From contig NZ_CAXBBV010000009.1 of assembly GCF_963973945.1 (NCBI RefSeq), positions 53,108 to 117,107 of the forward strand: a DNA stretch of 64,000 nt, given 5' to 3'. The stretch is from an uncultured Roseivirga sp. (GTDB taxonomy: Bacteria > Bacteroidota > Bacteroidia > Cytophagales > Cyclobacteriaceae). Under the pieces are notes generated by a model. It was not told the DNA's origin. It worked only from the letters and a program-made list of their open reading frames with translations, and did not search any database. Below, piece after piece: positions 1 through 64,000 of the stretch. The position numbers were made by a program, and so were the translations under genes. Within the stretch, counting starts at the first letter, position 1, and the number at the start of each line of letters is the position of its first letter.

Positions 1-1379
1 TTGAATGCTCCTTTTTTATCTTGTGAAAAATAACCGTTGTGGGTTTCTTCAATGGAGAATTTATCTAATTCTTTGAAAGCAGGTTTTAAAATGTATTCTT
101 GATATATTTCTTCAAACCATTCTGCGAATTTTCCTTTGATTGGGTTTCCTGTGGCATCATACGAACGGTAATTAGCTACTTTATCAATAAAGAACAGTGA
201 CAAGACTTTAATGCCTAATTTGTTCAGTCGTTTTTCCTTTTTTAAATGTTCTTCAACCGTTTTACGGATTTGAAATTTCATTACTTCATCAGTCAGTCCA
301 CCTTGGCTGTCGCCTTTGTAAAGAAGATTTCCATTTGAAATAGAAATGCATTGGTTTGCAGCATCAATTTCCTCAATGATATAGCCATCTGCATAGATTT
401 CCCTTTCATTGGATAGTTTGTATAAATCGTCACCTACTTTAACTCTGAGTGTTTTCTTTTTTACTCCACCATTTTCATTACTATTGATAGAAACTTTGGC
501 GGTTACTTTGGTTTTGGTAGCGGTGATAGATTCCACCGAAACAAACGCATCGTTATATGCATTTTCTTCAATGATAGAATCAACCTCAATTTGTTTTACC
601 AAGCCCAAATCATAAGCCTTTACAGGATTTAAACTGTAAGTTAAGTTGTACTGATTTCTATGAGTTGCTGAATACCGGAGTGTACAAAGGGATTTTAAAT
701 TCTCTATAGCTGCAATACGCTTTTCAGTTTCCATATTTTGCGGCTCGTCCACTATAACAATCGGGTTGGTGGCCTGAATAAATTCCACTGGCTTTTGTCC
801 ATTCAGTCTGTCATTCGCTTTATTAATAATGTTTTCGTCTTTGGCGAAGGAATCAATGTTAATCACCAGCACTTCAATATTGTTAGTGGTTGCAAAACCT
901 CTCAAAGTAGAAACTTTGGTACTGTCGTACACTTGAAAATTGACTGGTACGTTGTCATACAGGGTTTGGAAATGCTCATGCGTGATTTCTAGGTTTTTCA
1001 AGACACCTTCTCGAATGGCTACTGAAGGCACTACAATCACAAACTTCTTGAAGCCATACAATGTATTCAGTTCGTAGATGCTTCTGAGATAGACGTATGT
1101 TTTTCCTGTTCCTGTTTCCATTTCCACAGAAAAGTGCATACCATCAAGCTCACTAGAAATCGTGATATCGTTATCTTCCTGAATGGATTGAAGATTGGAA
1201 AGGATTTGTTCTTCCGATAGTACAAGGTTGTTGCTCACGCCTTGTATTAAAGAGGCTTGCTTTTCTTTTAGGTTAAATTCCACGATGGAATCTTCTAAAG
1301 GCTGCCCTTCAAACAAATCGGTAATGGATTTGATGGCATCTTGCTGGTATTGCAGATTGGATTCAAAGGTTAACTTCAT
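1..1379 (-). CDS. res: Type III restriction enzyme Res subunit (DEAD-like helicase/endonuclease), 5' part; runs off the window start
   Basis: Not in the ORF track because it has no stop inside the window. ATG at 1379-1377 reads MKLTFESNLQYQQDAIKSITDLFEGQP, then EMETGTGKTYVYL (Walker A), KKFVIVVPSVAIREG and IVIVDEPQ (Walker B-like). It lies downstream of a mod gene. Confidence 0.93.
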   Translation of the reverse strand, partial: MKLTFESNLQYQQDAIKSITDLFEGQPLEDSIVEFNLKEKQASLIQGVSNNLVLSEEQILSNLQSIQEDNDITISSELDGMHFSVEMETGTGKTYVYLRSIYELNTLYGFKKFVIVVPSVAIREGVLKNLEITHEHFQTLYDNVPVNFQVYDSTKVSTLRGFATTNNIEVLVINIDSFAKDENIINKANDRLNGQKPVEFIQATNPIVIVDEPQNMETEKRIAAIENLKSLCTLRYSATHRNQYNLTYSLNPVKAYDLGLVKQIEVDSIIEENAYNDAFVSVESITATKTKVTAKVSINSNENGGVKKKTLRVKVGDDLYKLSNEREIYADGYIIEEIDAANQCISISNGNLLYKGDSQGGLTDEVMKFQIRKTVEEHLKKEKRLNKLGIKVLSLFFIDKVANYRSYDATGNPIKGKFAEWFEEIYQEYILKPAFKELDKFSIEETHNGYFSQDKKGAF

Positions 1380-2263
1380 TATTCGGGCAGTTCGTTTGAG
1401 TTAGCTGAATCTAAATAGATATCATCGGATGTTTTTTTGAGTGATTTCAAAAAATCTTGTTTGTCTAAAATCTCCTTTTGGTATCGGGCAATTTTATAGA
1501 GTTTTTCGAAGCGTTCTTTTTTACTCATTCCTTCACGAATCATATCTGCATTTGCTGATTCTAAATTAGATAAGATCGCTAATTCATTGATACTCGCTAT
1601 ATCTCGAAGATTTTTCCCCTCCAATGTCAATTGGGCATTTACTTCCCTCCATTGTTTGGCTGTGCAACCAAATAGGGCGACATTTAAAATATCAGCTTCC
1701 TCAGCATAAGCCAACCATTCGGTTTCTTTAGTGAAATTTGATTGGGGTAAAATGTAATCCTTAACAGCATCGGTCTGAATGGTGTAATTGACCTTGCTCA
1801 ATACTCGTTTTACATTCCACTCTAAGTTGTATTGATTGGTTTCAACCTCTTTTAGGCGTTGATATTCCTTAACAATGTAAAGTTGGAATACTGGACTAAT
1901 CCACATCCCGAAATTGAAGGCAATGTCTTTGTGTGCGTAAGTGCCACCATAGCGTCCGGCTTTAGCGATCACACACGTGGCATTGGTTTTTTCTATCAGC
2001 TCTTTTACACTTACTTTAAAAGCATTTGAACCTGCCGATTGTCTAATTGTGGCGAATTCGCCATAATTAAAATTGGGGTTGTGCATAGACTCCCAAGCCG
2101 AGATATAATCGAGGGTATTGGCGTTTCTTAGCCAATCGCTGATGTAGAAAGAGCCATCTTTGGCCTTTATCATATCAGTCAGGCTGATGAAATCATCCGA
2201 GTTGTGGTCAACGATGGTAATGACCTTACCCTCAACTTCTATTTTTTTGATTTTTCCTGCCAT
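1379..2263 (-). CDS. KilA-N domain DNA-binding protein
   Basis: FISLTDM...DWLRN...AKAGRYGGTYAHKDIAFNFGMWISP is the KilA-N signature. Its TAA overlaps the res ATG (TAATG). Confidence 0.88.
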   Translation of the reverse strand: MAGKIKKIEVEGKVITIVDHNSDDFISLTDMIKAKDGSFYISDWLRNANTLDYISAWESMHNPNFNYGEFATIRQSAGSNAFKVSVKELIEKTNATCVIAKAGRYGGTYAHKDIAFNFGMWISPVFQLYIVKEYQRLKEVETNQYNLEWNVKRVLSKVNYTIQTDAVKDYILPQSNFTKETEWLAYAEEADILNVALFGCTAKQWREVNAQLTLEGKNLRDIASINELAILSNLESANADMIREGMSKKERFEKLYKIARYQKEILDKQDFLKSLKKTSDDIYLDSANSNELPE

Positions 2264-2265
2264 GC

Positions 2266-4215
2266 TTATATCGTTTTAAATTCAATACCCGCATCTTTCA
2301 TTTGCAATACCGTATTCGTTTTGAGCTGGTCATTGCCTTTGAATAACTTATCTAAGGCAATTACTTTTTTGGGATATTCGCTCATCACTTCTGTAACGAT
2401 GGATTGATCGACTTTTTCTAAAACCAATGCCAGCTCATTGCTGTTGATTAAATAGTATCCGTCATTGAGTTCAATCTTGCTGTTCAAGTCTTTACCACTT
2501 TTTAGCAATAGTTCATACACCATATTTTCAGTAGTGGCTGATGCCGAAACAGGATCAATAAACAACTTCATTTGCTCTTCCAATGCTTTCGCATCTTTGC
2601 CTTCTATTTGTTGCCATTGTTTGAAGTTGCTGTCATCCAATTTTAAAACTTTGAAACCTAAATCCTGTGATTGCAGCTTTTCGATTTTGGTTTTCAGATT
2701 TTCTATTTCTGCTTTAGTGTCATCTGTTGGCAGTTCACCTTCAAGCTTCTTGATGACACTTTTTGTTTTTTTGATTTCTTCCTTGATTTCTTCTTGTATT
2801 TTTTTCCCTGCCCTGCGGATACGCTCTTTGGAGATGTCTGCTATGGTTTTGTAGCCAGCTTTGAAGGCCTCATTTTTTTCTTCAGTTAGTTCTGGGAGTT
2901 GGACACAGATGTATTTTCGTTTACCTCCGTCTTCTTTGTTTAAATCTAATACTGCATGCCCAAAAGAACCTGAGCCTGAGAAGAAATCTAAACAGAGGTC
3001 ATTTTCTTTTGTGCTTATTCTCAGAATTTTGGAAAGTAATCGAATTGGCTTTGGAGTACTGAATATCTTTTTCCCAATTAGTTCGGCAGTTTCCTTTTGC
3101 CCTTCATCATTGTGCCCAACATCTTTGAAATCCCACCAGGTACTGGGAACCAATCCATCCTGTATTTCCAATAAAAACCGCTTTAACCTTGGTTTCTTAT
3201 AAGAAAAATCTGGCCCCCAATACAGCCTATTTTCTTTTACCATTTGTTGATGCTTTTCTTTGGAATACCGCCAAACTGCGCTTTCATCAGGCCAAACCTC
3301 TTCATTCGTTTTAGGATGAACTATTGCATACCAAAGTGTCGGTCTTTCATCCTTAGTTTTACTGCTAACATATTCAGCCGAACTCCATGCCCCACGTTTA
3401 TCATTATCAGGATTTTTATACCTCGAGATTTGCTTTTCAGTTCTTGGCAACAAGACTCTTCTAAACAATTCTGTTTTCTGAAAGCAAATTATGTAATCGT
3501 GCATTGCAGCAATTCCTGGATCGTCATTTGAAACTGCATATTTCTTCTGCCATATCACACTCGCAACGAAATTCTCCTCCCCAAAAACCTCATTCATCAA
3601 CAAGCGAAGGTTATGAACTTCGTTATCGTCAATGGAAACGAAAATCACCCCGTCCTGTCGCAGTAGATTTTTAGCCAAATACAATCTCGGCATCATCATA
3701 TTAAGCCAGTTGCTGTGGTATTGGCCATTTTCCTTGCTGTTCTTTTTGAACATACCATCTTTGGTCATGTAACCTTCTTCGTCTTTGTCGCCTACACGTT
3801 TTTCATAGTCAGCTTTGCTTTCAGAGAATTTATCTGGGTATATAAAAGAGTCGTTACCTGTGTTGTAAGGCGGGTCTATGTATATCATTTTCACCTTCCC
3901 GAAGTAGCTTTTTTGCAGCACTTTTAGTACTTCCAGGTTTTCACCCTCGATGAAAATGTTCTCCGTTTCATCAAAGTTGATGCTTTCGTCTTTGGCTGGA
4001 GTTAAGGTTTTGGTAGTAGGAGTTTGCAGTACCTTAAAAGCCTCACTCTTTCCAGCCCAGTTGAGCACATAGCGTTCATTGGCAAAATTGATGTTCTCAC
4101 CAAGCGTAGCTTTTAGTTTTTCCCAATCAATTTTTCCTTCGCTAAATGCTTCTGGTAAAATTTGCTTTAACGCATTTAGTTTTTCTTGTTCAGGTGTTAG
4201 ACTTGCTCCGTCCAT
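2266..4215 (-). CDS. mod: Type III restriction-modification N6-adenine DNA methyltransferase (Mod)
   Basis: IFIEGENLEVLK, IYIDPPYNTG (DPPY motif IV), DFFSGSGS (motif I), STPKP and a C-terminal LKTN...FKTI, all typical of Type III Mod. It is upstream of res. Confidence 0.95.
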   Translation of the reverse strand: MDGASLTPEQEKLNALKQILPEAFSEGKIDWEKLKATLGENINFANERYVLNWAGKSEAFKVLQTPTTKTLTPAKDESINFDETENIFIEGENLEVLKVLQKSYFGKVKMIYIDPPYNTGNDSFIYPDKFSESKADYEKRVGDKDEEGYMTKDGMFKKNSKENGQYHSNWLNMMMPRLYLAKNLLRQDGVIFVSIDDNEVHNLRLLMNEVFGEENFVASVIWQKKYAVSNDDPGIAAMHDYIICFQKTELFRRVLLPRTEKQISRYKNPDNDKRGAWSSAEYVSSKTKDERPTLWYAIVHPKTNEEVWPDESAVWRYSKEKHQQMVKENRLYWGPDFSYKKPRLKRFLLEIQDGLVPSTWWDFKDVGHNDEGQKETAELIGKKIFSTPKPIRLLSKILRISTKENDLCLDFFSGSGSFGHAVLDLNKEDGGKRKYICVQLPELTEEKNEAFKAGYKTIADISKERIRRAGKKIQEEIKEEIKKTKSVIKKLEGELPTDDTKAEIENLKTKIEKLQSQDLGFKVLKLDDSNFKQWQQIEGKDAKALEEQMKLFIDPVSASATTENMVYELLLKSGKDLNSKIELNDGYYLINSNELALVLEKVDQSIVTEVMSEYPKKVIALDKLFKGNDQLKTNTVLQMKDAGIEFKTI

Positions 4216-4235
4216 ATTTTATAATGCTTTTCTTT

Positions 4236-4385
4236 CTATAGTAATGCTGCGACTTCTATATTTAAGATTTCTGCAATCTTGTATAAGTCTTCTAAGCTTG
4301 GTTGCCGTCTGTTTTGAGCATAAGAGTTTACTATATTGTAACTCTTTCCGAGCATTTTAGTCAATCTATACACGTCATTTGTCAA
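4236..4385 (-). pseudogene. N-terminally truncated XRE-family HTH regulator (controller-like)
   Basis: Manual translation from ATG 4355 gives MLGKSYNIVNSYAQNRRQPSLEDLYKIAEILNIEVAALL* (stop 4238-4236), the C-terminal two-thirds of an XRE HTH. An in-frame TGA lies ten codons upstream of the ATG, so helix 1 is missing. Confidence 0.7.
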
Positions 4386-4466
4386 TCACAAAAGTGACGT
4401 ATAGCCGTGAATATATTCATTTTTATGATGGATATGCATGATATGTTACATAGAAAGAACTCTATT

Positions 4467-4599
4467 AGTCTTGGCGTCTCACTAAGCCTAAAAGAATGAG
4501 TAGATTAGATTTTATTGGTAGAAGGACTTACAAAGATTGGAGAAGGAGAATTAGATATCTTTTTATGTTTGAGTGGGGTCGCAGCGAGACGCTACGACC
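4467..4599. repeat. REP-like palindrome doublet
   Basis: Hairpin GGTCG-C-AGCG-AGA-CGCT-A-CGACC at 4577-4599, with a degenerate inverted copy AGTCTTGGCGTCTCACTAAGCCT at 4467-4489. Confidence 0.45.
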
Positions 4600-4611
4600 A
4601 GTGCCAGATTT

Positions 4612-4986
4612 TTACTTGGTTTCTCTCTTTTGCAAATTAAATACGGTTCCTGCCGGATCTTGAATCCAATGCATGTTTTCTGGAAGTTCTTCAAGTTCAT
4701 CACAAGTTTCCACACCGTTTAACTGCAGGTAGTTTGTAGCTTCTTCTACATCAGGAACAGTCAGCTGTAACCAAGTTTCAGAATGCGTATAGTTGTCCAC
4801 GCAGTCCAGCCATATGATATTGTTTCCGAACTTTACTTCATGCGTTTTAGAAACGGTCGGATTGTCAATGGGCTTTTCTTCAACTTTCAACTTGAGAATA
4901 TCTCGGTAAAAGGCTACCGTTTGCTCATACTTACTTTTAGGAATTTTTATTGCAATGTTAATTCCTGCTTCAAATTTTGGATTCAT
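4612..4986 (-). CDS. VOC/glyoxalase-like family protein
   Basis: 124 aa with NIAIKIP...YEQTVAFYRDIL and WIQDPAGTVFNL, the VOC fold pattern. Confidence 0.8.
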   Translation of the reverse strand: MNPKFEAGINIAIKIPKSKYEQTVAFYRDILKLKVEEKPIDNPTVSKTHEVKFGNNIIWLDCVDNYTHSETWLQLTVPDVEEATNYLQLNGVETCDELEELPENMHWIQDPAGTVFNLQKRETK

Positions 4987-5144
4987 ATTTATTTAGTTTG
5001 CTCTTATATTATGCTGAGTTATATTGACTGCCAGCAGTTTTGTATCTGAAATTAACTGTGCAAAAAAGGTGCTCTGGTTTCGGGTTAACAGAGTTTTAAT
5101 TTTCAGCTATTATTTTATTCTTATCATAAATCAAATTTTAATCC

Positions 5145-5582
5145 TTAGTTTCTTTCTAAAACTTGAAAGGATGATTCTAGGTGTTTGACAATACTCATAA
5201 ATGTTTCTTCTGATGGGTTGACAACACAGACCCAGTTCATGGAGCCATAGGTTGGATGAGGTAACAGTGTATCCTCTTTTGTGAAGTCGATTCCTACATT
5301 TATAAATGCTTCAAGTCCTTTTTTCTCCGTTAGATACCCAAAATTTGATTTAAAGGTTTCCTTATCCATACAGAAGTTTAGACGAAAAAAACCATTACGA
5401 TCAAGGTTCGAAAAGGAATCATATTCATTATCCTTGGTGAGTATGGTTACAAAAGGAAGCTTGTCATTATTCGGATGCATAAAAAACATATCTTCTTCAG
5501 CCTTCACGATGTTTAAGCTCTTGAAATTTTCGAGGAGATATGATTTCACTTCTTCGGTTGTCATGATGTGTTTTTTTATCAA
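5145..5582 (-). CDS. DUF6194-like protein (start may be MTTEEV at 5564)
   Basis: LPFVTI...D..S.LDR.G.FRLN and DTLLPHPTYGSMNWVCVVNPSEETF resemble the DUF6194 family as I recall it. Confidence 0.65.
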   Translation of the reverse strand: MIKKHIMTTEEVKSYLLENFKSLNIVKAEEDMFFMHPNNDKLPFVTILTKDNEYDSFSNLDRNGFFRLNFCMDKETFKSNFGYLTEKKGLEAFINVGIDFTKEDTLLPHPTYGSMNWVCVVNPSEETFMSIVKHLESSFQVLERN

Positions 5583-5601
5583 ATTTCAGATGTGAAGTTT
5601 A

Positions 5602-5648
5602 CTTTTACAAGAGGTTACCAATATGTCTAATAGTAACCCAAAGTAAAG
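5602..5648. promoter_or_regulatory. Candidate operator between divergent genes
   Basis: Inverted repeat GGTTAC-N14-GTAACC at 5613-5638, flanked by CTTTTAC and GTAAAG, in the short divergent intergenic region upstream of the HxlR gene. Confidence 0.4.
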
Positions 5649-5660
5649 AAATGGGAGTAT

Positions 5661-5990
5661 ATGGGCTCTAAACGAGAAAATAATAAAATAAAATTTGAAG
5701 AATGTCCTTTTCAAGAAGCAATGGATTTGGTTTCGGGTAAATGGACAATGACCATCATTAATACCCTTATGTCTGGTAAATTGAGATTCAAGGAACTGGA
5801 AAGGGCAGTTGAAGGGATTAATACCAGAATGTTGGTAAAAACTCTTAAAGAACTTGAATCGAAGAAAATTGTGAAAAGAAAGGCATATGCGACTGTTCCC
5901 CCAACGGTGGAATATTCACTAGAAGAAAAAGGCATTGCATTACAGCCTGTTATCAAAGAAATTCAGAATTGGGCAATCAACAATATGTGA
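5661..5990 (+). CDS. HxlR-family winged-helix transcriptional regulator
   Basis: CPFQEAMDLVSGKW...LRFKELER...INTRMLVKTLKELE...VPPTVEYSL. Confidence 0.93.
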   Translation: MGSKRENNKIKFEECPFQEAMDLVSGKWTMTIINTLMSGKLRFKELERAVEGINTRMLVKTLKELESKKIVKRKAYATVPPTVEYSLEEKGIALQPVIKEIQNWAINNM

Positions 5991-6052
5991 GTTCTTTGAA
6001 ATATTCCCTAGAGAATGATCTCGTGTTTTGCTACAATTAAATTCACTTCCAT

Positions 6053-6946
6053 TTACTGAAACAGCGATTTCCACAAATCAACAATAGCGGCATTTGGTAA
6101 CCAAGAAGTAATGTCTGTAAATGAGTTGTTAAAGCCAGTAGCGGCTACTTTTCCAGTGCCTACTTCGCCAAGAAAAGCCTTTTCACTTAAGGCTTTTAAG
6201 TTGCCGTTTTCATCAAGTCGAATAGGAATGATTTCGTCAAAATACTTTAAGGTAAATGCTTCTGATTTAGCAAACTCATGTCCTTGGCCGGGTTCTTCGG
6301 CAAAAATCCATTTGGCGCCAAACCTTCGGTTGACAGAGTAAATGCCCTTTACAATATTGTTCCGATATGGGTTATCAATTTCTCCCGTAAGGAAAACCCC
6401 AGGCACTGCCCGTGTAGCCTCAGAAGCTAAGGCCGTATAGTAAACACCTCCTTTGTTCACGATAAACGTAATCACCCTTTCTGGTTTCCAGCAAGCAAAT
6501 TCATAGTTAAATTCGCCACCAGCAGACATGCCCCACAATGCAAATGGAACAGTATTCAGTTCAGGGTGACCACTTTTTGTCGCCAAGCGGCTCAGTACAT
6601 CTAGCATGGCCTGACCTGTTCCATTTTTCACATCGGCATATTGCTCAATGGCCATATTCGGGCTGCGCTTGTCTTTAATGTCAGCCGCTAAAATTGCCAT
6701 GCTGTGTTTATTGGCCAAGGCTTGCCATTCTGGTTGGTTTACCATATCACGGCCATTGCCATTCGAGCCAGGAACCATCACAATTATACCTTTCACTTTT
6801 TGAATGTCCTTTCCAATCCATAAGCGAAAAGCCGCTTTTTGGAAGTTGTTTCCATTCATTACACTGTCTTCAAGAATGGTTTGAGCGGAAGCTAACACTG
6901 GAAGAAATAGGAGCATTAAAACGATGAGGGCACTTGTCTTTTTCAT
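6053..6946 (-). CDS. Secreted alpha/beta-hydrolase-fold protein (putative esterase)
   Basis: Signal peptide (ends ASA-Q), nucleophile elbow WGMSAGG, GEID acid and late GQGHE histidine. Confidence 0.65.
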   Translation of the reverse strand: MKKTSALIVLMLLFLPVLASAQTILEDSVMNGNNFQKAAFRLWIGKDIQKVKGIIVMVPGSNGNGRDMVNQPEWQALANKHSMAILAADIKDKRSPNMAIEQYADVKNGTGQAMLDVLSRLATKSGHPELNTVPFALWGMSAGGEFNYEFACWKPERVITFIVNKGGVYYTALASEATRAVPGVFLTGEIDNPYRNNIVKGIYSVNRRFGAKWIFAEEPGQGHEFAKSEAFTLKYFDEIIPIRLDENGNLKALSEKAFLGEVGTGKVAATGFNNSFTDITSWLPNAAIVDLWKSLFQ

Positions 6947-6965
6947 ATCTAAGTTAAGTAGTGGG

Positions 6966-7925
6966 TCAAACTGAAACAGCTTTTTCGAAATTATAGGTCA
7001 CTTTAAAGTCTGGTTTTTCTGTTTCTTGATACTCAAACTCAATTGACTGAGGAAGTTTGCCTACAAATTTATTGAGAATTAAAGGAACGGTTAAACTAGA
7101 GTCATGGGCAGAAAGTCTGTGATTTTTATATACCTGTATTTCGGTGAACATTTCAAGATACTTAAACTCAGAGTCTGGAACGGTTAGTTTGGCCTTACTA
7201 TATGGTTTGGGAATGTTCCTAAAATCTAAATTGTAAACACTGCCTAAGTATAGAAGTTCTGATTCTTTTAGTTTGTATTTATTCTCTTTACCTGCCAAGT
7301 AAATATCAATAAGTACCTGCTCTGGTATAAATACGCCATTTGGCTTTAAGAATCTGATAACATTCCTAGTTAATGGTACCTGACATTCATTTTTCAATCC
7401 CATTTGCATGGTTTCTGATATTATGATGTCGAATTTTTGCGGCATTTCAAGGGAGGGGTCTGTGGCATCAGCTTCAATATATTGATCAACAAATTGACTT
7501 ATTCCCCATTCTTCATAAATTTTTTGAACAGCCAACAACGAACTCTTATTGATATCTAAAAAAGTAAAGGAGACCTCGTTTTCGTTGAAAACTTGAGTTA
7601 ATGGTGTGGCCAAAGTTGCGTAAGGGCCACACCCAGCATATAGTATTTTTACATTTTTGTTTTCTTTCAATTTGTCTTTAATGGCGCCATAAATTCCTCT
7701 CAAGAACTGCGTAGTTCGTGCTATATCTTTGAGGCAATGGGCAGCTACTTCTTGGCTCGCAGCAATTCCATAAGGTGTTTGTATTGCCTTATTGTTGGTT
7801 AAATCTTCAGCAACAATGTTGGTGATTTTGGAGTATTCTCGGTACATGTAATATATTCCGTTTCTGATTTTTTTAAAGTCGTTCTCAGAAAAAAGAATGT
7901 CGTTTACGGCATTTTTATAGCTCAT
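6966..7925 (-). CDS. Class I SAM-dependent methyltransferase
   Basis: ILYAGCGP motif I, FLDIN motif II, ADAT, FDIIISETM and LKPNG.FIP. Confidence 0.8.
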   Translation of the reverse strand: MSYKNAVNDILFSENDFKKIRNGIYYMYREYSKITNIVAEDLTNNKAIQTPYGIAASQEVAAHCLKDIARTTQFLRGIYGAIKDKLKENKNVKILYAGCGPYATLATPLTQVFNENEVSFTFLDINKSSLLAVQKIYEEWGISQFVDQYIEADATDPSLEMPQKFDIIISETMQMGLKNECQVPLTRNVIRFLKPNGVFIPEQVLIDIYLAGKENKYKLKESELLYLGSVYNLDFRNIPKPYSKAKLTVPDSEFKYLEMFTEIQVYKNHRLSAHDSSLTVPLILNKFVGKLPQSIEFEYQETEKPDFKVTYNFEKAVSV

Positions 7926-8263
7926 ATTAAGGTTTTAATTGATGATGGTTTTATGATTTAATATTAAGGATGTTTTTTAGATAATTATCAGATGAAATTA
8001 ATACTTGTTAATTCATGGAGACCTAATACGCTCATAGATTAGCATTCTACTTTCTCCAAATCATCTGAAACACAGTTTGTTGATACTAGTATAAATGCAG
8101 CAGGGTGGCCATTTTTCTAAACTAAAATTTGTTTGCTCTTAATTTCAGGTAGATGATATTTTTTAAGCCGCTTGAAATATATCTGTTTTCATCTGAACTC
8201 ACTGAGCATTATATTGTGGGTTATAAAGTATTTTTTATTTCATTTTTTATAAAAACTCAAACA

Positions 8264-10255
8264 ATGAATAAACGCCTGCTTACCTTTCTCATGCTGGTCA
8301 CTACCACAATGGTTATGGCTCAGAATCCACTTCCGCTTAGGAAGTCGGTGGAGACTACGAAACGTGCCATTCGCACGGACGTACCACTTCCTAACCCAAT
8401 TATGAATGCTCTCGAAGCAAAAACGAGAGATTTTTCTGGAAAACCAGGGCCAAACTATTGGCAGCTGGAAACTGACTACACCATCAAAGCCAGTTTAAAC
8501 CCGCAAACTCAAACCATATGGGGAAGTGAAACGATTACGATTCAGAACAATAGCAATCAGCCGATGGATCAAATCGTACTGAGGCTAGACCATAATATTT
8601 TCAGAGCTGATGTACCGCGTGGTTCTTCGGTTCCTGCCGAAACTACTGAAGGAATGGTCATTACTCGTATGGTGGTAAATGGCGATGAAGTAGATTTAGG
8701 CGCAAGATTTAGCTTTAGAAGAAGGGGTGATGCTCCAAAGCTACAAGTCTATGGCTTACAACAAACGGTAGCGAGTATTGTATTGGCAGAGCCAATTCCT
8801 GCCAAGAGTACTGGCACTTTAGAAATTGATTGGAATACGAAATTGCCTGGTGGCGAAAATGGAAGAGGCCATAGAATGACGCAGCGTTGGGATTCTAATG
8901 TTTTTCAGCCTACACAGTGGTTTCCGCGTTTGGCCAAGTTTGATGATATGCGAGGCTGGGAAACCAATGTTTATTTAGGCCCTGCGGAGTTCTTCAATAA
9001 CTTTGGCCGTTTTGATGTGAGCATTGATGTACCTGCAGGTTGGATTGTAAGTGGAACAGGGGTTTTACAAAACCCTGAAGAGGTGCTTTCGGCCCAAACA
9101 AGAGAGCGTTTAACTAAAGTACTGGATTCTGATGCTGAGATAACCATTGTAGGCGAAAATGAAAGAGGTGCTGGAAAAGCAACTGCCGAAGGAGAAAACC
9201 TTGTATGGCGATTTGTAGCAGATAAGGTGAATGACTTTGCTTGGGCTGCTTCGCCAGACTTTATGTGGACAGCCACGAGGGCTACCATTCCTGAAAAAGG
9301 GCCGATTCCTATTCATATGGTATACCTGCCAGAAAGAGCAAGATTGTTTGCAAGAGCAGGGGAGATTACAAGACATGCATTGGAGTTTTACTCAGATCTT
9401 TGGGCACCTTATCCTTTCCCCCAAATGACGATGCAAGATGGTCCAAGTGCTGGAATGGAATACCCAATGGTGGTGAACTCTAACCAAGGAGCGGCCGATC
9501 ATGAAGTGGCGCACCAATGGTGGCCAATGATGGTAGGTACAAATGAGACTCGCTTTGGTTGGATGGATGAAGGTTTTAATACCTATATGAATATTCTTTC
9601 CGCTGCCGATAGCAGGGGTGAACCAGTTAATTTAAATGGAAGAGGGGCGAGTTACGGTCGTAGAAGTGGTAGTGATGATGAAGCAACCATGATGTGGCTT
9701 TCAAATTACGCTGGTGATGGTTATGGTTTTCAGACGTACAGTAAAGCGCCTTTAATGTTGTCTATGCTAGGCGGTATCGTAGGAGATGAGGCCGTGATTA
9801 ATGCCATGAAGAAATACACCAAAACTTGGGCTTTTAAGCACCCTTCTCCTTGGGATTATGTGTTTTTTATGAATAATGAATTGGGGCAAAACCTTGAGTG
9901 GTTTTGGTACTATTGGCTATGGACAACTGAGTCGGTTGATGGTTCAATTCAGAAAGTAAATACTGGGTCAACTACTAATGTTACGGTACACCAAGCTGGT
10001 CAAATGCCTTCACCAGTGGTGCTTAAGGTTGAATTTGAAACCAGTGGTCCAGCAATTAAGTCGATGAATAATGCCAAAATGATTGACGCCAATACAGCAA
10101 TTGTTACTTGGCCAGCCAACGTTTGGTTCAATGGCGATCGTACTTTTAATGCTGAACTTAAGTTTGGAGGAAGAAAGATTAAGAAAATTACCCTTGATCC
10201 TGACGGCAGATTCCCAGATAACAATCCTGCGGATAACGTTTGGGAGAATAAATAG
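8264..10255 (+). CDS. M1-family zinc metallopeptidase, secreted
   Basis: GMEYP, HEVAHQWW (HExxH) and downstream WMDEGFNTY. The start is moved from 8153 to ATG 8264 (MNKRLLTFLML...), which gives a signal peptide. Confidence 0.9.
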   Translation: MNKRLLTFLMLVTTTMVMAQNPLPLRKSVETTKRAIRTDVPLPNPIMNALEAKTRDFSGKPGPNYWQLETDYTIKASLNPQTQTIWGSETITIQNNSNQPMDQIVLRLDHNIFRADVPRGSSVPAETTEGMVITRMVVNGDEVDLGARFSFRRRGDAPKLQVYGLQQTVASIVLAEPIPAKSTGTLEIDWNTKLPGGENGRGHRMTQRWDSNVFQPTQWFPRLAKFDDMRGWETNVYLGPAEFFNNFGRFDVSIDVPAGWIVSGTGVLQNPEEVLSAQTRERLTKVLDSDAEITIVGENERGAGKATAEGENLVWRFVADKVNDFAWAASPDFMWTATRATIPEKGPIPIHMVYLPERARLFARAGEITRHALEFYSDLWAPYPFPQMTMQDGPSAGMEYPMVVNSNQGAADHEVAHQWWPMMVGTNETRFGWMDEGFNTYMNILSAADSRGEPVNLNGRGASYGRRSGSDDEATMMWLSNYAGDGYGFQTYSKAPLMLSMLGGIVGDEAVINAMKKYTKTWAFKHPSPWDYVFFMNNELGQNLEWFWYYWLWTTESVDGSIQKVNTGSTTNVTVHQAGQMPSPVVLKVEFETSGPAIKSMNNAKMIDANTAIVTWPANVWFNGDRTFNAELKFGGRKIKKITLDPDGRFPDNNPADNVWENK

Positions 10256-10292
10256 GGGATAGTATTTAGTGCTCCGTGCGCAGGAGACAGTA

Positions 10293-10325
10293 AAAAGGCT
10301 TGCTAATTGATTTAGCAAGCCTTTT
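10293..10325. terminator. Bidirectional intrinsic terminator
   Basis: AAAAGGCTTGCTAA-ttgat-TTAGCAAGCCTTTT, a perfect 14-bp stem between convergent genes. Confidence 0.8.
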
Positions 10326-10328
10326 CTC

Positions 10329-10361
10329 AGACCTGTCAGGTTTCAAAAACCTGACAGGTCT
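10329..10361. repeat. REP-type palindrome
   Basis: AGACCTGTCAGGTTT-CAA-AAACCTGACAGGTCT, a perfect 15-bp stem. I recognise it as a dispersed palindrome family seen in Bacteroidota. Confidence 0.7.
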
Positions 10362-10387
10362 TTTTGTTTCTATTATCTAGTTTACTG

Positions 10388-10505
10388 AAGTTCCAAGGCT
10401 TCAGAACTTGCAGCATGACTTAGCTTAGAAATATTTGCGAATAGTTTTGCTTGGGTAGCAAAGCCTGCTACGAAGTCATCCCTGTAGGCTCCGAGTCTTC
10501 AGAGT
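10388..10505. repeat. Degenerate GTCAT-tagged REP doublet
   Basis: Reverse copy GTCATGCTGCAAGTTCTGAAGCCTTGGAACTT (10419-10388) and forward copy GTCATCCCTGTAGGCTCCGAGTCTTCAGAG (from 10475). A relative lies at 38594-38623. Confidence 0.4.
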
Positions 10506-10568
10506 TTTAACGAAGTACAACTAGTAAGTTTGTTGTTGACTGTATTCCTAACATCTAAATTCCAACAT

Positions 10569-12206
10569 CTACCCCTTCCTTTCCACTTCTCTCAAGTTTT
10601 CCAGCTTCTTGTTGCGTAAGAACCCTGTAACATCTTCAAAGTGTTCTTTAATACGTTGATTTCCAAACTCGAATACCTTATTGGCAAGTCCATCTAAGAA
10701 ATCACGGTCGTGAGAAACAAGGATTAATGTGCCTTCAAATGCTTTAAGCGCATCTTTTAGAATGTCTTTGGTGCGAATGTCCAAGTGGTTGGTAGGCTCA
10801 TCCAGAATCAAAACGTTTACGGGCTGAAGCAGTAATTTAATCATGGCCAAACGGGTACGTTCACCGCCCGAAAGCACTTTTACTTTCTTTTCAATGGCAT
10901 CACCAGAGAACATGAAGGCTCCTAGAAGGTCTTTAATCTTTGTACGCACATCGCCATGCGCAATTTCATCTATGGTTTGAAAAACGGTAAGATTTTCGTC
11001 TAAGAGCGAAGCCTGATTTTGCGCGAAGTAACCAATCATGGAATTGTGTCCCATTTGTAAGCTGCCATCAAAATCAATTTCACCCATCATGGCTTTTACA
11101 AAAGTGGACTTTCCTTCACCGTTTTTACCAATAAAGGCCACTTTTTCGCCACGAGCGATGGTAAGTGACACATCTTTAAAGACGGTATGGTCGCCATACT
11201 TCTTGGTCAATCCATCTGCAATTACTGGGTAATTACCAGAACGAGGAGCAGGAGGGAACTTCAAGTTTAAAGCAGAAGAATCAACTTCATCTACTTCTAC
11301 AATTTCCATTTTCTCAAGCATTTTTACCCTAGACTGAACTTGCAGGGTTTTAGAATAAGTGCCTTTAAATCGATCTATAAACTGCTGAATATCTGCAATT
11401 TGTTTGGCTTGATCATCAAATTGCTTTTGCTGCTGTTCACGCCTTTCTTTACGCAGTTCTAAGTAATGCGTATAGTTGGTTTTATAATCGTAAATACGAC
11501 CACGGGTAATTTCTATGGTTCGGTTGGTAAGGTTATCTACAAAGGTTTTATCGTGGCTGATAACGATAACCGCCTTGGCACTTGTTTTCAAGAAATCTTC
11601 TAGCCATTGTACCGACTCGATATCTAAGTGGTTGGTTGGCTCATCGAGAAGAATAAGATCAGGCTTCTGTAAAAGGATTTTGGCCAACTCAATACGCATT
11701 CTCCAACCTCCACTAAATTCGCTTGTCGAACGGTTTAAATCGGAACGAACAAAGCCCAAGCCCATTAAGGTTTTTTCTACTTCAGCATCAAAATTGATTT
11801 CTTCAATGCTGTAGTATTTTTCGCTGAGTTCAGAAACTTGCTCTATAATTTTACTGTAAGCATCAGATTCGTAATCGGTACGCGTTTCCAGCTGATGAGT
11901 TAAATCATCCATTTGCTTTTTCATGTCCATGATTTTTGAAAAGGCCTTTGAAGCTTCTTCAAAAACAGTACACTCGTCTTTGGTCAATAGATGTTGTGGT
12001 AAGTAGGCTACAATCGCATCTTTAGGAGCCGAAATTTTTCCTTGGGTAGGTTTACTTTCTCCAGCAATAATTTTTAGCAAAGTGGATTTTCCTGCACCGT
12101 TCTTCCCCATCAGGGCAATACGGTCATTGTCGTTCACATTAAAAGTAACATTGCTAAATAGGGTGGTGCTACTAAACTCAACACCAACAGCATCTACTGA
12201 AATCAT
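10569..12206 (-). CDS. ABC-F family ATP-binding protein (ribosome-associated, no TM domain)
   Basis: Two ABC domains (GKNGAGKS, FSGGW, LLLDEPTNHLD; GKNGEGKS, LSGGE, LILDEPTNHLD) joined by a linker helix. Confidence 0.95.
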   Translation of the reverse strand: MISVDAVGVEFSSTTLFSNVTFNVNDNDRIALMGKNGAGKSTLLKIIAGESKPTQGKISAPKDAIVAYLPQHLLTKDECTVFEEASKAFSKIMDMKKQMDDLTHQLETRTDYESDAYSKIIEQVSELSEKYYSIEEINFDAEVEKTLMGLGFVRSDLNRSTSEFSGGWRMRIELAKILLQKPDLILLDEPTNHLDIESVQWLEDFLKTSAKAVIVISHDKTFVDNLTNRTIEITRGRIYDYKTNYTHYLELRKERREQQQKQFDDQAKQIADIQQFIDRFKGTYSKTLQVQSRVKMLEKMEIVEVDEVDSSALNLKFPPAPRSGNYPVIADGLTKKYGDHTVFKDVSLTIARGEKVAFIGKNGEGKSTFVKAMMGEIDFDGSLQMGHNSMIGYFAQNQASLLDENLTVFQTIDEIAHGDVRTKIKDLLGAFMFSGDAIEKKVKVLSGGERTRLAMIKLLLQPVNVLILDEPTNHLDIRTKDILKDALKAFEGTLILVSHDRDFLDGLANKVFEFGNQRIKEHFEDVTGFLRNKKLENLREVERKG

Positions 12207-12224
12207 AGGGGATCAATTTGGCCG

Positions 12225-12232
12225 CAAATATA
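12225..12232 (-). promoter_or_regulatory. Bacteroidota sigma-70 -7 element
   Basis: TATATTTG (TAnnTTTG) about 20 bp upstream of the ABC-F start. Confidence 0.55.
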
Positions 12233-12284
12233 TAGATTTCAGACTATCCACTCATGTTTTGTTGGTCAAATACGCAGCTATCTT

Positions 12285-13439
12285 TTATGTACCGGGAACG
12301 CAGGTATTTTTGATAAACTGGTTCTTCAACACGTAGGTCTTGTTGTAGTCTACAGAAAAGCGACTGGTGGTCATTTGGCAGTCAAAGCTTATTTCGTCAC
12401 CTTCAGAAATCAGGTTAAAATCAGTTTTGGGTAAGGCCGCGAAATTACAAGAAATGGGTCTTGAGAAGTCTTCTAAACGATTTACAATAATTGCATTTAC
12501 TTGACTTAGGGCATCTTTCATTAAGCTTTCAGAACTGAATTCTTTCTTTAAAACATCTTCAGAAATAAACTCTACATCGCGCCCCACTACTTTTCCATTA
12601 CGGCTAATACCTTCCGACTCTAAGCTAAATTCGTTTCTGAAAAAAGTATGTATAACTGCCAGTTTAACAAAGGTATCTTCATCCTCAAAACTCAAGTCTT
12701 GATAAGACTGCTTAAGTTGACTTTGATTAGGTGCTACCATAAATGAGTCGATTGGTAATTCGCGCTTATCGTACCAAATTTCGTGACGTTGATACTCATA
12801 AGCTTCGAGAATATTTCCGGCTGAACTTTTCTCACTCATACTTCTGGCGTACATATTCACTTCAGTGGCTACATAGTGAAAGCCATTTCGCTCTCTAAAG
12901 AAAGGGATTTTATAAGGCTCTTTAAGCTCCCATTTACCTTGGTATTTGTATGATGGATAGGAACAGTCGGAGGGTAGGTCATCCAAGGACATGAAAGGGT
13001 TTACATAGGAGGTTTCAAAACTCCATTTTAACATTCCATCCCGTGACTCCTTATTAGAAAGAGGGGTTGTTTTTGGGAGTGTACTTTGATAAGCGAAATA
13101 AACCGACAAAGCCACTAGTAATAAAAGGAGTGCATAAAGCACTGCGAATTTCCTTTTGTAATTGGGGTTCTGATCAGTGACTTGACCACTCTTTAATTGA
13201 GTAAGTTCTTTTTCTAGCCCTAAGAGTTTTAGAATTCTGTCGGTATTCTGGATGGCACGTACATATTCTCCTTCTGTTGCACTTGAGTTAATAAGTCTTG
13301 AAAATTGAGCATCACTATAGCCCAGCTTTCTGGATATTTCAGAATTGCTGGCTTTTTCAAACCGCTTTAAATCAGGGTCAAACGGACCGTGAAGCTTAGT
13401 TAGTTTTGTTACAAATTCCTGATACTTATCTATTGCCAT
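12285..13439 (-). CDS. Hypothetical membrane-anchored protein with an N-terminal HTH-like domain (candidate one-component regulator)
   Basis: SNSEISRKLGYSDAQFSRLINS is HTH-like. It is followed by a coiled coil, one hydrophobic helix (FAVLYALLLLLVALSVYFAY) and a ~260-aa soluble C-terminal domain. Confidence 0.6.
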   Translation of the reverse strand: MAIDKYQEFVTKLTKLHGPFDPDLKRFEKASNSEISRKLGYSDAQFSRLINSSATEGEYVRAIQNTDRILKLLGLEKELTQLKSGQVTDQNPNYKRKFAVLYALLLLLVALSVYFAYQSTLPKTTPLSNKESRDGMLKWSFETSYVNPFMSLDDLPSDCSYPSYKYQGKWELKEPYKIPFFRERNGFHYVATEVNMYARSMSEKSSAGNILEAYEYQRHEIWYDKRELPIDSFMVAPNQSQLKQSYQDLSFEDEDTFVKLAVIHTFFRNEFSLESEGISRNGKVVGRDVEFISEDVLKKEFSSESLMKDALSQVNAIIVNRLEDFSRPISCNFAALPKTDFNLISEGDEISFDCQMTTSRFSVDYNKTYVLKNQFIKNTCVPGT

Positions 13440-13461
13440 CCACTGCGTTTCTTAGATTAAC

Positions 13462-13491
13462 ATTCGTTGAAATCCGTTAAAATTCGATAAA
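13462..13491. promoter_or_regulatory. Triple 10-bp direct repeat (candidate operator)
   Basis: ATTCGTTGAA ATCCGTTAAA ATTCGATAAA, one helical turn apart, in the divergent regulator/susC intergenic region. Confidence 0.45.
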
Positions 13492-13644
13492 ATAGAATAT
13501 AATTCCTTAAATATCACAAATGCCAAATTTTCTTTTGTAAGATGCGATACGGTTGGTAGAGTTAACTGCTCTATTTTAACTAATCGTTGTCCTTCCTTTG
13601 TCTCAAAGGATGAAGTAAAATTTTTAAGAAACAAATAATTCTAT

Positions 13645-16600
13645 ATGATCAAGTTTTCTAAAATAGCAATCTTTTGCCTTTTGTGTATCATTAGTCAGCA
13701 TGGCTTTGCACAAATTAAGGTAACTGGAAAAATTGTTGATGATACCGGTCTATTTATGACTGGTGTATCAATATTGGAGCAAGGTACCGGAAACGGAACC
13801 GCTTCAGGTGCAGATGGTACTTATACTATTACTGTAAAGGATGCCAGTTCTATTCTACAGTATTCATTTTTAGGTTTTAAAACTGTCACTCAAACTGTAG
13901 GCAATCAAACCTCCATTAATATTACTATGGAAGAGGTGGTCTCTGAACTAGAAGGTGTAGTTGTAACCGCAATTGGTTTAAAAGAGAACAAGGACAATTT
14001 GGGCTATGCCAACACAACAGTTCAAGGAGGAGTAGTTTCTAAGGCAGGAGAGCCCACTTTGCTCAACGGGCTTTCAGGAAAAGTGTCTGGGGTTCGTATT
14101 TCCAAAACTTCTGGCGACCCGGGTGCTGGTTCATTTATTCAAATTAGAGGACTTTCGAGTATTACGCGCGATAGCCAACCTTTAATTGTTGTAGATGGTG
14201 TTCCTATTAGCAATGATAACAGAGGTGATGGTGGCACTGGGGGCGTAAGCAATGAATCGCGACTCAACGATATTAATCCTAATGATATTGAGAATATTTC
14301 TGTACTAAAAGGCGCTTCAGCTGCTGCGCTTTGGGGAACAAAGGCTTTGGGTGGTGTTATATTCATTACCACTAAAAAAGGCGACTTCAACAAAAAGCTG
14401 AGTATTACTTACCGAGCGAGCTATTCGCTTGATAAGATTAGTCAGAAATATCCTTTGCAGACCGCATATGGTCAAGGAGATAATGGTGTCTATAACCAAG
14501 CCGCTAGAGATTCATGGGGAGATAAGATTTCTGATCGCTCGGGAGGATTGGATGAGTTTAATACCTCAGGAAGCTTTTTTGTTGGGCAAGATGGGGTGAC
14601 TTACTACCCAATTGTTTCAAAAAATTCTAAAACGATTTACGATGACCAGAACTTTAATCAAGCCTTTCAGAATGGTCAGTTTATAGAAAATAACCTAAGC
14701 CTTACTGCTGGCAACGACAATAGCCGAATTTATTTCAGCTTAAGTGATTTAGACCAACAAGGCATAATTAGAAAAAATTCTGACTATCGTAGAACTACCG
14801 CGAGAGTAAATGCAGAGTACCTACTTTCTCCAAACGTAAGTATCACGGCTAATACAACTTATTCCAGAACCACTTCAAACAGGATTTTAAAAGGAGCTAG
14901 TTCTTCGGGCTTTTACCTTGGTTTGTTAAGAACACCAGCCGATTTCGATCAGTCGGGTTATAGAGGAGATTATTATGCGAGCAGTACTTCAGCTCCAATT
15001 TCTAACAGACATCGCTCATACAGAGAACCGTTAGGTGCCGATAACACCGCAGTTTACAATAACACCCTTTGGACTTTGAATGAGCAGGAGAATCAGGCGA
15101 ATACCGATCGCTTTATGACCAACTTCACTTTGTCTGCCGACCCATTTGATTGGTTGAACTTGAAGGCTCGTGTTGGATTAGACCATTATACTGAAAAGAA
15201 AGAAGAGTTTTTCACCCCGGGTTCAGCCGCTGGAGCTTACAGCACAGGTCTGTTTGGTACTAATATAGCCTCTAATACCATTTTCAACATGGATTATATT
15301 GCTACAGCTACCAAAACTTTTAATGAAAATTTTAACGGTTCATTATTAGTAGGGCTGAATTACAATGCCAAGAAATTAGAAACTAGCGGAAACGAAATTA
15401 CCAACTTCACTTTGTTTACAGATGTACAAAGTCCTGTAAGAGATATTGACAACGCATTCCCTGAAAATAGAATTTCGACCAGTACTTTTGGCCAAGAAAA
15501 AACAGCTGCTATTTATACTTCAGCTAACTTCTCGGCTTATGACATGCTTTATTTTAGCGGTTCATTAAGGGCAGAAAAGGCTTCAACTTTCGGTGATGTT
15601 TCAAATAAGCCATTTTACTTTCCATCAGCTTCATTGGCTTGGCAGTTTTCGCAGCTTGACGCTTTACAGAATGATTTGATGTCATTTGGTAAACTCCGTG
15701 TTTCTTATGGAGAAGTGGGAGTACAGCCAGCACGCTACAATACTTCAAACGTATTTGTTTCACCAACTTATGGCGATAGCTACGGTGGTGGTTTAGGACT
15801 TGGTTTTTACGGTAACGGAGGTTTTGTACCGAGTACTAACCGTGGAAATTTCAGCCTAAAACCAGAAAGAAAGAAGGAGACAGAAATAGGAATGGACCTT
15901 AGGTTTTTAAAAGACCGACTGTCATTTAGTGGTACATATTATACCAACACCACAAGCGATGTACTATTGAACTTCCCGATAGCAAACTCAAGAGGTTTCG
16001 ATGAAATCTATGCCAACGGGGCTGAGATCAGTAATAAAGGATTAGAATTAGACCTTGGCTATACCATTATCAAAAAGCAAGATTTTACTTGGCAGGCCAA
16101 TGTGATCTTCAGTAAGAATAAGAATAATGTAGAAAACCTAGCTGGAGTTCAATCTATTGAGTTGGGTGGTCTTGCGGCCGTAAACTCTAGAGCAGTAGAA
16201 GGTAAGCCAATAGGTATACTTTGGGGATCTAGAACTTTAAGAGATGCTGAGGGTAATATTGTATTTGATGATTATGGTTTCCCTGAACAAGATCAAACTG
16301 AAGGTATTATTGGTGACCCTAACCCAGATTGGCAAGGAAGTTTAGTTACGCAAGTTTCTTATAAGAACTGGTCACTTTCAGCGCTTTTCGAAACTTACCA
16401 AGGTGCCGATATATATGCAGGAACAAAATCTGTATTGGCGGATTTAGGCCGCTGGATAAGCACAGGCGATGAAGTAACAACCGACCAAAACTTGCTAGAT
16501 AGCCAAGGTAACCTTATTCCTATAGGAACAACTTTCAGAGGCAATATCTACGATTTTGGCGCGGGACCAGTAGCCTTAACAGAATCATGGTATAATGGTG

Positions 16601-16890
16601 ACGGTGGTTATTTCAGTGGTGGTAATGACGAACTCTATATCGAAGATGGTTCATGGACGAGGTTAAGAGAATTGACTTTGTCGTACCGCATCAAACCAGA
16701 TTGGTTGAGCAAAATGGGAATCAATTCAGCTTCTCTTTCAGCAACTGGTAGAAACCTCTTTATATGGACAGAATTTGAGGGTAACGATCCTGATACCAAT
16801 TTAACGGGTGTAGGTTCTGCAAGAGGTATTGATTACTTCAACAATCCAGGCACTAAATCTTATGTGTTTACGCTCACTGCTACATTTTAA
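13645..16890 (+). CDS. susC: SusC/RagA-family TonB-dependent outer membrane receptor
   Basis: Signal peptide, CarboxypepD_reg-like N-terminus, plug motif (IQIRGLSS...PLIVVDGVP...DINPNDIENISVLKGASAAALWG) and C-terminal aromatic (...TATF). Confidence 0.96.
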   Translation: MIKFSKIAIFCLLCIISQHGFAQIKVTGKIVDDTGLFMTGVSILEQGTGNGTASGADGTYTITVKDASSILQYSFLGFKTVTQTVGNQTSINITMEEVVSELEGVVVTAIGLKENKDNLGYANTTVQGGVVSKAGEPTLLNGLSGKVSGVRISKTSGDPGAGSFIQIRGLSSITRDSQPLIVVDGVPISNDNRGDGGTGGVSNESRLNDINPNDIENISVLKGASAAALWGTKALGGVIFITTKKGDFNKKLSITYRASYSLDKISQKYPLQTAYGQGDNGVYNQAARDSWGDKISDRSGGLDEFNTSGSFFVGQDGVTYYPIVSKNSKTIYDDQNFNQAFQNGQFIENNLSLTAGNDNSRIYFSLSDLDQQGIIRKNSDYRRTTARVNAEYLLSPNVSITANTTYSRTTSNRILKGASSSGFYLGLLRTPADFDQSGYRGDYYASSTSAPISNRHRSYREPLGADNTAVYNNTLWTLNEQENQANTDRFMTNFTLSADPFDWLNLKARVGLDHYTEKKEEFFTPGSAAGAYSTGLFGTNIASNTIFNMDYIATATKTFNENFNGSLLVGLNYNAKKLETSGNEITNFTLFTDVQSPVRDIDNAFPENRISTSTFGQEKTAAIYTSANFSAYDMLYFSGSLRAEKASTFGDVSNKPFYFPSASLAWQFSQLDALQNDLMSFGKLRVSYGEVGVQPARYNTSNVFVSPTYGDSYGGGLGLGFYGNGGFVPSTNRGNFSLKPERKKETEIGMDLRFLKDRLSFSGTYYTNTTSDVLLNFPIANSRGFDEIYANGAEISNKGLELDLGYTIIKKQDFTWQANVIFSKNKNNVENLAGVQSIELGGLAAVNSRAVEGKPIGILWGSRTLRDAEGNIVFDDYGFPEQDQTEGIIGDPNPDWQGSLVTQVSYKNWSLSALFETYQGADIYAGTKSVLADLGRWISTGDEVTTDQNLLDSQGNLIPIGTTFRGNIYDFGAGPVALTESWYNGDGGYFSGGNDELYIEDGSWTRLRELTLSYRIKPDWLSKMGINSASLSATGRNLFIWTEFEGNDPDTNLTGVGSARGIDYFNNPGTKSYVFTLTATF

Positions 16891-16910
16891 TTCTCATAAA
16901 GAAGAAAACG

Positions 16911-18329
16911 ATGAAAAAGATATACTACATAATTTTGGTTTCCCTTCTCATAGTCTCATGCGAAGACCTATTTGAAGGCGTCAATAATGACCCCAATAAC
17001 CCTATAAGTGCTCCTTATGATAAAATTTTAACAGGTGCCGAAGTGGGAAACATTATCCTACAGACGGGAGAAACTGCTAGAAGAGCAGGCATATTTGCTG
17101 GTTATTATACAGGAATAGACAGGCAGCACTTAGGCTTTAGCCAGTATACAGTAACTACAAGTGATTTTGATGCCATATGGGATGATGCATTTGTAAACAC
17201 CCTTCGAAACGCTAAAGTAGCAAAGCAAAGTGCGATTGATGCGGGTATTACTGGTGTAACCATTGGAATAACCCAAACTTTAGAAGCTATGGCATTTGGA
17301 ACAGCCACTTCTTTATATGGTGACATTCCTTTCGATGAAGCAATTTTTGAAATAGAAAATCCAGTATTCGAAGACCAAACCGCTGTGTATGGTAAAATTC
17401 AAAATTTATTAGATGAGGCCATTACAAACCTACAATTAGGAACAGGAAGACCACCAAGTGGGTCTGATATTTACCTTGATGGTGATCCACAAAAATGGAT
17501 TCAGGTAGCAAATACCCTCAAAGCTCGATATTACATGCATACGCGTGAATATCCTCAGGCTTATGCTGCTGCTCAAAACGGAATTAATGCCAGCGCCAAT
17601 GGTCTTTATGGTCCACATGGCTCAGGATTAGACGAGTCTAATTTGAGCTACCAGTTCTTTGGCGTCTATTCTCGCGCTGCCGATTTAATTGTTTCCGACT
17701 TCATGACCAGTTTAGTTGCTCCTACAGCTGGTACAAACCCAGATTTCGCCAACTACCGTGGTAATGCTAAGACAGATGAAACTGGCCGTTATGGTTATTA
17801 TTTTCAGGTGCAAGGTGTAGGAGTACAACCGAACACAGTAGATGGACTTGCTGCTCAAACCGCATCGGCCGCTTTGGCTACTTATGAAGAGAACTTGTTG
17901 ATTTTAGCTGAAGCAGGTTTCAGGTCTAGTGGCTTTAATACTGGTTTGCAACACCTCAATGAATTTAGGGCTTATATGGATGCGGGTGGTTATTTAACCA
18001 ATGCCAATGCAAGCAATGTTCAATATGATCAATACACGGCTCTTGATTTTGCTAACGGAGGTATTGAAAACCCTGACAATCAATCTGCTGACAATGCCTT
18101 GTTAAGGGAAATTTTGCAAGAAAGGTATGTAACATTGTTTGGTCAGATAGAAGGCTTTAATGATACAAGACGTACAGAGAATGAATCCATCGTAAGAGTA
18201 CCAGTAGAGCCAAATGTAGGAGCGCAGTTGCCTCAACGATTTATTTATCCGCAGTCAGAAATCGATAGAAACAGCAACATTCCAAACCCGATACCTAACT
18301 TCTTTTCACCTACTAAGGTGAATCAATAA
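16911..18329 (+). CDS. susD: SusD/RagB-family lipoprotein
   Basis: Lipobox LLIVS-C, NNDPNNP, LYGDIPF and C-terminal P.RFIYP..E...N, directly after susC. Confidence 0.93.
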   Translation: MKKIYYIILVSLLIVSCEDLFEGVNNDPNNPISAPYDKILTGAEVGNIILQTGETARRAGIFAGYYTGIDRQHLGFSQYTVTTSDFDAIWDDAFVNTLRNAKVAKQSAIDAGITGVTIGITQTLEAMAFGTATSLYGDIPFDEAIFEIENPVFEDQTAVYGKIQNLLDEAITNLQLGTGRPPSGSDIYLDGDPQKWIQVANTLKARYYMHTREYPQAYAAAQNGINASANGLYGPHGSGLDESNLSYQFFGVYSRAADLIVSDFMTSLVAPTAGTNPDFANYRGNAKTDETGRYGYYFQVQGVGVQPNTVDGLAAQTASAALATYEENLLILAEAGFRSSGFNTGLQHLNEFRAYMDAGGYLTNANASNVQYDQYTALDFANGGIENPDNQSADNALLREILQERYVTLFGQIEGFNDTRRTENESIVRVPVEPNVGAQLPQRFIYPQSEIDRNSNIPNPIPNFFSPTKVNQ

Positions 18330-18352
18330 CCGAACAAAAAAATCTTTCATAG

Positions 18353-19129
18353 ATGAATTGTAATCATAGAAAACGGATATGCCAGTTGTTTTTGCTGGCT
18401 ATCCTTTTACTTCCAACCTCTCTTTTTGGTCAACAAGATACGCTTAGGGTGTTATTTGTGGGCAATAGTTATACCTACTTCTGGAATTTACCGCAACTGG
18501 TAACGGCCATGGCCGAATCGCAAGGTATTCCTATAATCACCCGTCAGTCTACTGTTGGCGGAAGTACTTTAGAAGAACATTGGAAAGAAGAGAAAGAAAC
18601 TAAAACTAGAGCATTATTAGAAAGTGGTGATTGGGATTATGTAGTAATGAATAATCACAGCATGAGCACTATTAATACACCAGCCGACTTTGATAAGTAC
18701 GGAAAACTGTTTGCAGAGCTTATCAAAGCTAAAGGAGCAAAGCCAGTTTTTTATATGACCTGGGCACGCAAAGCAGATCCTTCTATGCAGCCCACAATTA
18801 CAAAAGGCTACAACGAACTTGGTAAATCAACCCAATCTAATGTAGTGCCTGTTGGGGAAATATGGAAAAAGAGCATTGGGCTAAAGCCTGAAGTTGATTT
18901 GTATTTTCCAGATGGTAGTCATCCGTCTCCAGAAGGAACTTACTTGAATGCACTGGCTTTTTATAAGTTCTTAACTGGAAATGCTACGGCCGATATCCCA
19001 CATAGATTGACCAGAATTGATAAAGATGGCGAAACCATGTATTTGGCCATTATAATGGAAGATGTGGCTGACTACTTTCAAGACTTGGTAGATAGTTTCG
19101 AAATTAAAAACCTGCCATATGAGCGATAA
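18353..19129 (+). CDS. SGNH/GDSL-family hydrolase, secreted
   Basis: VLFVGNSYT (block I serine) and DGSHP (block V DxxH), with a signal peptide. Confidence 0.85.
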   Translation: MNCNHRKRICQLFLLAILLLPTSLFGQQDTLRVLFVGNSYTYFWNLPQLVTAMAESQGIPIITRQSTVGGSTLEEHWKEEKETKTRALLESGDWDYVVMNNHSMSTINTPADFDKYGKLFAELIKAKGAKPVFYMTWARKADPSMQPTITKGYNELGKSTQSNVVPVGEIWKKSIGLKPEVDLYFPDGSHPSPEGTYLNALAFYKFLTGNATADIPHRLTRIDKDGETMYLAIIMEDVADYFQDLVDSFEIKNLPYER

Positions 19130-20591
19130 ACGTAAATGGTTATCACTCTTATTAGGGCCTTTGGCTTTTGTGGTGCTCGAAATAATCGGTGGCCCTGAAA
19201 GCATGTCGGAGAGTGCATTTCACCTGTTGGCCATTACCATATGGATTGCCATTTGGTGGGTTACAGAAGCAATTCCTATTGCTGTAACCGCCCTTTTGCC
19301 TATTATTCTATTCCCAATTTTTAATGTGATGGACTTGTCCAGCACAACGGCTTCATTCGGTCATAAATATGTATTCCTTTATGTAGGTGGCTTTATTATA
19401 GCCATTGCTATTGAAAAATGGGGCTTACATAAACGTATTGCCTTGACTATTATCAATGCCATTGGTACCAATATGGTAAACATCATTTTGGGTTTTATGC
19501 TGGCTACGGCATTCCTTTCAATGTGGATTTCTAATACGGCTACTTCTGTAATGATGCTGCCAATTGGAATGGCCATTGTAAGCCAGCTTAACCAGAGTGA
19601 TTTGGCCGATAAGAAAGTATCGGGCATGTTTGGTAAGGCACTCATGTTGGCAATTGCCTATAGTGCATCTATAGGAGGAATGGCCACTTTAATTGGAACT
19701 CCACCCAATTTGGTTTTGGTAGGTGTGGTTGAAGAAACCTACGGGGTCGAAATATCATTCTTGCAATGGTTTAAGTTTGGCTTTCCTGTAGCAGTAGTAC
19801 TTCTCATTGTTTGCTGGAAATACCTTACCAAATATGCTTTTAAATTGAAGAAGGCTGAGTTTCCTGGTGGAAAACAAGAGATCAGTCGATTGTTGAAAGA
19901 GCTAGGCAAACTGAGTAGAGAAGAGAAATCCGTTCTGGCTGTATTCATTACCACGGCTTTCTGCTGGATTACACGATCGTTCATTTTACAAAAGTTTATT
20001 CCGGCTATTGACGATACCATTATTGCTATAATAGCAGGTGTGGTGCTCTTCATTCTTCCTTCGAGCAAAAAAGGAGAACGAATAATCAATTGGGAAGAAG
20101 CTGTAAAAATGCCTTGGGGCATCATCTTACTGTTTGGAGGTGGAATGGCCTTGGCCGAAGCATTTGGAACTACAGGGCTAGCTTTATGGATTGGTTCTCA
20201 AATCACTATTGTCGATGGAGTTTCAATGATTTTAATCATTCTTATTCTGGTAGCAGCCGTCAACTTCTTGACAGAACTTACTTCAAACTTAGCAACAACC
20301 GCCATGTTATTGCCTATTCTGGCACCTGTTGCTTTAGCCTTTGATATGAACCCATACATGTTGATGGTTTCGGCTACATTAGCCGCTTCTTGCGCATTTA
20401 TGCTTCCCGTAGCTACTCCACCCAATGCGGTGGTTTTCGGTTCGGGTTACTTAAGAATTCCTGACATGATGAAAGCGGGTGTTTGGATGAACCTCATCTC
20501 GATTTTCTTTATCACAGCAATGATTTATTTCCTGCTGCCCTCTCTTTGGGGCATTATTCCCGATGAGTACTCTAACCTAGTAGGAAACTAA
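19119..20591 (+). CDS. DASS/SLC13 family sodium:dicarboxylate or sulfate symporter
   Basis: Multi-TM protein with SMWISNTAT, GGMATLIGTPPN, TELTSNLATTAML and PVATPPNA motifs. It overlaps the SGNH stop. Confidence 0.92.
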   Translation: MSDKRKWLSLLLGPLAFVVLEIIGGPESMSESAFHLLAITIWIAIWWVTEAIPIAVTALLPIILFPIFNVMDLSSTTASFGHKYVFLYVGGFIIAIAIEKWGLHKRIALTIINAIGTNMVNIILGFMLATAFLSMWISNTATSVMMLPIGMAIVSQLNQSDLADKKVSGMFGKALMLAIAYSASIGGMATLIGTPPNLVLVGVVEETYGVEISFLQWFKFGFPVAVVLLIVCWKYLTKYAFKLKKAEFPGGKQEISRLLKELGKLSREEKSVLAVFITTAFCWITRSFILQKFIPAIDDTIIAIIAGVVLFILPSSKKGERIINWEEAVKMPWGIILLFGGGMALAEAFGTTGLALWIGSQITIVDGVSMILIILILVAAVNFLTELTSNLATTAMLLPILAPVALAFDMNPYMLMVSATLAASCAFMLPVATPPNAVVFGSGYLRIPDMMKAGVWMNLISIFFITAMIYFLLPSLWGIIPDEYSNLVGN

Positions 20592-20627
20592 AAATTAGAA
20601 TGACGAACAAATTTTAAAATTACTAAC

Positions 20628-22469
20628 ATGAAAAATAAACGACTGAAAATCACCATGCTCGTTCTTGCAACTCTTTTTGTTGTAAGCACTTGTAAGGACG
20701 ATGACACGCAGATTATTTCCGATTCGCTTCGCGTTCTAACAGCGAAAGTTAATGAGCAAAGCTTGAAAGATGAGCCATCGGGAGTTGATACCGAAATTAG
20801 CCTCGAACTAGTCCTTAGCCATTCACTGAATACTGCCGCTTTTGAAAGCGCTTTGTCAATTTCTTCGTCAACAGGCGAAGTGAGCAAAAGTTTTAGTTAC
20901 TCCAATTCCAATTCTATAGTAACCATTACCAATACAGAAGAACTAGACTTTGAAACAGAGTATACTATCTCTATTGTCGCAGGTGAGTATGGCGAAAATG
21001 GAAATACGTTAGATAAAACGATTTCTTACACTTTTACGGTAAGGGAGTTTGTTCCACCTAACGTTACTTTATCAAGAGATCTATCGAGTATTTCTGAGGC
21101 TGGGGGAGTAGCTACTATTACAGCTACAATGAGCGAAGCCGTAAATGAAGAAGTAACAGTTAACCTTACTTTTGCAGGAACCGCGGGCGCTACGGATTAC
21201 TTGGCCAGTGGTACTTCAATAGTAATTCCAAGCGGACAGCTTACAGGCAATATTACTGTAACCGCCATTGATGATGCAGAAACTGAAGGATTAGAAGATG
21301 TTATTGTTTCTATTGAAAGTGTAACCAATGCCATAGAGTCAACTCCCCAAGAGGTTTCTTTTAGAATAGAAGATAACGATGCGGGCGGAAGAGGTTTTAT
21401 TATCAACGAAGTACTTTTCGATCCGGCTTCTGGAGACGCTGGGGATGCGAATGGCGATGGCACAAGAAGCGCTTCTGAAGACGAATTTATTGAGTTTGTT
21501 AATGACAGTGATGTGGCGATTGACTTAAGTGGCTTTACAGTTTATGACACTGATAACTTTGCGACACTCACACCAAGACATACTTTTCCGAATGGAACAG
21601 TTGTGCCAGCACATGGCGTATATGTGCTTTTTGGTGGAGGAACGCCTTCAGGTAATTTTGGTGGAGCAGCTTTTGGTGTTTCAACTACAGGGAATCTAAA
21701 CCTGAATAATGCAGCAGATCAAATTATCATATTAGATGCTTCGGGTAACGAATTTTTGACTTTTGATGCGGCTGTTGAAGGAGCTGGAATCGATTTTGGT
21801 TCTGACCAGTCTGTAACACGTTCCCCAGATATTACAGGTGACTTTACTTTACATACAACCGCTAACGCAAGTCTGATTTACTCACCAGGAACCATGGCAG
21901 ACGGTACTGCTTTCGATATGAGTGGAGGTGGTAATGCAGGTTTAGGTTTGATCATTAATGAAGTATTATTCGATCCAGCTTCGGGAGATGCAGGAGACGC
22001 TAATGGAGATGGAACGAGAAGTGCTTCTGAGGATGAATTTATCGAATTTGTGAATGACAGCAACAGTCCAATAGACCTTAGCGGTTTTACATTATATGAT
22101 GATGGCAATTTTGCCACACTCATTCCTCGACACACATTTCCCAACGGGACAGTAATTCCTGCCCATGGAGTTTATGTATTGTTTGGTGGAGGAGCACCAG
22201 CAGGCGATTTTGGAAATGCTCAAGTAGGCGTTTCCACTACAGGAAACATGAATCTAAATAATGCAGCAGATAAGATTATTATTTTGGACGCATCTGGTAA
22301 TCCATACTTGTCATGGGATTCAGCTGTAGATGGAATAGGTCTTGATTTTGGCGCGGATCAGTCGATCACTAGATCGCCAGACATTACTGGTTCATATGTA
22401 TTGCATCAAACTGCCAATGGCGCATTGTCCTTCTCGCCTGGAAAAAAAGCAGATGGAACAGATTTTTAA
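20628..22469 (+). CDS. Lipoprotein with Ig-like (Big_5) and Calx-beta-like domains and two tandem lamin-tail domains
   Basis: Lipobox VVST-C, and two copies of IINEVLFDP...GDANGDG...EDEFIEFVN...IDLSGFT (about 21396-21911 and 21945-22466). Confidence 0.8.
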   Translation: MKNKRLKITMLVLATLFVVSTCKDDDTQIISDSLRVLTAKVNEQSLKDEPSGVDTEISLELVLSHSLNTAAFESALSISSSTGEVSKSFSYSNSNSIVTITNTEELDFETEYTISIVAGEYGENGNTLDKTISYTFTVREFVPPNVTLSRDLSSISEAGGVATITATMSEAVNEEVTVNLTFAGTAGATDYLASGTSIVIPSGQLTGNITVTAIDDAETEGLEDVIVSIESVTNAIESTPQEVSFRIEDNDAGGRGFIINEVLFDPASGDAGDANGDGTRSASEDEFIEFVNDSDVAIDLSGFTVYDTDNFATLTPRHTFPNGTVVPAHGVYVLFGGGTPSGNFGGAAFGVSTTGNLNLNNAADQIIILDASGNEFLTFDAAVEGAGIDFGSDQSVTRSPDITGDFTLHTTANASLIYSPGTMADGTAFDMSGGGNAGLGLIINEVLFDPASGDAGDANGDGTRSASEDEFIEFVNDSNSPIDLSGFTLYDDGNFATLIPRHTFPNGTVIPAHGVYVLFGGGAPAGDFGNAQVGVSTTGNMNLNNAADKIIILDASGNPYLSWDSAVDGIGLDFGADQSITRSPDITGSYVLHQTANGALSFSPGKKADGTDF

Positions 22470-22560
22470 TTTCAGACAAGTTAGTTCAATTAGTTAGTTC
22501 AAGTTCTGGGTTGTTTGGGTTTCATGTTGGCCTCGAGCAATTCCAGAACTTAATTATAAA

Positions 22561-23937
22561 ATGTATATGAGAAGAATAGGAAAGTGGTTTTATATAGTTT
22601 TATCTATGGTGGCTGTAGCGGCTTGCTCAGGTGGAGGAGACCCTGCACCTGAGAACCTGTCGCTGCTTGCAGTGAATGTAAACGGAGGGGCTTTGGCAAA
22701 CGGAGCCGAGAATTTACCAACAGAATTTCAATTGGAATTGGCTTTTTCAGCCGCCTTAAACACAGCTAAATTCGAGTCAGCTTTTAGTCTTATTGGAGGA
22801 ACTGGAAACCCATCTTACACTATTACTTATGCCAATGCTTCATCAAAAGCTATCGTTTCAATCAGCAACCTAGATTATAATACAGTGTACGATTTGGAGC
22901 TATCGGCTGGGGTTTTAGGAAACAACGGTCAGTCGTTGCAGAATGGACTTGCTCTATCTTTTACTACTCAGGAGGATGAAGTAATAAGAGACATGGCGCC
23001 ATGTACCTCTGCGTCCCAAGATTGTTACCGCTCCGTTTCTTTAGAAGATGCTTCTCAGAATACTGGTAATTTTAAATTTTACAGTACTCACCCAATTTAT
23101 CTGGAAAATGCTGAATGGGAAAAGTTGAAGTATGCTGTTATTGTAGTTCATGGAGCCAATCGTGATGCTGATAATTACTACAATTGGTTACTCAGTGCTT
23201 TAACCAATAATGGGTTGCTTGAAAACACCATTCTTATTTCTCCTGAATTTATAAGCAGTACTGGAGCAACCACCGATGACCTGTACTGGAACAGTGATTG
23301 GCGAGAAGGACAGAAGTCAACCAGTAATGCAAAGATTAGCTCCTTTGAGGCTATTGACGCTTTGTTGAATCGTTTGTCAGATAAAACTGTATTTCCAGTT
23401 TTGGAAAAAGTAATCGTTACTGGCCATTCATCGGGTGCTCTTTTCACTCAGGTATATGGAGCTACCAATGTGACTGAATCTAGTTCAAATCATTTGAGCT
23501 TCGATTATGTGGTGGCAAACAGTCAATATTTTTACTATCCAGATAATCAGCGTTATAACGAACAAAATAATCAATTCTACACACCAACGGGATGTGGTAC
23601 ATATAACCACTGGCCTTTGGGCTACGCAGGTGCTCCATCATATGTAACCACAAGAACTGAAACAGAAATTGATGCCAATTTATTGGGTAGAAACTTTACC
23701 TACTTTCTTGGTAATGGTACTGGAAGTGATTCAGCCTTAAATACTTCAGATTGTGGAGCCGTATTATTAGGTTCATCACGACTTAAAAGAGGAGAGCATA
23801 TTTACAATTGGTTGCAAACACAGTATAGTGGCCAAAATAGCTCCACCAAAGTAATTGTGAATGGCATTGGTCATGATGGCCAAGGAATGTATCAGTCAAA
23901 CAACTTTAAGAGTCTATTGGAAACGCTTTTGAAATGA
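22561..23937 (+). CDS. Lipoprotein with an Ig-like domain plus an alpha/beta hydrolase domain
   Basis: Lipobox VAA-C, VVHGANRDA, nucleophile elbow GHSSG and C-terminal GIGHDG. Confidence 0.75.
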   Translation: MYMRRIGKWFYIVLSMVAVAACSGGGDPAPENLSLLAVNVNGGALANGAENLPTEFQLELAFSAALNTAKFESAFSLIGGTGNPSYTITYANASSKAIVSISNLDYNTVYDLELSAGVLGNNGQSLQNGLALSFTTQEDEVIRDMAPCTSASQDCYRSVSLEDASQNTGNFKFYSTHPIYLENAEWEKLKYAVIVVHGANRDADNYYNWLLSALTNNGLLENTILISPEFISSTGATTDDLYWNSDWREGQKSTSNAKISSFEAIDALLNRLSDKTVFPVLEKVIVTGHSSGALFTQVYGATNVTESSSNHLSFDYVVANSQYFYYPDNQRYNEQNNQFYTPTGCGTYNHWPLGYAGAPSYVTTRTETEIDANLLGRNFTYFLGNGTGSDSALNTSDCGAVLLGSSRLKRGEHIYNWLQTQYSGQNSSTKVIVNGIGHDGQGMYQSNNFKSLLETLLK

Positions 23938-23975
23938 AGGGTTTTATTCTCCTTTCTAAAACTCGAAAGTCATAA

Positions 23976-24014
23976 AAAAGCCCCTTGTAAGAATTGAATT
24001 TACAAGGGGCTTTT
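23976..24014. terminator. Bidirectional intrinsic terminator
   Basis: AAAAGCCCCTTGTAA-N9-TTACAAGGGGCTTTT after the sus operon and facing the convergent gene. Confidence 0.85.
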
Positions 24015-24031
24015 CACAAAGTAGCATTCTT

Positions 24032-24553
24032 CTAGAAGTCGGAAAGCGTGTACTGTATCTGTAAATTGTACATGTCAGAAATCATACCGGCAGTATTTGC
24101 CCCTTGAATTCTATATGAAATACCCATTCCCGTACTTTTCAAAAACGAATCTTCATGACCAAAATCAGAAACAAGAGGAAATTCTTCACCCATTGTAAGG
24201 TTATCAAAAACGATTTCGTTAAACCCTAAATCATTTGAAATTTGATCAGCAAAAACGTGATTATATATTAAATGTAACTCTTGGGCCAATGGTAGAGCGC
24301 TACCAGATAGCATTTGCACTTCTACATTGCGTTCTTTTTTTATTGAACCTTCAGTATAAAGTGCACCAGAGTAGTTCATTAAAATATCTTGAGAAATCTC
24401 AGATCTAGAAGTTTCGAAATTATGGCTAATGCCTAAGCTGGCTAATTCAGGCATAATAAGAGTAATGCTATGCGATGCTGAATTTCCTTGTCCAAAAGCT
24501 GCTTGAGAAATAAATAAACAGATGATAGAGAGAAATTTTAATTTCTTTGTCAT
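24032..24553 (-). CDS. Hypothetical secreted beta-rich protein
   Basis: 173 aa with a signal peptide (AFG-Q), an SHSITLIMPELASL start and a QIQYTLSDF end. Confidence 0.6.
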   Translation of the reverse strand: MTKKLKFLSIICLFISQAAFGQGNSASHSITLIMPELASLGISHNFETSRSEISQDILMNYSGALYTEGSIKKERNVEVQMLSGSALPLAQELHLIYNHVFADQISNDLGFNEIVFDNLTMGEEFPLVSDFGHEDSFLKSTGMGISYRIQGANTAGMISDMYNLQIQYTLSDF

Positions 24554-24567
24554 GTTCTTTTTTTTTA

Positions 24568-24634
24568 CAAAGATAGGCCAGCTACGTTTAAAAGCCCATT
24601 AATGTCGATGAACAGCCAATAAGTACAGGTGAAC
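24568..24634 (-). promoter_or_regulatory. -7 box plus two direct repeats 21 bp apart (candidate activator site)
   Basis: On the minus strand, TATCTTTG at 24575-24568, with GTTCACC (24634-24628) and GTTCATC (24613-24607) upstream. Confidence 0.4.
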
Positions 24635-24764
24635 TGAGAATGAAACTCTTAATTCTCAGTTTAGCTTAATTCAATTTTAAATTATTCCTACTTTCATAGA
24701 ATTGATCAAATAAATTGAGAGGCAAATCACTGGCTTGTTGGTATTTTAAAATGATCATAAATGA

Positions 24765-24772
24765 TACCTTTG
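24765..24772 (+). promoter_or_regulatory. Bacteroidota -7 element for yhhQ
   Basis: TACCTTTG about 115 bp upstream of the ATG. Confidence 0.5.
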
Positions 24773-24886
24773 TGTTTTGCGTTGCCTAAAATATAAGGAG
24801 CTTTCTACAGTGCTAACAATTGTTTGAGCGTATATTTAGAAAGCCAATACTGACCAATATTCACTTTTATCGTAAAGGGTGTACTT

Positions 24887-25603
24887 ATGAGTTCTGATCA
24901 GATCAATCGAGAGTTGGAGCCTTCCAAAAAAGGTTTTAAGTACTTGCACATTGTGAGTATGGTTTTTATTACTATTCTTTTGATATCGAGTGTGCTCTCT
25001 ATTAAGATTATTACATTAGGGTTTTTAGATGCACCTGCGGGGATTATCACCTTTCCAATCACCTTTATTTCGGGCGATATTCTTGCGGAAGTATATGGCT
25101 TCAAAATTACACGCAAGGTTATTTGGACAGGCTTGTTTTGTCAGCTCCTTATGAGCTTTATGTTTTTAATTGGAGATGCGCTACCTCATCCAGATTATTG
25201 GAATTTACAAAGTGAATTTACAGCCATTGTCGGCTTTGTACCAAGAATTGTGGCTGGTTCAATGATGGCATATTTTGTTGGAGAATATGTAAATGCTGTG
25301 ATAATGTCGAAAATGAAAATTTGGGACAATGGGAAACGTTTTTGGCTTAGAGCACTGAGTTCATCCGTTGCAGGGCAAGGGCTAAATTCCATTATTTTTA
25401 CAGTCGTGGCTTTTTATGGAGTGTACTCTATCAATCAGTTACTAATTATGGTCGGTTCGGGAGTGGCAATAAAGCTAGTTTATGAGGCTTTGGCTTTACC
25501 TTTAACAACTTATATTATGAAATGGCTAAAGCGAAATGAAGGTGTCGATTCTTATGATTTTGATGTGAAATACAACATAATTGGGTCGAATGAGAACGAA
25601 TGA
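24887..25603 (+). CDS. yhhQ: Queuosine precursor transporter (VUT/YhhQ family)
   Basis: AGIITFPITFISGDILAEVYG, PRIVAGSMMAYFVGEYVNA.I.SKMK, WLRALSSSVAGQ. Confidence 0.92.
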   Translation: MSSDQINRELEPSKKGFKYLHIVSMVFITILLISSVLSIKIITLGFLDAPAGIITFPITFISGDILAEVYGFKITRKVIWTGLFCQLLMSFMFLIGDALPHPDYWNLQSEFTAIVGFVPRIVAGSMMAYFVGEYVNAVIMSKMKIWDNGKRFWLRALSSSVAGQGLNSIIFTVVAFYGVYSINQLLIMVGSGVAIKLVYEALALPLTTYIMKWLKRNEGVDSYDFDVKYNIIGSNENE

Positions 25604-25609
25604 CAATGG

Positions 25610-25972
25610 CTATACTAATAGTTCATTGATTCGGGGAATTACTTTTTCAATAAGTTGAGCTTTATCAAAAACCTCGATTTTTAAATCTGAACTCACATTA
25701 ATGTTTTCTATTTCTACCCCAGTAATAATAAGAAACTTGTCGGTTTTAAATTTTCCTGATTTGCTAAGAATAGAAGCCAATTCGGTACCAGATAGTGTCG
25801 GCATGTTTTGATCTGATATAATCAAATCATATTTTTTCTTTTCTATTAATAACAGGGCTTGGTCTCCATCCTCAGCCTCATCGATTTCAATATTATCTAC
25901 AAGTAAAGTTAAAAAATCCGCAGTCGTCTTGCGCATGTCTACATGGTCATCAATGATCAGTACATTCTTCAT
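25610..25972 (-). CDS. Single-domain response regulator (CheY-like receiver)
   Basis: MKNVLIIDDH...EAEDG...YDLIISDQNMP..SG.EL. The start is moved to ATG 25972. Confidence 0.85.
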   Translation of the reverse strand: MKNVLIIDDHVDMRKTTADFLTLLVDNIEIDEAEDGDQALLLIEKKKYDLIISDQNMPTLSGTELASILSKSGKFKTDKFLIITGVEIENINVSSDLKIEVFDKAQLIEKVIPRINELLV

Positions 25973-26806
25973 AGGTGTATAATAACAACTAGTAATAGGA
26001 AATTCGTTCGAGGAGAAAGGCCATGACACAGAATTTTGAGCAGCGAAATGGTATCCAAATGGTCAAAAGTGTAATGGTTGAGAATCAGAAATATACAATC
26101 AATTCGTGATAAATCAAGAAAGCTAACTTGAAACGTTCATTATTTTTTCTTTACAAATCCCATATTTCATGAGTTATTGATGGATTATCAGCTTTACGAC
26201 TCCCTTTTGATAGATGATTGCTTCTTGTTTAGTTTATATTTTTCACAATTTAAGTCTTTCTTATACATCGATTTTTCGTTGGGTTTTTTGCTTTTACTCA
26301 GTTATGCTTGACCTAGACGACACCCTTAAACAAAACATTTATAAAGTAGAAAGGTGGAATTAATCCACCTCTCCGAACTTCTCATTCTTACCACTTTGGA
26401 GGTGGGGCTTGTTACCATAAAATAGGCTTATGCCATTATGTAGTGTCTTTTTTAGTACTTGCTTGATAATCACTTCGTATATTCTTGTCCTGATTTAGGA
26501 CTACCTATATACTTCAACAAGTATGGAATTGGAAATAAAAGATACATCCCTATTTCGAACAATCTTCAAAGATATATTAGAACCTCTTCTTGTACTTGTT
26601 CTTTTCAATCGGTTTGAGAATTTCCCCATTTCTAGCGGGGAAAACATTCAATTCTTACTGTAGATGAGTATTTATTAACTGGTAAAGTTCTTTGAAGCTA
26701 TTTTAACATCATGTATACTGATTTTTTATAATTAGAAAGTCAGGTTTGTAGTATCTTATGATATTCATTTATTATATTTCAGCCAACTGATTTATTAACT
26801 CTAATA

Positions 26807-28060
26807 ATGAGAAATTATATTTTTGTTCTGCTATATTCTTCTGTCTTCATAAGTACTAGCTTATTTGCCCAAAACTCGTTTGATGAAGGGTTTATTATTA
26901 GCAATAGATCAGATACAACTTTTGGTTATATTCAATATAAGGCGTTTAAAAACAAGGACTCAGTTTTAGCTTTTAAAGATACAAATAAGGATGCCACACA
27001 AGAATTTACTCAATACCAAATTCAGGCATTTGGTTTTAAAGACGGAAGGTATTTTAAAGTATTAGACCTTTCTTCAATTGAGAAACTGAATGAAAAATTC
27101 TTTGCAGAGGTTTTAATAGATGGCGAAGTTTCTCTTTTCAAGCTTTCTTCGGGATTTGTTCTACTTAAAAATGATCAATTAACTTATCTTCCATTACAAG
27201 TTTCTGACTTTCGTAGATCCGATGTTAAGTTAGGAGAGCGTTTAAAATCTGAACTTAAAAGATCTAATATGTTAAGTGCAGCTGCAGTTCTAGCTGGAAG
27301 GTGTAATAGCTCACTTTTACAAGAATATGGCTTTAGTACTTCAGAAAAAAGCTTAACACGCCTTGTTAAGGCTTATAATGAATGTAGTGGCGTTAGATAT
27401 GTTGAATATAAGAATAGCTTGCCTTGGACGTCTGTCGGTTTTTCTTTGGCTACAGGGCTTGTTAGTTCTCGTATCAATTTCTTTGATAACGATCATTATA
27501 GGTTTATGGATTTAGCTGAATTTAAGAGTGTTATGTCTCTTAACGTTGGTGCTGAAATTAAAATTACCTCTCCACGTCTAAGCCAAAGAACAAACTTTAT
27601 TCTAGGGGCTTATTATCAAAAAACGGATTATTATGGTTTCTATAGTGATAATAGAGGAACGAGTTCCAACTCGAATAGTGACATATATATTAATACTACC
27701 CTGCTTAGAATGCCAGTTGGTTTTGGTTTTAAAGTGAGGCCGGGAAATTGGCTACTCAATCCAAGTTTGGGTATTAATATTAACCAGTACTTAGAGGTAG
27801 ATTATGTTAGAATAGAACAGAGGGTATATAGTAATCAAAATGGTATTACAGTGATTTCGGAATCTTATAAAAATGAATTAAGAAATGAACTCGCAACTAA
27901 TATTGGTATTTGGGTAGGTGTAGGAATTCATAAAAATATTTCCAAAAACCTTGATATTGGAATGGAATTACGCCTTGAAAACAATGCTGCTTCATTTTAT
28001 AGTATATCTTCTAATCTAAATAATTTTCAACTTATATTTAGTTTAAATTATAATAAATGA
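26807..28060 (+). CDS. Outer-membrane beta-barrel (PorT/OmpA-like) domain protein
   Basis: Signal peptide, N-terminal GFIISNRSDTTFGYI domain, alternating beta strands (LRMPVGFGF) and an aromatic C-terminus (FSLNYNK). Confidence 0.7.
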   Translation: MRNYIFVLLYSSVFISTSLFAQNSFDEGFIISNRSDTTFGYIQYKAFKNKDSVLAFKDTNKDATQEFTQYQIQAFGFKDGRYFKVLDLSSIEKLNEKFFAEVLIDGEVSLFKLSSGFVLLKNDQLTYLPLQVSDFRRSDVKLGERLKSELKRSNMLSAAAVLAGRCNSSLLQEYGFSTSEKSLTRLVKAYNECSGVRYVEYKNSLPWTSVGFSLATGLVSSRINFFDNDHYRFMDLAEFKSVMSLNVGAEIKITSPRLSQRTNFILGAYYQKTDYYGFYSDNRGTSSNSNSDIYINTTLLRMPVGFGFKVRPGNWLLNPSLGININQYLEVDYVRIEQRVYSNQNGITVISESYKNELRNELATNIGIWVGVGIHKNISKNLDIGMELRLENNAASFYSISSNLNNFQLIFSLNYNK

Positions 28061-30096
28061 AATGTAAATGTATAATACTGACTAGCTTGTTATTCTGGGC
28101 TTGTACGGAGAAAGTAGAAGTTGAGCCTAGGGATTATCCTATCATTCATACATTAGAAGTTTCTAATGTATCGGAGGCTGGAGCCACCTTCAATGCTAAA
28201 TTAGTTTTTAGCGGTGATTTAGAGATCAAGAACCATGGTTTTATTTGGTCTCTATCGGATCTCCCAGTGATAACAAATTCGGATATAGTTTCTTTAGGCG
28301 AGTTGAAAAATGGATCATCATTTTCTTCTGATGTTACAACTAGGCTATCGAAAGAGGCACAGTACTATGTTCGATCATTCCTGAAAACTGATAAGACTAC
28401 TGTATACGGTAGTGTGGTTAGTTTTCAAAGTGAAGGTAGTAACGGGCCTGAATTGATAAGCTTTGAACCAAATATTGGAGATTTAGGTGATACTATTACT
28501 GTAGTAGGAAAGGGGTTTAGTTCTTTAAAAACTGAAAATAAAGTTTTTTTTGAGGGTGAGGTTTCAGAAGTTATTGAAAGCAATGGTGATACAGTTTGGG
28601 TAAAAGTACCGGAAAGTATTGATTCGGATGCTAAAATTTCAGTTGCTGTATCCGGTGCTTCCTCTTCTTTCAGTAAAAAGTTTATTTTAAACATCCCCAA
28701 AATTAACAGTCTAGACGGCTCTACTAAAGTATCATTTCAAGAAGCTGTTTATATTAACACCCCACATATCCCAACGAATACTGATTTTATAAAAATCAAA
28801 TTAGTATCTGACTTGGGTGAGGAATTCACTATAAACAATTCGTATTTAGTTCAGAAGCCGTTTGGGTTTAAAATCCCAGTAGATATCGGGTTTTCAAGAT
28901 TTCGTGTAAAATTAATCTTTAACAATCAAGAATCCCTTTCACAGTCTTCCATCAATCTTTTACCTCCAGTTATCAATAGCCTTTCAAAGTCCGAAATTAA
29001 ATATGATGATGAAATAACGATTTTTGGAGAAAATTTCGGTGAGTTAATTGAGAAAATGACGGTGTGGTTCGGAGATACGGAAGTACCAATAATAGAAGCT
29101 AAGAATATTCTGAATGGTGATGATTACATTAAAGTTAAGGTGCCTAGTATTTTAGACAAAACTTACTCGCAACGGAATTTAAAACTAGGTCTCCAAGTAT
29201 TGGGTCAGACTCTCAATTCGAACAAAGAAATGCAAATTATAAATCAGTGGTTTCGTTTAAAAAAATTACCGTTTACTGAAAATAGCATAGGATGGACAAA
29301 TATTTCAGCAATTACAACCTCAGATGACAGAGCATATGTCATGGTAATCGATGAATTATGGATGTTTGATGGCACACAGTGGGCTTTTTTATCGAAATTC
29401 CCAATCAGTAGCGTGAGAGTTTTTCCTTCTATCAATTATCATAATGGCAGCATATATTATGGTTTAGGTAGACTTTATAGCAAAACACTAGATCAGAGCG
29501 ATTTTTGGGAATACTCCATTGAATCAAACTCTTGGAAGAGGTTGAATGATTTACCTGGTAGGAAACGTTCAGATGTTAGGTCTTTTGTTTATGACGATAA
29601 ATTGTATTTAGGTGGCGGGGATCAGGGAATCCCTGGTTTTTCTTATGGACATAAAAGGTTAGAAGATTTTTGGGTATTTGATAGCAATTTAAATTCATGG
29701 GCTCAACTGTCTGATCTACCTTTTTATTTTCATAGAAATAGATACACAGTTAAAGGCAATGAGTTGTATGGATTTAATACATCTAAAAGAGACTTTACTA
29801 AATATGAGTATGACATTTTTAATGATTCATGGCAACAGTCAAGTTTATCTTTCACTGGATTTTATACTCCTGATTTAAGTAAGTTATTATTTTATGATGA
29901 TAAGCTGATTACTTTTTCAGATCGAAAAGAATACGGGGTCTATTCTCTAGATTTGAATACGATGAAATCTGAGAGGATGGAAGATCCTCCATTTAACTCA
30001 CGTTCTTATTTTATTTTAAACAAAAAAATTTACATGCTAGTTAGCTCAGATTTTGTAGATGCTGGAGAGTTCTGGGAGTTTGATATTGGGAGATAA
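28057..30096 (+). CDS. Lipoprotein with IPT/TIG domains and C-terminal Kelch repeats
   Basis: Lipobox LFWA-C, IPT patterns (P.LISFEPNIG..GDTITVVG.GF; ITIFGENFG) and Kelch patterns (LYLGGG...DFWVFD...W..L.DLP). ATGA overlap with the upstream gene. Confidence 0.82.
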   Translation: MKCKCIILTSLLFWACTEKVEVEPRDYPIIHTLEVSNVSEAGATFNAKLVFSGDLEIKNHGFIWSLSDLPVITNSDIVSLGELKNGSSFSSDVTTRLSKEAQYYVRSFLKTDKTTVYGSVVSFQSEGSNGPELISFEPNIGDLGDTITVVGKGFSSLKTENKVFFEGEVSEVIESNGDTVWVKVPESIDSDAKISVAVSGASSSFSKKFILNIPKINSLDGSTKVSFQEAVYINTPHIPTNTDFIKIKLVSDLGEEFTINNSYLVQKPFGFKIPVDIGFSRFRVKLIFNNQESLSQSSINLLPPVINSLSKSEIKYDDEITIFGENFGELIEKMTVWFGDTEVPIIEAKNILNGDDYIKVKVPSILDKTYSQRNLKLGLQVLGQTLNSNKEMQIINQWFRLKKLPFTENSIGWTNISAITTSDDRAYVMVIDELWMFDGTQWAFLSKFPISSVRVFPSINYHNGSIYYGLGRLYSKTLDQSDFWEYSIESNSWKRLNDLPGRKRSDVRSFVYDDKLYLGGGDQGIPGFSYGHKRLEDFWVFDSNLNSWAQLSDLPFYFHRNRYTVKGNELYGFNTSKRDFTKYEYDIFNDSWQQSSLSFTGFYTPDLSKLLFYDDKLITFSDRKEYGVYSLDLNTMKSERMEDPPFNSRSYFILNKKIYMLVSSDFVDAGEFWEFDIGR

Positions 30097-30233
30097 TTGT
30101 GTTTTAGATTTTTAGAATCACTAATTAATATTTAATTTTACTATTTCTATTTAAGTTTTTAATATGAATTACAACGTTTTATAAACAAAAAAATATGTAT
30201 TTTTTTACTCTGTTTTTAGTCGATGCTGATAAC

Positions 30234-31211
30234 CTATTTACTCATGTTTAACAATACCTTTCCGCTTCTTCCTGGAGCTTCCATTTGCTCAATGGCTTTG
30301 GCGATTTCATCAATTACATAATAAGCTTCAACGTCTGCTTTTAATTCTTGCTTGGTCAGCATAGTCAATACTTCAGGAATAATGGTGGAACGCTGTTCTC
30401 TGGTCAAGCTGGCCATCCATGTACTTAGCCAAAAGCCTTTGATGGTTAAGTTTTTGAAAATTAAGAGTCCTGAATTCAATGGAATAGGTTGAAGGCTCAA
30501 TAGTCCGTAAACAAACATTTTTCCATTGGCTTGCATGGCATTCAACACCTTGTCGCCAAGTTCTCCACCCACGGCATCAAAAGCGGCTTTCACCATTACA
30601 CCATCGGTTGCAGTTTTTACAGCCTTATAGATGTTTTCTGTTTTTTCATTGATAATGGCTTTGGCACCCAAATCGAGTAATGCTTGCTTTTGCTCATCGC
30701 TACGTACTGTGCCTACTACATTGATTCCGCGTTGTGAAGCCAATTGGATGACAAACTTGCTGAAAGCTGAGTTGGACGCTGTTAACATTACCCAATCTCC
30801 TGCTTGTAAATCGGCTTCCATTAACATACCGTAGGCGGTAAACGGATTTACAAAAGCCTGACAAGCTACATCATCGCTCATGGCCTGAGGTTTTGGAATG
30901 GCAGTTTTCGCTGGAATGCAGACATATTCTGCCCAAACGCCTGAGCCTGTGAAAATCACGCCCATACCCAATGGCATTTCTATACCAGTACCACAAGCAT
31001 CTACCGTTCCGGTACCTTCAAAACCGCCAATTTGAGGTAATTCTGGTCTGATGCCATACTTGCCTTGAATAAACATAATGTCGGCAGGAATGATATTCGC
31101 CTTGGTAACTTTTACTCGAATCTCGCCTTCGGCTGGTTCTGGTTTTGGGAGTTCAACGACTTTAAGTACTTCGGTGGGAAGGCCTAGGGCGGTAAATTGG
31201 ACTGCTTTCAT
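30234..31211 (-). CDS. Zinc-independent medium-chain reductase (NADPH:quinone / 2-enoyl-thioester reductase-like)
   Basis: MKAVQF start at 31211, G.EG.G.V, AFVNPFTAYGML and GRSGKVLL. No zinc-cysteine cluster. Confidence 0.85.
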   Translation of the reverse strand: MKAVQFTALGLPTEVLKVVELPKPEPAEGEIRVKVTKANIIPADIMFIQGKYGIRPELPQIGGFEGTGTVDACGTGIEMPLGMGVIFTGSGVWAEYVCIPAKTAIPKPQAMSDDVACQAFVNPFTAYGMLMEADLQAGDWVMLTASNSAFSKFVIQLASQRGINVVGTVRSDEQKQALLDLGAKAIINEKTENIYKAVKTATDGVMVKAAFDAVGGELGDKVLNAMQANGKMFVYGLLSLQPIPLNSGLLIFKNLTIKGFWLSTWMASLTREQRSTIIPEVLTMLTKQELKADVEAYYVIDEIAKAIEQMEAPGRSGKVLLNMSK

Positions 31212-31332
31212 GATTTTTCTATTTATTTGAAAAGACTGCTTCGTTTCTCGCAGTGACGAAAGGTAAATACTCGTCATGCATAACAAATTAAATTATTTAT
31301 CTTGGCTATGCATAACAATAGCTGAAAAACCC

Positions 31333-32100
31333 ATGCAGATATCTGAGAAATTTGAATTAAAAGAAAAAGTAGCCATCATCACAGGTGCTAGTAAGGGCAT
31401 TGGAAAATACATTGCAATGGCTTTGGCACAACAAGGTGCAACGGTTGTGGTGTCTAGCAGAAAGTTAGGAGCCGTGGCCGAAGTGGCTGAAGAATTTAAA
31501 TCGAAAGGCTTGGAAGCGGTGGCTTTTCCTTGTCATATGGGCGATGATGAACAAATTAAAGCTTTGGTAGACAGCACAATCAAAAACCTAGGCGGTATAG
31601 ACATTATTGTGAACAATGCGGCTGCCAATCCAGTATTTGGGCCTGTGCAAGAAGCTGGTGATGAAGCTTTTGATAAAATCATGGACGTGAATGTAAAAGG
31701 CCCGCTCAATTTGGCCAAATACGCTTACGAAAGTATGAAGGGTCGCGGTGGCGGTTCTGTCATCAATATTTCTAGTATCGAAGGAATCACCCCTGGGCAT
31801 GGTTTGGGACTGTACTCTGTCAGTAAAGCAGCTTTGATTCAATTGACCAAGGTTTTGGCCAGGGAATGGGGGCGTGATAACATTCGTGCAAATGCGATTT
31901 GTCCTGGGCTTATTGACACCAAGTTCAGCGAAGCACTCACGAGTAATGAAAAGATTATGAAAGTGGTGATGATGAAACAAGCCTTGCCTATGCTCGCCCA
32001 ACCAGAAGATATCGCGGGACTGGCGCTATTCTTGGCTTCTGATGCCTCCAAGTTCGTTACTGGTGCTGTGATTTCAGCGGATGGTGGATATACGGTGTAG
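31333..32100 (+). CDS. SDR-family oxidoreductase
   Basis: TGASKGIG, NNAA and YSVSK. The start is moved to MQISEKF at 31333. Confidence 0.93.
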   Translation: MQISEKFELKEKVAIITGASKGIGKYIAMALAQQGATVVVSSRKLGAVAEVAEEFKSKGLEAVAFPCHMGDDEQIKALVDSTIKNLGGIDIIVNNAAANPVFGPVQEAGDEAFDKIMDVNVKGPLNLAKYAYESMKGRGGGSVINISSIEGITPGHGLGLYSVSKAALIQLTKVLAREWGRDNIRANAICPGLIDTKFSEALTSNEKIMKVVMMKQALPMLAQPEDIAGLALFLASDASKFVTGAVISADGGYTV

Positions 32101-32151
32101 TTAATTAGTATATTGGTTATTAGTTATAAGTGTTGAAAATCAATCAATTTC

Positions 32152-32343
32152 ATGGATACTTTTCTTGCTGAACTTGTACCTTTGATAGGTGGGATGGTTA
32201 GATTTTTATTCCTTTCTCCTTTTAAAAATCAGTCTTTTAAGGCGTTTAATAATTCTGAAAGGAAGTATCACAACTTATTCAATTGGGTTGCTGGGCTTTT
32301 TACAATAATGGCTGTCCTACTGGTGATCAAATGGATTGTATAG
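32152..32343 (+). CDS. Small hypothetical membrane protein
   Basis: 63 aa with two hydrophobic stretches, filling an intergenic gap without overlap. Confidence 0.5.
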   Translation: MDTFLAELVPLIGGMVRFLFLSPFKNQSFKAFNNSERKYHNLFNWVAGLFTIMAVLLVIKWIV

Positions 32344-32361
32344 TCTTGCCGTACTGGGTAT

Positions 32362-33552
32362 TTAGACCTCTTTCGTTAACTCAATTGCATTTTTAATGAT
32401 AGCGCAGCCTCGTTGGATATCTGCTTCTGAAATGGTGAGGGGTGGTGCTAAGCGGAAACTTTCTGGACAAGAGAGAAACCAAAAAGTGATCAACCCATCT
32501 TCTAAACATTGATTTACGATTCTGGCGACACGTTCTGCACTTTTAAACTCAACAGCGAACATCAAACCGATTCTTCTAATTTCGATAATATCTGGGTGTC
32601 CAATAAGTGATTCAATCAGTTGACCTTTCTTTTCAACGCCTTCAATTAGGTTTTCATTTTCAATCACTTCAAGGTTGGCCACTGCGGCCGCGCAATTGAC
32701 AGGGTGTCCGCCAAAAGTAGTGATATGACCCAATACTGGATTGAAGGTGAGTTGTTCCATATGGGACTTGGAAGAAATAAAAGCGCCCATCGGCATGCCT
32801 CCGCCCATGGCTTTGGCAATCGTCAATATATCGGGAATCACATCAAACTGCTGAAAAGCAAAGAGGGAACCCGTACGTCCGTAACCCGTTTGTATTTCGT
32901 CAAAAATTAAAAGCGCACCAGTTTCTGTGCACCTTTCGCGTAATGCTTTCAAATAAGCTTTGGAAGGAATGCGTACTCCCGCATCACCTTGAATAGGTTC
33001 TATAATAACACAGGCCGTTGCTTCTGTAATCTGTGCTAAATCGTCAATATTGTTGAACTCAATAAAGTACACATCGGGCAATAGAGGCCTGAAAGCGTAT
33101 TTTTTCATTTGGTTGCCTGAAACGCTCAGCGCACCATGTGTGCCACCATGATACGATTTCTTGCAGGAAATAATCTGCGTTCTGCCTGTAACTCGCTTGG
33201 CCAGTTTCAATGCGCCTTCATTGGCTTCGGCTCCAGAATTCACAAAATAACTAGTGCTAAGCTGTTCTGGAAGGAGTGAGGCAAGCTTTTCGGCCAATCG
33301 GTTTTGCGGACTTTGGATAAACTCACCATAGGCCATTACGTGCATGTATTTGTCCAGCTGATCTTTGATGGCTTTCACCACATGAGGATGACGGTGGCCA
33401 ATATTAGAGACCGCAATGCCTGAAATGAAATCGAGGTATTCCTTTCCATCCGTATCGAAAATGCTGGTGCCTTCCGCAAGCGCCACTTCCACCTTAAGTG
33501 GATAAGGGGTGGTTTGTGCTACGTGATTAAGGAATATGCGCTCAGAATTCAT
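32362..33552 (-). CDS. Class III PLP-dependent aminotransferase (acetylornithine aminotransferase-like)
   Basis: FDEIQTGYGRTG, DILTIAKAMGGG (PLP lysine) and TTFGGHP. Start likely MNSERIF at 33552. Confidence 0.9.
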   Translation of the reverse strand: MNSERIFLNHVAQTTPYPLKVEVALAEGTSIFDTDGKEYLDFISGIAVSNIGHRHPHVVKAIKDQLDKYMHVMAYGEFIQSPQNRLAEKLASLLPEQLSTSYFVNSGAEANEGALKLAKRVTGRTQIISCKKSYHGGTHGALSVSGNQMKKYAFRPLLPDVYFIEFNNIDDLAQITEATACVIIEPIQGDAGVRIPSKAYLKALRERCTETGALLIFDEIQTGYGRTGSLFAFQQFDVIPDILTIAKAMGGGMPMGAFISSKSHMEQLTFNPVLGHITTFGGHPVNCAAAVANLEVIENENLIEGVEKKGQLIESLIGHPDIIEIRRIGLMFAVEFKSAERVARIVNQCLEDGLITFWFLSCPESFRLAPPLTISEADIQRGCAIIKNAIELTKEV

Positions 33553-33683
33553 GTGCGAAAGTAAGCAGGAATCGCTTAAACTAAAACAGTGAACCAACGT
33601 ATCCGTGTACTCTGAAAGTAAATTGATTAGTTGATTCTACTTCCGTTTGAACGGATTATCACAGAAAGCACTAATTTTGAGCA

Positions 33684-35264
33684 ATGTTAATTAAGGAGGG
33701 CGATTTTAACCGTAATGAGCGATGGATGCTGGCTGGCATGCTGGTGTTATTGCTTTGTGCCCTGTTTGTTAACCTTGGTATTTACCCGCTTTATTTAGAA
33801 GAACCCAGACGCGGTTTGATTGCCTTGGAAATGATGTTCCAAGATAACCTTTGGGTGCCTACGCAAACGGGAGATTTATACTATCGGAAACCACCATTTT
33901 ACAATTGGCTGATCATCCTTTCTTATCAAATTTTTGGTGGCTATTCAGAGTTTGCCACTCGTCTTGTTTCTGTGCTGTCAGCCTTGGTTACGGGAGTAGT
34001 GATTTACAGATTCTTCAAATTTAGATTGGGGAAGAGACTGGCAGTTTATGCTGCTTTAAGCTATGTAACTTGCGTAGATATACTCTTCTATTTCAGTATG
34101 ATAGGAGAGATAGATTTATTTTATGCTTTAGTTACTTTTTTAGTTTTTGTTTCGATTTATCATTTTGGAAAACTAGAACAGTATTGGCCTTTGTTCTTAT
34201 TCGCATACCTCCTTACCGCTATTGGTTTCTTGACGAAGGGACTTACTTCTTTGCCATTTTTGGCAATTTCCCTGTTGGTCTTTTTTATTTATGAGAAGAA
34301 ATTTAAAGTGCTGTTTTCTATACAGCATATCGTATCAATTTTGGTCTTCTTTGTTGTATTAGCGGGTTATTTCTATGCGTACTCGCTTCATGAAGATCCA
34401 AGTGGTTGGTACACCACACTTTTCTCAGAGTCAGCAGATAAGGCAGTTGGAGGTGGTTTTTCAGCTTTATTAAAACACATTGCTCTTTTTCCGTTGACCA
34501 CAATGGCCAATCTTCTACCAGTTACCTTATTTATTCCAGTGCTCTTTATTAAGAAGGTAAGGGTAATACTGATGTCGAATCGACTGATGGTATTTTTGGT
34601 GTTATTGTTTGTGGCCAATTTTGTGGTGTATTGGTTTTCGGCCGAAGCAAAATCAAGGTATTTGTACCCTTTATTCCCCTTATTAATAGCAATTCTATTG
34701 TATGGCATTCAAAAAACAGATGCCATTTGGCTGCGAAAATATGCTAAAGTGATCACCGTATTTTTGGTTTCTGTGGCCACATTGACTTTCCCGACTATGC
34801 TTTTTGTAAAAGAACTCGAAGTAGTAGATCACTTACTCTTCATTGTTATAGGCTTGGAGTTGTTGGTGGTTCTACTGTGGTGGTTGTACCTTAAAAAGGG
34901 AATTGAAGCCTATATGATTATTTTAGGCGTACTGTTGGTACTGCGCTTGGGTTATTCGTTTACCGTGCCTGTAACGCGTCAAAAAACCACTGGAGCAGCC
35001 GAAGACAAAGCCTTAGGATTAAGAATTGCTGAAACCACCAAAGGAGAGCCATTGTACCGACTGGGCGATGTGCGAATGTCGCTTACGATTGTTTATTACT
35101 TGGAAGCAGAACGAGAAGCCATTTTATACCAAACCGATGAATTGAAAGACGGCTATTATTTCGTATATACTGATGATTTGCCTGAGACGGGCTATTCCCT
35201 AATTGAAGAGTTTCATTACCACAACGAACCGATTTACTTAATTAGAGTAAACACACAAGAATGA
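33684..35264 (+). CDS. ArnT/GT39-like polytopic glycosyltransferase
   Basis: EEPRRGLIALEM, YYRKPPFYNW, EFATRL, GEIDLF and LTKG motifs, with many TM helices. Confidence 0.85.
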   Translation: MLIKEGDFNRNERWMLAGMLVLLLCALFVNLGIYPLYLEEPRRGLIALEMMFQDNLWVPTQTGDLYYRKPPFYNWLIILSYQIFGGYSEFATRLVSVLSALVTGVVIYRFFKFRLGKRLAVYAALSYVTCVDILFYFSMIGEIDLFYALVTFLVFVSIYHFGKLEQYWPLFLFAYLLTAIGFLTKGLTSLPFLAISLLVFFIYEKKFKVLFSIQHIVSILVFFVVLAGYFYAYSLHEDPSGWYTTLFSESADKAVGGGFSALLKHIALFPLTTMANLLPVTLFIPVLFIKKVRVILMSNRLMVFLVLLFVANFVVYWFSAEAKSRYLYPLFPLLIAILLYGIQKTDAIWLRKYAKVITVFLVSVATLTFPTMLFVKELEVVDHLLFIVIGLELLVVLLWWLYLKKGIEAYMIILGVLLVLRLGYSFTVPVTRQKTTGAAEDKALGLRIAETTKGEPLYRLGDVRMSLTIVYYLEAEREAILYQTDELKDGYYFVYTDDLPETGYSLIEEFHYHNEPIYLIRVNTQE

Positions 35265-35379
35265 AGGAGAAATCATCTATTAATACGGGCAGTATTAATC
35301 ATAAAGAACATTAGAGTGGCGCGGCCTGAAATAGACTGACACAACCTACTTTAAGGAAGAGACAATTCTTAGGTTGTGC

Positions 35380-35835
35380 TTATTCTGTTATACCAATCGG
35401 AATAGTAATGTATGACCAACTAGAAGCTAGAGGAGAGTCTACTTTATTTTCATCAGAACTTGCTTTGATTTTACCTCCATTAAAATCCTTTGTAAATTTA
35501 ATCGTTGCTACCGAAAATGTGAATTCAGGCATAAGAGTAGTTTCAATATTTATGATTTCCATTTCTCCGGACAGTACAATCCAATTTACAACTTCATTTA
35601 TGTTTACTTTTCCCAATTTAGATACACTGAATAGATAGTTGTATGTTTTACCTGGTGTTACGGCTTTAGGCCCATCTAAACATACTCCAGTTTTTCCTGA
35701 TGGGAAAATACATGAAGAGACATCTACTAGTTCTGCATTCATTATAGTTGTATCATCATTAATTTGAGCTTCATCATCACATGAAAAAGTTAAAACTAGG
35801 GCTAAGGCAATTAGGGTTTTAAGTGAGGTTTTCAT
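35380..35835 (-). CDS. Hypothetical lipoprotein
   Basis: 151 aa with lipobox LTFS-C followed by DDE; visibly AT-rich. Confidence 0.65.
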   Translation of the reverse strand: MKTSLKTLIALALVLTFSCDDEAQINDDTTIMNAELVDVSSCIFPSGKTGVCLDGPKAVTPGKTYNYLFSVSKLGKVNINEVVNWIVLSGEMEIINIETTLMPEFTFSVATIKFTKDFNGGKIKASSDENKVDSPLASSWSYITIPIGITE

Positions 35836-36101
35836 CTTGAAGGTGTTTAGTTGTGTGTTTTCATTTGTAGTAATAACTAGATTTTTTATAGAGGTTACAC
35901 TTTATGAGATTCTTTTTAAACCTGTAAACTTTTTAGGACGAGTCAGCTTTCTTCACTGCCATTAGGGTAAAAAGGAGGCTGTAAATGGCTACCTTGTATG
36001 TGAAAAGCGAATTGAAAAAGGCTGTAGTAATTGGTTATGCTATAACTACATGAATGTTTTACAGTATTTCCAAGTTTTGATTATTACCTAATTAACAACC
36101 A

Positions 36102-37154
36102 ATGATTGATAAGGCAAAGGACATCAGGAAAGGAGAGGAGTTAGACTTAACAAAACTGACAGAATACTTGGGTGATCATTTAGCAGGGTTTTCTGGAAAT
36201 ATCGAAGTCTCTCAATTCCCAAGTGGTTTTTCGAACCTTACCTATTTGATCAAAACAGGCCAAAAGGAATATGTATTGAGGCGTCCGCCATTTGGGGCGA
36301 ATATCAAAGGCGGACATGATATGCACAGAGAGTTTAGAGTACTTTCAGCTTTAAAACCTGTGTATTCCAAAGTACCCAAGCCTGTATTGTTTTGCGACAA
36401 TCATTCCGTGATGGGAGCCGATTTCTACCTTATGGAGCGTGTAAAAGGCGTGATTCTACGCAGTCAAGCCCCGAAAGACATTGAGCTCAAACCTGAATTA
36501 ATGCGGTCCATTTCTGAAGCCTGCATTGATACCTTGGCAGATCTTCACACCATGGACTTAACTGCTGCTGGTTTGGCCGATTTCGGTAGACCTGAGGGCT
36601 ATACCCAACGACAGGTGGAAGGTTGGATTGGACGCTATTATAAATCCGAGACAGATAAGCTACCTCATATGGATGTGGTGGCCGAGTGGCTGCAAAAACA
36701 CATTCCAGAACAGAAATATGTCAGCTTTATTCACAACGACTATAAGTACAATAACCTCGTGTTGAACCCCGAAAAGCTAGACGAAATTATTGCGGTACTG
36801 GATTGGGAAATGTCGACTGTGGGCAATCCATTGATGGATTTAGGTACTTCCTTGGCCTATTGGGCGCAAGTAGATGATTCTGATGCACTAAAGCCTTTCA
36901 GCCTTACATGGTTGCCTGGCAATTATACGCGTAATGAATTGGTGGAGTGCTATGCAGAAAAAACAGGCTTCGACCTAAAAGACCAAGTGTTTTACTATGT
37001 TTTTGGAGCATTTAAAATCGGAGTGATTATTCAGCAGATTTACGCCCGCTATAAAAAAGGACTGACACAAGATCCACGTTTCGCCAATTTGATTTATGCC
37101 GTTAAAGCCTGTGGAGCCAATGCGGTAAAGGCTTTGGAAAAGGATAGAATATGA
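36102..37154 (+). CDS. Phosphotransferase (APH-like, ACAD10/11 N-terminal type)
   Basis: QFPSGFSNLTY, YVLRRPP, HDMHREFRVL, HNDYKYNN and VLDWEMSTVG.PL.DLG. Confidence 0.9.
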   Translation: MIDKAKDIRKGEELDLTKLTEYLGDHLAGFSGNIEVSQFPSGFSNLTYLIKTGQKEYVLRRPPFGANIKGGHDMHREFRVLSALKPVYSKVPKPVLFCDNHSVMGADFYLMERVKGVILRSQAPKDIELKPELMRSISEACIDTLADLHTMDLTAAGLADFGRPEGYTQRQVEGWIGRYYKSETDKLPHMDVVAEWLQKHIPEQKYVSFIHNDYKYNNLVLNPEKLDEIIAVLDWEMSTVGNPLMDLGTSLAYWAQVDDSDALKPFSLTWLPGNYTRNELVECYAEKTGFDLKDQVFYYVFGAFKIGVIIQQIYARYKKGLTQDPRFANLIYAVKACGANAVKALEKDRI

Positions 37155-37567
37155 ATTTAAATAGAACAATTTTAATCGCTCTGTTCTCTGTTTTATGTGC
37201 TCATATATCTCAGGCTCAGAAGCCAGAAGAGAATTTTGAATCTTTCTTAAAGCGATTTGATACAGACTCTTCATTTCAAATGTCGAGGATTCTTGATTCA
37301 GTAATAGTAGTTTACACATCAGATATAATAGTCGATGCTGACGGAAATGGATATACCGAAAATTATGAGGCACCATTAGCAAAAGCAGACTGGAGAGTCA
37401 AGAAACTTGAGAAGAAGCAGTTTAATAATTGGGAAATTAGACAGCTTGAAAACGATATTAAAGAACTAACGATGGCTGGTAAACAGAGCGGAGTGTATGT
37501 GGTGATAGAATTCGTTCTTCGTGATGGGCTTTGGTTTTTACGTAAATATGGAGATTACTCAACCTGA
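37151..37567 (+). CDS. Secreted DUF4348-like protein
   Basis: Signal peptide, ENFESFLKRF..DSSFQMSRI and a C-terminal F....G.WFL. Confidence 0.6.
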   Translation: MNLNRTILIALFSVLCAHISQAQKPEENFESFLKRFDTDSSFQMSRILDSVIVVYTSDIIVDADGNGYTENYEAPLAKADWRVKKLEKKQFNNWEIRQLENDIKELTMAGKQSGVYVVIEFVLRDGLWFLRKYGDYST

Positions 37568-37590
37568 ATTATTACTATAATAATCTAAAA

Positions 37591-38480
37591 ATGAAACTGA
37601 AAATAGAAGACATTGATAAAGTACTCATTCTGGGTGCTGGAACGCTTGGTTTAAGGGTAGGGCTGCAATGTGCCATCAGTGGTTTTGAAACTACCATTTA
37701 TGATATCTCCGAGAAAGCACTTGATACCGCCATTAAAACTCAAGCCAGCATTCTTAAAATGTTGATTCGCAATGAAAGGCTAACCGAGGCACAAGCTGAG
37801 GAAGCCAAAGGCCGTTTGACTTTCACGACAGACCCAGAAGCTGCAGCAGATGATGCCGACTTCCTGAGCGAATCTGTCACTGAAAATCTCGAATTGAAGC
37901 GTAAAGTTTGGGCGCAGTTTGGTGCGCTTTGCCCTGACAAGACGATTTTCACTACCAATACGTCCTATTTGCTTGGTTCACAAATCGCGGATGCTTCTGG
38001 CCGACCTGAGCGCTTCTGCAACTTCCATTTCCATGATGTATTTTATTCCAATGTGGTGGACGTAATGCCGCATGCGGGTACAGAGGCTTGGATCAATGAT
38101 TTATTGATGGAATTGGGAGAGAAGCTTTGGCAAACGCCTGTGTTCGTTCAAAAGGAAAACACGGGTTACATCTTCAATTACATGCTGATGGCGCTTTTGG
38201 GAGCCGCAGGTTCACTCAGAACACTTGACATTGGTTCTATTGAAGATATTGACAGAAGCTGGATGGGCAACTTTAAAATGGAAATGGGGCCATTCGAATT
38301 TTGGATACAGTTGGGCTTGATACGGCTTGGCATATCACCAGCAATCACCCAGACAAGAAAAGCCAGGCTTTTGCTGCCTTGCTGAAAAGCTATATTGACG
38401 AAGGTAAACTGGGCGTAAAAACAGGAGAGGGCTTTTATACTTATCCCAACCCAAGGTTTAAAGAAGAGGGGTTTGTTTGA
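37591..38480 (+). pseudogene. 3-hydroxyacyl-CoA dehydrogenase with a 1-bp frameshift near 38296
   Basis: GAGTLG Rossmann motif, ESVTENLELK and NFHF. After MGPF the frame shifts. Adding one base restores GILDTVGLDTAWHI...GKLGVKTGEGFYTYPNP...* ending at 38480. Confidence 0.85.
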
Positions 38481-38593
38481 TGGTGCTCCGTTTGCTTCAC
38501 AGCTCTAATAATTGATTAGAAGTCAACCGCCTATTTTCCTTTCCTGAGGTGCAAAGGATCTAATTTTATCGAGTTGTGATGTTGTTTCTAGTT

Positions 38594-38623
38594 CCTTCTT
38601 CCGAAGCCTCGGAGTCAGGATGA
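38594..38623. repeat. REP-like palindrome
   Basis: TCCGA-AGCC-TCGGA hairpin with a CAGGATGA tail, related to the copies at 10388-10505. Confidence 0.35.
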
Positions 38624-38694
38624 AAAGCGGTGTGCACACAATCACAGTTGATTCTAATTCTTGCAGTTTTTAATTCCTTAATGCCTCAGGAATT

Positions 38695-40059
38695 TTACTC
38701 CTGATGAAAAACCATCTTAAAAGTAGCGCCCTTACCAAGCTCAGTTTCAAGCTGAATATCTCCACCATGCAGCTGCATAATTTGCTTAGAAAGGCTGAGT
38801 CCAATACCCGAACCTCTGTTTTTGGTAGAGAAGAAAGGCATGAAAATCTTCTCAGTGGCTTCAGGAGTAATGCCCGCGCCATTGTCGCTAATTGATACAG
38901 TCACTAACTCTCCATGCACACTGGTTTCTAGTTTCACTTTAGCATTTTCTTTATTTTCAACCACTTCCAAGGCATTTTTCAGAATATTGATCAGTACCTG
39001 TTCAATCAATTGATAGTCAATGTTTAATTGAATTGGGGTTTCAGCGTGAATGACTTCCAACGCTACATTCGCTTTAAGGAAATCATTCTTGAGTAAGGCT
39101 GTTGTGTTTTGCACCAATGACTTGACATCCGTTGGACGTTTGTCGGGTTCTGGTAGGTTGGTGTAATCGCGATAGGCGTTTACAAAATTGATGAGCCCTT
39201 CACTACGGCTAGAAATGGTGCTCAAGCCTTCGGTAAGGTCTTCCAAGCTTTCATCTTCAATGGTATTGAGTCCGTTTTTCTTAATTACATCTTCTTTCAA
39301 CACTTCGCTTAGGGTAGAAGTGAGCGAAGAAATAGGGGCAATGGAATTCATGATTTCGTGCCGAAGTACTTTGGTAAGGTTCTGCCAAGCTTCCAATTCT
39401 TTGGCTTGTAATTCCGCCTTAATGTCCTGTAAGGCAATCAATCTGTAGAGCTCACCTCCCAGTTTATACATGGTTTCAAGAATCACCAATTCCTGTCCTT
39501 TTTCATTTTTGTAAGCTGCTCTTTTAGAGGAGTTAAGGTGAGTAATGGTAAAGTGAAAGTTAAGCGCTTTTTGTCTGAGGTCATCAAGACTCCTAAGACT
39601 TTCGAGCTGTAATAAATGAAGTGCAGAACGGTTGATCAATTTCACTTCCCCAGTCTCGTTGATGGCGATGATTCCCGTACCAATATTTTCAACGACTACG
39701 CGCAACTGCTGAAAAGACTGCTCGCTCTTTTTACGTTCCTCCAAAATGGCATCAATCACATCTTTAAAAGCTAGATTCAGTGCTTTAAAGGTTTTTCCCA
39801 ATTTATTATCATGAGTAAAACTCATGTTGAAGTCGTTGTATTTGATGGCATCGAAGAAGCGAGTGAGCTTCTTGTTGGTACTTTCGATGTAGTTGAAAAG
39901 CTCAAATACCTCGAAAATGATCAGGAAACCAGTGACCACGGTAGTTACATACTTCTGATCGAAGAAGAGCAAATACACGAAAACGGCTACCGTAACAAAC
40001 AATACGATAACGCGAATCAGTACGAATATTCTAAAGCGATTAAAGCCCATATTTCTCAA
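38695..40059 (-). CDS. Sensor histidine kinase (two TM helices, PAS-like, HisKA, HATPase)
   Basis: RHEIMNS (H box), NILKNA (N), DNGAGI (G1), FFSTK (F) and GSGIGL (G2). Confidence 0.93.
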   Translation of the reverse strand: MRNMGFNRFRIFVLIRVIVLFVTVAVFVYLLFFDQKYVTTVVTGFLIIFEVFELFNYIESTNKKLTRFFDAIKYNDFNMSFTHDNKLGKTFKALNLAFKDVIDAILEERKKSEQSFQQLRVVVENIGTGIIAINETGEVKLINRSALHLLQLESLRSLDDLRQKALNFHFTITHLNSSKRAAYKNEKGQELVILETMYKLGGELYRLIALQDIKAELQAKELEAWQNLTKVLRHEIMNSIAPISSLTSTLSEVLKEDVIKKNGLNTIEDESLEDLTEGLSTISSRSEGLINFVNAYRDYTNLPEPDKRPTDVKSLVQNTTALLKNDFLKANVALEVIHAETPIQLNIDYQLIEQVLINILKNALEVVENKENAKVKLETSVHGELVTVSISDNGAGITPEATEKIFMPFFSTKNRGSGIGLSLSKQIMQLHGGDIQLETELGKGATFKMVFHQE

Positions 40060-41416
40060 GTCTTCGGTACAAAGATGAACGGGTTAAACCTAATTCTTGT
40101 GCCGCATGGGTGATATTTCCGTTATGTTTGGCCAATACTTTTCTGATTAGGATTCGCTCGACATCTTCCAAGTTGAACTGTTCCAAATTGATGTCATCCT
40201 TATCGCGAACAGGCTGATTATTATTGAAAAAGAAGTCCTCGGGTTGAAGAATGTTATCACGACTCATGATTACCGCGCGCTCTATGGCATGTTGTAACTC
40301 ACGCACATTCCCGGGCCAGCTATATTTCTCCAAGCGCTTAAGGGTGGCTTCACTGAACTTGTAAATGTCTTTATTGTACTTTTTTGCGTAGTCTTTTAGG
40401 TAATGTTCAGCAAGTAGGGGGATGTCCTCAATTCGTTCCCTCAAAGCGGGCAACTTCAGTTCTATGGTGTTAATCCGATAGAGTAAATCTTGCCTAAATT
40501 CTCCTTTCTGCACCATTTCGTAAAGCGGCATATTGGTGGCGCAGATCAAGCGAATATCGACATCAATTGTCTTATTCGATCCGACACGATTCACTTTTCT
40601 GTTTTGTACTGCGGTTAAGAGTTTGGCTTGCAATGGAAGTGAAAGGTTGCCAATTTCATCCAAAAATAAGGTGCCTCCATTGGCGATTTCAAATCTACCT
40701 GCACGGTCTGTTTTAGCATCGGTGAAGGATCCGCGCACGTGACCAAAGAGTTCGCTTTCAAATAAGTTCTCAGAAATAGCCCCTAAGTCTACACTTATAA
40801 AGGGCTTTTCTGCTCTTTTTGAATTTCTGTGAATTGATCTGGCTATCAGCTCTTTACCTGTTCCGTTTTCACCCAATACTAAAACATTGGCATCTGTGCT
40901 TGCTACTCGCTCAATGGTATCGAAAACCTGAATCATCGATCCACTTTGTCCAATAATTTCCTTGAATTTATGATCGAGGTCTTGGGTCAAAGTATCTTCT
41001 CGGTCTTTCATTAATTTTAGCTCTTCTTTAGACGACCTTAAGCGGATGGACGAAAGGAGAGTGGCCAAGAGTTGCTCGTTTTCCCAAGGCTTCATTACAA
41101 AATCAGAAGCGCCTGCTTTAATGGCTTTTACGGCCAAATCCACTGAACCAAAGGCGGTAATGAGCACTACCACTGCGGATGGGTCGATCTCTAATATTTT
41201 ATCCAACCAATGAAAACCTTCTTGCCCAGAGTTTACATCTTGGGTGAAATTCATATCGAGCAGAATGACATCATATGCATCATTTTGGAGCAGGTCAGGA
41301 ATAAGTGTGGGGTCTTTCTCCAAATCAATTTGACCAAAATGCCGCTTCAGATAAATTCTGGCGGCTTTTAGTAAATCTTCATTGTCGTCTATGATGAGTA
41401 TTTTTCCTTGTTTCAC
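40040..41416 (-). CDS. Sigma-54-dependent response regulator (NtrC-type: REC-AAA+-Fis HTH)
   Basis: IIDDN...LLDMN, GENGTGKE, GHVRGSFTDA (GAFTGA-loop variant), LFLDEIG, WPGNVRELQH and a C-terminal HTH. GTG start; overlaps the kinase. Confidence 0.95.
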   Translation of the reverse strand: MKQGKILIIDDNEDLLKAARIYLKRHFGQIDLEKDPTLIPDLLQNDAYDVILLDMNFTQDVNSGQEGFHWLDKILEIDPSAVVVLITAFGSVDLAVKAIKAGASDFVMKPWENEQLLATLLSSIRLRSSKEELKLMKDREDTLTQDLDHKFKEIIGQSGSMIQVFDTIERVASTDANVLVLGENGTGKELIARSIHRNSKRAEKPFISVDLGAISENLFESELFGHVRGSFTDAKTDRAGRFEIANGGTLFLDEIGNLSLPLQAKLLTAVQNRKVNRVGSNKTIDVDIRLICATNMPLYEMVQKGEFRQDLLYRINTIELKLPALRERIEDIPLLAEHYLKDYAKKYNKDIYKFSEATLKRLEKYSWPGNVRELQHAIERAVIMSRDNILQPEDFFFNNNQPVRDKDDINLEQFNLEDVERILIRKVLAKHNGNITHAAQELGLTRSSLYRRLEKYGL

Positions 41417-41431
41417 GGTGTGTCTATTTTA

Positions 41432-41589
41432 CAATCCCCCAGCCCCCTTGGCCAAGGGGGAGGTGGTAACGATGTTGATTACTTTCAATACTACTTTCTC
41501 TTTTCTTTACCCTTATGGCTTCGGATTTTAACTAACCAATGCTGTCTATTCGAAGCCTTCCCCCTTTTTCAAAGGGGGCTAGGGGGATT
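41432..41589. repeat. ~158-bp REP-doublet unit, left copy
   Basis: CAATCCCCCAGCCCCCTTGGCCAAGGGGG...CCCCCTTTTTCAAAGGGGGCTAGGGGGATT, with internal hairpins and inverted termini. Confidence 0.9.
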
Positions 41590-41593
41590 ACGA

Positions 41594-41974
41594 TTACTCT
41601 ATCGCTTTATTCAATGTTTCTTCTGATAAATGGCCTTCAATCGTTCTAATTACATTTTTTAAGTCATATTTAACATCTACTTCCGCAATTCGAACAACTT
41701 TATATCCCAGCTCATTTAGTCTTAAGTCTCTTGTTCTATCCTGCTCTTGTTTGTCATCATGCGATCGGCCATCAAGTTCTATAATCAACCTTTCCTTTCT
41801 ACATATAAAATCAACAATGTAATTTTCGATTGCGAATTGTCTGTTAAACTGAAGTCCATAAAATCGTTTTGCCCTGAGCACATGAGCCCATAAGATGGCC
41901 TCACCGGGAGTTCCATGTTTTCGGAGCTCACGAGCCAATGGTTTTAGTTTCTTATTGTAACTGGACTTGTTCAT
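41594..41974 (-). CDS. DUF559-family (Vsr-like PD-(D/E)xK) endonuclease domain protein
   Basis: ARELRK..TPGEAILW...FNRQF.I..YIVDFIC....LIIELDGRSH...DR.RD..L..LGYKVVR. Confidence 0.93.
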   Translation of the reverse strand: MNKSSYNKKLKPLARELRKHGTPGEAILWAHVLRAKRFYGLQFNRQFAIENYIVDFICRKERLIIELDGRSHDDKQEQDRTRDLRLNELGYKVVRIAEVDVKYDLKNVIRTIEGHLSEETLNKAIE

Positions 41975-42017
41975 GTTATTTATTCAATCCTTAAACGCTT
42001 TTAAGTATTTATGAAAT

Positions 42018-42174
42018 CAATCCCCCAACCCCCTTGGCCAAGGGGGACGCGGTTACGATGCTGATTACTATCAATATTTCTTCACCTTTTCTTTATCCTT
42101 TTGGCTTCGGCTTTGATTAAACACGGCTGTCTATTCGGAACCTTCCCCCTTTCTTAAAGGGGGGCAGGGGGATT
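42018..42174. repeat. ~157-bp REP-doublet unit, right copy (direct repeat of 41432-41589)
   Basis: CAATCCCCCAACCCCCTTGGCCAAGGGGG...CCCCCTTTCTTAAAGGGGGGCAGGGGGATT. It aligns end to end with the left copy, roughly 80% identical by eye. Confidence 0.9.
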
Positions 42175-42263
42175 TTGTCTCGTCATGTCTCGCCTTAGTA
42201 TTGGTTTACATTTGCTTTTCAATCTTATGCAAATCAAAAGCTTGTCGAATATACAAACAAATG

Positions 42264-42369
42264 TTGCCGTCCGCTAGCGGACGGCAAAGTGCGATGGCGA
42301 CCAATTAGCAAGAGGTTGTTTGTGTTAATTTATTGATATATAGTTAATTAACTTTGGTATGACAGTTGG
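42264..42369 (+). promoter_or_regulatory. Candidate sigma-54 promoter: palindromic UAS, IHF-like site and -24/-12 box
   Basis: Perfect 24-bp palindrome TTGCCGTCCGCTAGCGGACGGCAA (42264-42287); TATCAATAAATTA on the minus strand (42338-42326) matches WATCAANNNNTTR; TGGTAT-N5-TTGG (42355-42369) has the -24/-12 spacing. Confidence 0.6.
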
Positions 42370-42432
42370 TTAACTGCTGACGTTATTTACCGATTAATTT
42401 TATCACTCTAGTTTTTAACCTAAATAGAATTC

Positions 42433-44805
42433 ATGTTATCATCCTTTTTTAGAATAGCTTTTCGATACCTGGTAAAGAACAAGCTTTACTCTGTTCTGAA
42501 TATATTCGGACTGACAGTGGGCTTGATCTGCTTTGTCATTCTAAGCCTATATGTAAGGGAGCAATTTGATAAGGATACGTATCACGCTCACTCAGAAGAG
42601 ATCTACAGGGTTCTAGTAGCCAGAGATGATACTACAGAAGTCGAACCCAATTGGGAAATAATGACGCAATTTCCCGTGGCCGAGTTGTTCAAAGAAGGTA
42701 TTCCAGAGGTGAAAAACACAGTGAGATTTGGCCAAACTTCTGAGTTACTTGTTGAAGCTGGTCAACGAAAATTTAAGATTCAGTCTCTTCATTTTGCTGA
42801 CCCTTCCTTATTCGATGTATTTGATTTTGATGTGCTAGCGCAGTCTAAACCACTAGATCAGCAAACTGTAAGTGAGCTCATAATAGTGAAGTCTGAGGCA
42901 GAAAAACTCTTCGACTCTCCATCAGGTGCCATTAGTCAAACCGTAAATTTGAACGGTTATGGAATGTTTAAGGTGATTGGGGTAATTGATGATCTTGGTC
43001 AAGAAACTCATATGGGTTTCAAGTACATTCTTCCCGTTGAGCAATCTGATAAGGCTTACGGAGAAGATGGGCGTTATCGAGACTGGGGGGTATTGTCTGG
43101 GTTTCCGCTCTATGTTCAGATTGAAGAAAACGCACAGGTTGAAGATATTGAGCATAAAGCTAAGACACTTCTTCAGCCTCATATTAAGAACATGAGTGTT
43201 CGTTTAGAGCCTGTGAGTGAAGTTTACTTCAGTAAACTATATTCATTTTTTAAGAAAACGGGCGATAAACAATTTATAAGGCTATACTTACTCGTTGGGC
43301 TTCTGATTCTATTTATTGCTTGTATTAACTACACCAACTTATCAACCGCCAGATACCTAAAAAGAGCCAAGGAGGTTGGTATAAGAAAGACAGTTGGCGG
43401 TTACAGAAGTCAGATTATCACCCAATTTTTTATTGAGTCCATTGCGCTTGCCTTTATAGCTGTGGTACTTTCAGTATGTTTTACTGAAATACTTCTGCCT
43501 TCATTTAATGCTTTTGCGGGGTCTTCCATATTTATTGATTACCAAAGCCCCTTTACCTACTTATTTATGGTATTGGCTGTTTTGGGCATTGGCGTTTTTG
43601 CAGGGCTTTATCCCGCTGTTTTCCTCAGCCGTTTTAGTGCTACCCAAATTTTATCGGGCAGTGTAACTAAAGGCAAATCAGGTCTGCTTTTCAGAAATAT
43701 ATTGGTGGTGGTTCAATTCTTTATTTGTATTGGTTTGTTTATTTCTACCAATGTTATCTATCAACAATTCAGGCATTTAAAGTCGTTAGACTTGGGATTT
43801 GATAAGGAACAAGTGATTATGATTCCATTGAATGACCAAGCGATCAAACAATCATACAAAGCTTTTAAAAGTGAACTGAGCTCAAATCCTTCTATTGAAT
43901 GGATGACAGGAGCAGGGCCAAAAGTGTTTGGCGGACAAGCTCAGTTTTATTTAGAAATTGATGGAAGTGAGGACGTTACGCCCATTTCCATCTTCCCTGT
44001 TGATGAGGACTTCTTTCAAAAATTTGACATAAAACTATTGGAAGGAAAGCTCTATCAGCCTGAATTAGGTAAGGAGGGGAATGATTTTCTAATCGTGAAT
44101 GAAGCCTTGGCGAAAGTGGGTGGATGGAAGATTGAAGATAAGATGGGTAAGAATGTGTTTAAACGTAATGTGGGCGTCCCAAATTTGGGTGGGGTAGTTG
44201 AAGACTTCGTGTTCTTTTCGGTGAAAGATGAAGTAACACCAGCGGCATATCTTTATAAACCCAACGATAATAATCTGGCCTATATAAAGGTAAAGCCTGA
44301 AAACATGGAAGCCACTATTGCTTCTATTCGAGCCACTTACGAAAAATTTGCCAACCTTTATCCTTTTGAATACTCCTTTTTGGATCAAGAGTATGCTGCC
44401 CAATATGCAAAGGAGCAGCGTTTGGCCAACATATTTACCACCTTTAGTGCCGTAGCCATTTTAATTGCATTGCTAGGTTTGTTTGGGCTTACAATATTCT
44501 TGGCTGAACAACGCTTGAAAGAATTCAGCATACGAAAAGTGCTTGGCGCTTCAAACATCCATTTGATTTGGTTAATGAACAGTGGCATCAGCCGCATGTT
44601 GCTGATCAGTACCGCATTTGTGATTCCTTTGGTCTATTATTTCCTTAAAGATTGGATCAACACATTTGCTTTTAGAATTAAGCTTGATTGGCCTCTTTTT
44701 GCATTGCCAGTGGTCTTGGTAATGCTTTTTGCTTGGCTTACTACACTTTATCAGTCGGTTAATTCGGCAAGAAAAAACCCAGTAGATTCATTACGCAACG
44801 AATAA
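42433..44805 (+). CDS. Duplicated FtsX/MacB-type ABC transporter permease (copy 1)
   Basis: Two MacB_PCD+FtsX halves, ACINYTNLSTARYLKRAKEVGIRK, RLKEFSIRKVLGA and a C-terminal NPVDSLRNE. Confidence 0.93.
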   Translation: MLSSFFRIAFRYLVKNKLYSVLNIFGLTVGLICFVILSLYVREQFDKDTYHAHSEEIYRVLVARDDTTEVEPNWEIMTQFPVAELFKEGIPEVKNTVRFGQTSELLVEAGQRKFKIQSLHFADPSLFDVFDFDVLAQSKPLDQQTVSELIIVKSEAEKLFDSPSGAISQTVNLNGYGMFKVIGVIDDLGQETHMGFKYILPVEQSDKAYGEDGRYRDWGVLSGFPLYVQIEENAQVEDIEHKAKTLLQPHIKNMSVRLEPVSEVYFSKLYSFFKKTGDKQFIRLYLLVGLLILFIACINYTNLSTARYLKRAKEVGIRKTVGGYRSQIITQFFIESIALAFIAVVLSVCFTEILLPSFNAFAGSSIFIDYQSPFTYLFMVLAVLGIGVFAGLYPAVFLSRFSATQILSGSVTKGKSGLLFRNILVVVQFFICIGLFISTNVIYQQFRHLKSLDLGFDKEQVIMIPLNDQAIKQSYKAFKSELSSNPSIEWMTGAGPKVFGGQAQFYLEIDGSEDVTPISIFPVDEDFFQKFDIKLLEGKLYQPELGKEGNDFLIVNEALAKVGGWKIEDKMGKNVFKRNVGVPNLGGVVEDFVFFSVKDEVTPAAYLYKPNDNNLAYIKVKPENMEATIASIRATYEKFANLYPFEYSFLDQEYAAQYAKEQRLANIFTTFSAVAILIALLGLFGLTIFLAEQRLKEFSIRKVLGASNIHLIWLMNSGISRMLLISTAFVIPLVYYFLKDWINTFAFRIKLDWPLFALPVVLVMLFAWLTTLYQSVNSARKNPVDSLRNE

Positions 44806-44830
44806 ACTCAATTATTAAAACAACAAGGTC

Positions 44831-47224
44831 ATGTTTAAAAACTATGTAAACATTGCAATAAGAAGCCTTAAAAGACAAAAGGCCTACTCACTGATCAACA
44901 TCTCAGGATTATCGGTGGGTATTATGGCATGTATTATCATTCTACTCTATGTAAGGAATGAGTCATCCTATGAGGGTTTTTACCCCGATTCTGATAAGAT
45001 TTATCGCGTTACCAGTAGTTATGAAACTTCTGGCAATGTTCAGAATATAGCAATTACCCCAACAAAGATCACTCAAGTTTCTTTGGAACATATTCCTGAA
45101 ACAGAAGAAGCAACTTTCATTTATGATTGGAGGGTAGGTAGAGAGTTTTTGATGAAGTACAAGGACAAAACCTTTACCGAAACTAAAATCTATTATGCCG
45201 ACACAAGCTACTTTAAGGTTTTTCAGTATGAATTTTTAGAAGGAGATGTTAAAACAGCTTTAAGAGAACCACAAACCTTAATAATGACCGAAGAGTCGGC
45301 CATTAAATATTTTGGAGGTGCCTCGGAAGCTTACGGTAAAATCATCAAAGCCAATAATTCTGATTTTAAAGTAACAGGAGTAGTAAAGAAACCAATAGGA
45401 AACACTTCGTTGGCTTTTGACATGATAATTTCAGTACAATCGATTTTTGGTCAAATTGATAATGAGCGATGGTTTCCTATGAACTATTACACCTATGTAA
45501 AGCTTGCAGATGAGGCTGCGGCAAAAAGTTATTTGACTAAACTGAATGATTATGTAACAAAGGATTTTGGTGATGCGATGGAGGCTGGAGGGTTTAAGCT
45601 TTCTTATGATATTCAGCCCCTAACCGAAATGCATTTTGATATAACAAAAGGAGCAGATTATCCTGAGAAAATATCAAGAGAGTTGCTGTATTCACTAGTG
45701 GCCATAGCTGTTTTCATTCTATTAATTGCCTGCATTAATTATATCAATTTGAGTACGGCAAAATCTGAAAAACGAGCCAAAGAAGTAGGCATTAGAAAGG
45801 TAATGGGAGCCCATAGAAGACAGCTAATTCTTCAATTTTATGGGGAGACGTTTATGGTTACTCTTCTATCTGTAGTAATTGGGGTGGTTTTAGCCGAACT
45901 GTCATTGCCATTCTTTAATCAAATGGCAGGTACTCAGCTTTCTATAAGTCTTCAAAACGATCCCAATTTGTTGCTCATCCTAGTAGCTTTTGTTTTGGTA
46001 GTAAGCTTTATTTCTGGCAGTTATCCAGCATCATTTCTTTCTTCATTTCAGCCAGTTAAGGTACTTAAAGGCACTTTTAGTGTTAAGGGTGGAAATATGT
46101 TTCGAAGAATATTGGTTACACTTCAATTTACGGTAAGCGTTTTCCTTATCACCGGTACTTTGGTGATTTTCTATCAACTAAGGTATGTTCAGAGTACAGA
46201 TATTGGTTATGATCAAGATCAGGTAGTTTATCTAAAACTTCCAGACCGTACAGCTAGAGACGCCTATAGATCACTGAAATCTCGATTTGAAACCATTACG
46301 GGAGTTGAGGAAGTAACAGGAAGTAATAATGAAATTTCTAATGTGCTTTCGGGCTGGGGCGCTATCATGGACGGACTTCCAGAAAACGTAACCATTTCGT
46401 TTAGAGGTATGTATGGCGATCAGGATTTTCTAGAAACTTTTGGTTTCAATCTATTGGCGGGTGAAGGCTTTAAAAATAAGTCTGATTGGGATTCAACAGT
46501 TTATTACCTGGTAAACAAAACTGGGGTTGAAAAGCTGGGAATAAGCCCTGAAGAAGCGGTGGGAAAACGCTTTGGAATAGATGAAGGTATGATGGGCTAT
46601 ATAGCAGGAGTAGTAGATGATTTTCATTTTACTAGTTTTCATACAGACATAGAGCCTTGGGCGGCTTACACTGGACCTCAAAACTTTAAGCAATTACTTT
46701 ATGCAAAGGTCAATATGTCTCGAATTGAATCAGTAAAAGCTGAAATGGGCAAGGTATGGACTGATCTTGTACCAGATAGACCATTTGAACTGAGGTATGT
46801 GGACGAAGCGGTAAAAGGATTGTATGAAAAGGATAAACAGCTTAGCCAGATCATTCTCACTTTCACAGTCCTCGCCATTGCAATAGGCTGTTTAGGTCTG
46901 TTTGGCTTGGCTTCTTACTTAGCTGAAAAACGCACCAAAGAGATTGGTATTAGAAAAGTGCTTGGGGCCGATGTTTCCAAAATCGTCATGATGCTCTCTA
47001 AAGAATATGTCCGAATTATTTTGATTTCTAACCTCATCGGTTGGCCGATTGCTTACATCGCTATGAGTCGTTGGTTGGAAGGCTTTGCCTATAGTATTGA
47101 CTTAAGTTGGTATTATTTCCTTGTTGCTGGTTTGATGACTGTTATGGTAGCGATGTTTACGGTGTCATATCAGTCTGTGAAGGCGGCATTTTCTAATCCA
47201 GTAGATTCTTTAAGGAATGAGTAA
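44831..47224 (+). CDS. Duplicated FtsX/MacB-type ABC transporter permease (copy 2)
   Basis: ACINYINLSTA..EKRAKEVGIRKVMGA, RTKEIGIRKVLGA and NPVDSLRNE. Confidence 0.94.
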   Translation: MFKNYVNIAIRSLKRQKAYSLINISGLSVGIMACIIILLYVRNESSYEGFYPDSDKIYRVTSSYETSGNVQNIAITPTKITQVSLEHIPETEEATFIYDWRVGREFLMKYKDKTFTETKIYYADTSYFKVFQYEFLEGDVKTALREPQTLIMTEESAIKYFGGASEAYGKIIKANNSDFKVTGVVKKPIGNTSLAFDMIISVQSIFGQIDNERWFPMNYYTYVKLADEAAAKSYLTKLNDYVTKDFGDAMEAGGFKLSYDIQPLTEMHFDITKGADYPEKISRELLYSLVAIAVFILLIACINYINLSTAKSEKRAKEVGIRKVMGAHRRQLILQFYGETFMVTLLSVVIGVVLAELSLPFFNQMAGTQLSISLQNDPNLLLILVAFVLVVSFISGSYPASFLSSFQPVKVLKGTFSVKGGNMFRRILVTLQFTVSVFLITGTLVIFYQLRYVQSTDIGYDQDQVVYLKLPDRTARDAYRSLKSRFETITGVEEVTGSNNEISNVLSGWGAIMDGLPENVTISFRGMYGDQDFLETFGFNLLAGEGFKNKSDWDSTVYYLVNKTGVEKLGISPEEAVGKRFGIDEGMMGYIAGVVDDFHFTSFHTDIEPWAAYTGPQNFKQLLYAKVNMSRIESVKAEMGKVWTDLVPDRPFELRYVDEAVKGLYEKDKQLSQIILTFTVLAIAIGCLGLFGLASYLAEKRTKEIGIRKVLGADVSKIVMMLSKEYVRIILISNLIGWPIAYIAMSRWLEGFAYSIDLSWYYFLVAGLMTVMVAMFTVSYQSVKAAFSNPVDSLRNE

Positions 47225-47387
47225 AGCAATGAGCTATTGAAGTAATGAATTAAGGAGAGAGGGGATTAATGAGATAGTGAAGGAATGAGACAAATAAATT
47301 AATGAAAGAAGGTGTGAAGAGGGAAGTGGATTTTCGTTTTCACCAATGACCAATGACCAATGACCAATGACCAATGAACTATAACTA
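47225..47387. repeat. Intergenic spacer: purine-rich ~8-mers, TTTCGTTTTCAC, then (CCAATGA)x5
   Basis: Five perfect CCAATGA units at 47343-47377. Confidence 0.85.
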
Positions 47388-49739
47388 TTGATGAGATATT
47401 TTAAAACCATATTCCGAAGCCTAAAGCGTGAAAAGGGCTTTACTCTAATTAACCTTTTGGGCCTAAGCATTGGAATGTTTTGTTTTTTGGTAACGGCTCT
47501 TTTTGTAAGAGATGAAGTGACTTATGATCGTTGGCATGAGAATGCTGATAATATCTACATGTCTACTTTGCAATTACAAAAGGAAGATGGTGAGCCTATT
47601 GACCTAAGAACCTCTCATGCCTTTATGAAAGCATTAGAAGCAGAAAGCCCTGGTGTATTAGAAACAGTGAATATTAGTGGTGCAACCTGGAGCGATTATC
47701 AAATTAATGATGAATGGATATCAGGTCGCAAGGTCTTTTATTCGTCTCCTGAATTCTTTAAGGTATTCGATTTTAGTTTGAAGTACGGCAATGAAGAATT
47801 GGCGTTGACAGACCCAAGTGAGGTAATTCTTTCTTCAGAAATGGCGGAATCCATTTTCCCTGGAGTAAACCCAGTGGGCGAAACGATCACTTTTATAAAC
47901 GCTGTGTATAAAGTAGCAGGAGTGCTCAACCCAATACCTAAAAATTCACATTTGCAATTTGATTTTGTAAAGGGAACAACTTACGATGGTTCTAGATATG
48001 AACCTACGGAACTAGATTGGTTAGCGGGATATGGCTATAGCTACTTTTTATTGAGAGAAGATTACAGTGCCGAAAAACTTTTAGCGGATGCCAAAGCAAT
48101 TCTGGCTAGAAATGGAATTACTAATGAAGCAAATGGTCTACAGTTTTTAAGGTTCTCAAATTTATACCTCGACAGTAAAACCGGACGCTATGATAATGAT
48201 AATCTTTTCGGGGGGCAGCGTAAGTATTTATACATCTTCTCCTTGGTAGGAGGGCTTATCCTTTTTGTTGCCTGCTTTAATTATATCAATCTTACTACGG
48301 CTCGTTCCATTTCAAAGGTAAAGCAAATGGGCATTAGAAAAATAATGGGCGCTAGTCGTAGCAAACTGGTGCTTTCCCAAATGGCTGAAACATTTTCTCT
48401 GGCCTTTTGTGCTTTAATCATTGCCCTAATTGGATTAGAATTATTACTGCCCTACACTCAGTCACTAATTGGTAAAACTTTGGAATTGAATTTTTCGGAA
48501 GCTCCTCAACTTTTATTCTTACCCATTTGCTTGCTTGTATTGGTGGTTTTGGTTTCAGGTATCTATCCAGCACTTACGCTTAGTTCTTTTAATATTTCAG
48601 GAGTATTAAGGGGGAACCTGCCTCAATCCAAAGTGGGAATGCTACGAAAATCATTGTTTGTTTTGCAGTTTACAATCTGCTCTGGTTTGCTCATGGCTGC
48701 TTTAAGTATACGAGGTCAGGCCAATTATTTAATAGAGTTGGATAAAGGATATAATGAAGAGAATATTATGTCCATACGCCTTAATCAAGAAGGGCAGAAA
48801 CTCGACTATCAGACTGTAAGGAATGCCCTTGAAGCAATTCCTCAAATTGAAAAAATAACATCGACACCCTTACCTGCTTTTCCTCCAGGACCACCCAGCA
48901 TGTTAAAACTCAACGGAATAATGGTGCCTTTAACTATTTATTCTGGAGCGGCCGACAGGGACTTTAACAACCTTTTCGAACTTGAGTTTTTAGAAGGGTC
49001 TGATTTCAGCGCTCTTCCAATATCTCAATTGGACAGCGTAGTAATCATCAATGAAACTGCAAAGAAGAAGTTAGGCTTGAATCCTGCCATCGGTTCAAAA
49101 ATGCCTAGCGGAAAAACTGTAGTTGGTGTAGTTAAAGATTTTCATTTTAGTTCTGCTAAGTATGTCATAGAGCCTGCGGAGCTTTACTATAAACCAAAGG
49201 ATTTTCGCAACATACAATTCAGTTATCGTGCAGGAGATAAAGATGCAGTTATAGCGCACGTAACCTTGGCACTCTCTAAACTAGGTGTAACGGGAACGCC
49301 CAGTATTCAAGAAATCAAAGGTTATTTTGAATCAAGCTATAAAAAGGAAGCACAATTGGTTACCATTTTCGATGTGCTCACCACAATGGTCATACTAGTG
49401 GCCTTCTTAGGGCTTTTTGCCTTATCATCTTTTGAGAATAAACTTAGAGAAAAGGAAATAGGAATTAGAAAGGTGCTGGGTGCTACATATCTCCATTTGA
49501 TACGCACCCTGAACAAGCGATTCACTTGGCTGATTGCTTTGGCCATGATGATTTCTATACCGCTTACCTATTATGGAATTCAAAAATGGATTATAGACTT
49601 TCCATATAGGTTGGAGAACCTAAGTCCATTCTTCTCTCAAGCGATAATCATGGTTGGAATTTTAGCAATGACAGTGCTTGGTTTACATAGCTATTTCAGC
49701 GCTCAAAAGAACCCTGTGGATGTGTTGAGGAATGAATGA
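47388..49739 (+). CDS. Duplicated FtsX/MacB-type ABC transporter permease (copy 3)
   Basis: ACFNYINLTTARS, REKEIGIRKVLGA and NPVDVLRNE. Start is TTG 47388 or ATG 47391. Confidence 0.92.
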   Translation: MMRYFKTIFRSLKREKGFTLINLLGLSIGMFCFLVTALFVRDEVTYDRWHENADNIYMSTLQLQKEDGEPIDLRTSHAFMKALEAESPGVLETVNISGATWSDYQINDEWISGRKVFYSSPEFFKVFDFSLKYGNEELALTDPSEVILSSEMAESIFPGVNPVGETITFINAVYKVAGVLNPIPKNSHLQFDFVKGTTYDGSRYEPTELDWLAGYGYSYFLLREDYSAEKLLADAKAILARNGITNEANGLQFLRFSNLYLDSKTGRYDNDNLFGGQRKYLYIFSLVGGLILFVACFNYINLTTARSISKVKQMGIRKIMGASRSKLVLSQMAETFSLAFCALIIALIGLELLLPYTQSLIGKTLELNFSEAPQLLFLPICLLVLVVLVSGIYPALTLSSFNISGVLRGNLPQSKVGMLRKSLFVLQFTICSGLLMAALSIRGQANYLIELDKGYNEENIMSIRLNQEGQKLDYQTVRNALEAIPQIEKITSTPLPAFPPGPPSMLKLNGIMVPLTIYSGAADRDFNNLFELEFLEGSDFSALPISQLDSVVIINETAKKKLGLNPAIGSKMPSGKTVVGVVKDFHFSSAKYVIEPAELYYKPKDFRNIQFSYRAGDKDAVIAHVTLALSKLGVTGTPSIQEIKGYFESSYKKEAQLVTIFDVLTTMVILVAFLGLFALSSFENKLREKEIGIRKVLGATYLHLIRTLNKRFTWLIALAMMISIPLTYYGIQKWIIDFPYRLENLSPFFSQAIIMVGILAMTVLGLHSYFSAQKNPVDVLRNE

Positions 49740-49865
49740 ATGAAAGAAGGAGTGAAGGGATTAATGAAATAATGAGGAAGTGAAACAAGGAGGAAGACCG
49801 AAGCGGGTTCTCGTTTTCACCAATGACAAATGACCAATGACTAATTAACTAATAACCAAAGGGCT
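49740..49865. repeat. Intergenic spacer related to 47225-47387
   Basis: TCGTTTTCACCAATGACAAATGACCAATGACTAATTAACTAATAACC at 49811-49857. Confidence 0.85.
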
Positions 49866-52235
49866 ATGTTAAAAAACTATATCATTACCACGCTAAGAGG
49901 AATAAAGAGAAACAAGGTCTTTACATTGATTAACCTGACAGGTCTTTCAGTGGCCATGGCCTGTTTTATTTTGGTAGGACTCTATGTGCGATATGAGCTT
50001 TCCTATGATCAGTTTCATGAGGATGTAGAAGATATACACATTGTAAAACTGAAGTACGTAAAGAGTTTTGGAGGGTCATATAACCAATTTTTACCAGCCG
50101 TTTTTGCAGACATAATTGAAGAGGGAACGTCTGGTTTAAAAGGGGTGACAACCACTTTGTCGGGAGCAGGAAATATGTATGTGGTAAAGAATGGTGATGA
50201 CTACATTCAAGAGAAATATTATACGCTTCAGAATTCATTTTTTGATCTCTTCTCATTCCCTTTTCTCTATGGAAATCAAGCGAATGCTTTAACCAGTCCT
50301 AAAGCGGTGGTTGTTTCGTCAGAAATGGCAATCAAATATTTCAATAAAGAAAATGCAATTGGTGAAACGCTTTCTGTAGATGGTAAAGGAGACTTTAAAG
50401 TGACAGGTGTCCTAAAAGACTTTCCTAAAAATTCTCAGTTCCAACCTCATTTTTCTTTCTCTTTGAACGATATGGAGAACTTAGATTCATGGGGATACAA
50501 CACTTTTTTCATTTACATAAAAACAGAACCTAATGCAGATTTAGGCCAGATCAGAAATAGAATAGGAAGCTTATATGATGCCAACAAGCCAGAAGATGTC
50601 ATATATGGAGGTTCAGGTGCGGAGTTAGGCTCTTTTGCAGACTCCTATTGGGCACAAACGGGGAGTGGGGCAGCGCTAAATAACCGTGATAGAGGATTGG
50701 GAGCCAATAAAGATATTATTTATCTGTGCTCAGGCTTGGCCATTCTTCTACTGTTTATTGCCTTGGCCAATTATGTAAATATGGCGACTGCTAAAGCCAT
50801 GGAAAGGGCCAAAGAAGTAGGGATTCGTAAAGTGAATGGGGCTACTCAAAATCAACTGATTAAACAGTTTTTGGGTGAAACGCTCTTTTTCGCCTTGCTC
50901 TGTTTGGTGGTGGCCGTTATTATGGTAGAAATCCTTTTGCCTTCGGTATCCCAAATTATGGGCATCAGCCTGAAGATGGACTATGAAGACCTAACCATTT
51001 TGGGCTACTTATTGGCCTATGCATTGTTTTGTGGTCTTTTGGCTGGAATTTATCCAGCGGTGTTATTGTCGCGCTTCAACCCAGTTAAAGCCCTAAAAGG
51101 TCAGAAACAGCAAGGTCATTCTCGTTTTTCTCATCGCAGTGTTTTGCTCTTTTTTCAGTTCACTATCTCTGCCTTTATGATCATCGTGCTTTTGGTGGCC
51201 AATAAGCAAATCAATCATTACATCAACTTCGACCTTGGCTTTAATAAAGAAAGGGTGGTCAGTATTCGTATGACGAAGGAAATGCTTGAAAGACCTCATG
51301 TGTTTATGCAGGAGGTAAAGAATATTAGCGGTGTAGAAGGAGTAACCGTGGGACCACTTCCTGAAGGAGCATTTGGTTTTAGTACTTTGGAATATGAAGG
51401 CAAGACAATGAAGTATGCGCCAAAGGTTGAAACCGATGAGAACTTTATTTCAATGCTTGAAATTCCCTTATTGGCAGGAAGGAATTTTGATCCAGAAATT
51501 CCATCAGATACTGAAAACTCGATCATCATTAATGAAATGCTAGCAAAAACGCTTGGATTGGAGAATCCAGTAGGGGCAACGGTGCTCTCTGATGGGAGTA
51601 CCAAGAGAATAATTGGTTTAATAAAGGATTTCCACATCACAAGTGCCAGGCATCAAGTAAGAGAGTTGATGCTAGCACCTATGCTCAGCAGCGGAAGAGT
51701 AAATAACCTACTGATCAAGGTGAACGCTCAGAACATGGCCAGCACCTTAGGGCAGATTGATGCCATTTGGGATCAGTTCGATTATAAGGATTCGTATCAA
51801 TACCAGTTTTTAGATGATGCCTATGAGGCCAAGTTAAGTAGGTTGCAAAATCTTACTTTAATCATTAACGGAGTTACCACCGCCATTGTGGTCATTTCCC
51901 TCTTTGGGCTATTCTCTTTGGTTGCCTTTCAAACTTCACAACGTATCAAGGAAATTAGCATTCGAAAAGTACTTGGCGCTACCGTGAATAACATCCTCTT
52001 TATTTTAGGAAAACCTTATGCTTGGTTGATTCTTTTATCATCTCTGGTGTCCATACCATTGGCCTATTACTTTATGGGCAACGCACTCAATGGATATCCT
52101 AACCGGATTGATTTGGATGCATCGTTTGGAGTCATCACAGTGATCAGTATTCTGAGTTTTTCAGCTCTGGTATTACTGAGTAGGGCGCTTTCAACTATTA
52201 GGACGAATCCAGTAGATATTTTGAGGAACGAATAG
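49866..52235 (+). CDS. Duplicated FtsX/MacB-type ABC transporter permease (copy 4)
   Basis: ALANYVNMATA..MERAKEVGIRK, RIKEISIRKVLGA and NPVDILRNE. Confidence 0.93.
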   Translation: MLKNYIITTLRGIKRNKVFTLINLTGLSVAMACFILVGLYVRYELSYDQFHEDVEDIHIVKLKYVKSFGGSYNQFLPAVFADIIEEGTSGLKGVTTTLSGAGNMYVVKNGDDYIQEKYYTLQNSFFDLFSFPFLYGNQANALTSPKAVVVSSEMAIKYFNKENAIGETLSVDGKGDFKVTGVLKDFPKNSQFQPHFSFSLNDMENLDSWGYNTFFIYIKTEPNADLGQIRNRIGSLYDANKPEDVIYGGSGAELGSFADSYWAQTGSGAALNNRDRGLGANKDIIYLCSGLAILLLFIALANYVNMATAKAMERAKEVGIRKVNGATQNQLIKQFLGETLFFALLCLVVAVIMVEILLPSVSQIMGISLKMDYEDLTILGYLLAYALFCGLLAGIYPAVLLSRFNPVKALKGQKQQGHSRFSHRSVLLFFQFTISAFMIIVLLVANKQINHYINFDLGFNKERVVSIRMTKEMLERPHVFMQEVKNISGVEGVTVGPLPEGAFGFSTLEYEGKTMKYAPKVETDENFISMLEIPLLAGRNFDPEIPSDTENSIIINEMLAKTLGLENPVGATVLSDGSTKRIIGLIKDFHITSARHQVRELMLAPMLSSGRVNNLLIKVNAQNMASTLGQIDAIWDQFDYKDSYQYQFLDDAYEAKLSRLQNLTLIINGVTTAIVVISLFGLFSLVAFQTSQRIKEISIRKVLGATVNNILFILGKPYAWLILLSSLVSIPLAYYFMGNALNGYPNRIDLDASFGVITVISILSFSALVLLSRALSTIRTNPVDILRNE

Positions 52236-52318
52236 GTCGGTCAATAGTCAATGGACATTGGTCAATAGTTTGAGTTGGCTGATTCCCAATGACCAATTAA
52301 CTAATAAACCAACAAGCT
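52236..52318. repeat. Intergenic spacer with inverted heptamers
   Basis: Left part GGTCAAT AGTCAAT GGACATT GGTCAAT (reverse-oriented heptamers); right part CCAATGACCAATTAACTAATAAACCAA. Confidence 0.75.
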
Positions 52319-54664
52319 ATGCTACGAAACTACATCAAAGTCGCTTTTAGAAACCTGAGAAGAAACAAGCTTTATGCAAGCCTAAACATATTAGGTTTGA
52401 GTATAGGTTTAGGTTCATTCTTTATCATCTACCTTTTTCTTCAGAATGAATTGGCATATGACCAGTTTCATGAAAAGAAGGACAGGATTTATAGGGTGGT
52501 AACAATTGCTGAAAGCGATTTTGGGGTAGAAAAGGAGGCAGGAATGAGCTATGCTTTTTCTCCTGCCCTTATAGGAAATATTCCTGGGATTGAGGCATTT
52601 AGTAGAGTTATACAAAAAAATATTCTTTTCTCATTTAATGAGGGGGATGAAAACATTGACGGTACGGAGACCTTGACAGTAGACCAAGGTTTTTTATATT
52701 TTTTCACCATATACTTTATTCACGGATCGGCTCAAACATCACTTCAATCACCTTATTCACTTATTATTGACGAGGCGACCGCATTAAAACATTACGGAAC
52801 AACGGATGTATTAGGCAAAATCGTAAAATATAATAAAGTCAATTATACCATTGATGCTGTATTTCGTGATCTTCCCAAAAGCTCATCAATCAAAGGCAAT
52901 ATCATAGTACTGAATGAAACTATAAATGCACGTTATGGTGAGGGCAATTGGAGCTGGAGATTAAATAATTTACAGAACTATATACTCTTAAATGATAATA
53001 CCACACTAAGCGAGTTGGAAAATAAGCTCACAGATCTTTACGTATCAAATAACAAGTGGGCTGCGGGTAAAAAGCTTAGTTTACAACCTATTGCTGATGT
53101 TCATTATTCATTAGATGTGAGGGATGAGGTGAAGGAAAAGACTGACCGTCAGTACGTTTCAATTTTTGCATTTGTAGCCATTTTCATTTTAGCTAGCTCC
53201 ATTTTTAACTACATCAGTTTATCAGTCTCCCAATCTATTGAAAGAGCAAAAGAGATCGGGGTTCGAAAAGTGGCAGGCGCAAGCAGCAAAGAATTGCGCA
53301 AACAATTTATAATCGAATCATTATTGCATGTCCTTATCAGCTTTGTGCTCTCCATGATTTTAGTGGAATTACTTATTCCTCAACTAGAGGATTTAGTAGA
53401 AAGGAATTTAGGTATCAGCGTTTTAACACAGCCTGTTTTGCTACTCAAAGGAATTGGGTTCTCTTTGGTTATTGCGTTGCTCTGTTCGCTTTACCCAACC
53501 TCTTTGAGTACCAGACTAAAAGTGGTGAATATCTTTAAAAAAGGCAAAGGTAGCTTTTCGTCTCAACGATTAATCAACTCCATAAGTGTTTTTCAAATTG
53601 TTGTATTCATAGTACTTATTTGTGTTTCTGTTACAGCCAACCGGCAAATGGGTTTTATGCGAAACGAAAACCTAGGTTTTGATAAAGATCATCAATTGGT
53701 ATTGGAAAACATGCCTTGGAGAACTAGAGAGGTTCACAAGAGTGAGTTGCTAAAACTGCCAGGTGTAATATCGGTCAGTAGTGGTAGCCAGCTCCCTAAT
53801 GACGTTAGATCTTCGATGGGATTTCCAGAGCTTGATTTTCAATTTAGTTTCTTCGAAATAGACCATGACTTTATTGAGACTATGGGTATGACTCTTTTGA
53901 GCGGTCGAGATTTTGTGCTCGAAGATACTGACTCGGCTAAATTGGTTTTGATAAATTCAACTGCCGCAAAGAATTTAGGTTATGATAAAGCAAGTGCTGT
54001 GGGTAAAACCATGGGGTCGGGCTCTTCTACGCATAGGATCATTGGCGTAGTGAGTGATTTTCACTTCGCCTCCAAAAAGCAAATCATTGAGCCAGTGATT
54101 TTCAAACAGGTGATTGAAGGCTCGCCAAGCAATCAAGTTTTAGTTAAACTAGATGGGGTTAATTGGGCAGCTACTACAAAAAATGTATTGAAATACTACG
54201 AAGACATACCTAATCTCTATAAGTACTCTTACTTCTTTTTAGAAGACCAAATCAACTCCCAATACAAACAAGAAAATGTGATGATTACCATGTTAAACAC
54301 TTTTACGGTAATTGCAGCTTTGGTGGCTTTTATTGGGCTCTTTGGCATTGCTGGTTATTCAGTGAAAAGGAGATTGAAGGAAATGGGGATTCGAAAAGTG
54401 CTGGGTGCTGGCTTCTTCAGTATTCAAAAGGTGTTGAATGTTTCAAGTGTATGGAAACTACTGGTTGCTGTGGCTATTGCTGTGCCTGTAGTGGTGTATT
54501 GGATGAACAATTGGCTGAGTTCTTTTGCTTATCGCATTGAAATGCCTGTCTTCCTAATCTTCGGAGCCATTGCCGTTGCCTCAATCGTAATTTTCATTAC
54601 TGTTTCCATTCACAGTATAAAAGCCTATTTGATTAACCCAGTGGAGATATTGAAAGACGAATGA
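52319..54664 (+). CDS. Duplicated FtsX/MacB-type ABC transporter permease (copy 5)
   Basis: IFNYISLSVSQSIERAKEIGVRK, RLKEMGIRKVLGA and NPVEILKDE. Confidence 0.93.
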   Translation: MLRNYIKVAFRNLRRNKLYASLNILGLSIGLGSFFIIYLFLQNELAYDQFHEKKDRIYRVVTIAESDFGVEKEAGMSYAFSPALIGNIPGIEAFSRVIQKNILFSFNEGDENIDGTETLTVDQGFLYFFTIYFIHGSAQTSLQSPYSLIIDEATALKHYGTTDVLGKIVKYNKVNYTIDAVFRDLPKSSSIKGNIIVLNETINARYGEGNWSWRLNNLQNYILLNDNTTLSELENKLTDLYVSNNKWAAGKKLSLQPIADVHYSLDVRDEVKEKTDRQYVSIFAFVAIFILASSIFNYISLSVSQSIERAKEIGVRKVAGASSKELRKQFIIESLLHVLISFVLSMILVELLIPQLEDLVERNLGISVLTQPVLLLKGIGFSLVIALLCSLYPTSLSTRLKVVNIFKKGKGSFSSQRLINSISVFQIVVFIVLICVSVTANRQMGFMRNENLGFDKDHQLVLENMPWRTREVHKSELLKLPGVISVSSGSQLPNDVRSSMGFPELDFQFSFFEIDHDFIETMGMTLLSGRDFVLEDTDSAKLVLINSTAAKNLGYDKASAVGKTMGSGSSTHRIIGVVSDFHFASKKQIIEPVIFKQVIEGSPSNQVLVKLDGVNWAATTKNVLKYYEDIPNLYKYSYFFLEDQINSQYKQENVMITMLNTFTVIAALVAFIGLFGIAGYSVKRRLKEMGIRKVLGAGFFSIQKVLNVSSVWKLLVAVAIAVPVVVYWMNNWLSSFAYRIEMPVFLIFGAIAVASIVIFITVSIHSIKAYLINPVEILKDE

Positions 54665-54779
54665 AGCAATGAATTAAGGGATTAATGAAGGAGTGAAAGA
54701 AGGTTGGCAGACCGAAGAAGGAAGTCAAAAGCTGGTTTCGTTTTCACTAATGACCAATTAACTAATAAACCAATACGCT
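54665..54779. repeat. Intergenic spacer related to the other permease spacers
   Basis: TTTCGTTTTCACTAATGACCAATTAACTAATAAACCAA at 54736-54773. Confidence 0.85.
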
Positions 54780-57133
54780 ATGTTACGGAATTATATAAAA
54801 TCAGCTTTTACTAACCTAAAACGAAATACGGGTTACACACTGCTTATGATCTTTTCATGGCTTTGGGCATGTATTGCTTTGTGATGGCTGGGCTCTATGT
54901 ACGCTATGAATATTCCAGAAATCTAAATCACGCCAATGCGGATAGGGTGTATAGGGTGATGCTAGATTATGAGCGATATCATCAATATATATTAGCGGAT
55001 ATGGTAGCAGAAATGCCGAATGTAAGTCCAGATATTGAGGCTGTTAACGTGATTAATTCCTATAACGGAGAAGTTTACTTAAGTAAGGATGATCAATCTT
55101 TCATTAGACAAGCAAAGGCTTTTTATACTGACCCCAATGTGTTCGATGTGTTTAGCTTTCCTTTGAAATACGGAAACCCTGAAAATGCTTTGGCTGGTAC
55201 AGGGAAAATAGTGATTTCAAGCTTTTTGTCAGAAAGTCTATTTCCAAATAAAAACCCAATTGGCAAGGAAATTTTGGTTCATGAAAAAGGAACATTCTTA
55301 ATTAGCGGAGTGCTTGAAGAAGTGTCTGAATTATCAATATTAAATCCTGGGATCTTCTTTTCAATGGATCAGTTTGTGGCGGACACTAAAGCCAGTGGTA
55401 ATACAGATGCAATGCTAACGCATGTTTTGTTAAAAGAAGGAGCTGACCTTAATCGTTTTAAAGTGAGCTTGCTTAGGATTGCCCAAACTATGGCGCCTAC
55501 GGAAGGATTGAAAGGCATATATACTGAAAAACTAGCAGACGCATACTGGGGTAATTCAATCTATGATTATGGTGCGCAGTACTACTCCCTTTTTGGGGCT
55601 TCCAAAAAAATGATAAAGACTGTACTGTACGTGAGCATTGGCGTATTGCTTTGTGCCTTTTTGGGTTATGTAGCCATTGCATTGAGTTTATCCTTAAAAA
55701 GGGCGAAAGAGGTAGGGATTAGAAAGGTAAACGGTGCAAATGTTAGCACCGTTCGAAGTCAATTCTTAGTTGAATCAGTGGTTTATGCGGCTATATCTTT
55801 ATTGCTAACGGTTGTGGCTTTGGAAATTTCTGGAAAGTGGGTTTCTGACTTGCTTCAAGTGCCTATTAGTTTGAGGATGGATCAACCTGAAGTGATTATA
55901 TTCTTAATCACTTTTACACTTATTACAGGTCTTATTGCTGGCCTATATCCTGCATTCATAGTTTCTAAATTGAACCCTGTAAAAGTACTTTCTGGTTTTT
56001 CAAGCCCAACGGGTTCTGGCTTTGTTATGAAACGGGTTTTGCTTACAGCGCAATTTGTAATTACCATCTGCTTGGTTTTCGGAGTGTATGTACTTAAGCT
56101 TCAGGTTTCCCAAATGGCTCACTTCGATAATGGCTATTCGATTGAAAATATCCTGTCTTTCGACAATACAAATCCAGAAATGAAGAAGAATAGCACAGTG
56201 CTTTTAGAGTCGTTGCGCTCAGTTTCTGGAGTTGTAGAAGTAGCCAAAGGGCCATTTCCTCTTAATTTCAATGGGTTTTCTAAAGTGAAGATACAAATGG
56301 GGGATAGCCTTATTCAAGATAATCCTTCTAGAATATTTGTATCGGAAAACTTCTTTGAAACTATGGGGATTAAGCTTCTAGAAGGAGGTTCTTTCAATGG
56401 AGTATCAGATGAAAACTCTTGCTTAATTAACGAGAGTTTTGCGGCTCAACATGGCTTAGTAAATCCATTAGGAATGACCTTGAATGTTGATGGGAAGCCA
56501 AGAACAGTGATTGGCGTAGTGAGTAATTATGCGGATTGGGGTGTAAGTAATCCAACTCCGATGAGCCATGTATTTCTGCCTGCTGTTGATACCAAGTTCC
56601 ATAGTTATTTATTGAAGATTTCTGACAATAATCAGGCTAGTGTAATGGCGCAGTTGGAAACGGTGTGGAAGAAGTTTGACCCAGTTAAAGACGCACGTAT
56701 TTTTACTTTAAGGGATAGAGTTAATAATTCCGTTCAGAAGGTATCTAAAATCTCAACGCTCTTTAGCATTTTGGCAGGAGTGGTGCTATTGCTTTCTTTT
56801 ATGAACCTATTCGGTATGGCCATTATGTTTGCTAATTCCAAGATGAAAGCAGTTAGTATTCGTAAAATTCTAGGGGCAAGTGTTCCTGAATTACTTGGAA
56901 GGTTGTCACTTCCTTTTCTTTATAGCCTTATTATCGCTTTACTGATTGCTTTACCTATTGGCTATTATTTGATGGAACAATACCTGCAAGACTATGCGGT
57001 AAGGATAAGCCTGAATGCGGGTCAAGGTCTTATCGCAGGAATCTTTATGATTGTACTACTATTTGTGGTTATCGGCTTTAAAATGCTCCAATTCAGTAAA
57101 ACCAATCCCATTGAAGTGTTGAGGAAGGAGTAG
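54780..57133 (+). pseudogene. Duplicated FtsX/MacB-type permease (copy 6) with a 1-bp frameshift near 54856
   Basis: ATG 54780 reads MLRNYIKSAFTNLKRNTGYTLLMIFS, homologous to the N-termini of copies 4 and 5, then goes out of frame. The rest continues from 54857 (MALG...NPIEVLRKE). Confidence 0.85.
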
Positions 57134-57202
57134 GGAAGCAGGAAGTCCGGTGACGGGAGCCCGCTCTTAACTAATAACCAGTACACCAATAACTCAATAG
57201 GG

Positions 57203-57240
57203 CATAAAAAAAGCGACTATCACTGGTCGCTTTTTTTATG
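57203..57240. terminator. Bidirectional intrinsic terminator
   Basis: CATAAAAAAAGCGAC-N8-GTCGCTTTTTTTATG, a perfect 15-bp stem between the permease array and the convergent amidohydrolase operon. Confidence 0.88.
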
Positions 57241-57255
57241 GTATTAGAAATAAGC

Positions 57256-58581
57256 TTACTTCTTAATGATTTTGATAGCAGGGTCGTTCTTCTTAACACC
57301 TGGAGTTCTATTTAAGAATTCATCATACAATCTGATTTGCTGAGAAGTCATTGGTACTTTGTAGCCGTCAATGAACAAGTCAGTAATCTTAGTAGCGGTT
57401 TCAAAAGGATCACCAGTAGAAATAAACACGTTTGCTTTCTTACCTACTTCAATAGATCCAATTTGATCAGAAACACCTAGGATCTGAGCTGCATTGATAG
57501 TGATTGCTTTTAATGCTTCTTCTTTACCCATTCCGTAAGAAGCCGCAAAGCCTGCATGGTAAGGTAAGTTTCTCACATTTTCAGTATCACCAGTACGCAA
57601 GGCTACTTTAACACCTGCCGCACTCATAATTCCTGGGTTTGCATAAGCTGCATCATATTTATCTGATCCACGAGTAGGGATAGCTTGAATAGGCCCAGCA
57701 ATTACAGGAAGCTTAGATTTAGCAATTTCTTCAGCAACTCTCCAGCCTTCAGAAACACCAGTTAAAACCACTTTCTTATAACCTCTAGTTTTCACCCAGT
57801 CAATAGCAGCAAGGATATCCTTTGCAGCGTTTGCTTCGATGAAAAGTTGCATTTCGCCTTTAACCACAGGTACTAATGCTTCGATTTCAGGGTAGTTTCT
57901 TACCTCACCTGAGTTTTCGATTTTAGCATAAAGCTCTGCTTTGTCCCAAGCATCGTTTACTGTTTTTAATGCTCTTTCAGTAGCCTTAGCTTGCTCTTCA
58001 GGAGATCTTCTTCTGAAACGTCCTCCACCAGCGGTAGAAGGGAAGTTCATAATGATCCCTTTTGCACCAGCAAACATTTGGTCTGGAGTGTAACCGAACA
58101 AGTTGATTGCAGCAGCCGTACCTGGTAAAAACCCTCCGCTAGGAGTAGTCCATACTGTAGTAACACCACTTACACGGGTTACAGGAATTACAGCCGAATT
58201 AGGGTTTACTGCTGTTAGTGCTTGCATTTGAGGTGTTAAAGCTCCGCTTTCGCTAAAATCTTGAGACACATCAATACTACCTATTTCAGATAAACCCACT
58301 TTAGTTCCTGAATCAATCATACCTGGGTAAATCTCTTTACCCTTACAGTCAATTACTTCCGCATCATCTGGAATATTAACATTGGCACCAACTGCTTCGA
58401 TAATACCGTTGTTGATGATCAAAGTACCGTTTTCAATAATACCGTTGGTTACAGTATAAATTTTGGCATTTGTTAGAGCAAATTTGCCCGCCCGTGCCTT
58501 CATTACTTGGTCGTCTTCTTGCCCGAAAGAAAGAAGTGGAACCATTAAAGCAATAATGAGTATTTGGAATATTCTTTTCAT
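57256..58581 (-). CDS. Amidohydrolase-superfamily protein, secreted; metal-binding HxH absent
   Basis: ALTNAKIYTV, NGIIEAVG, IYPGMIDSGT (in place of IDxHxH) and GSIEVGKKAN. Signal peptide. Confidence 0.85.
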   Translation of the reverse strand: MKRIFQILIIALMVPLLSFGQEDDQVMKARAGKFALTNAKIYTVTNGIIENGTLIINNGIIEAVGANVNIPDDAEVIDCKGKEIYPGMIDSGTKVGLSEIGSIDVSQDFSESGALTPQMQALTAVNPNSAVIPVTRVSGVTTVWTTPSGGFLPGTAAAINLFGYTPDQMFAGAKGIIMNFPSTAGGGRFRRRSPEEQAKATERALKTVNDAWDKAELYAKIENSGEVRNYPEIEALVPVVKGEMQLFIEANAAKDILAAIDWVKTRGYKKVVLTGVSEGWRVAEEIAKSKLPVIAGPIQAIPTRGSDKYDAAYANPGIMSAAGVKVALRTGDTENVRNLPYHAGFAASYGMGKEEALKAITINAAQILGVSDQIGSIEVGKKANVFISTGDPFETATKITDLFIDGYKVPMTSQQIRLYDEFLNRTPGVKKNDPAIKIIKK

Positions 58582-58590
58582 AGCTTCTTT

Positions 58591-59955
58591 CTATTTTTTG
58601 TTGGAGAATAATGCCTCGAAGCTTACTACGTTTTCTTCCATGCATCTGTCCTCGTCAAGACGGTTGAAAATGGTGATATTCTCAACAGCCTCTTCAGGGT
58701 TAATATAGATACGTTGGTCGGCAACATCAGTAGCTCTATCGAAGTACTTAATGCCATCTACAAAAGTCATTACTGGAATAGCGTAAACAGATAGGGGATG
58801 GCCTTCAAAAATCGCGATATCAGCATCTTTACCTACTTCGATTGAACCAACTCTATTGTCGATACCCAATTGTTTGGCAGGGTTTAATGTGATTAAAGAA
58901 AGGGCTTCTTCGTCAGTTAAGTCACCATATTTCTGCGTTTTAGCAGCTTCATGGAATAAGTGACGAATCAATTCACCTGAATCAGAGTTGATAGAAGTCA
59001 ATACACCATTTCTTGTAAGAATGGTAGCATTATATGCTGTAGACCAATATACTTCTAATTTGTATGCCCACCAGTCGGCAAAAACTGAAGCACCTGCTCC
59101 AAACGCTGCCAATTCAGAAGCTACTTTATAAGCTTCGTTAGCATGCTGGTAGGTTAGTTTTTTGATACCGAAATCGGAGAATACTTTCATTAACATATAA
59201 ATCTCATCTGCACGATAAGAATGGCAGTGTACTAAAATTCTACCTTCAAGAATATCCACTAGGGTTTCCATTCTTAAATCATATTCTGGTGCTACTTTTC
59301 TTGCATTTTTGTCGGCTTTGTAAGCATCCCATTTAGCTCTATAAGCAATTGCATCGTTAAATGAGTTTCTCAACATAGCTTCAACACCCATACGGCTTGA
59401 AGGCTGAATACCACGAGAACGACCACCTCTTGTTGGGTTTTCACCCAAAGCGAACTTAATTGTTCTTGGAGCATCTTCGAACTTCATTTCTTCAGGGTTG
59501 GTAGTTCCGTAACGAAGCTTTAGAGTCTCGCTTTCACCACCAATTACGTTAGCCGAACCATGAAGTGCGTGAGTAGAAGTTACACCACCCGCCAATGCTC
59601 TATAAATAGAAACATCAAAAGGATCGATAACATCACCCATGTTTACCTCAGCAGTTACCTGACTTGTGCCTTCGTTCACTGCACTAAGGGCAATATGAGA
59701 GTGGGCATCAATGATTCCAGGCATTACAAATTTACCTGTAGCATCAATCTCTTGAACTCCGTTTGGAGCTTTAAGATTTTTGCCGATTCTAGAGATCTTG
59801 CCATCACGAACCAAAACGTCTGTATTTTCCAAAGTTCCTTTGGTAATAGTCAAAACGGTTGCGTTTTTAATTAGCACATCTCCCTTCTTTACCTGAGCTT
59901 TTGAAATAAAGCCAGTAAAGAGAATAAGTGTTAGTATTAAAATATTCTTTTTCAT
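58591..59955 (-). CDS. Amidohydrolase-superfamily protein, secreted; metal ligands intact
   Basis: PGIIDAHSH, VHCHSY, YQHANE, INSD and GSIEVGKDADI. Confidence 0.9.
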   Translation of the reverse strand: MKKNILILTLILFTGFISKAQVKKGDVLIKNATVLTITKGTLENTDVLVRDGKISRIGKNLKAPNGVQEIDATGKFVMPGIIDAHSHIALSAVNEGTSQVTAEVNMGDVIDPFDVSIYRALAGGVTSTHALHGSANVIGGESETLKLRYGTTNPEEMKFEDAPRTIKFALGENPTRGGRSRGIQPSSRMGVEAMLRNSFNDAIAYRAKWDAYKADKNARKVAPEYDLRMETLVDILEGRILVHCHSYRADEIYMLMKVFSDFGIKKLTYQHANEAYKVASELAAFGAGASVFADWWAYKLEVYWSTAYNATILTRNGVLTSINSDSGELIRHLFHEAAKTQKYGDLTDEEALSLITLNPAKQLGIDNRVGSIEVGKDADIAIFEGHPLSVYAIPVMTFVDGIKYFDRATDVADQRIYINPEEAVENITIFNRLDEDRCMEENVVSFEALFSNKK

Positions 59956-59966
59956 GTTTTCAGATT

Positions 59967-61676
59967 TTATTGGCCGTCATCTTTAGTAGCAGTTAACGGA
60001 GTAGAGAAATTGAATGCTGAAACAGAAACCTCGGCATCGTATTGTTTGCCAGTAACAGTTCCAGTTACAACTAGTTCAACAGACTGACCTCCTGCATCAA
60101 TTGAGAAAGAAAAGCTAAGAGTACCATTAACAAAGCTCACTTCTTGCATATCGTTATCAGGGCCACCATCATTACTGGTTAGTTTTCCAGTATATTGAGT
60201 GCCATCTTTTCCGATGATCATTTTGCCTGTAGTTTCGCCTTGAGGTGTTTCAAAAGTATAAGTCCAAGAACCTACAATTGGGTCGTTTCCAGCAGTCGCT
60301 GATCTGTTGCCATTTCCAGCAGCAGTTTTTTCTTTGATTTCGAAGTCATACTTATCTCCATCCACAAACATGAATTTGATTTGTGAATCCTTAGTAAAGA
60401 AAGGGGCATTACTTACAATAACGTTTGCGATTTTTCCAGCTTCTACTGTTCCAGCAATTTTATCAATTCCTAAAATGCCAGCAGCATTTGTAGTAAGCGC
60501 AGCAAGAGCATCGTTTTCACTCAAACCATTTTCTATCATTGTCAATAGATTAGCCTTTACCTTAGAACTAGTTACATCAAGTGAAGAAAAGCCAAATTTA
60601 ACTCCCATAGTAGCAAGAGAACCTGCCTGACCTGCGTACTTTTTGTAGAAATCCATTTTTCTGGCTTCTAATCTTTTGGTCTCATCGGTCATCTCGTCTT
60701 TCTCTTTTCCTTTGGCTTCTTTCGGAGCATCAGGTAAATCAAGTGATAAGAATACGCCAGTACCATTATCTTTAAACATTTGGCCTAAATCCCATGCTTG
60801 CTTTACATTACCCACCATAAGCTTAAAGCCTAGTTCTTTTTGTAATCTCATAGCTCTTTGAACTTCAAGAACACCAGATACATCAAACATCACTGGCTGT
60901 TGCTTAGTAACTACAGGAAAGAAAGCCTCAGTTACTCTGTCTCTTTCTGGTCTTTCTATGCCACTTGGGTTTTGAGCATAAGAATCGTAGTGCTTTTTAT
61001 TGTTTTCAGCATTACGATAAAGGTTTCTGTACTTGGCCATAATGCCCAGTACGTTGCCTGGGTAGGCTCCAGGAGCTCCAGCAAACTGAGTGAACATAGA
61101 TACATCTTTTGACAAAATTAGGTCGTCAGCATGTTTCTTGTCTCCTAACTTGTCTCCTAAAAGGATGATAGAACCCGCACCAGGAAGCATTCTGCCAAAA
61201 GGCACAGAATGAGAGATGGCAAATCCTTCTTTTCTCATAGAACCAATAGTATTGCTTTCAATATCTAACTGGTCTAAAAGGCTATGCTCAGGCGTTATTC
61301 CTGCATAGTCGTTTGGAGGATCTGGGCTGAAGAGATTATTTGGGCGTGGCATGTTTTCAGGACGTTTTGCCCCTGTATTTGCCAAGCCATCAATAAAAGC
61401 GGCATAAACAAACATGTCTTTGCCATCGATTACTTGAGCATTTTTAGGTACCGTTACATTGGTTCCTACGGCTTCAATAAGGCCATTTTTTATCACTACG
61501 GTAGCTCCTTTCAACTCCTTACCTGGTGCTTGTATTACCGTAGCATTGGTAATAGCAAAGGTTCGAGTTACAGCCGACTCTCCAGTAGGGTCACTTTGGG
61601 CATTTAAGCCAATTGTGCATACTGTTAGCAGCATAAGGAAAACCGCGCGAATGGTTTTCGTAAGTAGTAGTTTCAT
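59967..61676 (-). CDS. Amidohydrolase-superfamily protein with a C-terminal beta domain; HxH absent
   Basis: AITNATVI, YAAFIDGLA (no HxH), GTVEAGKIAN, then DPIVGSWTYTFETPQG...GTLSF. Signal peptide. Confidence 0.82.
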   Translation of the reverse strand: MKLLLTKTIRAVFLMLLTVCTIGLNAQSDPTGESAVTRTFAITNATVIQAPGKELKGATVVIKNGLIEAVGTNVTVPKNAQVIDGKDMFVYAAFIDGLANTGAKRPENMPRPNNLFSPDPPNDYAGITPEHSLLDQLDIESNTIGSMRKEGFAISHSVPFGRMLPGAGSIILLGDKLGDKKHADDLILSKDVSMFTQFAGAPGAYPGNVLGIMAKYRNLYRNAENNKKHYDSYAQNPSGIERPERDRVTEAFFPVVTKQQPVMFDVSGVLEVQRAMRLQKELGFKLMVGNVKQAWDLGQMFKDNGTGVFLSLDLPDAPKEAKGKEKDEMTDETKRLEARKMDFYKKYAGQAGSLATMGVKFGFSSLDVTSSKVKANLLTMIENGLSENDALAALTTNAAGILGIDKIAGTVEAGKIANVIVSNAPFFTKDSQIKFMFVDGDKYDFEIKEKTAAGNGNRSATAGNDPIVGSWTYTFETPQGETTGKMIIGKDGTQYTGKLTSNDGGPDNDMQEVSFVNGTLSFSFSIDAGGQSVELVVTGTVTGKQYDAEVSVSAFNFSTPLTATKDDGQ

Positions 61677-61744
61677 TCTTAGCGCTTTGAATTGTTGAAA
61701 ATTAAAAAGTGTAATATATAAGAATGTATGGCTGTTTTCAAAGC

Positions 61745-61752
61745 CAAATATA
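61745..61752 (-). promoter_or_regulatory. Bacteroidota -7 element for the amidohydrolase operon
   Basis: TATATTTG on the minus strand, about 70 bp upstream of the start. Confidence 0.45.
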
Positions 61753-61900
61753 AGAGCGGTAAGAATCGGATTCGGGTAAGCTAAGAATTAGTAAAATTCA
61801 ATAATTTATTTGTTATTAGAGAAAGGTGTTAAAATCTTCACTCAGCGCTTTCGAATGGGAAAGAAGATAGCCAGAGCCATTTCATTTAAGATTTAGGAAA

Positions 61901-63871
61901 TTGATTAACAAACCATCGATAGGATTTTTGTCTAAGATATCGAGCCAGCTCTTGACGGGGCTGTTTTTTATATTAGGCTTTTTTCTGTCGGCTGCTAAAG
62001 GCTTTGGGCAATCTACCGCGCCAGAAGAATCATTATTAGATGAGTTAGACTCTTTATACAATTCTCTCTATGCTTTTGATTATGAGAAATTCTTACAAGA
62101 GCATGGAAGCTATGATGCTTTTAGAGATATTATTGGTAGGTACTCTCAAGAGGCAGAAGCCATCCAATCGGAGCAAGCTTACTTTAAAGCTAAAAACATT
62201 CTATACATCTTTTATAGATATCAAAGCGACCCTTTGATTCCATTCTCTATTTTAGATGAAACGATTGAAAAAGCTAGAATAATGGAGTTGCCTGAGTATG
62301 AGGCTGATTTTTTATACAAGATGGGGTCTCAGTATTCAAGGTATGGTCAATATGATTCTGCCTTAGCAAATTATGAAAGGGCTCTTGACATTGCTGAATT
62401 AAACAACTTCTATAATATTCGAGGAGCAACAATTAACGCTATTGCCATTCTTTATAGTAGAATTTTAGATTACCCTAAAGCGCTTATTTATTATCGTAAA
62501 TCCTTGGAGTACTTTAGTCAAAACGATGTAATTGATAGCTTGGAAATAGCAGGAGGGTTCGGAAATCTTGCAGATGTATATAGTCGATTGGGCGTTGGGG
62601 ACAGTACTTTGTATTATTCAAGAAAGGAATACGAAATAGCGATAAGGCTAGAGTTTCCTGGAGAACTTCGTCAGGCATTAAAAGGATTAACTGCAGGCAG
62701 TTATTTAACAGGTAGGTTTAAGGAAGCTATCAGCTATTCTGATTCTCTTTTAAGCATAACGGAAGGAACAAGTTCTGAGGGCTATATGAAAGACGCTTAC
62801 CTCTATAGATCGAAAAGTTGGTATGCTCTCGGAAATACTAAACAAGCTTTTGAAGATGCCGCAACTGCCATAGAAATGGCAGATAGATTTAAAAACCTGA
62901 AAAGTAAAATATACGCTTACGAATGGTTAATTGAATTAGAGAAAAAGAGCGATAGGTTTAAAGAAGCACTGGAACTACTAATGGTGAAAAATGACCTTGT
63001 AGATAGCTTAGAAATGGCCGAAAATGATCGCAAAATCGATGTTTTAGCCTTGAGTCATGAGTTAACAATACGTGAAAATAGTATTGCTGCTTTAAGAGAA
63101 ATTAAGCGATTGAACGAGCAAGAACTCTATTTTAAAAACATCATAATTGCGCTATCTACATTGGTGTTTCTGTTTTCATTCGGGTCCATTGTATTGTTTT
63201 ACAAACGCAGAGTGCAAACTCAAAAAATCTTAGCTCAAAATGCTGAAAGCAAGTTGTTATTAACTCAGTTAAACCCTCATTTTATATTTAATGCGCTTAC
63301 TTCAATTCAGTTTTATTTAATGAACGAAGCGTCTAAAGAGAAGGCGTTGGACTACCTAGCTTCATTTGCGCTGCTAATGCGAAAGGTTTTGGAAGGTAGT
63401 CGAAGAACATACATTAGCATTGAAGATGAAATATCTGCACTTACCTATTACTTGGAATTACAGAAGGTAAGGTTTGACAATAGTTTCGATTACACTATAT
63501 CGGTAGATGTTTCTGGTGAAGCTTCTGAAATTATGATTCCTCCAATGTTTGCTCAACCTTTTATTGAAAACTCTTTAGAACATGGAATATTTAAGATGGA
63601 CAATGGTCTCATAGAAGTATCATTTACCCAAAAAGGAGAAAAGATAATCATTGTTATTGATGACAATGGTGTTGGCGTAGGAGAGGCAATCCAAAGAAAA
63701 CGAGATCATCAGTCAATGGCATCGGATATTACCAATGAACGAATTATGCTTATTAAAAAACTTTATAAGCAAAGAGTAAGTTTTAGCATAAAAAATAGGC
63801 TCGACCCCAGTGGGAAAACACTAGGAACACGAGTGGTCTTAGAATTACCAATTACCCCAAATATTGTATGA
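61901..63871 (+). CDS. TPR-repeat sensor with a LytS/YehU-type histidine kinase domain
   Basis: TPR-like helices (YDSALANYERAL; YPKALIYYRKSL), one TM helix, QLNPHFIFNALTSI, QPFIENSLEHG and DDNGVG. Confidence 0.92.
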   Translation: MINKPSIGFLSKISSQLLTGLFFILGFFLSAAKGFGQSTAPEESLLDELDSLYNSLYAFDYEKFLQEHGSYDAFRDIIGRYSQEAEAIQSEQAYFKAKNILYIFYRYQSDPLIPFSILDETIEKARIMELPEYEADFLYKMGSQYSRYGQYDSALANYERALDIAELNNFYNIRGATINAIAILYSRILDYPKALIYYRKSLEYFSQNDVIDSLEIAGGFGNLADVYSRLGVGDSTLYYSRKEYEIAIRLEFPGELRQALKGLTAGSYLTGRFKEAISYSDSLLSITEGTSSEGYMKDAYLYRSKSWYALGNTKQAFEDAATAIEMADRFKNLKSKIYAYEWLIELEKKSDRFKEALELLMVKNDLVDSLEMAENDRKIDVLALSHELTIRENSIAALREIKRLNEQELYFKNIIIALSTLVFLFSFGSIVLFYKRRVQTQKILAQNAESKLLLTQLNPHFIFNALTSIQFYLMNEASKEKALDYLASFALLMRKVLEGSRRTYISIEDEISALTYYLELQKVRFDNSFDYTISVDVSGEASEIMIPPMFAQPFIENSLEHGIFKMDNGLIEVSFTQKGEKIIIVIDDNGVGVGEAIQRKRDHQSMASDITNERIMLIKKLYKQRVSFSIKNRLDPSGKTLGTRVVLELPITPNIV

Positions 63872-64000
63872 GATGCGTTATAATTGACGATGAGAAGAAT
63901 GTAATTGAGATAATCAAAAAACTACTGACAATTCATTGCCCTCATGTAGAAATCGTTGGAGAAGCTACAAGCTGTAGGCTAGGAGAACTATTGATTACAG
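63868..64000 (+). CDS. Response regulator, probably LytTR family; 5' fragment cut by the window end
   Basis: ATGA overlap with the kinase; reads MRCVIIDDEKNVIEIIKKLLTIHCPHVEIVGEATS. Confidence 0.85.
   Translation, partial: MRCVIIDDEKNVIEIIKKLLTIHCPHVEIVGEATSCRLGELLIT

Follow-up and report, generated by a model that had tools for sequence, protein, structure and literature searches.

A putative Sus-like locus for a non-glycan polymer

A seven-gene Sus-like locus in a marine, uncultured Roseivirga sp. appears, on balance, to serve the use of an acidic, non-glycan polymer or oligomer of a beta-linked C4 dicarboxylic acid, from the poly(beta-malate)/poly(beta-aspartate) family. We consider this reading somewhat probable. 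It is suggested by synteny, by the motifs of a DASS symporter and its replacement by DctA in one locus, by linked dehydrogenase and PEPCK genes, by the relatives of a surface hydrolase, by a PahZ1 homolog in the corresponding slot of one genome (G165), and by a triad of genes that recurs in sister loci. The locus lies in a window of 64,000 nt, the whole stretch of DNA analyzed here.

Gene content and conservation

Six genes are co-oriented on the + strand (13645–23937) in the order SusC, SusD, SGNH hydrolase, DASS symporter, LTD lipoprotein, and alpha/beta hydrolase. A first-pass annotation of this DNA had described six co-oriented genes ending in a strong terminator, and the ORF list agrees with it, coordinates included; the SGNH, alpha/beta-hydrolase, LTD, and DASS genes it named are all present, but in a different order from the one it gave. 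The terminator (23980–24014) is intrinsic and bidirectional and separates the operon from a convergent gene. Read directly, it consists of an A-run, an 11-bp GC-rich stem (GCCCCTTGTAA/TTACAAGGGGC, 23980–24010) with a 9-nt loop, and TTTT up to 24014; a consensus scan skipped it because the scan's loop limit was 8. At the other end, a regulator gene (12285–13439, − strand) diverges from SusC across an intergenic region (13440–13644) that, as we read it, presumably holds the promoters and operator. The regulator is part of the unit, making seven genes; the first-pass annotation had left it out.

The gene set and its divergent regulator are syntenic in ∼70 of 80 related loci from Cytophagales, Saprospirales, and Flavobacteriales, so the grouping is more than chance, and an objection from lack of conservation fails. 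Across these three orders the seven genes occur in four gene orders, with the transporter and SGNH genes as the sole movers. The locus is rare (∼1% of sampled Bacteroidota) and was found also in metagenome-assembled genomes (MAGs) from activated sludge and a salt lake. A genome of the same genus without the locus (G185) has ABC-F-gene surroundings that are not syntenic, which prevented a clean placement of the insertion boundary. The literature searched yielded no published description of the locus.

Searches with Pfam and NCBIfam gave zero matches to GH, PL, sulfatase, or peptidase families among the six genes, as the first-pass annotation had anticipated. GH, PL, and CE families were likewise missing from the ∼70 syntenic loci in these libraries, none of the loci had a peptidase, and neither GH, PL, nor sugar transporter genes were seen when 10-kb flanks were included. 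The earlier view of a non-glycan locus is supported by this absence of CAZymes from every syntenic copy.

The SusCD pair and the regulator

The SusC/RagA-type TonB-dependent transporter (13645–16890, +; TIGR04056, 605 bits against a cut-off of 368; Plug PF07715) comprises CarboxypepD_reg, Plug, and barrel domains and has no STN domain. The SusD-like lipoprotein lid (16911–18329, +; PF12771 SusD-like_2, E = 1.8e-28) follows after a gap of 20 bp, with a lipobox in 55 of 62 orthologs. This adjacent susC-like/susD-like pair is one mark of a PUL as PULDB defines it; the other, linked CAZymes (GH, PL, or CE), was not found with Pfam or NCBIfam.

The regulator combines, as read from its sequence, an N-terminal HTH (residues ∼1–84), one TM helix (∼93–119), and a Cys-containing, beta-rich periplasmic domain of ∼265 aa, and it has no match in Pfam or NCBIfam. 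It adjoins SusC in 58 loci, and occurs in three of 401 Bacteroidota genomes, each time next to the locus. Its AF2 model has a pLDDT of 71; Foldseek returned no significant match for the periplasmic domain, the best being ToxR/ToxS sensory domains (probability 0.75).

Like canonical Sus-like PULs and the peptide-importing RagAB, the locus has SusC and SusD in tandem, a lipoprotein binder and an enzyme at the cell surface, an enzyme that completes the breakdown in the periplasm, an importer in the inner membrane, and a regulator of its own. It differs from canonical PULs in having no CAZyme, a dicarboxylate symporter in place of a sugar carrier, serine hydrolases of uncharacterized families, and a regulator that is neither HTCS, nor an ECF/anti-sigma pair, nor of the SusR type.

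A C4-dicarboxylate as the probable product

The best-supported step of the proposed scheme, judged from sequence, is predicted dicarboxylate import by a NaDC1-like, Na+-coupled DASS symporter of the inner membrane (19119–20591, +). The protein scores well above the curated cut-off of its family model (TIGR00785, 322 bits against 199; TC 2.A.47), and its nearest PDB relatives are SLC13A2/NaDC1 (296 bits) and NaCT. Its paired hairpin-tip, SNT-type motifs (SNT, SNL, and VATPPNA) agree with NaDC1/NaCT, whereas NaS1 has SNP and VANPPNA; a role as a sulfate or sulfo-ester carrier was rejected on these motifs and the absence of a sulfatase. In one locus (L021) the DASS gene is missing and DctA is found instead (648 bits against a cut-off of 513), 39 bp 3′ of the hydrolase. 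Eleven loci have a tartrate/D-malate dehydrogenase in the operon (TIGR02089, 547 bits against 470), in most of them 4–10 bp 3′ of the hydrolase, and PEPCK directly follows the hydrolase in five. Carrier, DctA swap, and enzyme linkage all favor the dicarboxylate half of the di- or tricarboxylate product first suggested; the tricarboxylate half gains no support.

The dehydrogenase linkage, together with two esterase-type hydrolases beside a dicarboxylate carrier and the marine and coastal hosts, could also fit the de-esterification of small tartrate or malate esters, such as seagrass hydroxycinnamoyl tartrates (caftaric and chicoric acid) or caffeoyl and sinapoyl malate, followed by import of the free acid. 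We regard this as improbable. With an esterase at the surface, a 150-Da acid would already be set free outside the cell and SusCD would serve no purpose; the nearest relatives of the enzymes are polymer hydrolases, no gene would handle the phenolic moiety, and the locus extends to the sludge and salt-lake MAGs. Furthermore, the Roseivirga genome has neither a tartrate dehydrogenase nor an Fe-S tartrate dehydratase/class I fumarase. Most host genomes lack the dehydrogenase and the dehydratase as well: TIGR02089 exceeded its cut-off in six of 50, with four of the six copies inside the operon. Tartrate as a universal product was therefore rejected for the Roseivirga genome.

A surface hydrolase related to PahZ1

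The last gene (22561–23937, +) encodes a surface lipoprotein, presumed to be the depolymerase, in which a Big_5 domain precedes an alpha/beta serine hydrolase that alignment, AF2, Foldseek, and profile comparisons place in the LpqC/PahZ1 clade. It has a lipobox (Cys22), an HG oxyanion motif (H197-G), a GHSSG nucleophile elbow (S290), and a GIGHDG histidine (H438). Pfam has no specific family that matches the catalytic domain. Foldseek searches with its AF2 model (pLDDT 90) gave as top matches LpqC (3d0k, 2e-15) and PahZ1 (6ve6, 2e-14; 9o7u, 5e-14), with TM(target) of 0.69–0.76; a PDB profile search returned the same three entries (E = 4e-4 to 3d0k), and hhalign against a PahZ1 homolog (P0122) gave a probability of 89.6% (E = 1.9e-6). 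The first-pass idea of a polymeric substrate gains from this placement, since the only assayed members of the clade, the PahZ1 enzymes, depolymerize poly(aspartic acid), a polyanionic beta-linked poly(C4-dicarboxylate) and the amide isostere of polymalate. In G165, moreover, an otherwise identical locus has a true PahZ1 homolog in the hydrolase slot (E = 1.8e-51 to 6ve6); like PahZ1 from Pedobacter sp. KP-2, this homolog has a GFSAG box.

The hydrolase shares with LpqC and PahZ1 (Sphingomonas sp. KT-1 and Pedobacter sp. KP-2) the alpha/beta serine hydrolase fold and the motifs HGxxR(N/D)xxxY, GxSxG, RxxRGE, and G(I)GH, although the similarity is very remote and detectable at the sequence level by profile only. 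PahZ1 S157 and the catalytic His align with S290 and H438, both invariant. R407 and R410 of RxxRGE are invariant too, and R407 aligns with the substrate-positioning arginine of PahZ1 (R246 in KT-1, R215 in KP-2; PMC13017698). At the position of the catalytic Asp225 the hydrolase has Thr387; from the alignment, the triad acid may be the nearby D390; some members have an inserted D that could serve instead. Unlike PahZ1, the protein has the N-terminal Big_5 domain, a lipoprotein anchor, ∼60 extra residues, and two conserved disulfide pairs. A cationic enzyme like PahZ1 had been expected, but all locus proteins are acidic (catalytic domain pI 5.1). This acidity and Thr387 count against the polymer-utilization reading.

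A polyhydroxyalkanoate (PHB) system, in which a depolymerase acts at the surface, oligomers of 3-hydroxybutyrate are imported, and a hydrolase cleaves them in the periplasm, would account for the annotation of the top fold match, LpqC, as a "PHB depolymerase" and for a faint match to the extracellular scl-PHA depolymerase model NF050058 in NCBIfam (E = 1e-3). That match reaches only 18.6 of the 150 bits that the model's cut-off demands, PF10503 Esterase_PHB is unmatched even at E ≤ 1 in 24 hydrolase members, and the protein thus falls outside both CE1/Esterase_PHB and the extracellular PHA depolymerases. Such a system would yield a monocarboxylate, but every linked carrier (DASS, DctA, and DcuC) is of C4-dicarboxylate type, and 3-hydroxybutyrate dehydrogenase is not linked. 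We therefore regard such a system as extremely improbable. The LpqC annotation itself rests on no assay.

Sister loci and the scissile bond

The fifth gene (20628–22469, +) encodes a surface lipoprotein with Big_5, Calx-beta, and two LTD domains (Pfam), presumably the polymer-binding protein. It is very acidic (pI 4.05), with KDDD following the lipobox Cys22; orthologs carry acidic residues at +3 to +6 past this cysteine. Residues 142–429 share 53% and 43% identity with Calx-beta-LTD proteins of other Bacteroidota loci (L108, L109–L110, and L113), which also have PahZ1-like genes and DcuC; LTD-domain lipoproteins also occur beside DctA. Since DASS, DctA, and DcuC each appear alongside a PahZ1-family hydrolase and a Calx-beta-LTD protein, this triad, as predicted from sequence, recurs with three unrelated families of C4-dicarboxylate carriers. 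Where the Roseivirga locus has SusCD, the sister loci have OprO/P-like anion porins; where it has the SGNH hydrolase, they have metallopeptidases, namely a beta-aspartyl peptidase of the IadA type (TIGR01975, 400 bits) and an M14 peptidase. Their regulator is MocR/GntR, and tartrate dehydrogenase is never present. Similar logic for scavenging an Asp-type polymer is seen in a published "cyanophycin utilization locus," which comprises cyanophycinase, iadA, and a transporter (PMC10206079, citing Ben Hania 2017); that cyanophycinase is of family S51, which the Roseivirga locus lacks.

The ester bond of the first-pass annotation is not established: the peptidases of sister loci with the same module point to an amide. 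The main rival is accordingly that the locus degrades a beta-aspartyl-rich polyamide (polyaspartate-like stretches, aged or isomerized Asp-rich biomineral proteins, or a cyanophycin-derived backbone), with a PahZ1-like endo-hydrolase, the SGNH enzyme in place of PahZ2/IadA, and aspartate import by DASS. DctA can carry aspartate, and PEPCK would suit a route from Asp through oxaloacetate to PEP; NaDC1-like DASS carriers, however, are not known as aspartate carriers. The amide reading draws further on the PahZ1 homolog of G165 and on PahZ1 enzymes being proven beta-amide hydrolases (PMC13017698, PMC4456602). Against it, no peptidase occurs in the ∼70 loci, IadA (TIGR01975) is absent from all 51 host genomes, characterized SGNH enzymes are esterases or acyltransferases (PMC9487903), and aspartate catabolism has no use for the tartrate/D-malate dehydrogenase. 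Overall, we consider it unlikely.

A polymalate-type polyester as substrate of the Roseivirga-type locus is, in our estimate, possible but doubtful. We lean toward the ester because the locus has only serine hydrolases and no peptidase, because the host genomes lack IadA, because the added dehydrogenase acts on 2-hydroxy-dicarboxylates, and because the SGNH triad is invariant in 64 orthologs. Several observations run counter to this lean or to the polymer reading as a whole. The assayed relatives cleave amides; the dehydrogenase accepts only D-malate and tartrate, whereas natural polymalate is made of L-malate, and most host genomes lack this enzyme. No natural poly(beta-aspartate) is known. 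Polymalate is known from fungi and slime molds only (PMC9210645). As outlined in that review (Godde 1999), the polymalate hydrolase of Comamonas acidovorans (43 kDa, outer-membrane bound) resembles our hydrolase in size and outer-membrane association and frees malate, a carbon source, from the acidic polyester; the purified enzyme reportedly shows no serine-esterase behavior and is insensitive to serine-esterase inhibitors. We found no gene sequence for a bacterial polymalate hydrolase, and the review cites none.

The periplasmic SGNH hydrolase

The third gene (18353–19129, +) encodes an SGNH hydrolase of family DUF4886 (PF16227) and runs 11 nt into the start of the DASS gene. The block I serine (Ser39, in GNS), the block II glycine (G69/G70), and the block V DxxH (Asp187 and His190) are invariant in the 64 orthologs, most of which have an SPI-type signal without a lipobox, in keeping with a periplasmic protein. 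A PDB profile search returned uncharacterized structures only (4s1p and 4i8i). Farther relatives, 36%–43% identical, are stand-alone genes in mixed contexts; some distant ones have neighbors that resemble glycoside hydrolase genes, to judge from N-terminal sequences only.

These neighbors, the frequency of carbohydrate esterases in SGNH families (PMC9487903), and the typical service of SusCD pairs to glycans would fit an accessory locus that de-acylates a succinyl- or malyl-ester glycan, with the glycoside hydrolases encoded elsewhere. We think this very improbable: the ∼70 loci and their flanks hold no GH, PL, or sugar transporter, the sole conserved inner-membrane carrier is of dicarboxylate type, and the hydrolase clade and LTD module keep company with peptidases and anion porins, not CAZymes.

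Proposed scheme and significance

For a beta-linked C4 polymer, we propose that the Calx-beta/LTD lipoprotein would hold the polyanion outside the cell, probably through Ca2+, and that the Big_5/alpha-beta hydrolase, by homology, would cut it into oligomers, which SusCD, as is usual for its family, would import. The SGNH hydrolase (Ser39/Asp187/His190) would then convert oligomers to monomers, a role held elsewhere by PahZ2, IadA, and M14 peptidases. The DASS symporter would carry the C4 dicarboxylate into the cytoplasm, where it would enter central metabolism, in some lineages probably with the help of the added dehydrogenase or PEPCK. The divergent regulator may sense the periplasmic product and control the operon.

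Tentatively, the locus and its sisters could constitute a previously unrecognized bacterial pathway for natural beta-linked poly(C4-dicarboxylate)s, polymalate and/or polyaspartate, in marine and wastewater Bacteroidota, a broader claim that we hold to be possible rather than probable. If it is true, the Big_5 alpha/beta hydrolase, so far an unannotated family, would define a new family of depolymerases and might be the first polymalatase gene from a bacterium, DUF4886 would receive its first function, as oligomer hydrolase, the Calx-beta-LTD module of bacterial lipoproteins would be a Ca2+-dependent polyanion binder, and the HTH-TM-periplasmic protein would represent a new regulator class for Sus-like loci. 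PahZ1 enzymes have been studied so far only as degraders of synthetic polymer, with activity known on synthetic tPAA only and genomic context undescribed (PMC13017698); they would acquire a natural role with a genomic and ecological context. The pathway would also imply an overlooked pool of acidic polyester or polyamide in marine and sludge organic matter, so far not sought, and its enzymes would be candidates for breaking down polycarboxylate materials. Few non-glycan Sus-like loci are understood, and this one is compact and well conserved, with each step of the scheme testable using commercially available PMLA and tPAA. Finally, we noted distant hydrolase paralogs in uninformative gene contexts in two genomes (G265 and G117), and the hydrolase family spans at least 259 protein clusters in a database of 5.8 billion proteins.

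A conserved seven-gene Sus-like locus

The six co-oriented plus-strand genes described by the first-pass annotation (13645-23937) were borne out by an ORF listing and by Pfam and NCBIfam scans. They encode a SusC (13645-16890; TIGR04056, 605 bits), a SusD (16911-18329; SusD-like_2), a 258-aa DUF4886 protein of the SGNH superfamily (18353-19129; PF16227), a DASS symporter (19119-20591; TIGR00785, 322 bits), a 613-aa lipoprotein with Big_5, Calx-beta, and two LTD domains by Pfam (20628-22469; the LTD protein), and a 458-aa lipoprotein combining Big_5 with an alpha/beta hydrolase (22561-23937; HG, GHSSG, and GIGHDG motifs), for which no specific Pfam family was found. The DUF4886 gene overlaps the start of the DASS gene by 11 nt. 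The terminator claimed for the operon end could be read directly from the sequence as an 11-bp GC-rich hairpin followed by TTTT, with a flanking A-run (23980-24014); a consensus scanner overlooked it because its loop is 9 nt. It is a bidirectional terminator, shared with a convergent minus-strand gene (24032-24553) for a 173-aa secreted protein that has no family match and is not co-conserved with the locus. As the annotation also held, none of the six operon proteins matched a GH, PL, sulfatase, or peptidase family in Pfam/NCBIfam, and conservation of the set does not extend to an upstream M1 peptidase gene (8153-10255). The window derives from a marine Roseivirga, and the locus proteins are 91-98% identical to their R. 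ehrenbergii KMM 6017 counterparts.

We collected 290 hydrolase relatives by pattern scan, one genome per species, fetched the best 80 of these 290 loci, and assessed their neighbors by tblastn and all-against-all ORF clustering. Within these 80, the sole recurrent neighbors were the six operon genes and a divergent gene (12285-13439), each found in 58-80 loci, and the full set was present on every sufficiently long contig. Only the DASS gene, or DUF4886 together with DASS, changes place among the four gene orders. This recurrent neighborhood therefore disposes of the objection that the genes are not conserved together, and the locus unit is seven genes, regulator included. Hosts include Cytophagales (Roseivirga, Marinoscillum, Reichenbachiella, Algoriphagus, Marivirga), Saprospirales (Lewinellaceae, Saprospiraceae, Phaeodactylibacter), and Flavobacteriales (Christiangramia, Flagellimonas, Salegentibacter, Gillisia). 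The locus is rare and patchy, with the hydrolase in two and the regulator in three of 401 genomes drawn evenly from Bacteroidota and both missing from a same-genus genome. Complete Bacteroidota-type loci were also seen in MAGs labeled Planctomycetota (L042, JBLGAM010000010.1) and Roseobacteraceae (L044, CAYMYI010000014.1); on the tree, the L042 hydrolase is placed beside one from Algoriphagus (branch lengths 0.02-0.03), and both contigs are probably mis-binned.

The locus is Sus-like, with several components unannotated, and our literature search found no published account of it. Related work comprises a cyanophycin utilization locus made up of cyanophycinase, iadA, and a transporter (PMC10206079); the biochemistry of the poly(aspartic acid) hydrolase PahZ1 (PMC13017698, PMC4456602); and a 43-kDa, outer-membrane, unsequenced Comamonas polymalate hydrolase, cited in PMC9210645.

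In the regulator (12285-13439, minus strand), an N-terminal HTH is connected by a coiled linker to a single TM helix, and a periplasmic domain of ∼265 aa that contains conserved cysteines follows. It had no family match, and Foldseek on its AF2 model, of medium quality (pLDDT 71), returned nothing significant. It does not belong to any of the usual types of PUL regulator, it adjoins the locus in all three of the 401 genomes that carry it, and it may represent a new regulator class for Sus-like loci.

Lipoboxes are present in SusD, the LTD protein, and the hydrolase. In the latter two, an acidic stretch comes after the lipobox cysteine (CKDDD in the window; across orthologs, positions +3 to +6 are rich in D/E), which we take to match the surface-export signal described for Bacteroidota lipoproteins. 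DUF4886 mostly has a plain signal peptide and should therefore be periplasmic; its Ser39, Asp187, and His190 do not vary among 64 orthologs. The N-terminal Big_5 domains of these two predicted surface lipoproteins, the LTD protein and the hydrolase (20628-21050 and 22561-22990) are homologous; at four short loci, the LTD query matched the hydrolase N terminus at 32%-38% identity. Both proteins may use this domain as a spacer or for docking to the SusCD complex.

The hydrolase groups with LpqC and PahZ1

An AF2 model of the hydrolase, built from a 24-sequence alignment, was confident (pLDDT 90), and its best Foldseek matches were LpqC (3d0k, 2e-15) and PahZ1 (6ve6, 2e-14; 9o7u, 5e-14), with TM of 0.71-0.76 on the target. 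These three PDB entries also came up in a sequence search with the family profile, and the motifs HGxxRNxxDY, GHSxG, RxxRGE, and GIGHDGQxM are common to them and the family. In the alignment with PahZ1 (numbering of PMC13017698), S290 corresponds to S157, H438 to the catalytic His, and the invariant R407 to the substrate-positioning R246, with T387 at the D225 position. Judged by predicted fold and motifs, the hydrolase is a member of the LpqC/PahZ1 clade. Siderophore esterases were far behind in Foldseek (∼1e-9), and PHB-depolymerase and CE1 models did not match the hydrolase; siderophores, PHB, and acylated glycans fit less well as substrates.

One genome without the window-type hydrolase (G165), found via the regulator profile, has a locus in the usual order (regulator, SusC, SusD, DUF4886, DASS, Big_5/Calx-beta lipoprotein) that ends in a gene for a 305-aa lipoprotein. 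This protein matches PahZ1 of KT-1 (E 1.8e-51) and KP-2 (3.3e-50), has a GFSAG box as in KP-2, and aligns with the window hydrolase family by hhalign (probability 89.6%, E 1.9e-6), so the hydrolase slot can hold a true PahZ1 homolog.

Family memberships stand apart from the functional steps, which we infer.

The imported product

Several features suggest that the imported product would be a C4 dicarboxylate. The best solved relatives of the DASS symporter are NaDC1 (296 bits) and NaCT (287 bits), and its hairpin motifs, SNT and SNL with a VATPPNA stretch, are as in those carriers. Sulfate was considered and rejected as cargo, the NaS1 motifs (SNP and VANPPNA) being different, and it too fits less well as the substrate. 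One Cyclobacteriaceae locus (L021) lacks the DASS gene and has a DctA C4-dicarboxylate transporter 39 bp after the hydrolase (648 bits, cut-off 513). In 11 Cytophagales loci, the final operon gene, downstream of the hydrolase and on its strand, encodes a tartrate/D-malate dehydrogenase (TIGR02089, 547 bits, cut-off 470); the gap is mostly 4-10 bp. This enzyme is above cut-off in just six of 50 host genomes, and four of the six copies lie in the operon. The dehydrogenase-bearing loci form essentially one clade on the hydrolase tree (aLRT 97) and thus represent few independent events. PEPCK directly follows the hydrolase in five loci (Reichenbachiellaceae and one other). At one locus (L032 12954-14007, CP170458.1), the operon dehydrogenase is in 232-aa and 152-aa pieces and may be decaying; the same genome has an intact copy (554 bits) at another site.

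A second DASS paralog in the window genome (G000:C13:9205-10656, locus L089) adjoins succinyl-CoA synthetase alpha (sucD) and a nitroreductase and is probably a housekeeping dicarboxylate carrier, which argues that the locus copy is dedicated. Our search of the window genome found neither tartrate dehydrogenase nor Fe-S tartrate dehydratase, which leaves an ordinary TCA-type acid or aspartate as the Roseivirga product.

Sister loci and the nature of the polymer

PahZ1-like genes occur in 21 of the 401 Bacteroidota genomes. In L108 (G253:C12:51001-65683) and L109/L110 (G153:C31:48001-83500), the PahZ1-like lipoprotein gene adjoins a MocR/GntR regulator and is divergent from a set encoding Calx-beta-LTD lipoprotein(s), DcuC (374-382 bits), the beta-aspartyl peptidase IadA (TIGR01975, 400 and 386 bits, cut-off 331), an OprO/P-type anion porin, and an M14 carboxypeptidase. 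This is a different kind of "acidic peptide" locus, of which our literature search found no description; G153 has two PahZ1-like copies. The window Calx-beta-LTD module (residues 142-429) shares 53% identity with its counterpart in one of these two genomes and 43% with that in the other. Downstream of the PahZ1-like gene in L113 (G301:C1:421001-441000) come DctA (564 bits), a porin-like gene, and an LTD lipoprotein. A further PahZ1-like gene, in L111 (G246:C1:378001-398000), stands beside a SusC-like gene with likely SusD, sigma, and anti-sigma genes (by position and N-terminal sequence only), a PvdQ-like acylase, a D-aminopeptidase-like protein, and an amidohydrolase, a set that hints at D-amino-acid peptides as the target.

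What recurs is a trio of PahZ1-family hydrolase, Calx-beta-LTD protein, and C4-dicarboxylate carrier, the carriers coming from three unrelated families (DASS, DAACS, DcuC), and this is the strongest argument for an acidic polymer of C4-dicarboxylate units as the substrate. The first-pass interpretation thus holds as far as a non-glycan, dicarboxylate-releasing, polymer-type substrate; the ester bond it proposed lies outside the supported part.

For the bond itself, we lean tentatively, at well short of even confidence, toward a polymalate-type polyester for the window-type locus, because its hydrolases are serine hydrolases only (one from the SGNH superfamily), a peptidase is absent from every copy, IadA is found in none of 51 host genomes, one clade of loci adds a 2-hydroxy-dicarboxylate dehydrogenase, and poly(beta-malate) is the exact ester isostere of poly(beta-aspartate). 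Characterized SGNH members are esterases or acyltransferases, the function of DUF4886 not being known (PMC9487903). Against an ester, the operon dehydrogenase is D-specific, whereas natural polymalate is L-malate, with fungi (including mangrove Aureobasidium strains producing Ca-polymalate) and slime molds its only known sources (PMC9210645, PMC4528779). Moreover, the locus proteins are acidic (pI 4-5.8), whereas PahZ1 is cationic, so polymer binding would need Ca2+ or Mg2+.

A beta-aspartyl polyamide, which we consider somewhat unlikely, comes close behind. Two metallopeptidases and an amino-compound-type regulator give the sister loci the look of a system for such a polymer, in keeping with PahZ1's sole known activity, on synthetic thermal polyaspartate, but the lack of a peptidase in window-type copies and of IadA in the 51 host genomes counts against it there. 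No PahZ2 is known from Pedobacter (PMC13017698). Small tartrate or malate esters fit less well than the polymalate-type polyester. In a single Saprospiraceae locus (L049 11335-12117), an agmatinase-family gene (TIGR01230, 202 bits) lies 42 bp after the hydrolase, which would be consistent with a substrate that contains arginine, for example cyanophycin.

What the first reader, a model, noticed from the sequence alone, without database searches (positions are those of the whole stretch)
41432..42174. DUF559 nuclease gene bracketed by duplicated REP-doublet units: candidate non-transposase mobile element
A 126-aa Vsr-like nuclease gene lies between two ~157-bp direct repeats. Each repeat has inverted termini (AATCCCCC..CCCCCTT / AAGGGGG..AGGGGGATT) and two internal hairpins, so the whole 743-bp block also has inverted ends. 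This mirrors the REPIN-RAYT layout, but with a PD-(D/E)xK nuclease instead of a HUH transposase. The internal spacer is also conserved between copies, so the whole unit was duplicated. That fits a homing-like spread in which the nuclease cuts an empty single unit and is copied in by recombination. The block sits 16 bp upstream of the NtrC-type gene start, between it and the divergent regulatory region.
Basis: partly seen in the sequence, partly recalled or inferred. Interest (0 to 1): 0.76.

Follow-up and report, generated by a model that had tools for sequence, protein, structure and literature searches.

The report
Nuclease gene nested in triplex repeats
A small DNA-cutting-enzyme gene (DUF559) in a marine Roseivirga sits tightly between copies of a folded "triplex-type" DNA repeat; the 743-bp block is present, reduced to one repeat, or cleanly absent in related species, which fits this enzyme family being the unknown protein partner of such repeats but gives no sign that the block has moved recently.

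Summary
Two 157/158-bp direct repeats (84% identical, unique in the genome) bracket an intact 126-aa DUF559 (Vsr-fold) gene, 15 nt upstream of the NtrC-type gene.

Each repeat end is a three-block motif: pyrimidine block, complementary purine block, then a mirror-image G/T block (CCCCCTTT / AAAGGGGG / GGGGGATT). This is the geometry of the published BoxC/PIT/"TM" intrastrand-triplex repeats, for which no partner enzyme has been described.

Across 25 Roseivirga genomes the locus is occupied in 9 alleles. It is a solo repeat in one species and cleanly empty in R. ehrenbergii and at least ten others. Protein and RpoB trees agree, so the block is ancestral and was lost at least five times. I found no gain.

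The pairing is general:
- 54 of 60 Roseivirga DUF559 genes have such motifs nearby, against 3.4% of control genes.
- 66 of 80 relatives from many phyla have them.
- Protein similarity tracks repeat similarity (rho 0.45).
- Cognate repeats elsewhere number 8.9 per genome with the gene and 1.35 without it.

Best reading (0.45): a REPIN/RAYT-like nuclease-repeat partnership that is old and vertically inherited. Biochemistry is untested.

The parts
41432..41589 (.). Unit A, the NtrC-proximal 158-bp repeat unit. It is MITE-like: two inverted triplex-type termini around about 100 nt of variable interior.
   Evidence: Across orthologous units the termini are conserved and the interior is not.
41433..41460 (-). 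Outer triplex-type motif (TM) of unit A. On the minus strand it reads CCCCCTTGGCCAAGGGGG-CT-GGGGGATT.
41560..41589 (+). Inner TM of unit A: CCCCCTTT-TTC-AAAGGGGG-CTA-GGGGGATT. The third block is the mirror of the second with A replaced by T. It ends 4 nt from the DUF559 stop codon.
   Evidence: RNA contigs from two metatranscriptomes end at 41583/41584, inside this motif.
41594..41974 (-). DUF559 gene, 126 aa, with a Vsr-like PD-(D/E)xK fold. It is intact and under purifying selection.
   Evidence: Pfam PF04480 E 1.3e-31. PDB 3HRL E 5e-15 by sequence. AlphaFold2 pLDDT 86.7, with fold hits to 3HRL, the I-Bth0305I homing endonuclease and Vsr. dN/dS 0.02-0.11. Residues D55, E66, D68 and H72 are invariant.
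42018..42174 (.). Unit B, the permease-proximal 157-bp repeat unit.
42019..42046 (-). Inner TM of unit B. On the minus strand it reads CCCCCTTGGCCAAGGGGG-TT-GGGGGATT. It lies 44 nt upstream of the DUF559 ATG, against 12-21 nt in relatives.
42145..42174 (+). Outer TM of unit B: CCCCCTTTCTTAAAGGGGGG-CA-GGGGGATT. It forms the right edge of the block.
   Evidence: Sequence to its right (TTGTCTC...) follows directly in the empty allele of G007.
40040..41416 (-). Flank: NtrC-type sigma-54 activator gene, in the same orientation as DUF559. Not part of the element.
42264..42287 (.). Flank: perfect 24-bp palindrome in the divergent regulatory region, conserved in empty and occupied alleles. Not part of the element.

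Best explanation
The block is a DUF559 (Vsr-fold) nuclease cassette nested in its own family of intrastrand-triplex-type repeats, the class published as BoxC/PIT/TM.

**Anatomy (shown).** The gene is packed between two inverted triplex-type motifs (TMs), with their third (G/T) blocks facing the gene. In Roseivirga each of these inner TMs is one end of a 157-bp MITE-like unit whose other end is a second, inverted TM.

**History (shown).** The cassette is an old, vertically inherited and dispensable resident of the NtrC/permease intergenic region.
- The protein is under strong purifying selection.
- The block was lost several times. One loss was whole and nearly precise (R. ehrenbergii). Another left a solo unit, consistent with recombination between directly oriented TMs (G006).
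- Unit number changes by tandem duplication. In this genome unit A has been overwritten by a unit-B-like copy.

**Mechanism (inferred).** The DUF559 protein specifically recognises its cognate TM, as duplex, hairpin or folded triplex, and binds or nicks it. Through nick-induced repair or recombination it maintains, homogenises and occasionally spreads gene-less TM elements in trans. This would be a partnership like REPIN/RAYT, but with an unrelated enzyme and repeat. The same nicking would make TM loci unstable, which fits the observed gains and losses of units.
For: 1. **Association in the genus.** 54 of 60 small DUF559 genes in 25 Roseivirga genomes have a hairpin-plus-tail motif within 150 nt, and 27 of 60 have one on both sides. 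Among 1500 control genes the figures are 51 and 0. In G000 there are only about 12 such loci, and all three DUF559 domains have one adjacent.
2. **Association beyond the genus.** 66 of 80 relatives from many phyla have the motif, 40 of 80 on both sides.
3. **Triplex geometry.** The third block is a near-perfect mirror (A or T opposite A) of the purine block in 68 cases and a direct copy in 4.
4. **Protein and repeat co-vary in unrelated contexts.** Spearman rho is 0.45, and 0 of 300 permutations reach it. A Bacteroidales MAG with a 59%-identical protein, sister to the Roseivirga clade, has TM ends 93% identical over 31 nt.
5. **Cognate TM counts follow the gene.** Outside the locus there are 8.9 copies per genome with the gene (n = 8) and 1.35 without it (n = 17), Mann-Whitney p = 0.0009. 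G016 has 37 and its sister G012 has 1. The dispersed copies in G016 share the loop TTGGAGAA with the TMs at G016's own DUF559 gene. They are absent at two orthologous sites in G012.
6. **The gene is functional.** dN/dS is 0.02-0.11. RNA contigs cover its 3' part.
7. **The block is discrete.** There is a clean empty allele in G007, which is nested inside the occupied clade. A solo-unit versus unit-gene-unit contrast occurs at two independent loci.
8. **Fold.** The nearest solved structures are DUF559 3HRL and the homing endonuclease I-Bth0305I.
9. **Literature.** TM repeats are linked to local genome instability and no mobility enzyme has been found for them (PMC4666352). DUF559 is 14-fold enriched among predicted inversion targets, meaning genes flanked by inverted repeats (PMC9881135).
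Against: - No cleavage or binding data exist for any such DUF559 protein.
- TM copy numbers are low: 6 termini of this family in G000. This is far below typical REPIN populations.
- Cognate TMs persist in genomes without the gene. G003 has 6. For a second TM family, G019 has 7 copies without the matching gene and G016 has the gene and 0 copies.
- The count comparison is not corrected for phylogeny. Only 4 of 5 rough sister contrasts point the expected way.
- The protein-repeat covariation is partly confounded by host lineage and base composition.
- No target-site duplication is visible, and no recent copy of the gene or the full unit exists within or between genomes.
- The RNA evidence comes from low-depth assembled contigs of unknown strand.
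Confidence: 0.45

Rival explanations
1. Homing-type selfish cassette. The nuclease cuts a solo unit at an empty allele or elsewhere, and double-strand-break repair copies unit-gene-unit into it.
For: - Solo units exist at the same site in G006 and at the ruvB locus of G000, where relatives carry unit-gene-unit.
- The second-best structural match is a true homing endonuclease, I-Bth0305I.
- The same DUF559 clade sits in the same relative position upstream of an NtrC-type gene in Carboxylicivirga.
Against: - Copies at the NtrC locus form one clade that agrees with the RpoB tree, so the pattern is losses, not gains.
- G006's solo unit keeps the left-unit interior and the flank of the right unit, as expected from a crossover between TM ends.
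- Paralogues within one genome are under 50% identical, each clade corresponds to one orthologous locus, and there are no near-identical copies elsewhere.
- Gene-less units persist for long periods at a second locus (C12:68835) without being converted.
Confidence: 0.12
2. The TMs are cis-acting control or insulation elements of a potentially toxic nuclease gene, acting as operator, terminator, or mRNA 5'/3' structure. The protein may autoregulate through them. Nothing moves.
For: - Spacing is tight and conserved. The TM ends 12-21 nt before the ATG in this clade, and the downstream TM starts between -8 and +15 nt of the stop.
- Two RNA contigs end at the TM edge.
- The inner TMs can pair and close off the transcript.
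- Protein-TM covariation also fits an operator role.
- The locus is inherited vertically over long periods.
Against: - This does not explain the gene-less TM elements dispersed in the genome, about 33 in G016, sharing the loop of the gene's own TMs.
- It does not explain the outer TMs, the whole units, or the solo units left after gene loss.
- PIT elements showed no promoter or terminator activity in E. coli, as reported in PMC4666352.
Confidence: 0.2
3. Passive association. TM repeats are recombination-prone, self-propagating DNA structures that pile up in certain intergenic spots, and DUF559 is simply frequent cargo or a neighbour with an unrelated job.
For: - TMs occur without DUF559 in several genomes.
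- TM loci are intrinsically unstable (PMC4666352).
- Unit numbers vary even at a locus that has no gene.
Against: - 90% of DUF559 genes have TMs against 3.4% of control genes, and both-sided bracketing is never seen in controls.
- The pairing recurs across phyla with the same orientation, third block towards the gene.
- Specific protein clades go with specific TM families.
Confidence: 0.13
4. An ordinary very-short-patch (Vsr-type) mismatch repair nuclease that repairs deaminated 5-methylcytosine. The repeats are irrelevant.
For: - The protein has a Vsr-like fold.
- A Caulobacter DUF559 protein, VsrA, is functionally linked to a cytosine methyltransferase (PMC12907096).
Against: - No C5-cytosine methyltransferase (PF00145) is found in this 100%-complete genome.
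- The match to the E. coli YcjD-type NCBIfam model is only 60 bits against a cut-off of 218.
- This model explains none of the repeat data.
Confidence: 0.05

Closest known systems
BoxC / PIT elements / TM(ECO) intrastrand-triplex repeats (Bergler 1992; Hoyne & Maher 2000; Holder et al. 2015, PMC4666352)
   Same: - Both have a G/C-rich three-block motif: pyrimidine block, loop, complementary purine block, short loop, then a mirror purine/G-T block.
- Both are intergenic and dispersed.
- Both are linked to locus rearrangement between close relatives.
- No transposase or integrase lies nearby in either case.
   Different: - The blocks here are 5-8 nt (CCCCCTTT / AAAGGGGG / GGGGGATT), not the 9-nt CCCTCNCCC consensus.
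- The motifs are paired in inverted orientation around about 100 nt to form 157-bp units.
- They bracket a nuclease gene. The published work names no protein partner.
REP/REPIN-RAYT systems (Nunvar 2010; Bertels & Rainey 2011; from my own knowledge)
   Same: - A single-copy, vertically inherited nuclease-type gene is bracketed by inverted copies of its own palindromic repeat.
- Gene-less copies are dispersed in the genome.
- Repeat families match enzyme clades.
- Repeats are scarcer where the gene is absent.
   Different: - The enzyme is a Vsr-fold PD-(D/E)xK protein, not an HUH/Y1 transposase.
- The repeat is a triplex-type motif, not a simple REP hairpin.
- Copy numbers are mostly single digits, with about 37 in one genome.
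- No biochemistry exists.
Vsr-like/EDxHD homing endonucleases such as I-Bth0305I (PDB 3R3P)
   Same: - It is the same catalytic fold (Foldseek probability 1.00, TM-score 0.71 normalised to the target).
- It is a small free-standing nuclease gene with presence/absence polymorphism.
   Different: - The gene is not in an intron or intein.
- It has a repeat bracket.
- There is no evidence of gain at empty alleles in this genus.
E. coli YcjD and N. gonorrhoeae NGO0050 (PDB 3HRL), DUF559 proteins of unknown function
   Same: - They belong to the same Pfam family.
- 3HRL is the best match by both sequence and fold.
   Different: No function is known for them either. I did not examine their flanks here; earlier scan notes say ycjD ends in a BoxC copy.
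Solo LTRs and MITEs
   Same: - A solo unit left after recombination between flanking direct repeats resembles a solo LTR.
- The units, and the 95-nt elements of G016, look like MITEs: inverted ends and no coding capacity.
   Different: There is no transposase, no target-site duplication, and no reverse-transcription logic.

Membership tests
DUF559 (PF04480), Vsr-like PD-(D/E)xK nucleases | Profile match above the curated cut-off | tested here: met
   109.1 bits against a cut-off of 20.6, E 1.3e-31, covering profile positions 2-106 of 109.
DUF559 (PF04480), Vsr-like PD-(D/E)xK nucleases | Vsr-like fold with conserved acidic and histidine core residues | tested here: met
   The AlphaFold2 model has pLDDT 86.7. 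Top fold hits are 3HRL, 3R3P and 1VSR. D55, E66, D68 and H72 are invariant in 8 orthologues and relatives. Catalysis itself was not tested.
Canonical Vsr / VSP repair | Partner C5-cytosine methyltransferase in the genome | tested here: not met
   PF00145 has no match in the 100%-complete genome.
BoxC/PIT/TM intrastrand-triplex repeats | Three consecutive blocks: pyrimidine block, complementary purine block, and a third block mirror-symmetric to the purine block (G opposite G, A or T opposite A) | tested here: met
   Own termini read CCCCCTTT / AAAGGGGG / GGGGGATT, with 8 of 8 mirror positions. Over all DUF559 loci, the third block is a near-perfect mirror in 68 cases and a direct copy in 4.
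BoxC/PIT/TM intrastrand-triplex repeats | Match to the E. coli TMECO consensus CCCTCNCCC-N3-6-GGGNGAGGG-N3-GGGNGAGGG | tested here: not met
   The blocks here are C5/G5 plus A/T and are shorter. This is the same class, not the same sequence family.
BoxC/PIT/TM intrastrand-triplex repeats | Dispersed intergenic copies with local instability between close relatives | tested here: met
   There are 6 termini of this family in G000 and 0-37 in relatives. The reversed control pattern gives 0. Unit number varies at two loci.
BoxC/PIT/TM intrastrand-triplex repeats | Actual triplex formation | not testable with these tools
   This needs CD or NMR spectroscopy or chemical footprinting.
REPIN-RAYT | The enzyme is an HUH/Y1 (IS200-like) transposase | tested here: not met
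   The gene is DUF559. The 7 Y1_Tnp matches in G000 lie elsewhere, and none is adjacent to a TM.
REPIN-RAYT | Gene flanked by inverted copies of its own repeat; repeat family specific to the enzyme clade | tested here: met
REPIN-RAYT | Large repeat population (tens to hundreds) that depends on the gene | tested here: inconclusive
   Copies outside the locus number 8.9 with the gene and 1.35 without it, p = 0.0009 uncorrected for phylogeny. Counts are mostly single digits and there are exceptions.
Homing endonuclease gene | Presence/absence polymorphism at one site with clean empty alleles | tested here: met
   G007 and at least 10 other species are empty.
Homing endonuclease gene | Evidence of gain: gene tree discordant with species tree, or recent spread | tested here: not met
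   The locus copies form one clade consistent with the RpoB tree, and at least 5 losses suffice to explain the pattern.
Transposon / IS / MITE | Transposase gene or target-site duplication | tested here: not met
   Neighbours are a sensor kinase, NtrC and FtsX-type permeases. No duplication is visible at the block or unit edges.
Known RNA family | Rfam covariance-model match | tested here: not met
   There is no match in the units. One sub-threshold hit lies outside the block.

The most novel reading that the evidence does not exclude
DUF559 nucleases are the dedicated partner enzymes of the BoxC/PIT/TM intrastrand-triplex repeats found across bacteria. This would be a second, independent repeat-enzyme symbiosis alongside REPIN/RAYT. 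A Vsr-fold nickase would read a folded or mirror-repeat DNA motif, keep its own gene bracketed by that motif, seed gene-less copies in trans, and thereby cause the local genome instability long noted around these repeats.
Probability: 0.3. Interest if true: 0.85.

Novelty: new variant of a known kind. Interest (0 to 1): 0.6.

Why it matters
BoxC/PIT/TM repeats have been known since the 1990s. They occur in hundreds of genomes and mark unstable loci, yet no protein has been tied to them (PMC4666352). DUF559 is a very large nuclease family with no assigned function.

This Roseivirga locus gives an unusually clean natural allelic series: full, multi-unit, mini-unit, solo and empty forms. It also supplies three specific handles for experiments:
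- the mirror-repeat rule for the third block;
- enzyme clades matched to repeat families;
- repeat counts that follow the gene.

Together these make the partnership directly testable with one 126-aa protein and a few oligonucleotides. If true, it would explain a class of orphan repeats and a source of bacterial genome instability.

The finding is not unique to this window. The same pairing has been noted repeatedly in this scan, so this report adds evidence and limits rather than a first sighting.

Tried and rejected
- **Full unit as a multi-copy repeat in G000:** rejected. There are only the two copies.
- **RAYT-driven REP elements:** Y1_Tnp genes exist but are not near any TM.
- **Known structured RNA:** Rfam finds nothing.
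- **Integron cassette or attC site:** there is no integrase among the neighbours, and the ends are unlike the R'/R'' cores.
- **Type III toxin-antitoxin-like repeat array:** the units lie on both sides of the gene, are variable, and in G024 are reduced to half termini.
- **Target-site duplication at block or unit edges:** none found.
- **Independent insertions at the NtrC locus:** rejected by the single clade.
- **Recent horizontal transfer:** the nearest copy outside the genus is 70% identical. A singleton paralogue (L042) has no close relative outside Roseivirga.
- **Inversion of the gene between its inverted TMs:** all 9 alleles have the same orientation.
- **Defence-system membership:** PADLOC gives only a 12-bit chance hit.
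- **Precise ends of the G016 MITE-like elements from empty sites in G012:** the elements are absent there, but the intergenic DNA is too diverged to fix their edges.
- **TM counts for two further families:** the association is weaker and partly circular, because the genes' own TMs are counted.
Full report
**What is there**

The window is C9:53108-117107 of a 4.46-Mb, 39% G+C Roseivirga genome.
- At 41432-41589 and 42018-42174 lie two direct repeats of 158 and 157 bp. They are 84% identical and occur nowhere else in the genome at full length.
- Between them, on the minus strand, is a 126-aa ORF (41594-41974). It matches Pfam DUF559 at E 1.3e-31.
- The block begins 15 nt from the start codon of an NtrC-type sigma-54 activator gene in the same orientation. 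It ends about 90 nt before the palindrome of the divergent regulatory region of an FtsX/MacB-type permease array.

**The repeat ends are triplex-type motifs (TMs)**

Each unit ends in C5-loop-G5-(2-3 nt)-G5ATT, mirrored at the other end.
- Read in full, the inner terminus of unit A is CCCCCTTT / AAAGGGGG / GGGGGATT. That is a pyrimidine block, its complement, and a third block that mirrors the second with T opposite A.
- I tested this rule on all DUF559 loci I collected where the purine block is not its own mirror. The third block is a near-perfect mirror in 68 cases and a direct copy in 4.
- This is the geometry of an intrastrand purine-motif triplex. It is also the defining feature of the BoxC/PIT/'TM' repeats studied by Holder et al. 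2015 (PMC4666352). That paper gives the E. coli consensus as CCCTCNCCC-N3-6-GGGNGAGGG-N3-GGGNGAGGG. It links the repeats to local genome instability and states that no transposase or integrase was ever found near them.
- The Roseivirga motifs belong to the same class but not the same sequence family.
- As single-stranded DNA a whole unit folds into one long stem through its two ends (-31.7 kcal/mol, z = -4.7).
- Across orthologous units only the two ends of about 30 nt are conserved. The 100-nt interior drifts.

**The locus across the genus**

I compared the NtrC/permease intergenic region in 24 other Roseivirga species plus R. echinicomitans.
- Unit-gene-unit: own genome, R. seohaensis (G010) and G015.
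- A 53-nt collapsed mini-unit plus gene plus unit: R. echinicomitans.
- Two units on each side: G014.
- Two units plus one: G011.
- Only half termini: G024.
- Other units of the same family: G016 and G020.
- One solo unit and no gene: G006.
- Nothing at all: R. ehrenbergii (G007) and at least ten others.

In G007 the sequence reads ...TCTATTTTT-CAACC-TGTCTCATC... The occupied alleles read ...TCTATTTTA[CAATCCCCC...GGGGGATT]TTGTCTCATC...

**Gain or loss**

- The nine DUF559 copies at this locus form one clade (support 92/91). Its branching, (G024,G020),(G016,(G011,(clade with own genome))), does not conflict with an RpoB tree of the same genomes.
- On the RpoB tree, G007 (empty) is nested among occupied genomes. 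At least five changes are needed, all explicable as losses.
- G013's 'empty' allele still holds what looks like a decayed TM.
- G006's solo unit has the interior of the NtrC-side units and the right flank that follows the permease-side unit in its relative G011. That is what a crossover between the conserved, directly oriented ends would give.
- The block is therefore ancestral in the genus, dispensable, and repeatedly lost.
- I found no gain. Paralogues within a genome are under 50% identical. Each DUF559 clade in the genus corresponds to one orthologous locus. The closest copy outside the genus is 70% identical. A singleton paralogue has no close relative elsewhere.
- In this genome unit A resembles unit B, whereas in sister species the NtrC-side unit has a different interior.

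**How general the pairing is**

- In G000 only about 12 loci carry such motifs. All three DUF559 domains have one adjacent, including a second small gene at C2:421850-422240 with its own TM family and a solo unit of that family at C5:305789.
- In 25 Roseivirga genomes, 54 of 60 small DUF559 genes have a motif within 150 nt, and 27 have one on both sides. Among 1500 control genes the figures are 51 and 0.
- At the ruvB locus, G000 has a solo unit where G014 has unit-gene-unit-unit.
- Among 80 relatives from Bacteroidota, Cyanobacteria/Melainabacteria, Pseudomonadota, Nitrospirota, Patescibacteria, Chloroflexota and others, 66 have the motif and 40 have it on both sides. The third block always faces the gene. 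Most exceptions are DUF559 domains inside large ORFs.
- Relatives at 50% identity or more, from Marivirga, Carboxylicivirga, Draconibacterium, Bacteroidales and others, nearly all carry the same C5/G5...GGGGGATT family, in unrelated gene neighbourhoods.
- Over 1426 pairs in non-orthologous contexts, protein identity and TM similarity correlate (rho 0.45, with 0 of 300 permutations as high). Host lineage and base composition confound this in part.

**Do gene-less repeats follow the gene?**

- The pattern AGGGGG-N2-4-GGGGGAT gave 0 hits for its reversed control. Outside the NtrC locus it occurs 2-33 times in the eight genomes that have this DUF559 clade (mean 8.9). In the 17 genomes that lack the clade it occurs 0-6 times (mean 1.35). 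Mann-Whitney p is 0.0009, not corrected for phylogeny.
- The clearest contrast is G016 (37 termini) against its sister G012 (1).
- In G016 most copies are about 95-nt MITE-like elements. An outer inverted repeat encloses one TM whose loop (TTGGAGAA) is the same as in the TMs at G016's own DUF559 gene. The copies are 75-87% identical to each other. They are missing at two orthologous sites in G012.
- Two other TM families gave weaker, partly circular support, with clear exceptions: G019 has 7 copies without the matching gene, and G016 has the gene with 0 copies.

**The protein**

- dN/dS among close orthologues is 0.02-0.11.
- The best PDB match by sequence is 3HRL, a DUF559 protein of unknown function.
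- The AlphaFold2 model (pLDDT 86.7) matches 3HRL, then the homing endonuclease I-Bth0305I, then PvuRts1I and Vsr.
- There is no C5-cytosine methyltransferase in the genome, so a classical very-short-patch repair role is unlikely.
- In two marine metatranscriptomes, 100%-identical RNA contigs cover 41583/41584 to 41790/41748, the 3' part of the gene. Both stop inside the inner TM of unit A. A 95-99% identical strain in another metagenome carries the whole block. These are low-depth contigs without strand information, so I treat the end point as a lead only.

**Interpretation**

- Shown: the anatomy, the allelic series, the direction of change (loss), the generality of the pairing, the mirror rule, and purifying selection.
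- Inferred: that the protein recognises its TM, and that this maintains or spreads gene-less TMs in the manner of RAYT with REPINs. I put this at 0.45.
- The homing model gets 0.12, because every test that could have shown a gain showed vertical descent instead.
- A purely cis-regulatory role for the TMs (0.2) explains the tight spacing and the RNA ends. It does not explain dispersed cognate copies or solo units.
- Passive association (0.13) does not explain the 90% versus 3.4% contrast or the clade-family match.

**Literature and earlier notes**

- A full-text search for DUF559 returned no paper linking it to repeats.
- The only published hint is its 14-fold enrichment among genes flanked by inverted repeats (PMC9881135).
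- Earlier notes of this scan report the same DUF559-BoxC/TM pairing in E. coli ycjD, Clostridia, Prevotella and others. I took the published names of the repeat class from those notes. I then verified the class definition in the paper and tested the mirror rule on my own data.
- The idea is therefore not new within this scan, but it appears to be unpublished.
- This locus adds the clean empty, solo and full series, the loss-only history, and the count contrast.

Noticed in passing
window 42031-42037 and 41436-41451 (strain in run X4); L012/L013/L007/L015/L016: A 14-16-nt palindrome, CCCGAAGC(T/C)TCGGG, sits nested inside TM hairpin loops in several alleles. It is polymorphic in a 95-99% identical natural strain, so a tiny palindrome apparently inserts into or replaces TM loops on a short timescale.
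   Followed up: partly
L088:1000-2000 (Carboxylicivirga taeanensis): The same DUF559 clade (61% aa) with the same TM family lies in the same relative position: just upstream of an NtrC-type sigma-54 activator that is divergent from an HlyD/MacA-type efflux gene. The best G000 counterpart of that NtrC is the paralogue at C2:171259-172020, not the window's gene. This is either target preference or old synteny, and it is only one case.
   Followed up: partly
G016 (loci L187-L206): There are about 30 dispersed MITE-like elements of roughly 95 nt. Each has an outer inverted repeat (GAAATTAGAAACA...TGTTTCTAATTTC) around one cognate TM. They mostly lie just after genes and are 75-87% identical to each other. 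They are absent at two orthologous sites in the sister genome G012.
   Followed up: partly
G000 contig ends C8:217149-217242, C14 and C21 starts, C9 end / C13 start: Several contigs break right after a TM terminus, in a shared repeat (...GTCCTGAAATAGGTTTACA...). The same junction is seen in G007:C2:229326. It may be an insertion sequence or another repeat that targets or abuts TMs.
   Followed up: no
G000 C11:102622-102999: The third DUF559 domain of the genome is the C-terminus of a 1057-aa ORF. Similar 1051-1075-aa ORFs occur in four relatives. It is followed within 25 nt by a TM-like motif.
   Followed up: no
G000 C2:421160-422432: The second small DUF559 gene has its own TM family (CCCCCGCCAGCGGGGG... 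/ ...GGGGAGG-TTGGA-GGGGGAT). An extra open frame of about 160 aa (421310-421790) lies between a full unit and a half unit, giving a cassette-array-like look.
   Followed up: no
G000 C12:68835-68954 and orthologous sites in G010, G014, G015: A second locus has no gene but carries the same unit family. It holds two tandem units in G010 and G015, one in G014, and a decayed left end in G000.
   Followed up: partly
L021:800-890 (G020): A different REP-like long palindrome (GTCATTCCCGCGCAGGCGGGAATC...GATTCCCGCCTGCGCGGGAATGAC) lies next to the cassette in G020.
   Followed up: no

Follow-up and report, generated by a model that had tools for sequence, protein, structure and literature searches.

How are permeases powered when their operon encodes none of the partners that such proteins work with? 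This question is raised by positions 42433 to 57133 of the window analysed here, by which we mean the whole stretch of 64,000 nucleotides (NZ_CAXBBV010000009.1:53108-117107) from an uncultured Roseivirga sp., a marine bacterium with a genome of 4.46 Mb. The region consists of six open reading frames on the plus strand, 758 to 797 aa long, and contains no other genes, so that ORF calls and Pfam profiles bear out the preliminary description of six tandem duplicated permeases standing alone. All six proteins carry two FtsX domains (PF02687) above the Pfam cut-offs. The MacB_PCD profile (PF12704) is matched above its cut-off in two separate stretches in copies 3-6 and in one stretch in copies 1-2; in a six-frame scan of the own genome, copies 3-6 likewise had an additional PCD match of lower score, which copies 1-2 lacked. 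The trait of the type VII ABC (MacB/FtsX) superfamily, an FtsX unit of four TM helices with a MacB-type periplasmic core domain, is thus present. Hydropathy predicts eight TM helices and two periplasmic domains of ~230-240 aa per permease, and the AF2 model of copy 2 (pLDDT 79.1, pTM 0.73), in which the second periplasmic domain spans residues ~456-665, concurs. Domain searches found no ABC ATPase, HlyD-type adaptor or OEP/TolC gene in the operon, as had been claimed. The sole ABC_tran match of the window is a two-NBD ORF of 545 aa (10569-12206, minus strand), and the contig of the window gives neither OEP nor adaptor matches.

The six copies share a pairwise identity of about 30%, with 31-40% in the membrane and cytoplasmic parts and 20-22% in the periplasmic domains; the earlier statement that TM motifs are shared and periplasmic domains diverge widely is therefore right in degree. 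A phylogeny of the copies, proposed earlier as a check, identifies them as ancient paralogues and not as recent duplicates, with permeases 3, 4 and 6 forming one clade (SH-aLRT 95). Permease 1 (42433-44805, plus strand, 790 aa), a fused double FtsX/MacB_PCD type VII ABC permease, belongs to the best-conserved copies (91-95% identity in sister species), as does copy 6 (94%). Permease 2 (44831-47224, plus, 797 aa), the copy that was modelled, starts 25 bp past permease 1, and this pair is constant in all close relatives. Orthologues of permease 3 (47388-49739, plus, 783 aa) show only 60-71% identity and occupy differing array positions. For permease 4 (49866-52235, plus, 789 aa), the divergence at 4-fold sites from the R. 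ehrenbergii orthologue is 0.25 in the membrane parts but reaches 0.66 in one periplasmic domain and 0.57 in the other (Fisher p = 3e-7), a contrast that indicates a recombination mosaic. Permease 5 (52319-54664, plus, 781 aa) has one or two additional relatives of its kind in related genomes, at 60-61% identity. The 5' end of permease 6 (54780-57133, plus) is broken, as seen in the three-frame translation and in a DNA alignment with two orthologues: the real ATG lies at 54780, and a deletion of one nucleotide relative to both orthologues between 54857 and 54858 (codon ~27) causes a frameshift. The ORF as called (54857-57133, 758 aa) begins within TM1, and seven TM helices are predicted for it, TM1 missing; the orthologues are intact with 784 aa. 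The gene may be a genuine pseudogene, or the frameshift may stem from the assembly.

Purifying selection acts on the permeases: omega values are 0.02-0.08 for the membrane parts and 0.07-0.17 for the first periplasmic domain, the comparison of permease 6 with its orthologues included. In four of the six copies the membrane parts are 93-98% identical to their orthologues (permease 3, 67-80%; permease 5, 88-91%). The most invariant columns are two cytoplasmic coupling-helix loops (R..KE.GIRKV.GA, residues 315-326 and 701-713), which are invariant across 58 paralogues of this genome. Permeases of the type VII superfamily use such a helix to work with a nucleotide-binding subunit of the MacB/LolD/FtsE class, and ATPases of this class are encoded in trans. 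Conservation of this motif is a general trait of the FtsX family and singles out no particular ATPase.

Permeases of this family, and arrays of them in Bacteroidota, have been recorded before as ADOP- or DarB-like proteins. The best NCBIfam families for the six permeases are ADOP (TIGR03434), followed by DarB. With the ADOPs they share a length of ~800 aa, the tandem TM1-PCD-TM2-4 duplication, the lack of an adjacent ATPase, and many paralogues, often in arrays. The resemblance to ADOP expansions noted in the preliminary description thus stands for architecture and orphan status; it does not extend to membership in TIGR03434 proper, as the six proteins score 174.4-282.5 bits against a cut-off of 622.3. 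ADOPs are frequently paired with a PadR-family regulator, whereas the array in the window is probably governed by a sigma-54 two-component system. ADOP is a known but unexplained "orphan permease" family. ADOP expansions of 28-33 copies occur in Dyadobacter (PMC11573002), and Psychroflexus torquis has a cluster of ten ADOP paralogues, a comparable cluster which proteomics found to be abundantly expressed (PMC3914696).

The exporter DarBCD, encoded in the darobactin gene cluster, offers a second point of comparison: the DarB permease model (NF038008) has 777 positions and describes a duplicated permease with a separate ATPase (DarD, NF038007) and a periplasmic adaptor (DarC, NF038010). All scores obtained here lie under the equivalog cut-offs (375, 450, 700), with a best DarB score of 176.6 bits against at least 700. 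DarBCD further comprises one permease per adaptor and ATPase, unlike the Roseivirga genome, where 58 permeases, one adaptor and two DarD-like ATPases are encoded apart. Near the array there is no RiPP precursor or radical-SAM gene; it is flanked by genes for a kinase, an activator and amidohydrolases.

Foldseek returned YbbAP, MacB, Spr0694-5, LolCDE and BceAB as the best PDB folds for the model of permease 2. The best full-length structural match is E. coli YbbAP (PDB 9ge6, 9ge7; E 3.9e-20, TM 0.49, with a sequence identity of just 13%), which likewise joins two permease units in one chain, has two periplasmic domains and works with a separate ATPase. In contrast to the array permeases, YbbP contains two additional TM helices as linkers (10 TM; PMC5985334), and the gene of its ATPase lies next to it; a YbbAP-like pair also exists in the Roseivirga genome, at C1:824658-827936. 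Among solved structures, the full-length proteins nearest in sequence are MacB proteins working with adaptors, and the single best sequence match is 3is6, the periplasmic domain of an uncharacterised permease. MacAB-TolC (PDB 5nik, 5lil, 5gko; PMC5985334) shares the FtsX unit of four TM helices, the MacB periplasmic core, and sequence and fold matches; a MacA-like adaptor and a TolC-like duct are encoded in the genome, and mechanotransmission is presumed. MacB, however, carries its NBD fused to the N-terminus, acts as a homodimer and is encoded next to its partners, whereas the permeases in the window have two units fused in one chain, a separate NBD and partners elsewhere. According to a review of the MacB family, fused permeases always go with separately encoded NBDs (PMC5985334). 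An identity as MacB itself (PRK10535) was rejected, as all six proteins lack ABC_tran and have the unit duplicated, and no score exceeds 58 bits where the cut-off is 966, with two of the six unmatched.

If the partners are missing from the operon they must come in trans, as had been proposed, and a search of the genome for the cognate ATPase and adaptor found candidates for both. An operon at C2:172615-176075 encodes an adaptor, an ATPase and a TolC-family protein, and no permease. Its first gene is a DarC-like adaptor (C2:172615-173874; best family DarC, 169 bits), its second ATPase A (G000 C2:173913-174626; best family DarD, 284 bits) and its third a TolC-family duct (C2:174738-176075). The nearest duplicated permease is 17 kb off, and the next match in the adaptor search of the genome scores 47 bits. 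A second DarD-like protein, ATPase B (C1:314534-315247), adjoins one duplicated permease (C1:315352-317796) without an adaptor. In total, 58 duplicated permeases face one DarC-like adaptor and two ATPases of the DarD/MacB type. The other ATPases of related class are FtsE-, LolD- and YbbA-like, plus one of the MacB class (C6_123829, 223 bits to ATPase A), which adjoins a membrane ORF of 859 aa that is not FtsX-like.

In 49 Cytophagales genomes (Roseivirga, Cyclobacteriaceae, Reichenbachiella, Marinoscillum) adaptor and ATPase are adjacent with no permease within +-8 kb, and TolC comes after them in most of the loci long enough to show it. Among close species ATPase A is 99-100% identical, compared with 85-93% for the adaptor and 60-95% for the permeases; it is ~80% identical where the adaptor has 56% and TolC 37%. 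Such conservation would suit a hub. Among 12 genomes from other families of the order, orthologues of the adaptor and of ATPase B occur in all three with permease expansions (23, 59 and 90 first-look, unscored PCD candidates) and in none of the nine unexpanded ones (at most 12 unscored candidates), a phyletic co-occurrence that covers four independent lineages with expansions only. ATPase A-type matches in the three expanded genomes lie right beside the adaptor. One Roseivirga genome with seven candidates lacks the adaptor, ATPase A and ATPase B altogether. In two distant genomes the genes are linked in cis: in G029 a kinase and an activator gene on the minus strand lie next to an adaptor, an ATPase and at least nine duplicated permeases on one strand, and in G023 the adaptor and ATPase are followed by three permeases. 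Stable one-to-one orthologues in fixed order across relatives, which by the earlier account would refute the idea of a specificity library, were looked for and not found: sister species have 6, 6, 7, 8 and 10 copies in differing orders between flanks that are 96-99% identical.

The regulators provide a further connection between array and motor. Divergent from the array lies a gene for a sigma-54-dependent response regulator (40040-41416, minus strand) with a receiver, a Sigma54_activat AAA+ (E 9.7e-69) and a Fis-type HTH domain, accompanied by a histidine kinase gene (38695-40059, minus strand). The kinase has two N-terminal TM helices with an external loop of at most six residues, a topology of intramembrane sensing, followed by PAS and HATPase_c domains. 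In sister species the kinase is 96-98% and the regulator 99% identical. The nearest paralogues of this pair are the kinase and activator of the C2 operon: the activator there scores 627 bits, three more sisters score 601, 546 and 505, and all others at most 290. The C2 activator adjoins the adaptor-ATPase-TolC operon, and those on contigs C17, C4 and C8 are each divergent beside a permease array. Hydropathy and N-terminal sequences show this arrangement in all five sister kinases, whose two TM helices are separated by six residues or fewer. In addition to these five systems, permease paralogues are accompanied by at least 14 PadR genes; in this genome PadR genes precede a permease subclass of 860-910 aa, and the PadR-linked paralogues are without a kinase.

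The promoter and terminator described earlier on either side of the array were both found as candidate elements. A -24/-12-like box of putative sigma-54 type (TGGTATGACAGTTGG, TGGTAT-N5-TTGG; 42355-42369, plus strand) lies 64 bp ahead of permease 1; the spacing of TGGTAY-N5-TTGG is right, and the -12 element is TTGG and not the canonical TTGC (GG where GC is expected). About 68 bp upstream of the -24 box, a perfect palindrome of 24 bp (TTGCCGTCCGCTAGCGGACGGCAA; 42264-42287) is a candidate activator-binding site. The PB_MBin.40 MAG (L004) and R. pacifica (L003) retain its core, CCGTCCG-N5-CGGACGG, and R. echinicomitans (L007) has a degenerate copy. The geometry of the box is also kept in L004 and R. 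pacifica (TTGGTACGGTGCTTGG), and the -12 of L007 is TTGA. A box of the same geometry precedes the C2 adaptor gene (TGGCATCTTTGTTGG), a recognisable one is absent at most other permease paralogues, and rpoN is located at C14:48689. The array probably forms one sigma-54-dependent operon activated by the divergent intramembrane-sensing kinase and NtrC-type regulator. Candidate upstream palindromes differ among the window, C8 and C2 loci; the activators of the motor operon therefore seem to differ from those of the arrays, and the two need not be co-expressed. Downstream, a hairpin (GCGAC-N8-GTCGC between an A-run and a T-run; 57206-57237), found by reading the sequence and not listed by a consensus terminator scan, is a putative two-way intrinsic terminator and separates the array from convergent amidohydrolase genes. 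Three secreted amidohydrolases just downstream of the array form a conserved flank.

Taken together, we consider it reasonably likely that the array permeases are powered in trans by a shared set of adaptor, ATPase and TolC, in a pump like MacAB-TolC. The C2 operon is tied to the permeases by the sister regulators, the co-occurrence with expansions and the cis linkage in two distant genomes. The five intact and one frameshifted permeases, fused, type VII and DarB/ADOP-like with eight TM helices and two periplasmic domains, would be non-autonomous, each pseudo-dimer binding two nucleotide-binding subunits from elsewhere, namely ATPase A and possibly ATPase B; 'one motor' thus probably includes two ATPases. 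The complex would dock the single DarC-like adaptor and the TolC-family duct, and the resulting tripartite pump would use mechanotransmission to expel substrates located in the periplasm or embedded in the membrane. On this one chassis the 58 paralogues would serve as alternative front ends, the fast-evolving periplasmic domains would set substrate choice, and the separate sigma-54 and PadR regulators would choose which front ends are made. Gene content, architecture, numbers of paralogues, kinship of the regulators, phyletic co-occurrence, cis linkage in relatives, turnover of the array and purifying selection are observed; we infer physical assembly, sigma-54 control, direction of transport and substrates. 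The earlier idea of a library of specificity subunits for one shared motor accordingly gains support from comparative genomics, i.e. stoichiometry, regulator kinship, co-occurrence and cis linkage.

ATPase B lies beside a permease without an adaptor, therefore some or all permeases could be inner-membrane-only machines. Such extractors or mechanotransducers, like LolCDE, YbbAP and FtsEX, would use an ATPase in trans (e.g. ATPase B) without adaptor or TolC, each periplasmic pair handling a different lipid, lipoprotein or periplasmic enzyme with no expulsion across the outer membrane. The best full-length fold match, YbbAP (9ge6), needs no TolC, and the amidohydrolases of the conserved flank would fit as well. 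We nevertheless regard this as unlikely, since an adaptor gene heads the ATPase-permease string in G029 and G023, adaptor presence matches the expansions exactly in the 12 other-family genomes, a TolC gene is part of the ATPase A operon in most of the 49 genomes, and the closest solved full-length sequence relatives are adaptor-dependent. Somewhat less probable still, and compatible with the shared pump, is that the constant copies 1 and 2 at least are mainly sensors in the style of BceAB-BceS, reporting transport to a kinase which lacks an external sensor domain, so that the array would serve sensing no less than transport. The short joint between the TM helices of all five sister kinases, the position of this pair, which always stays next to the two-component system although the remaining copies turn over, and the presence of BceAB-S structures among the fold matches argue for it; BceB-type permeases, however, differ from those in the window by their 10 TM helices and single external domain, the cytoplasmic PAS domain of the kinase could sense alone, and the PadR-linked paralogues have no kinase at all. 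It is very improbable that the array is for the most part dead weight, made up of drifting copies from a formerly complete pump that join no ATPase any more: the frameshift in copy 6, the free gain and loss of copies between species and partners not encoded nearby would agree with it, but five of six frames are intact over ~790 codons, the low omega of all copies, the conserved membrane parts and the invariant coupling helices speak against it, and the homologous Psychroflexus cluster is abundant as protein (PMC3914696).

Returning to the shared pump, we tentatively extend it to the proposal that Cytophagales such as Roseivirga may run a combinatorial envelope pump, in which one highly conserved chassis of a single adaptor, two ATPases and a TolC duct would serve dozens, perhaps hundreds, of alternative permeases. 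ATPases A and B would perhaps form a heterodimer on the asymmetric fused permease, the periplasmic domains would diversify and be swapped by recombination, and each array would be wired to its own sensor, either a sigma-54 system or a PadR repressor. If this is true, these bacteria would possess an inducible repertoire of export or detoxification specificities whose array content turns over like that of defence islands, and the shared pump would be a testable answer to how orphan permeases are powered.

The array consists of six consecutive permease ORFs on the plus strand (copies P1 to P6, 42433-57133) with 790, 797, 783, 789, 781 and 758 aa, respectively. The preliminary description had spoken of six tandem FtsX/MacB-type permeases of about 790 aa, which ORF calls and Pfam bear out with the caveat that P6 is broken. 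All six proteins contain two FtsX domains, and the MacB periplasmic core domain (MacB_PCD) is found above cut-off in two stretches in P3 to P6 and in one stretch in P1 and P2; the second periplasmic domain of P2 is visible in its AF2 model (pLDDT 79.1, pTM 0.73). Hydropathy and the AF2 model agree on the layout, in which TM1, a first periplasmic domain of about 240 aa and TM2-4 are followed by a short cytoplasmic linker, TM5, a second periplasmic domain of about 230 aa and TM6-8. As modelled, the permease is made of two MacB-type 4-TM units fused head-to-tail, with eight TM helices in total.

A Foldseek search against the PDB ranked E. coli YbbAP first (9ge6, E 3.9e-20, TM 0.49), followed by MacB, the S. 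pneumoniae Spr0694-5 transporter, LolCDE, BceAB and HrtBA, and periplasmic domain 1 was fitted at 2.8 Å by 3is6, a periplasmic domain of a Porphyromonas permease. A sequence profile search of the PDB led to the identical families. The top NCBIfam models were ADOP (TIGR03434) with 174-282 bits (cut-off 622) and DarB with at most 177 bits (cut-off 700), and membership in the ADOP, DarB or MacB families is rejected by these cut-offs. Because ADOP and DarB are nevertheless the best models, the architecture is ADOP/DarB-like and the array resembles the catalogued ADOP family, though it scores below the curated thresholds. The window proteins are almost certainly DarB/ADOP-like type VII permeases.

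The P6 ORF as listed starts within TM1. A different frame, read from 54780, supplies a normal N-terminus (MLRNYIKSAFTNLKRNTGYTLLMIFS), and alignment with two orthologues indicates that one T is missing between 54857 and 54858; P6 orthologues have 784 aa. Judged from this alignment, P6 would be either a pseudogene or the product of an assembly error.

With a profile built from the six window proteins we found 58 duplicated permeases of 758-910 aa in the genome (4.46 Mb, 26 contigs, the window being C9:53108-117107), which represent about 3% of it. Orthologues that are 84% identical place the genome in Roseivirga (Cytophagales, Bacteroidota). The 58 permeases are distributed over arrays of eight (at a contig edge), six (the window) and four genes (three times), two pairs and 28 singles. 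The six window copies share about 30% identity among themselves and likewise with the remaining paralogues. In a maximum-likelihood tree P3, P4 and P6 are the only window copies that group (SH-aLRT 95-96). P5 pairs with the first gene of another sigma-54 array, both on long branches, and P1 and P2 are placed elsewhere; terminal branches in the tree measure 1-2 substitutions per site. Since only three copies group and the branches are long, the array is an assembly of old lineages; a recent tandem amplification is ruled out by the low identity, the scattered tree positions and the long branches. The term "duplicated", as used in the preliminary description, therefore holds in the sense of paralogy but not of recent local duplication.

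Pairwise identity among the 58 paralogues is 0.34-0.39 in the membrane segments and the N-terminus; the short cytoplasmic linker reaches 0.29 and the periplasmic domains 0.23, in line with the earlier impression of shared TM parts and divergent periplasmic domains. Invariant columns gather in two loops on the cytoplasmic side (R..KE.GIRKV.GA; in P2, residues 315-326 and 701-713), which correspond to the coupling helices of MacB. Close-sister orthologues share 93-98% identity with P1, P2, P4 and P6 in the membrane and cytoplasmic parts and less with P3 (67-80%) and P5 (88-91%); in periplasmic domain 1 the identity is 53-93%. Omega is 0.02-0.08 in the membrane parts and 0.07-0.17 in periplasmic domain 1. 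Selection is purifying throughout, and in most copies the periplasmic domain evolves several times faster than the membrane parts; positive selection on these domains is unsupported, as omega does not exceed 0.17.

Upstream of the array lies a -24/-12-like box TGGTATGACAGTTGG (42355-42369), and downstream a hairpin with flanking A- and T-runs (57206-57237). A sigma-54 enhancer-binding response regulator (the activator, 40040-41416) and a histidine kinase (38695-40059) are encoded divergently upstream, and the genome encodes rpoN. The canonical pattern TGGCAC-N5-TTGC has almost no matches upstream of the 58 paralogues; it does match upstream of the C2 adaptor gene. The looser TGG-N9-TG[CG] precedes nine of the 58, window included, so a family-wide sigma-54 promoter is not claimed. 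A second regulatory regime is found at no fewer than 14 loci, where PadR genes of about 110 aa precede, in the same orientation, a permease subclass of 860-910 aa (for example C7:109849-123080, C1:170856-176458 and C9:194288-197301). PadR-linked and sigma-54-linked permeases are interleaved in the tree, an arrangement that reflects repeated exchange of regulators.

Between the activator gene and the array promoter region lies a DUF559 (endonuclease-like) ORF of 126 aa (41594-41974, minus strand), flanked by direct repeats of about 160 nt (41432-41589 and 42018-42174, 83-86% identical) that abound in CCCCCTTGGCCAAGGGGG-type palindromes. The ORF is present at the same site in four relatives (loci L001, L004, L005 and L007) and absent from three (L002, L003 and L006), and this patchy distribution suggests a small element that is mobile or prone to insertion.

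The flanks of the array are conserved: on the left the activator is 99% identical in sister species, and on the right amidohydrolase 1 (57256-58581, minus strand) is 96% conserved beside the array in four sister genomes. The order of the six copies here is P1 P2 P3 P4 P5 P6. R. ehrenbergii has six copies, P1 P2 P3' P4 P5 P6 (primes mark diverged versions; P3' 60%), R. seohaensis seven, P1 P2 X1 P3 P4 P5 P6' (P6' 42%), the MAG PB_MBin.40 eight, X0 P1 P2 P3'' P5 P5' P3 P6'' (P3'' 46%, P5' 61%, P6'' 69%), and R. echinicomitans ten, X0 P1 P2 P5' P3 X1 P4 P5 P5'' P6 (P5' 60%, P5'' 61%). X0 and X1 have no orthologues in this genome (best match at most 35%), and the sole constant element of the arrays is the pair P1-P2 with its 25-bp spacer. 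Contents and orders thus vary between conserved flanks, and therefore this comparison across sister genomes reveals turnover and not one-to-one orthologues in fixed order, the pattern that the preliminary description had named as refuting its interpretation.

Divergence from the same sister species at 4-fold sites is about 0.35-0.38 in P1 and P6, comparable to the dS of the activator (0.36), about 0.55 in P2 and about 0.65 in P3. P4 differs from its R. ehrenbergii counterpart by 0.25 in the membrane parts, whereas its two periplasmic domains reach 0.66 and 0.57 (p = 3e-7), and by these values it is a clear intragenic mosaic. Nei-Gojobori dS gave a strongly mosaic appearance, but in the cleaner test on 4-fold sites of conserved residues P5 is weakly mosaic (p = 0.01) and P1, P2, P3 and P6 are uniform. 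A general recombinational swapping of periplasmic-domain segments is rejected, as the 4-fold sites uphold it only for P4 and weakly for P5. Because the 4-fold test limits the signal in this way, we restrict the claim to one clear intragenic mosaic and to divergence depths that differ from gene to gene.

Spacers of a shared design follow P2, P3, P4 and P5 (47225-47387, 49740-49865, 52236-52318 and 54665-54779), the P4-P5 spacer being the most reduced. All four contain purine-rich ATTAATGA/GGAATGA heptamers and CCAATGA heptamer repeats (up to five copies after P2, shorter runs in the other three spacers); a ...CGTTTTCAC core is found after P2, P3 and P5, and the tail AATTAACTAATAA, which occurs nowhere else in the genome, after P3, P4 and P5. 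Sister-species arrays have spacers of the same design, also beside copies absent from the window array, and the constant 25-bp P1-P2 junction lacks the repeats. These repeats could be a recombination substrate for turnover, or processing or translation signals. Convergent with the array are three tandem amidohydrolase-family genes (57256-61676, minus strand; 441, 454 and 569 aa), each product with an N-terminal signal peptide; in R. pacifica and the CG12 MAG amidohydrolase 1 is not adjacent to the array.

The array had been described as lacking a motor, and indeed no partner for it is encoded within the window, whose sole ATPase is a 545-aa ORF with two NBDs belonging to a different class. MacB/LolD/FtsE-class ATPases are few in the genome and include one FtsE-like, one LolD-like and one YbbA-like protein, the last beside a YbbP-like permease of 855 aa. 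Two others are untyped: a 211-aa ATPase adjoining a 418-aa MacB_PCD permease (C1:28940-30828), and a MacB-class ATPase (C6:123829-124575, 223 bits to ATPase A) adjoining a non-FtsX-like ORF of 859 aa. What remains are two DarD-like ATPases, A and B. ATPase A (C2:173913-174626, 284 bits to DarD) is encoded between the only DarC-like adaptor of the genome (C2:172615-173874) and a TolC-family gene (C2:174738-176075); this operon contains no permease, the closest duplicated permease being 17 kb off. ATPase B (C1:314534-315247, 236 bits to DarD) adjoins one duplicated permease, the two spanning C1:314534-317796. Its D-loop is GNLH and its signature LSGGQQQL, compared with GNLD and LSGGQQQR in ATPase A, and its phyletic distribution is that of the adaptor and ATPase A. 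The two co-distributed ATPases suggest that the chassis has two NBD genes; ATPase B may supply the other half of a heterodimeric motor and, speculatively, the two NBDs possibly form a heterodimer on the asymmetric permease.

C1:317910-319136, upstream of the ATPase-B-linked permease, was rejected as an adaptor: by eye its sequence resembles an HD-domain membrane protein, and the phmmer adaptor search gave no hit to it. On C2, a 580-bp gap (172035-172615) separates the activator gene from the adaptor gene. On its plus strand, about 200 bp before the adaptor start, a terminator-like hairpin (GGCTCGATT-N8-AATCGAGCC) runs into T7. No plus-strand gene is called upstream of this hairpin, which could reflect an attenuator, a small transcript or a site for the activator.

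Several observations connect the C2 module with the permeases. The kinase and activator divergent from it are the closest paralogues of the window pair, the activators matching at 627 bits. Three further sister activators (601, 546 and 505 bits) each face a permease array, on C17, C4 and C8, and all other activators score at most 290 bits. All five sister kinases have two TM helices and an external loop of at most six residues, the intramembrane-sensing layout. Adaptor and ATPase are adjacent throughout 49 genomes (Roseivirga, Cyclobacteriaceae, Reichenbachiella, Marinoscillum); TolC comes next in most loci that extend far enough, the activator lies upstream in most, and no permease is found within 8 kb of the module in any of the 49. 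Among close species ATPase A is 99-100% identical, and it still keeps about 80% where the adaptor is down to 56% and TolC to 37%, as would be expected of a subunit obliged to fit many partners.

Within the genus the first-look, unscored MacB_PCD candidates range from 7 to 418 per genome. Twelve genomes from other families of the order have 3-12 such unscored candidates, except for three with 23, 59 and 90. Orthologues of the adaptor and ATPase B are present in all three of these and in none of the nine others, and the ATPase A-type matches in the three lie directly beside the adaptor. Adaptor, ATPase A and ATPase B are all absent from the Roseivirga genome with seven candidates (84% complete). 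Furthermore, in two of the three expanded other-family genomes module and permease arrays are contiguous: in G029 the kinase and activator genes on the minus strand are followed by adaptor, ATPase and at least nine duplicated permeases on one strand, and in G023 adaptor and ATPase are followed by three permeases. Regulator kinship, the conserved permease-less operon, co-occurrence and cis linkage together make an assignment in trans the best-supported reading. On these comparative grounds it is rather probable that the window permeases use the motor parts of C2 (and C1) in trans as a tripartite pump. The search for a cognate ATPase and adaptor suggested in the preliminary description thus led to the C2 module and ATPase B, and its proposal of partners supplied in trans gains support from the putative set of one adaptor, two DarD-like ATPases and TolC located elsewhere in the genome.

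Two genomes of the same genus (G012 and G016, 8.6-8.8 Mb) have two tandem adaptor genes each and 418 and 330 first-look candidates, versus 106 in the source genome, all unscored; if scored, they would amount to well over a hundred duplicated permeases per genome.

In the proposed mechanism, kinase and activator would turn on sigma-54 transcription across P1-P6. Two copies of the NBD(s) encoded in trans would bind to each permease, itself a ready-made pseudo-dimer, which would also dock to the single adaptor and TolC; its periplasmic domains would push substrates out by ATP-driven mechanotransmission, as in MacAB-TolC. The parts list and the comparative behaviour are direct observations, from which we infer assembly, transport direction and substrates. 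Less probably, the permeases might be extractors confined to the inner membrane, similar to YbbAP or LolCDE, both of which are among the structural matches; the arrays in G029 and G023 are joined to an adaptor gene. P1 and P2 might have a Bce-like sensing role, BceAB being another structural match and the kinases having the intramembrane-sensing layout. That the array consists of decaying duplicates is the weakest of these readings, with the broken P6 on one side and purifying selection on the other.

ADOP-annotated expansions of 28-33 copies are known from Dyadobacter (PMC11573002), and Psychroflexus torquis has a highly expressed cluster of ten ADOP paralogues whose function was stated as unknown (PMC3914696). 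A review of the MacB family covers the fused permeases YbbP and BceB, with the NBD always separate, and does not describe the 8-TM form seen here (PMC5985334). In our literature search on the function of ADOP-like permeases and of their ATPases the family was only mentioned in passing, being counted (PMC11573002) or flagged as highly expressed (PMC3914696), and no paper was found that names an ATPase or adaptor of such orphan permeases. Within a known family whose function is unexplained, the window array is typical, and for the window alone the result is modest. Duplicated "orphan" permeases of the MacB type belong to the larger gene expansions without explanation in soil and marine Bacteroidota, Acidobacteria and Verrucomicrobia. 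With concrete partner genes named (one adaptor, two ATPases and one TolC), "orphan" becomes a testable assembly; these partners are supported by the kinship of the regulators, by phyletic co-occurrence and by linkage in cis in relatives. If true, one chassis for many permeases would have a stoichiometry unusual among ABC systems and would offer a natural platform for studying substrate selection by type VII periplasmic domains.
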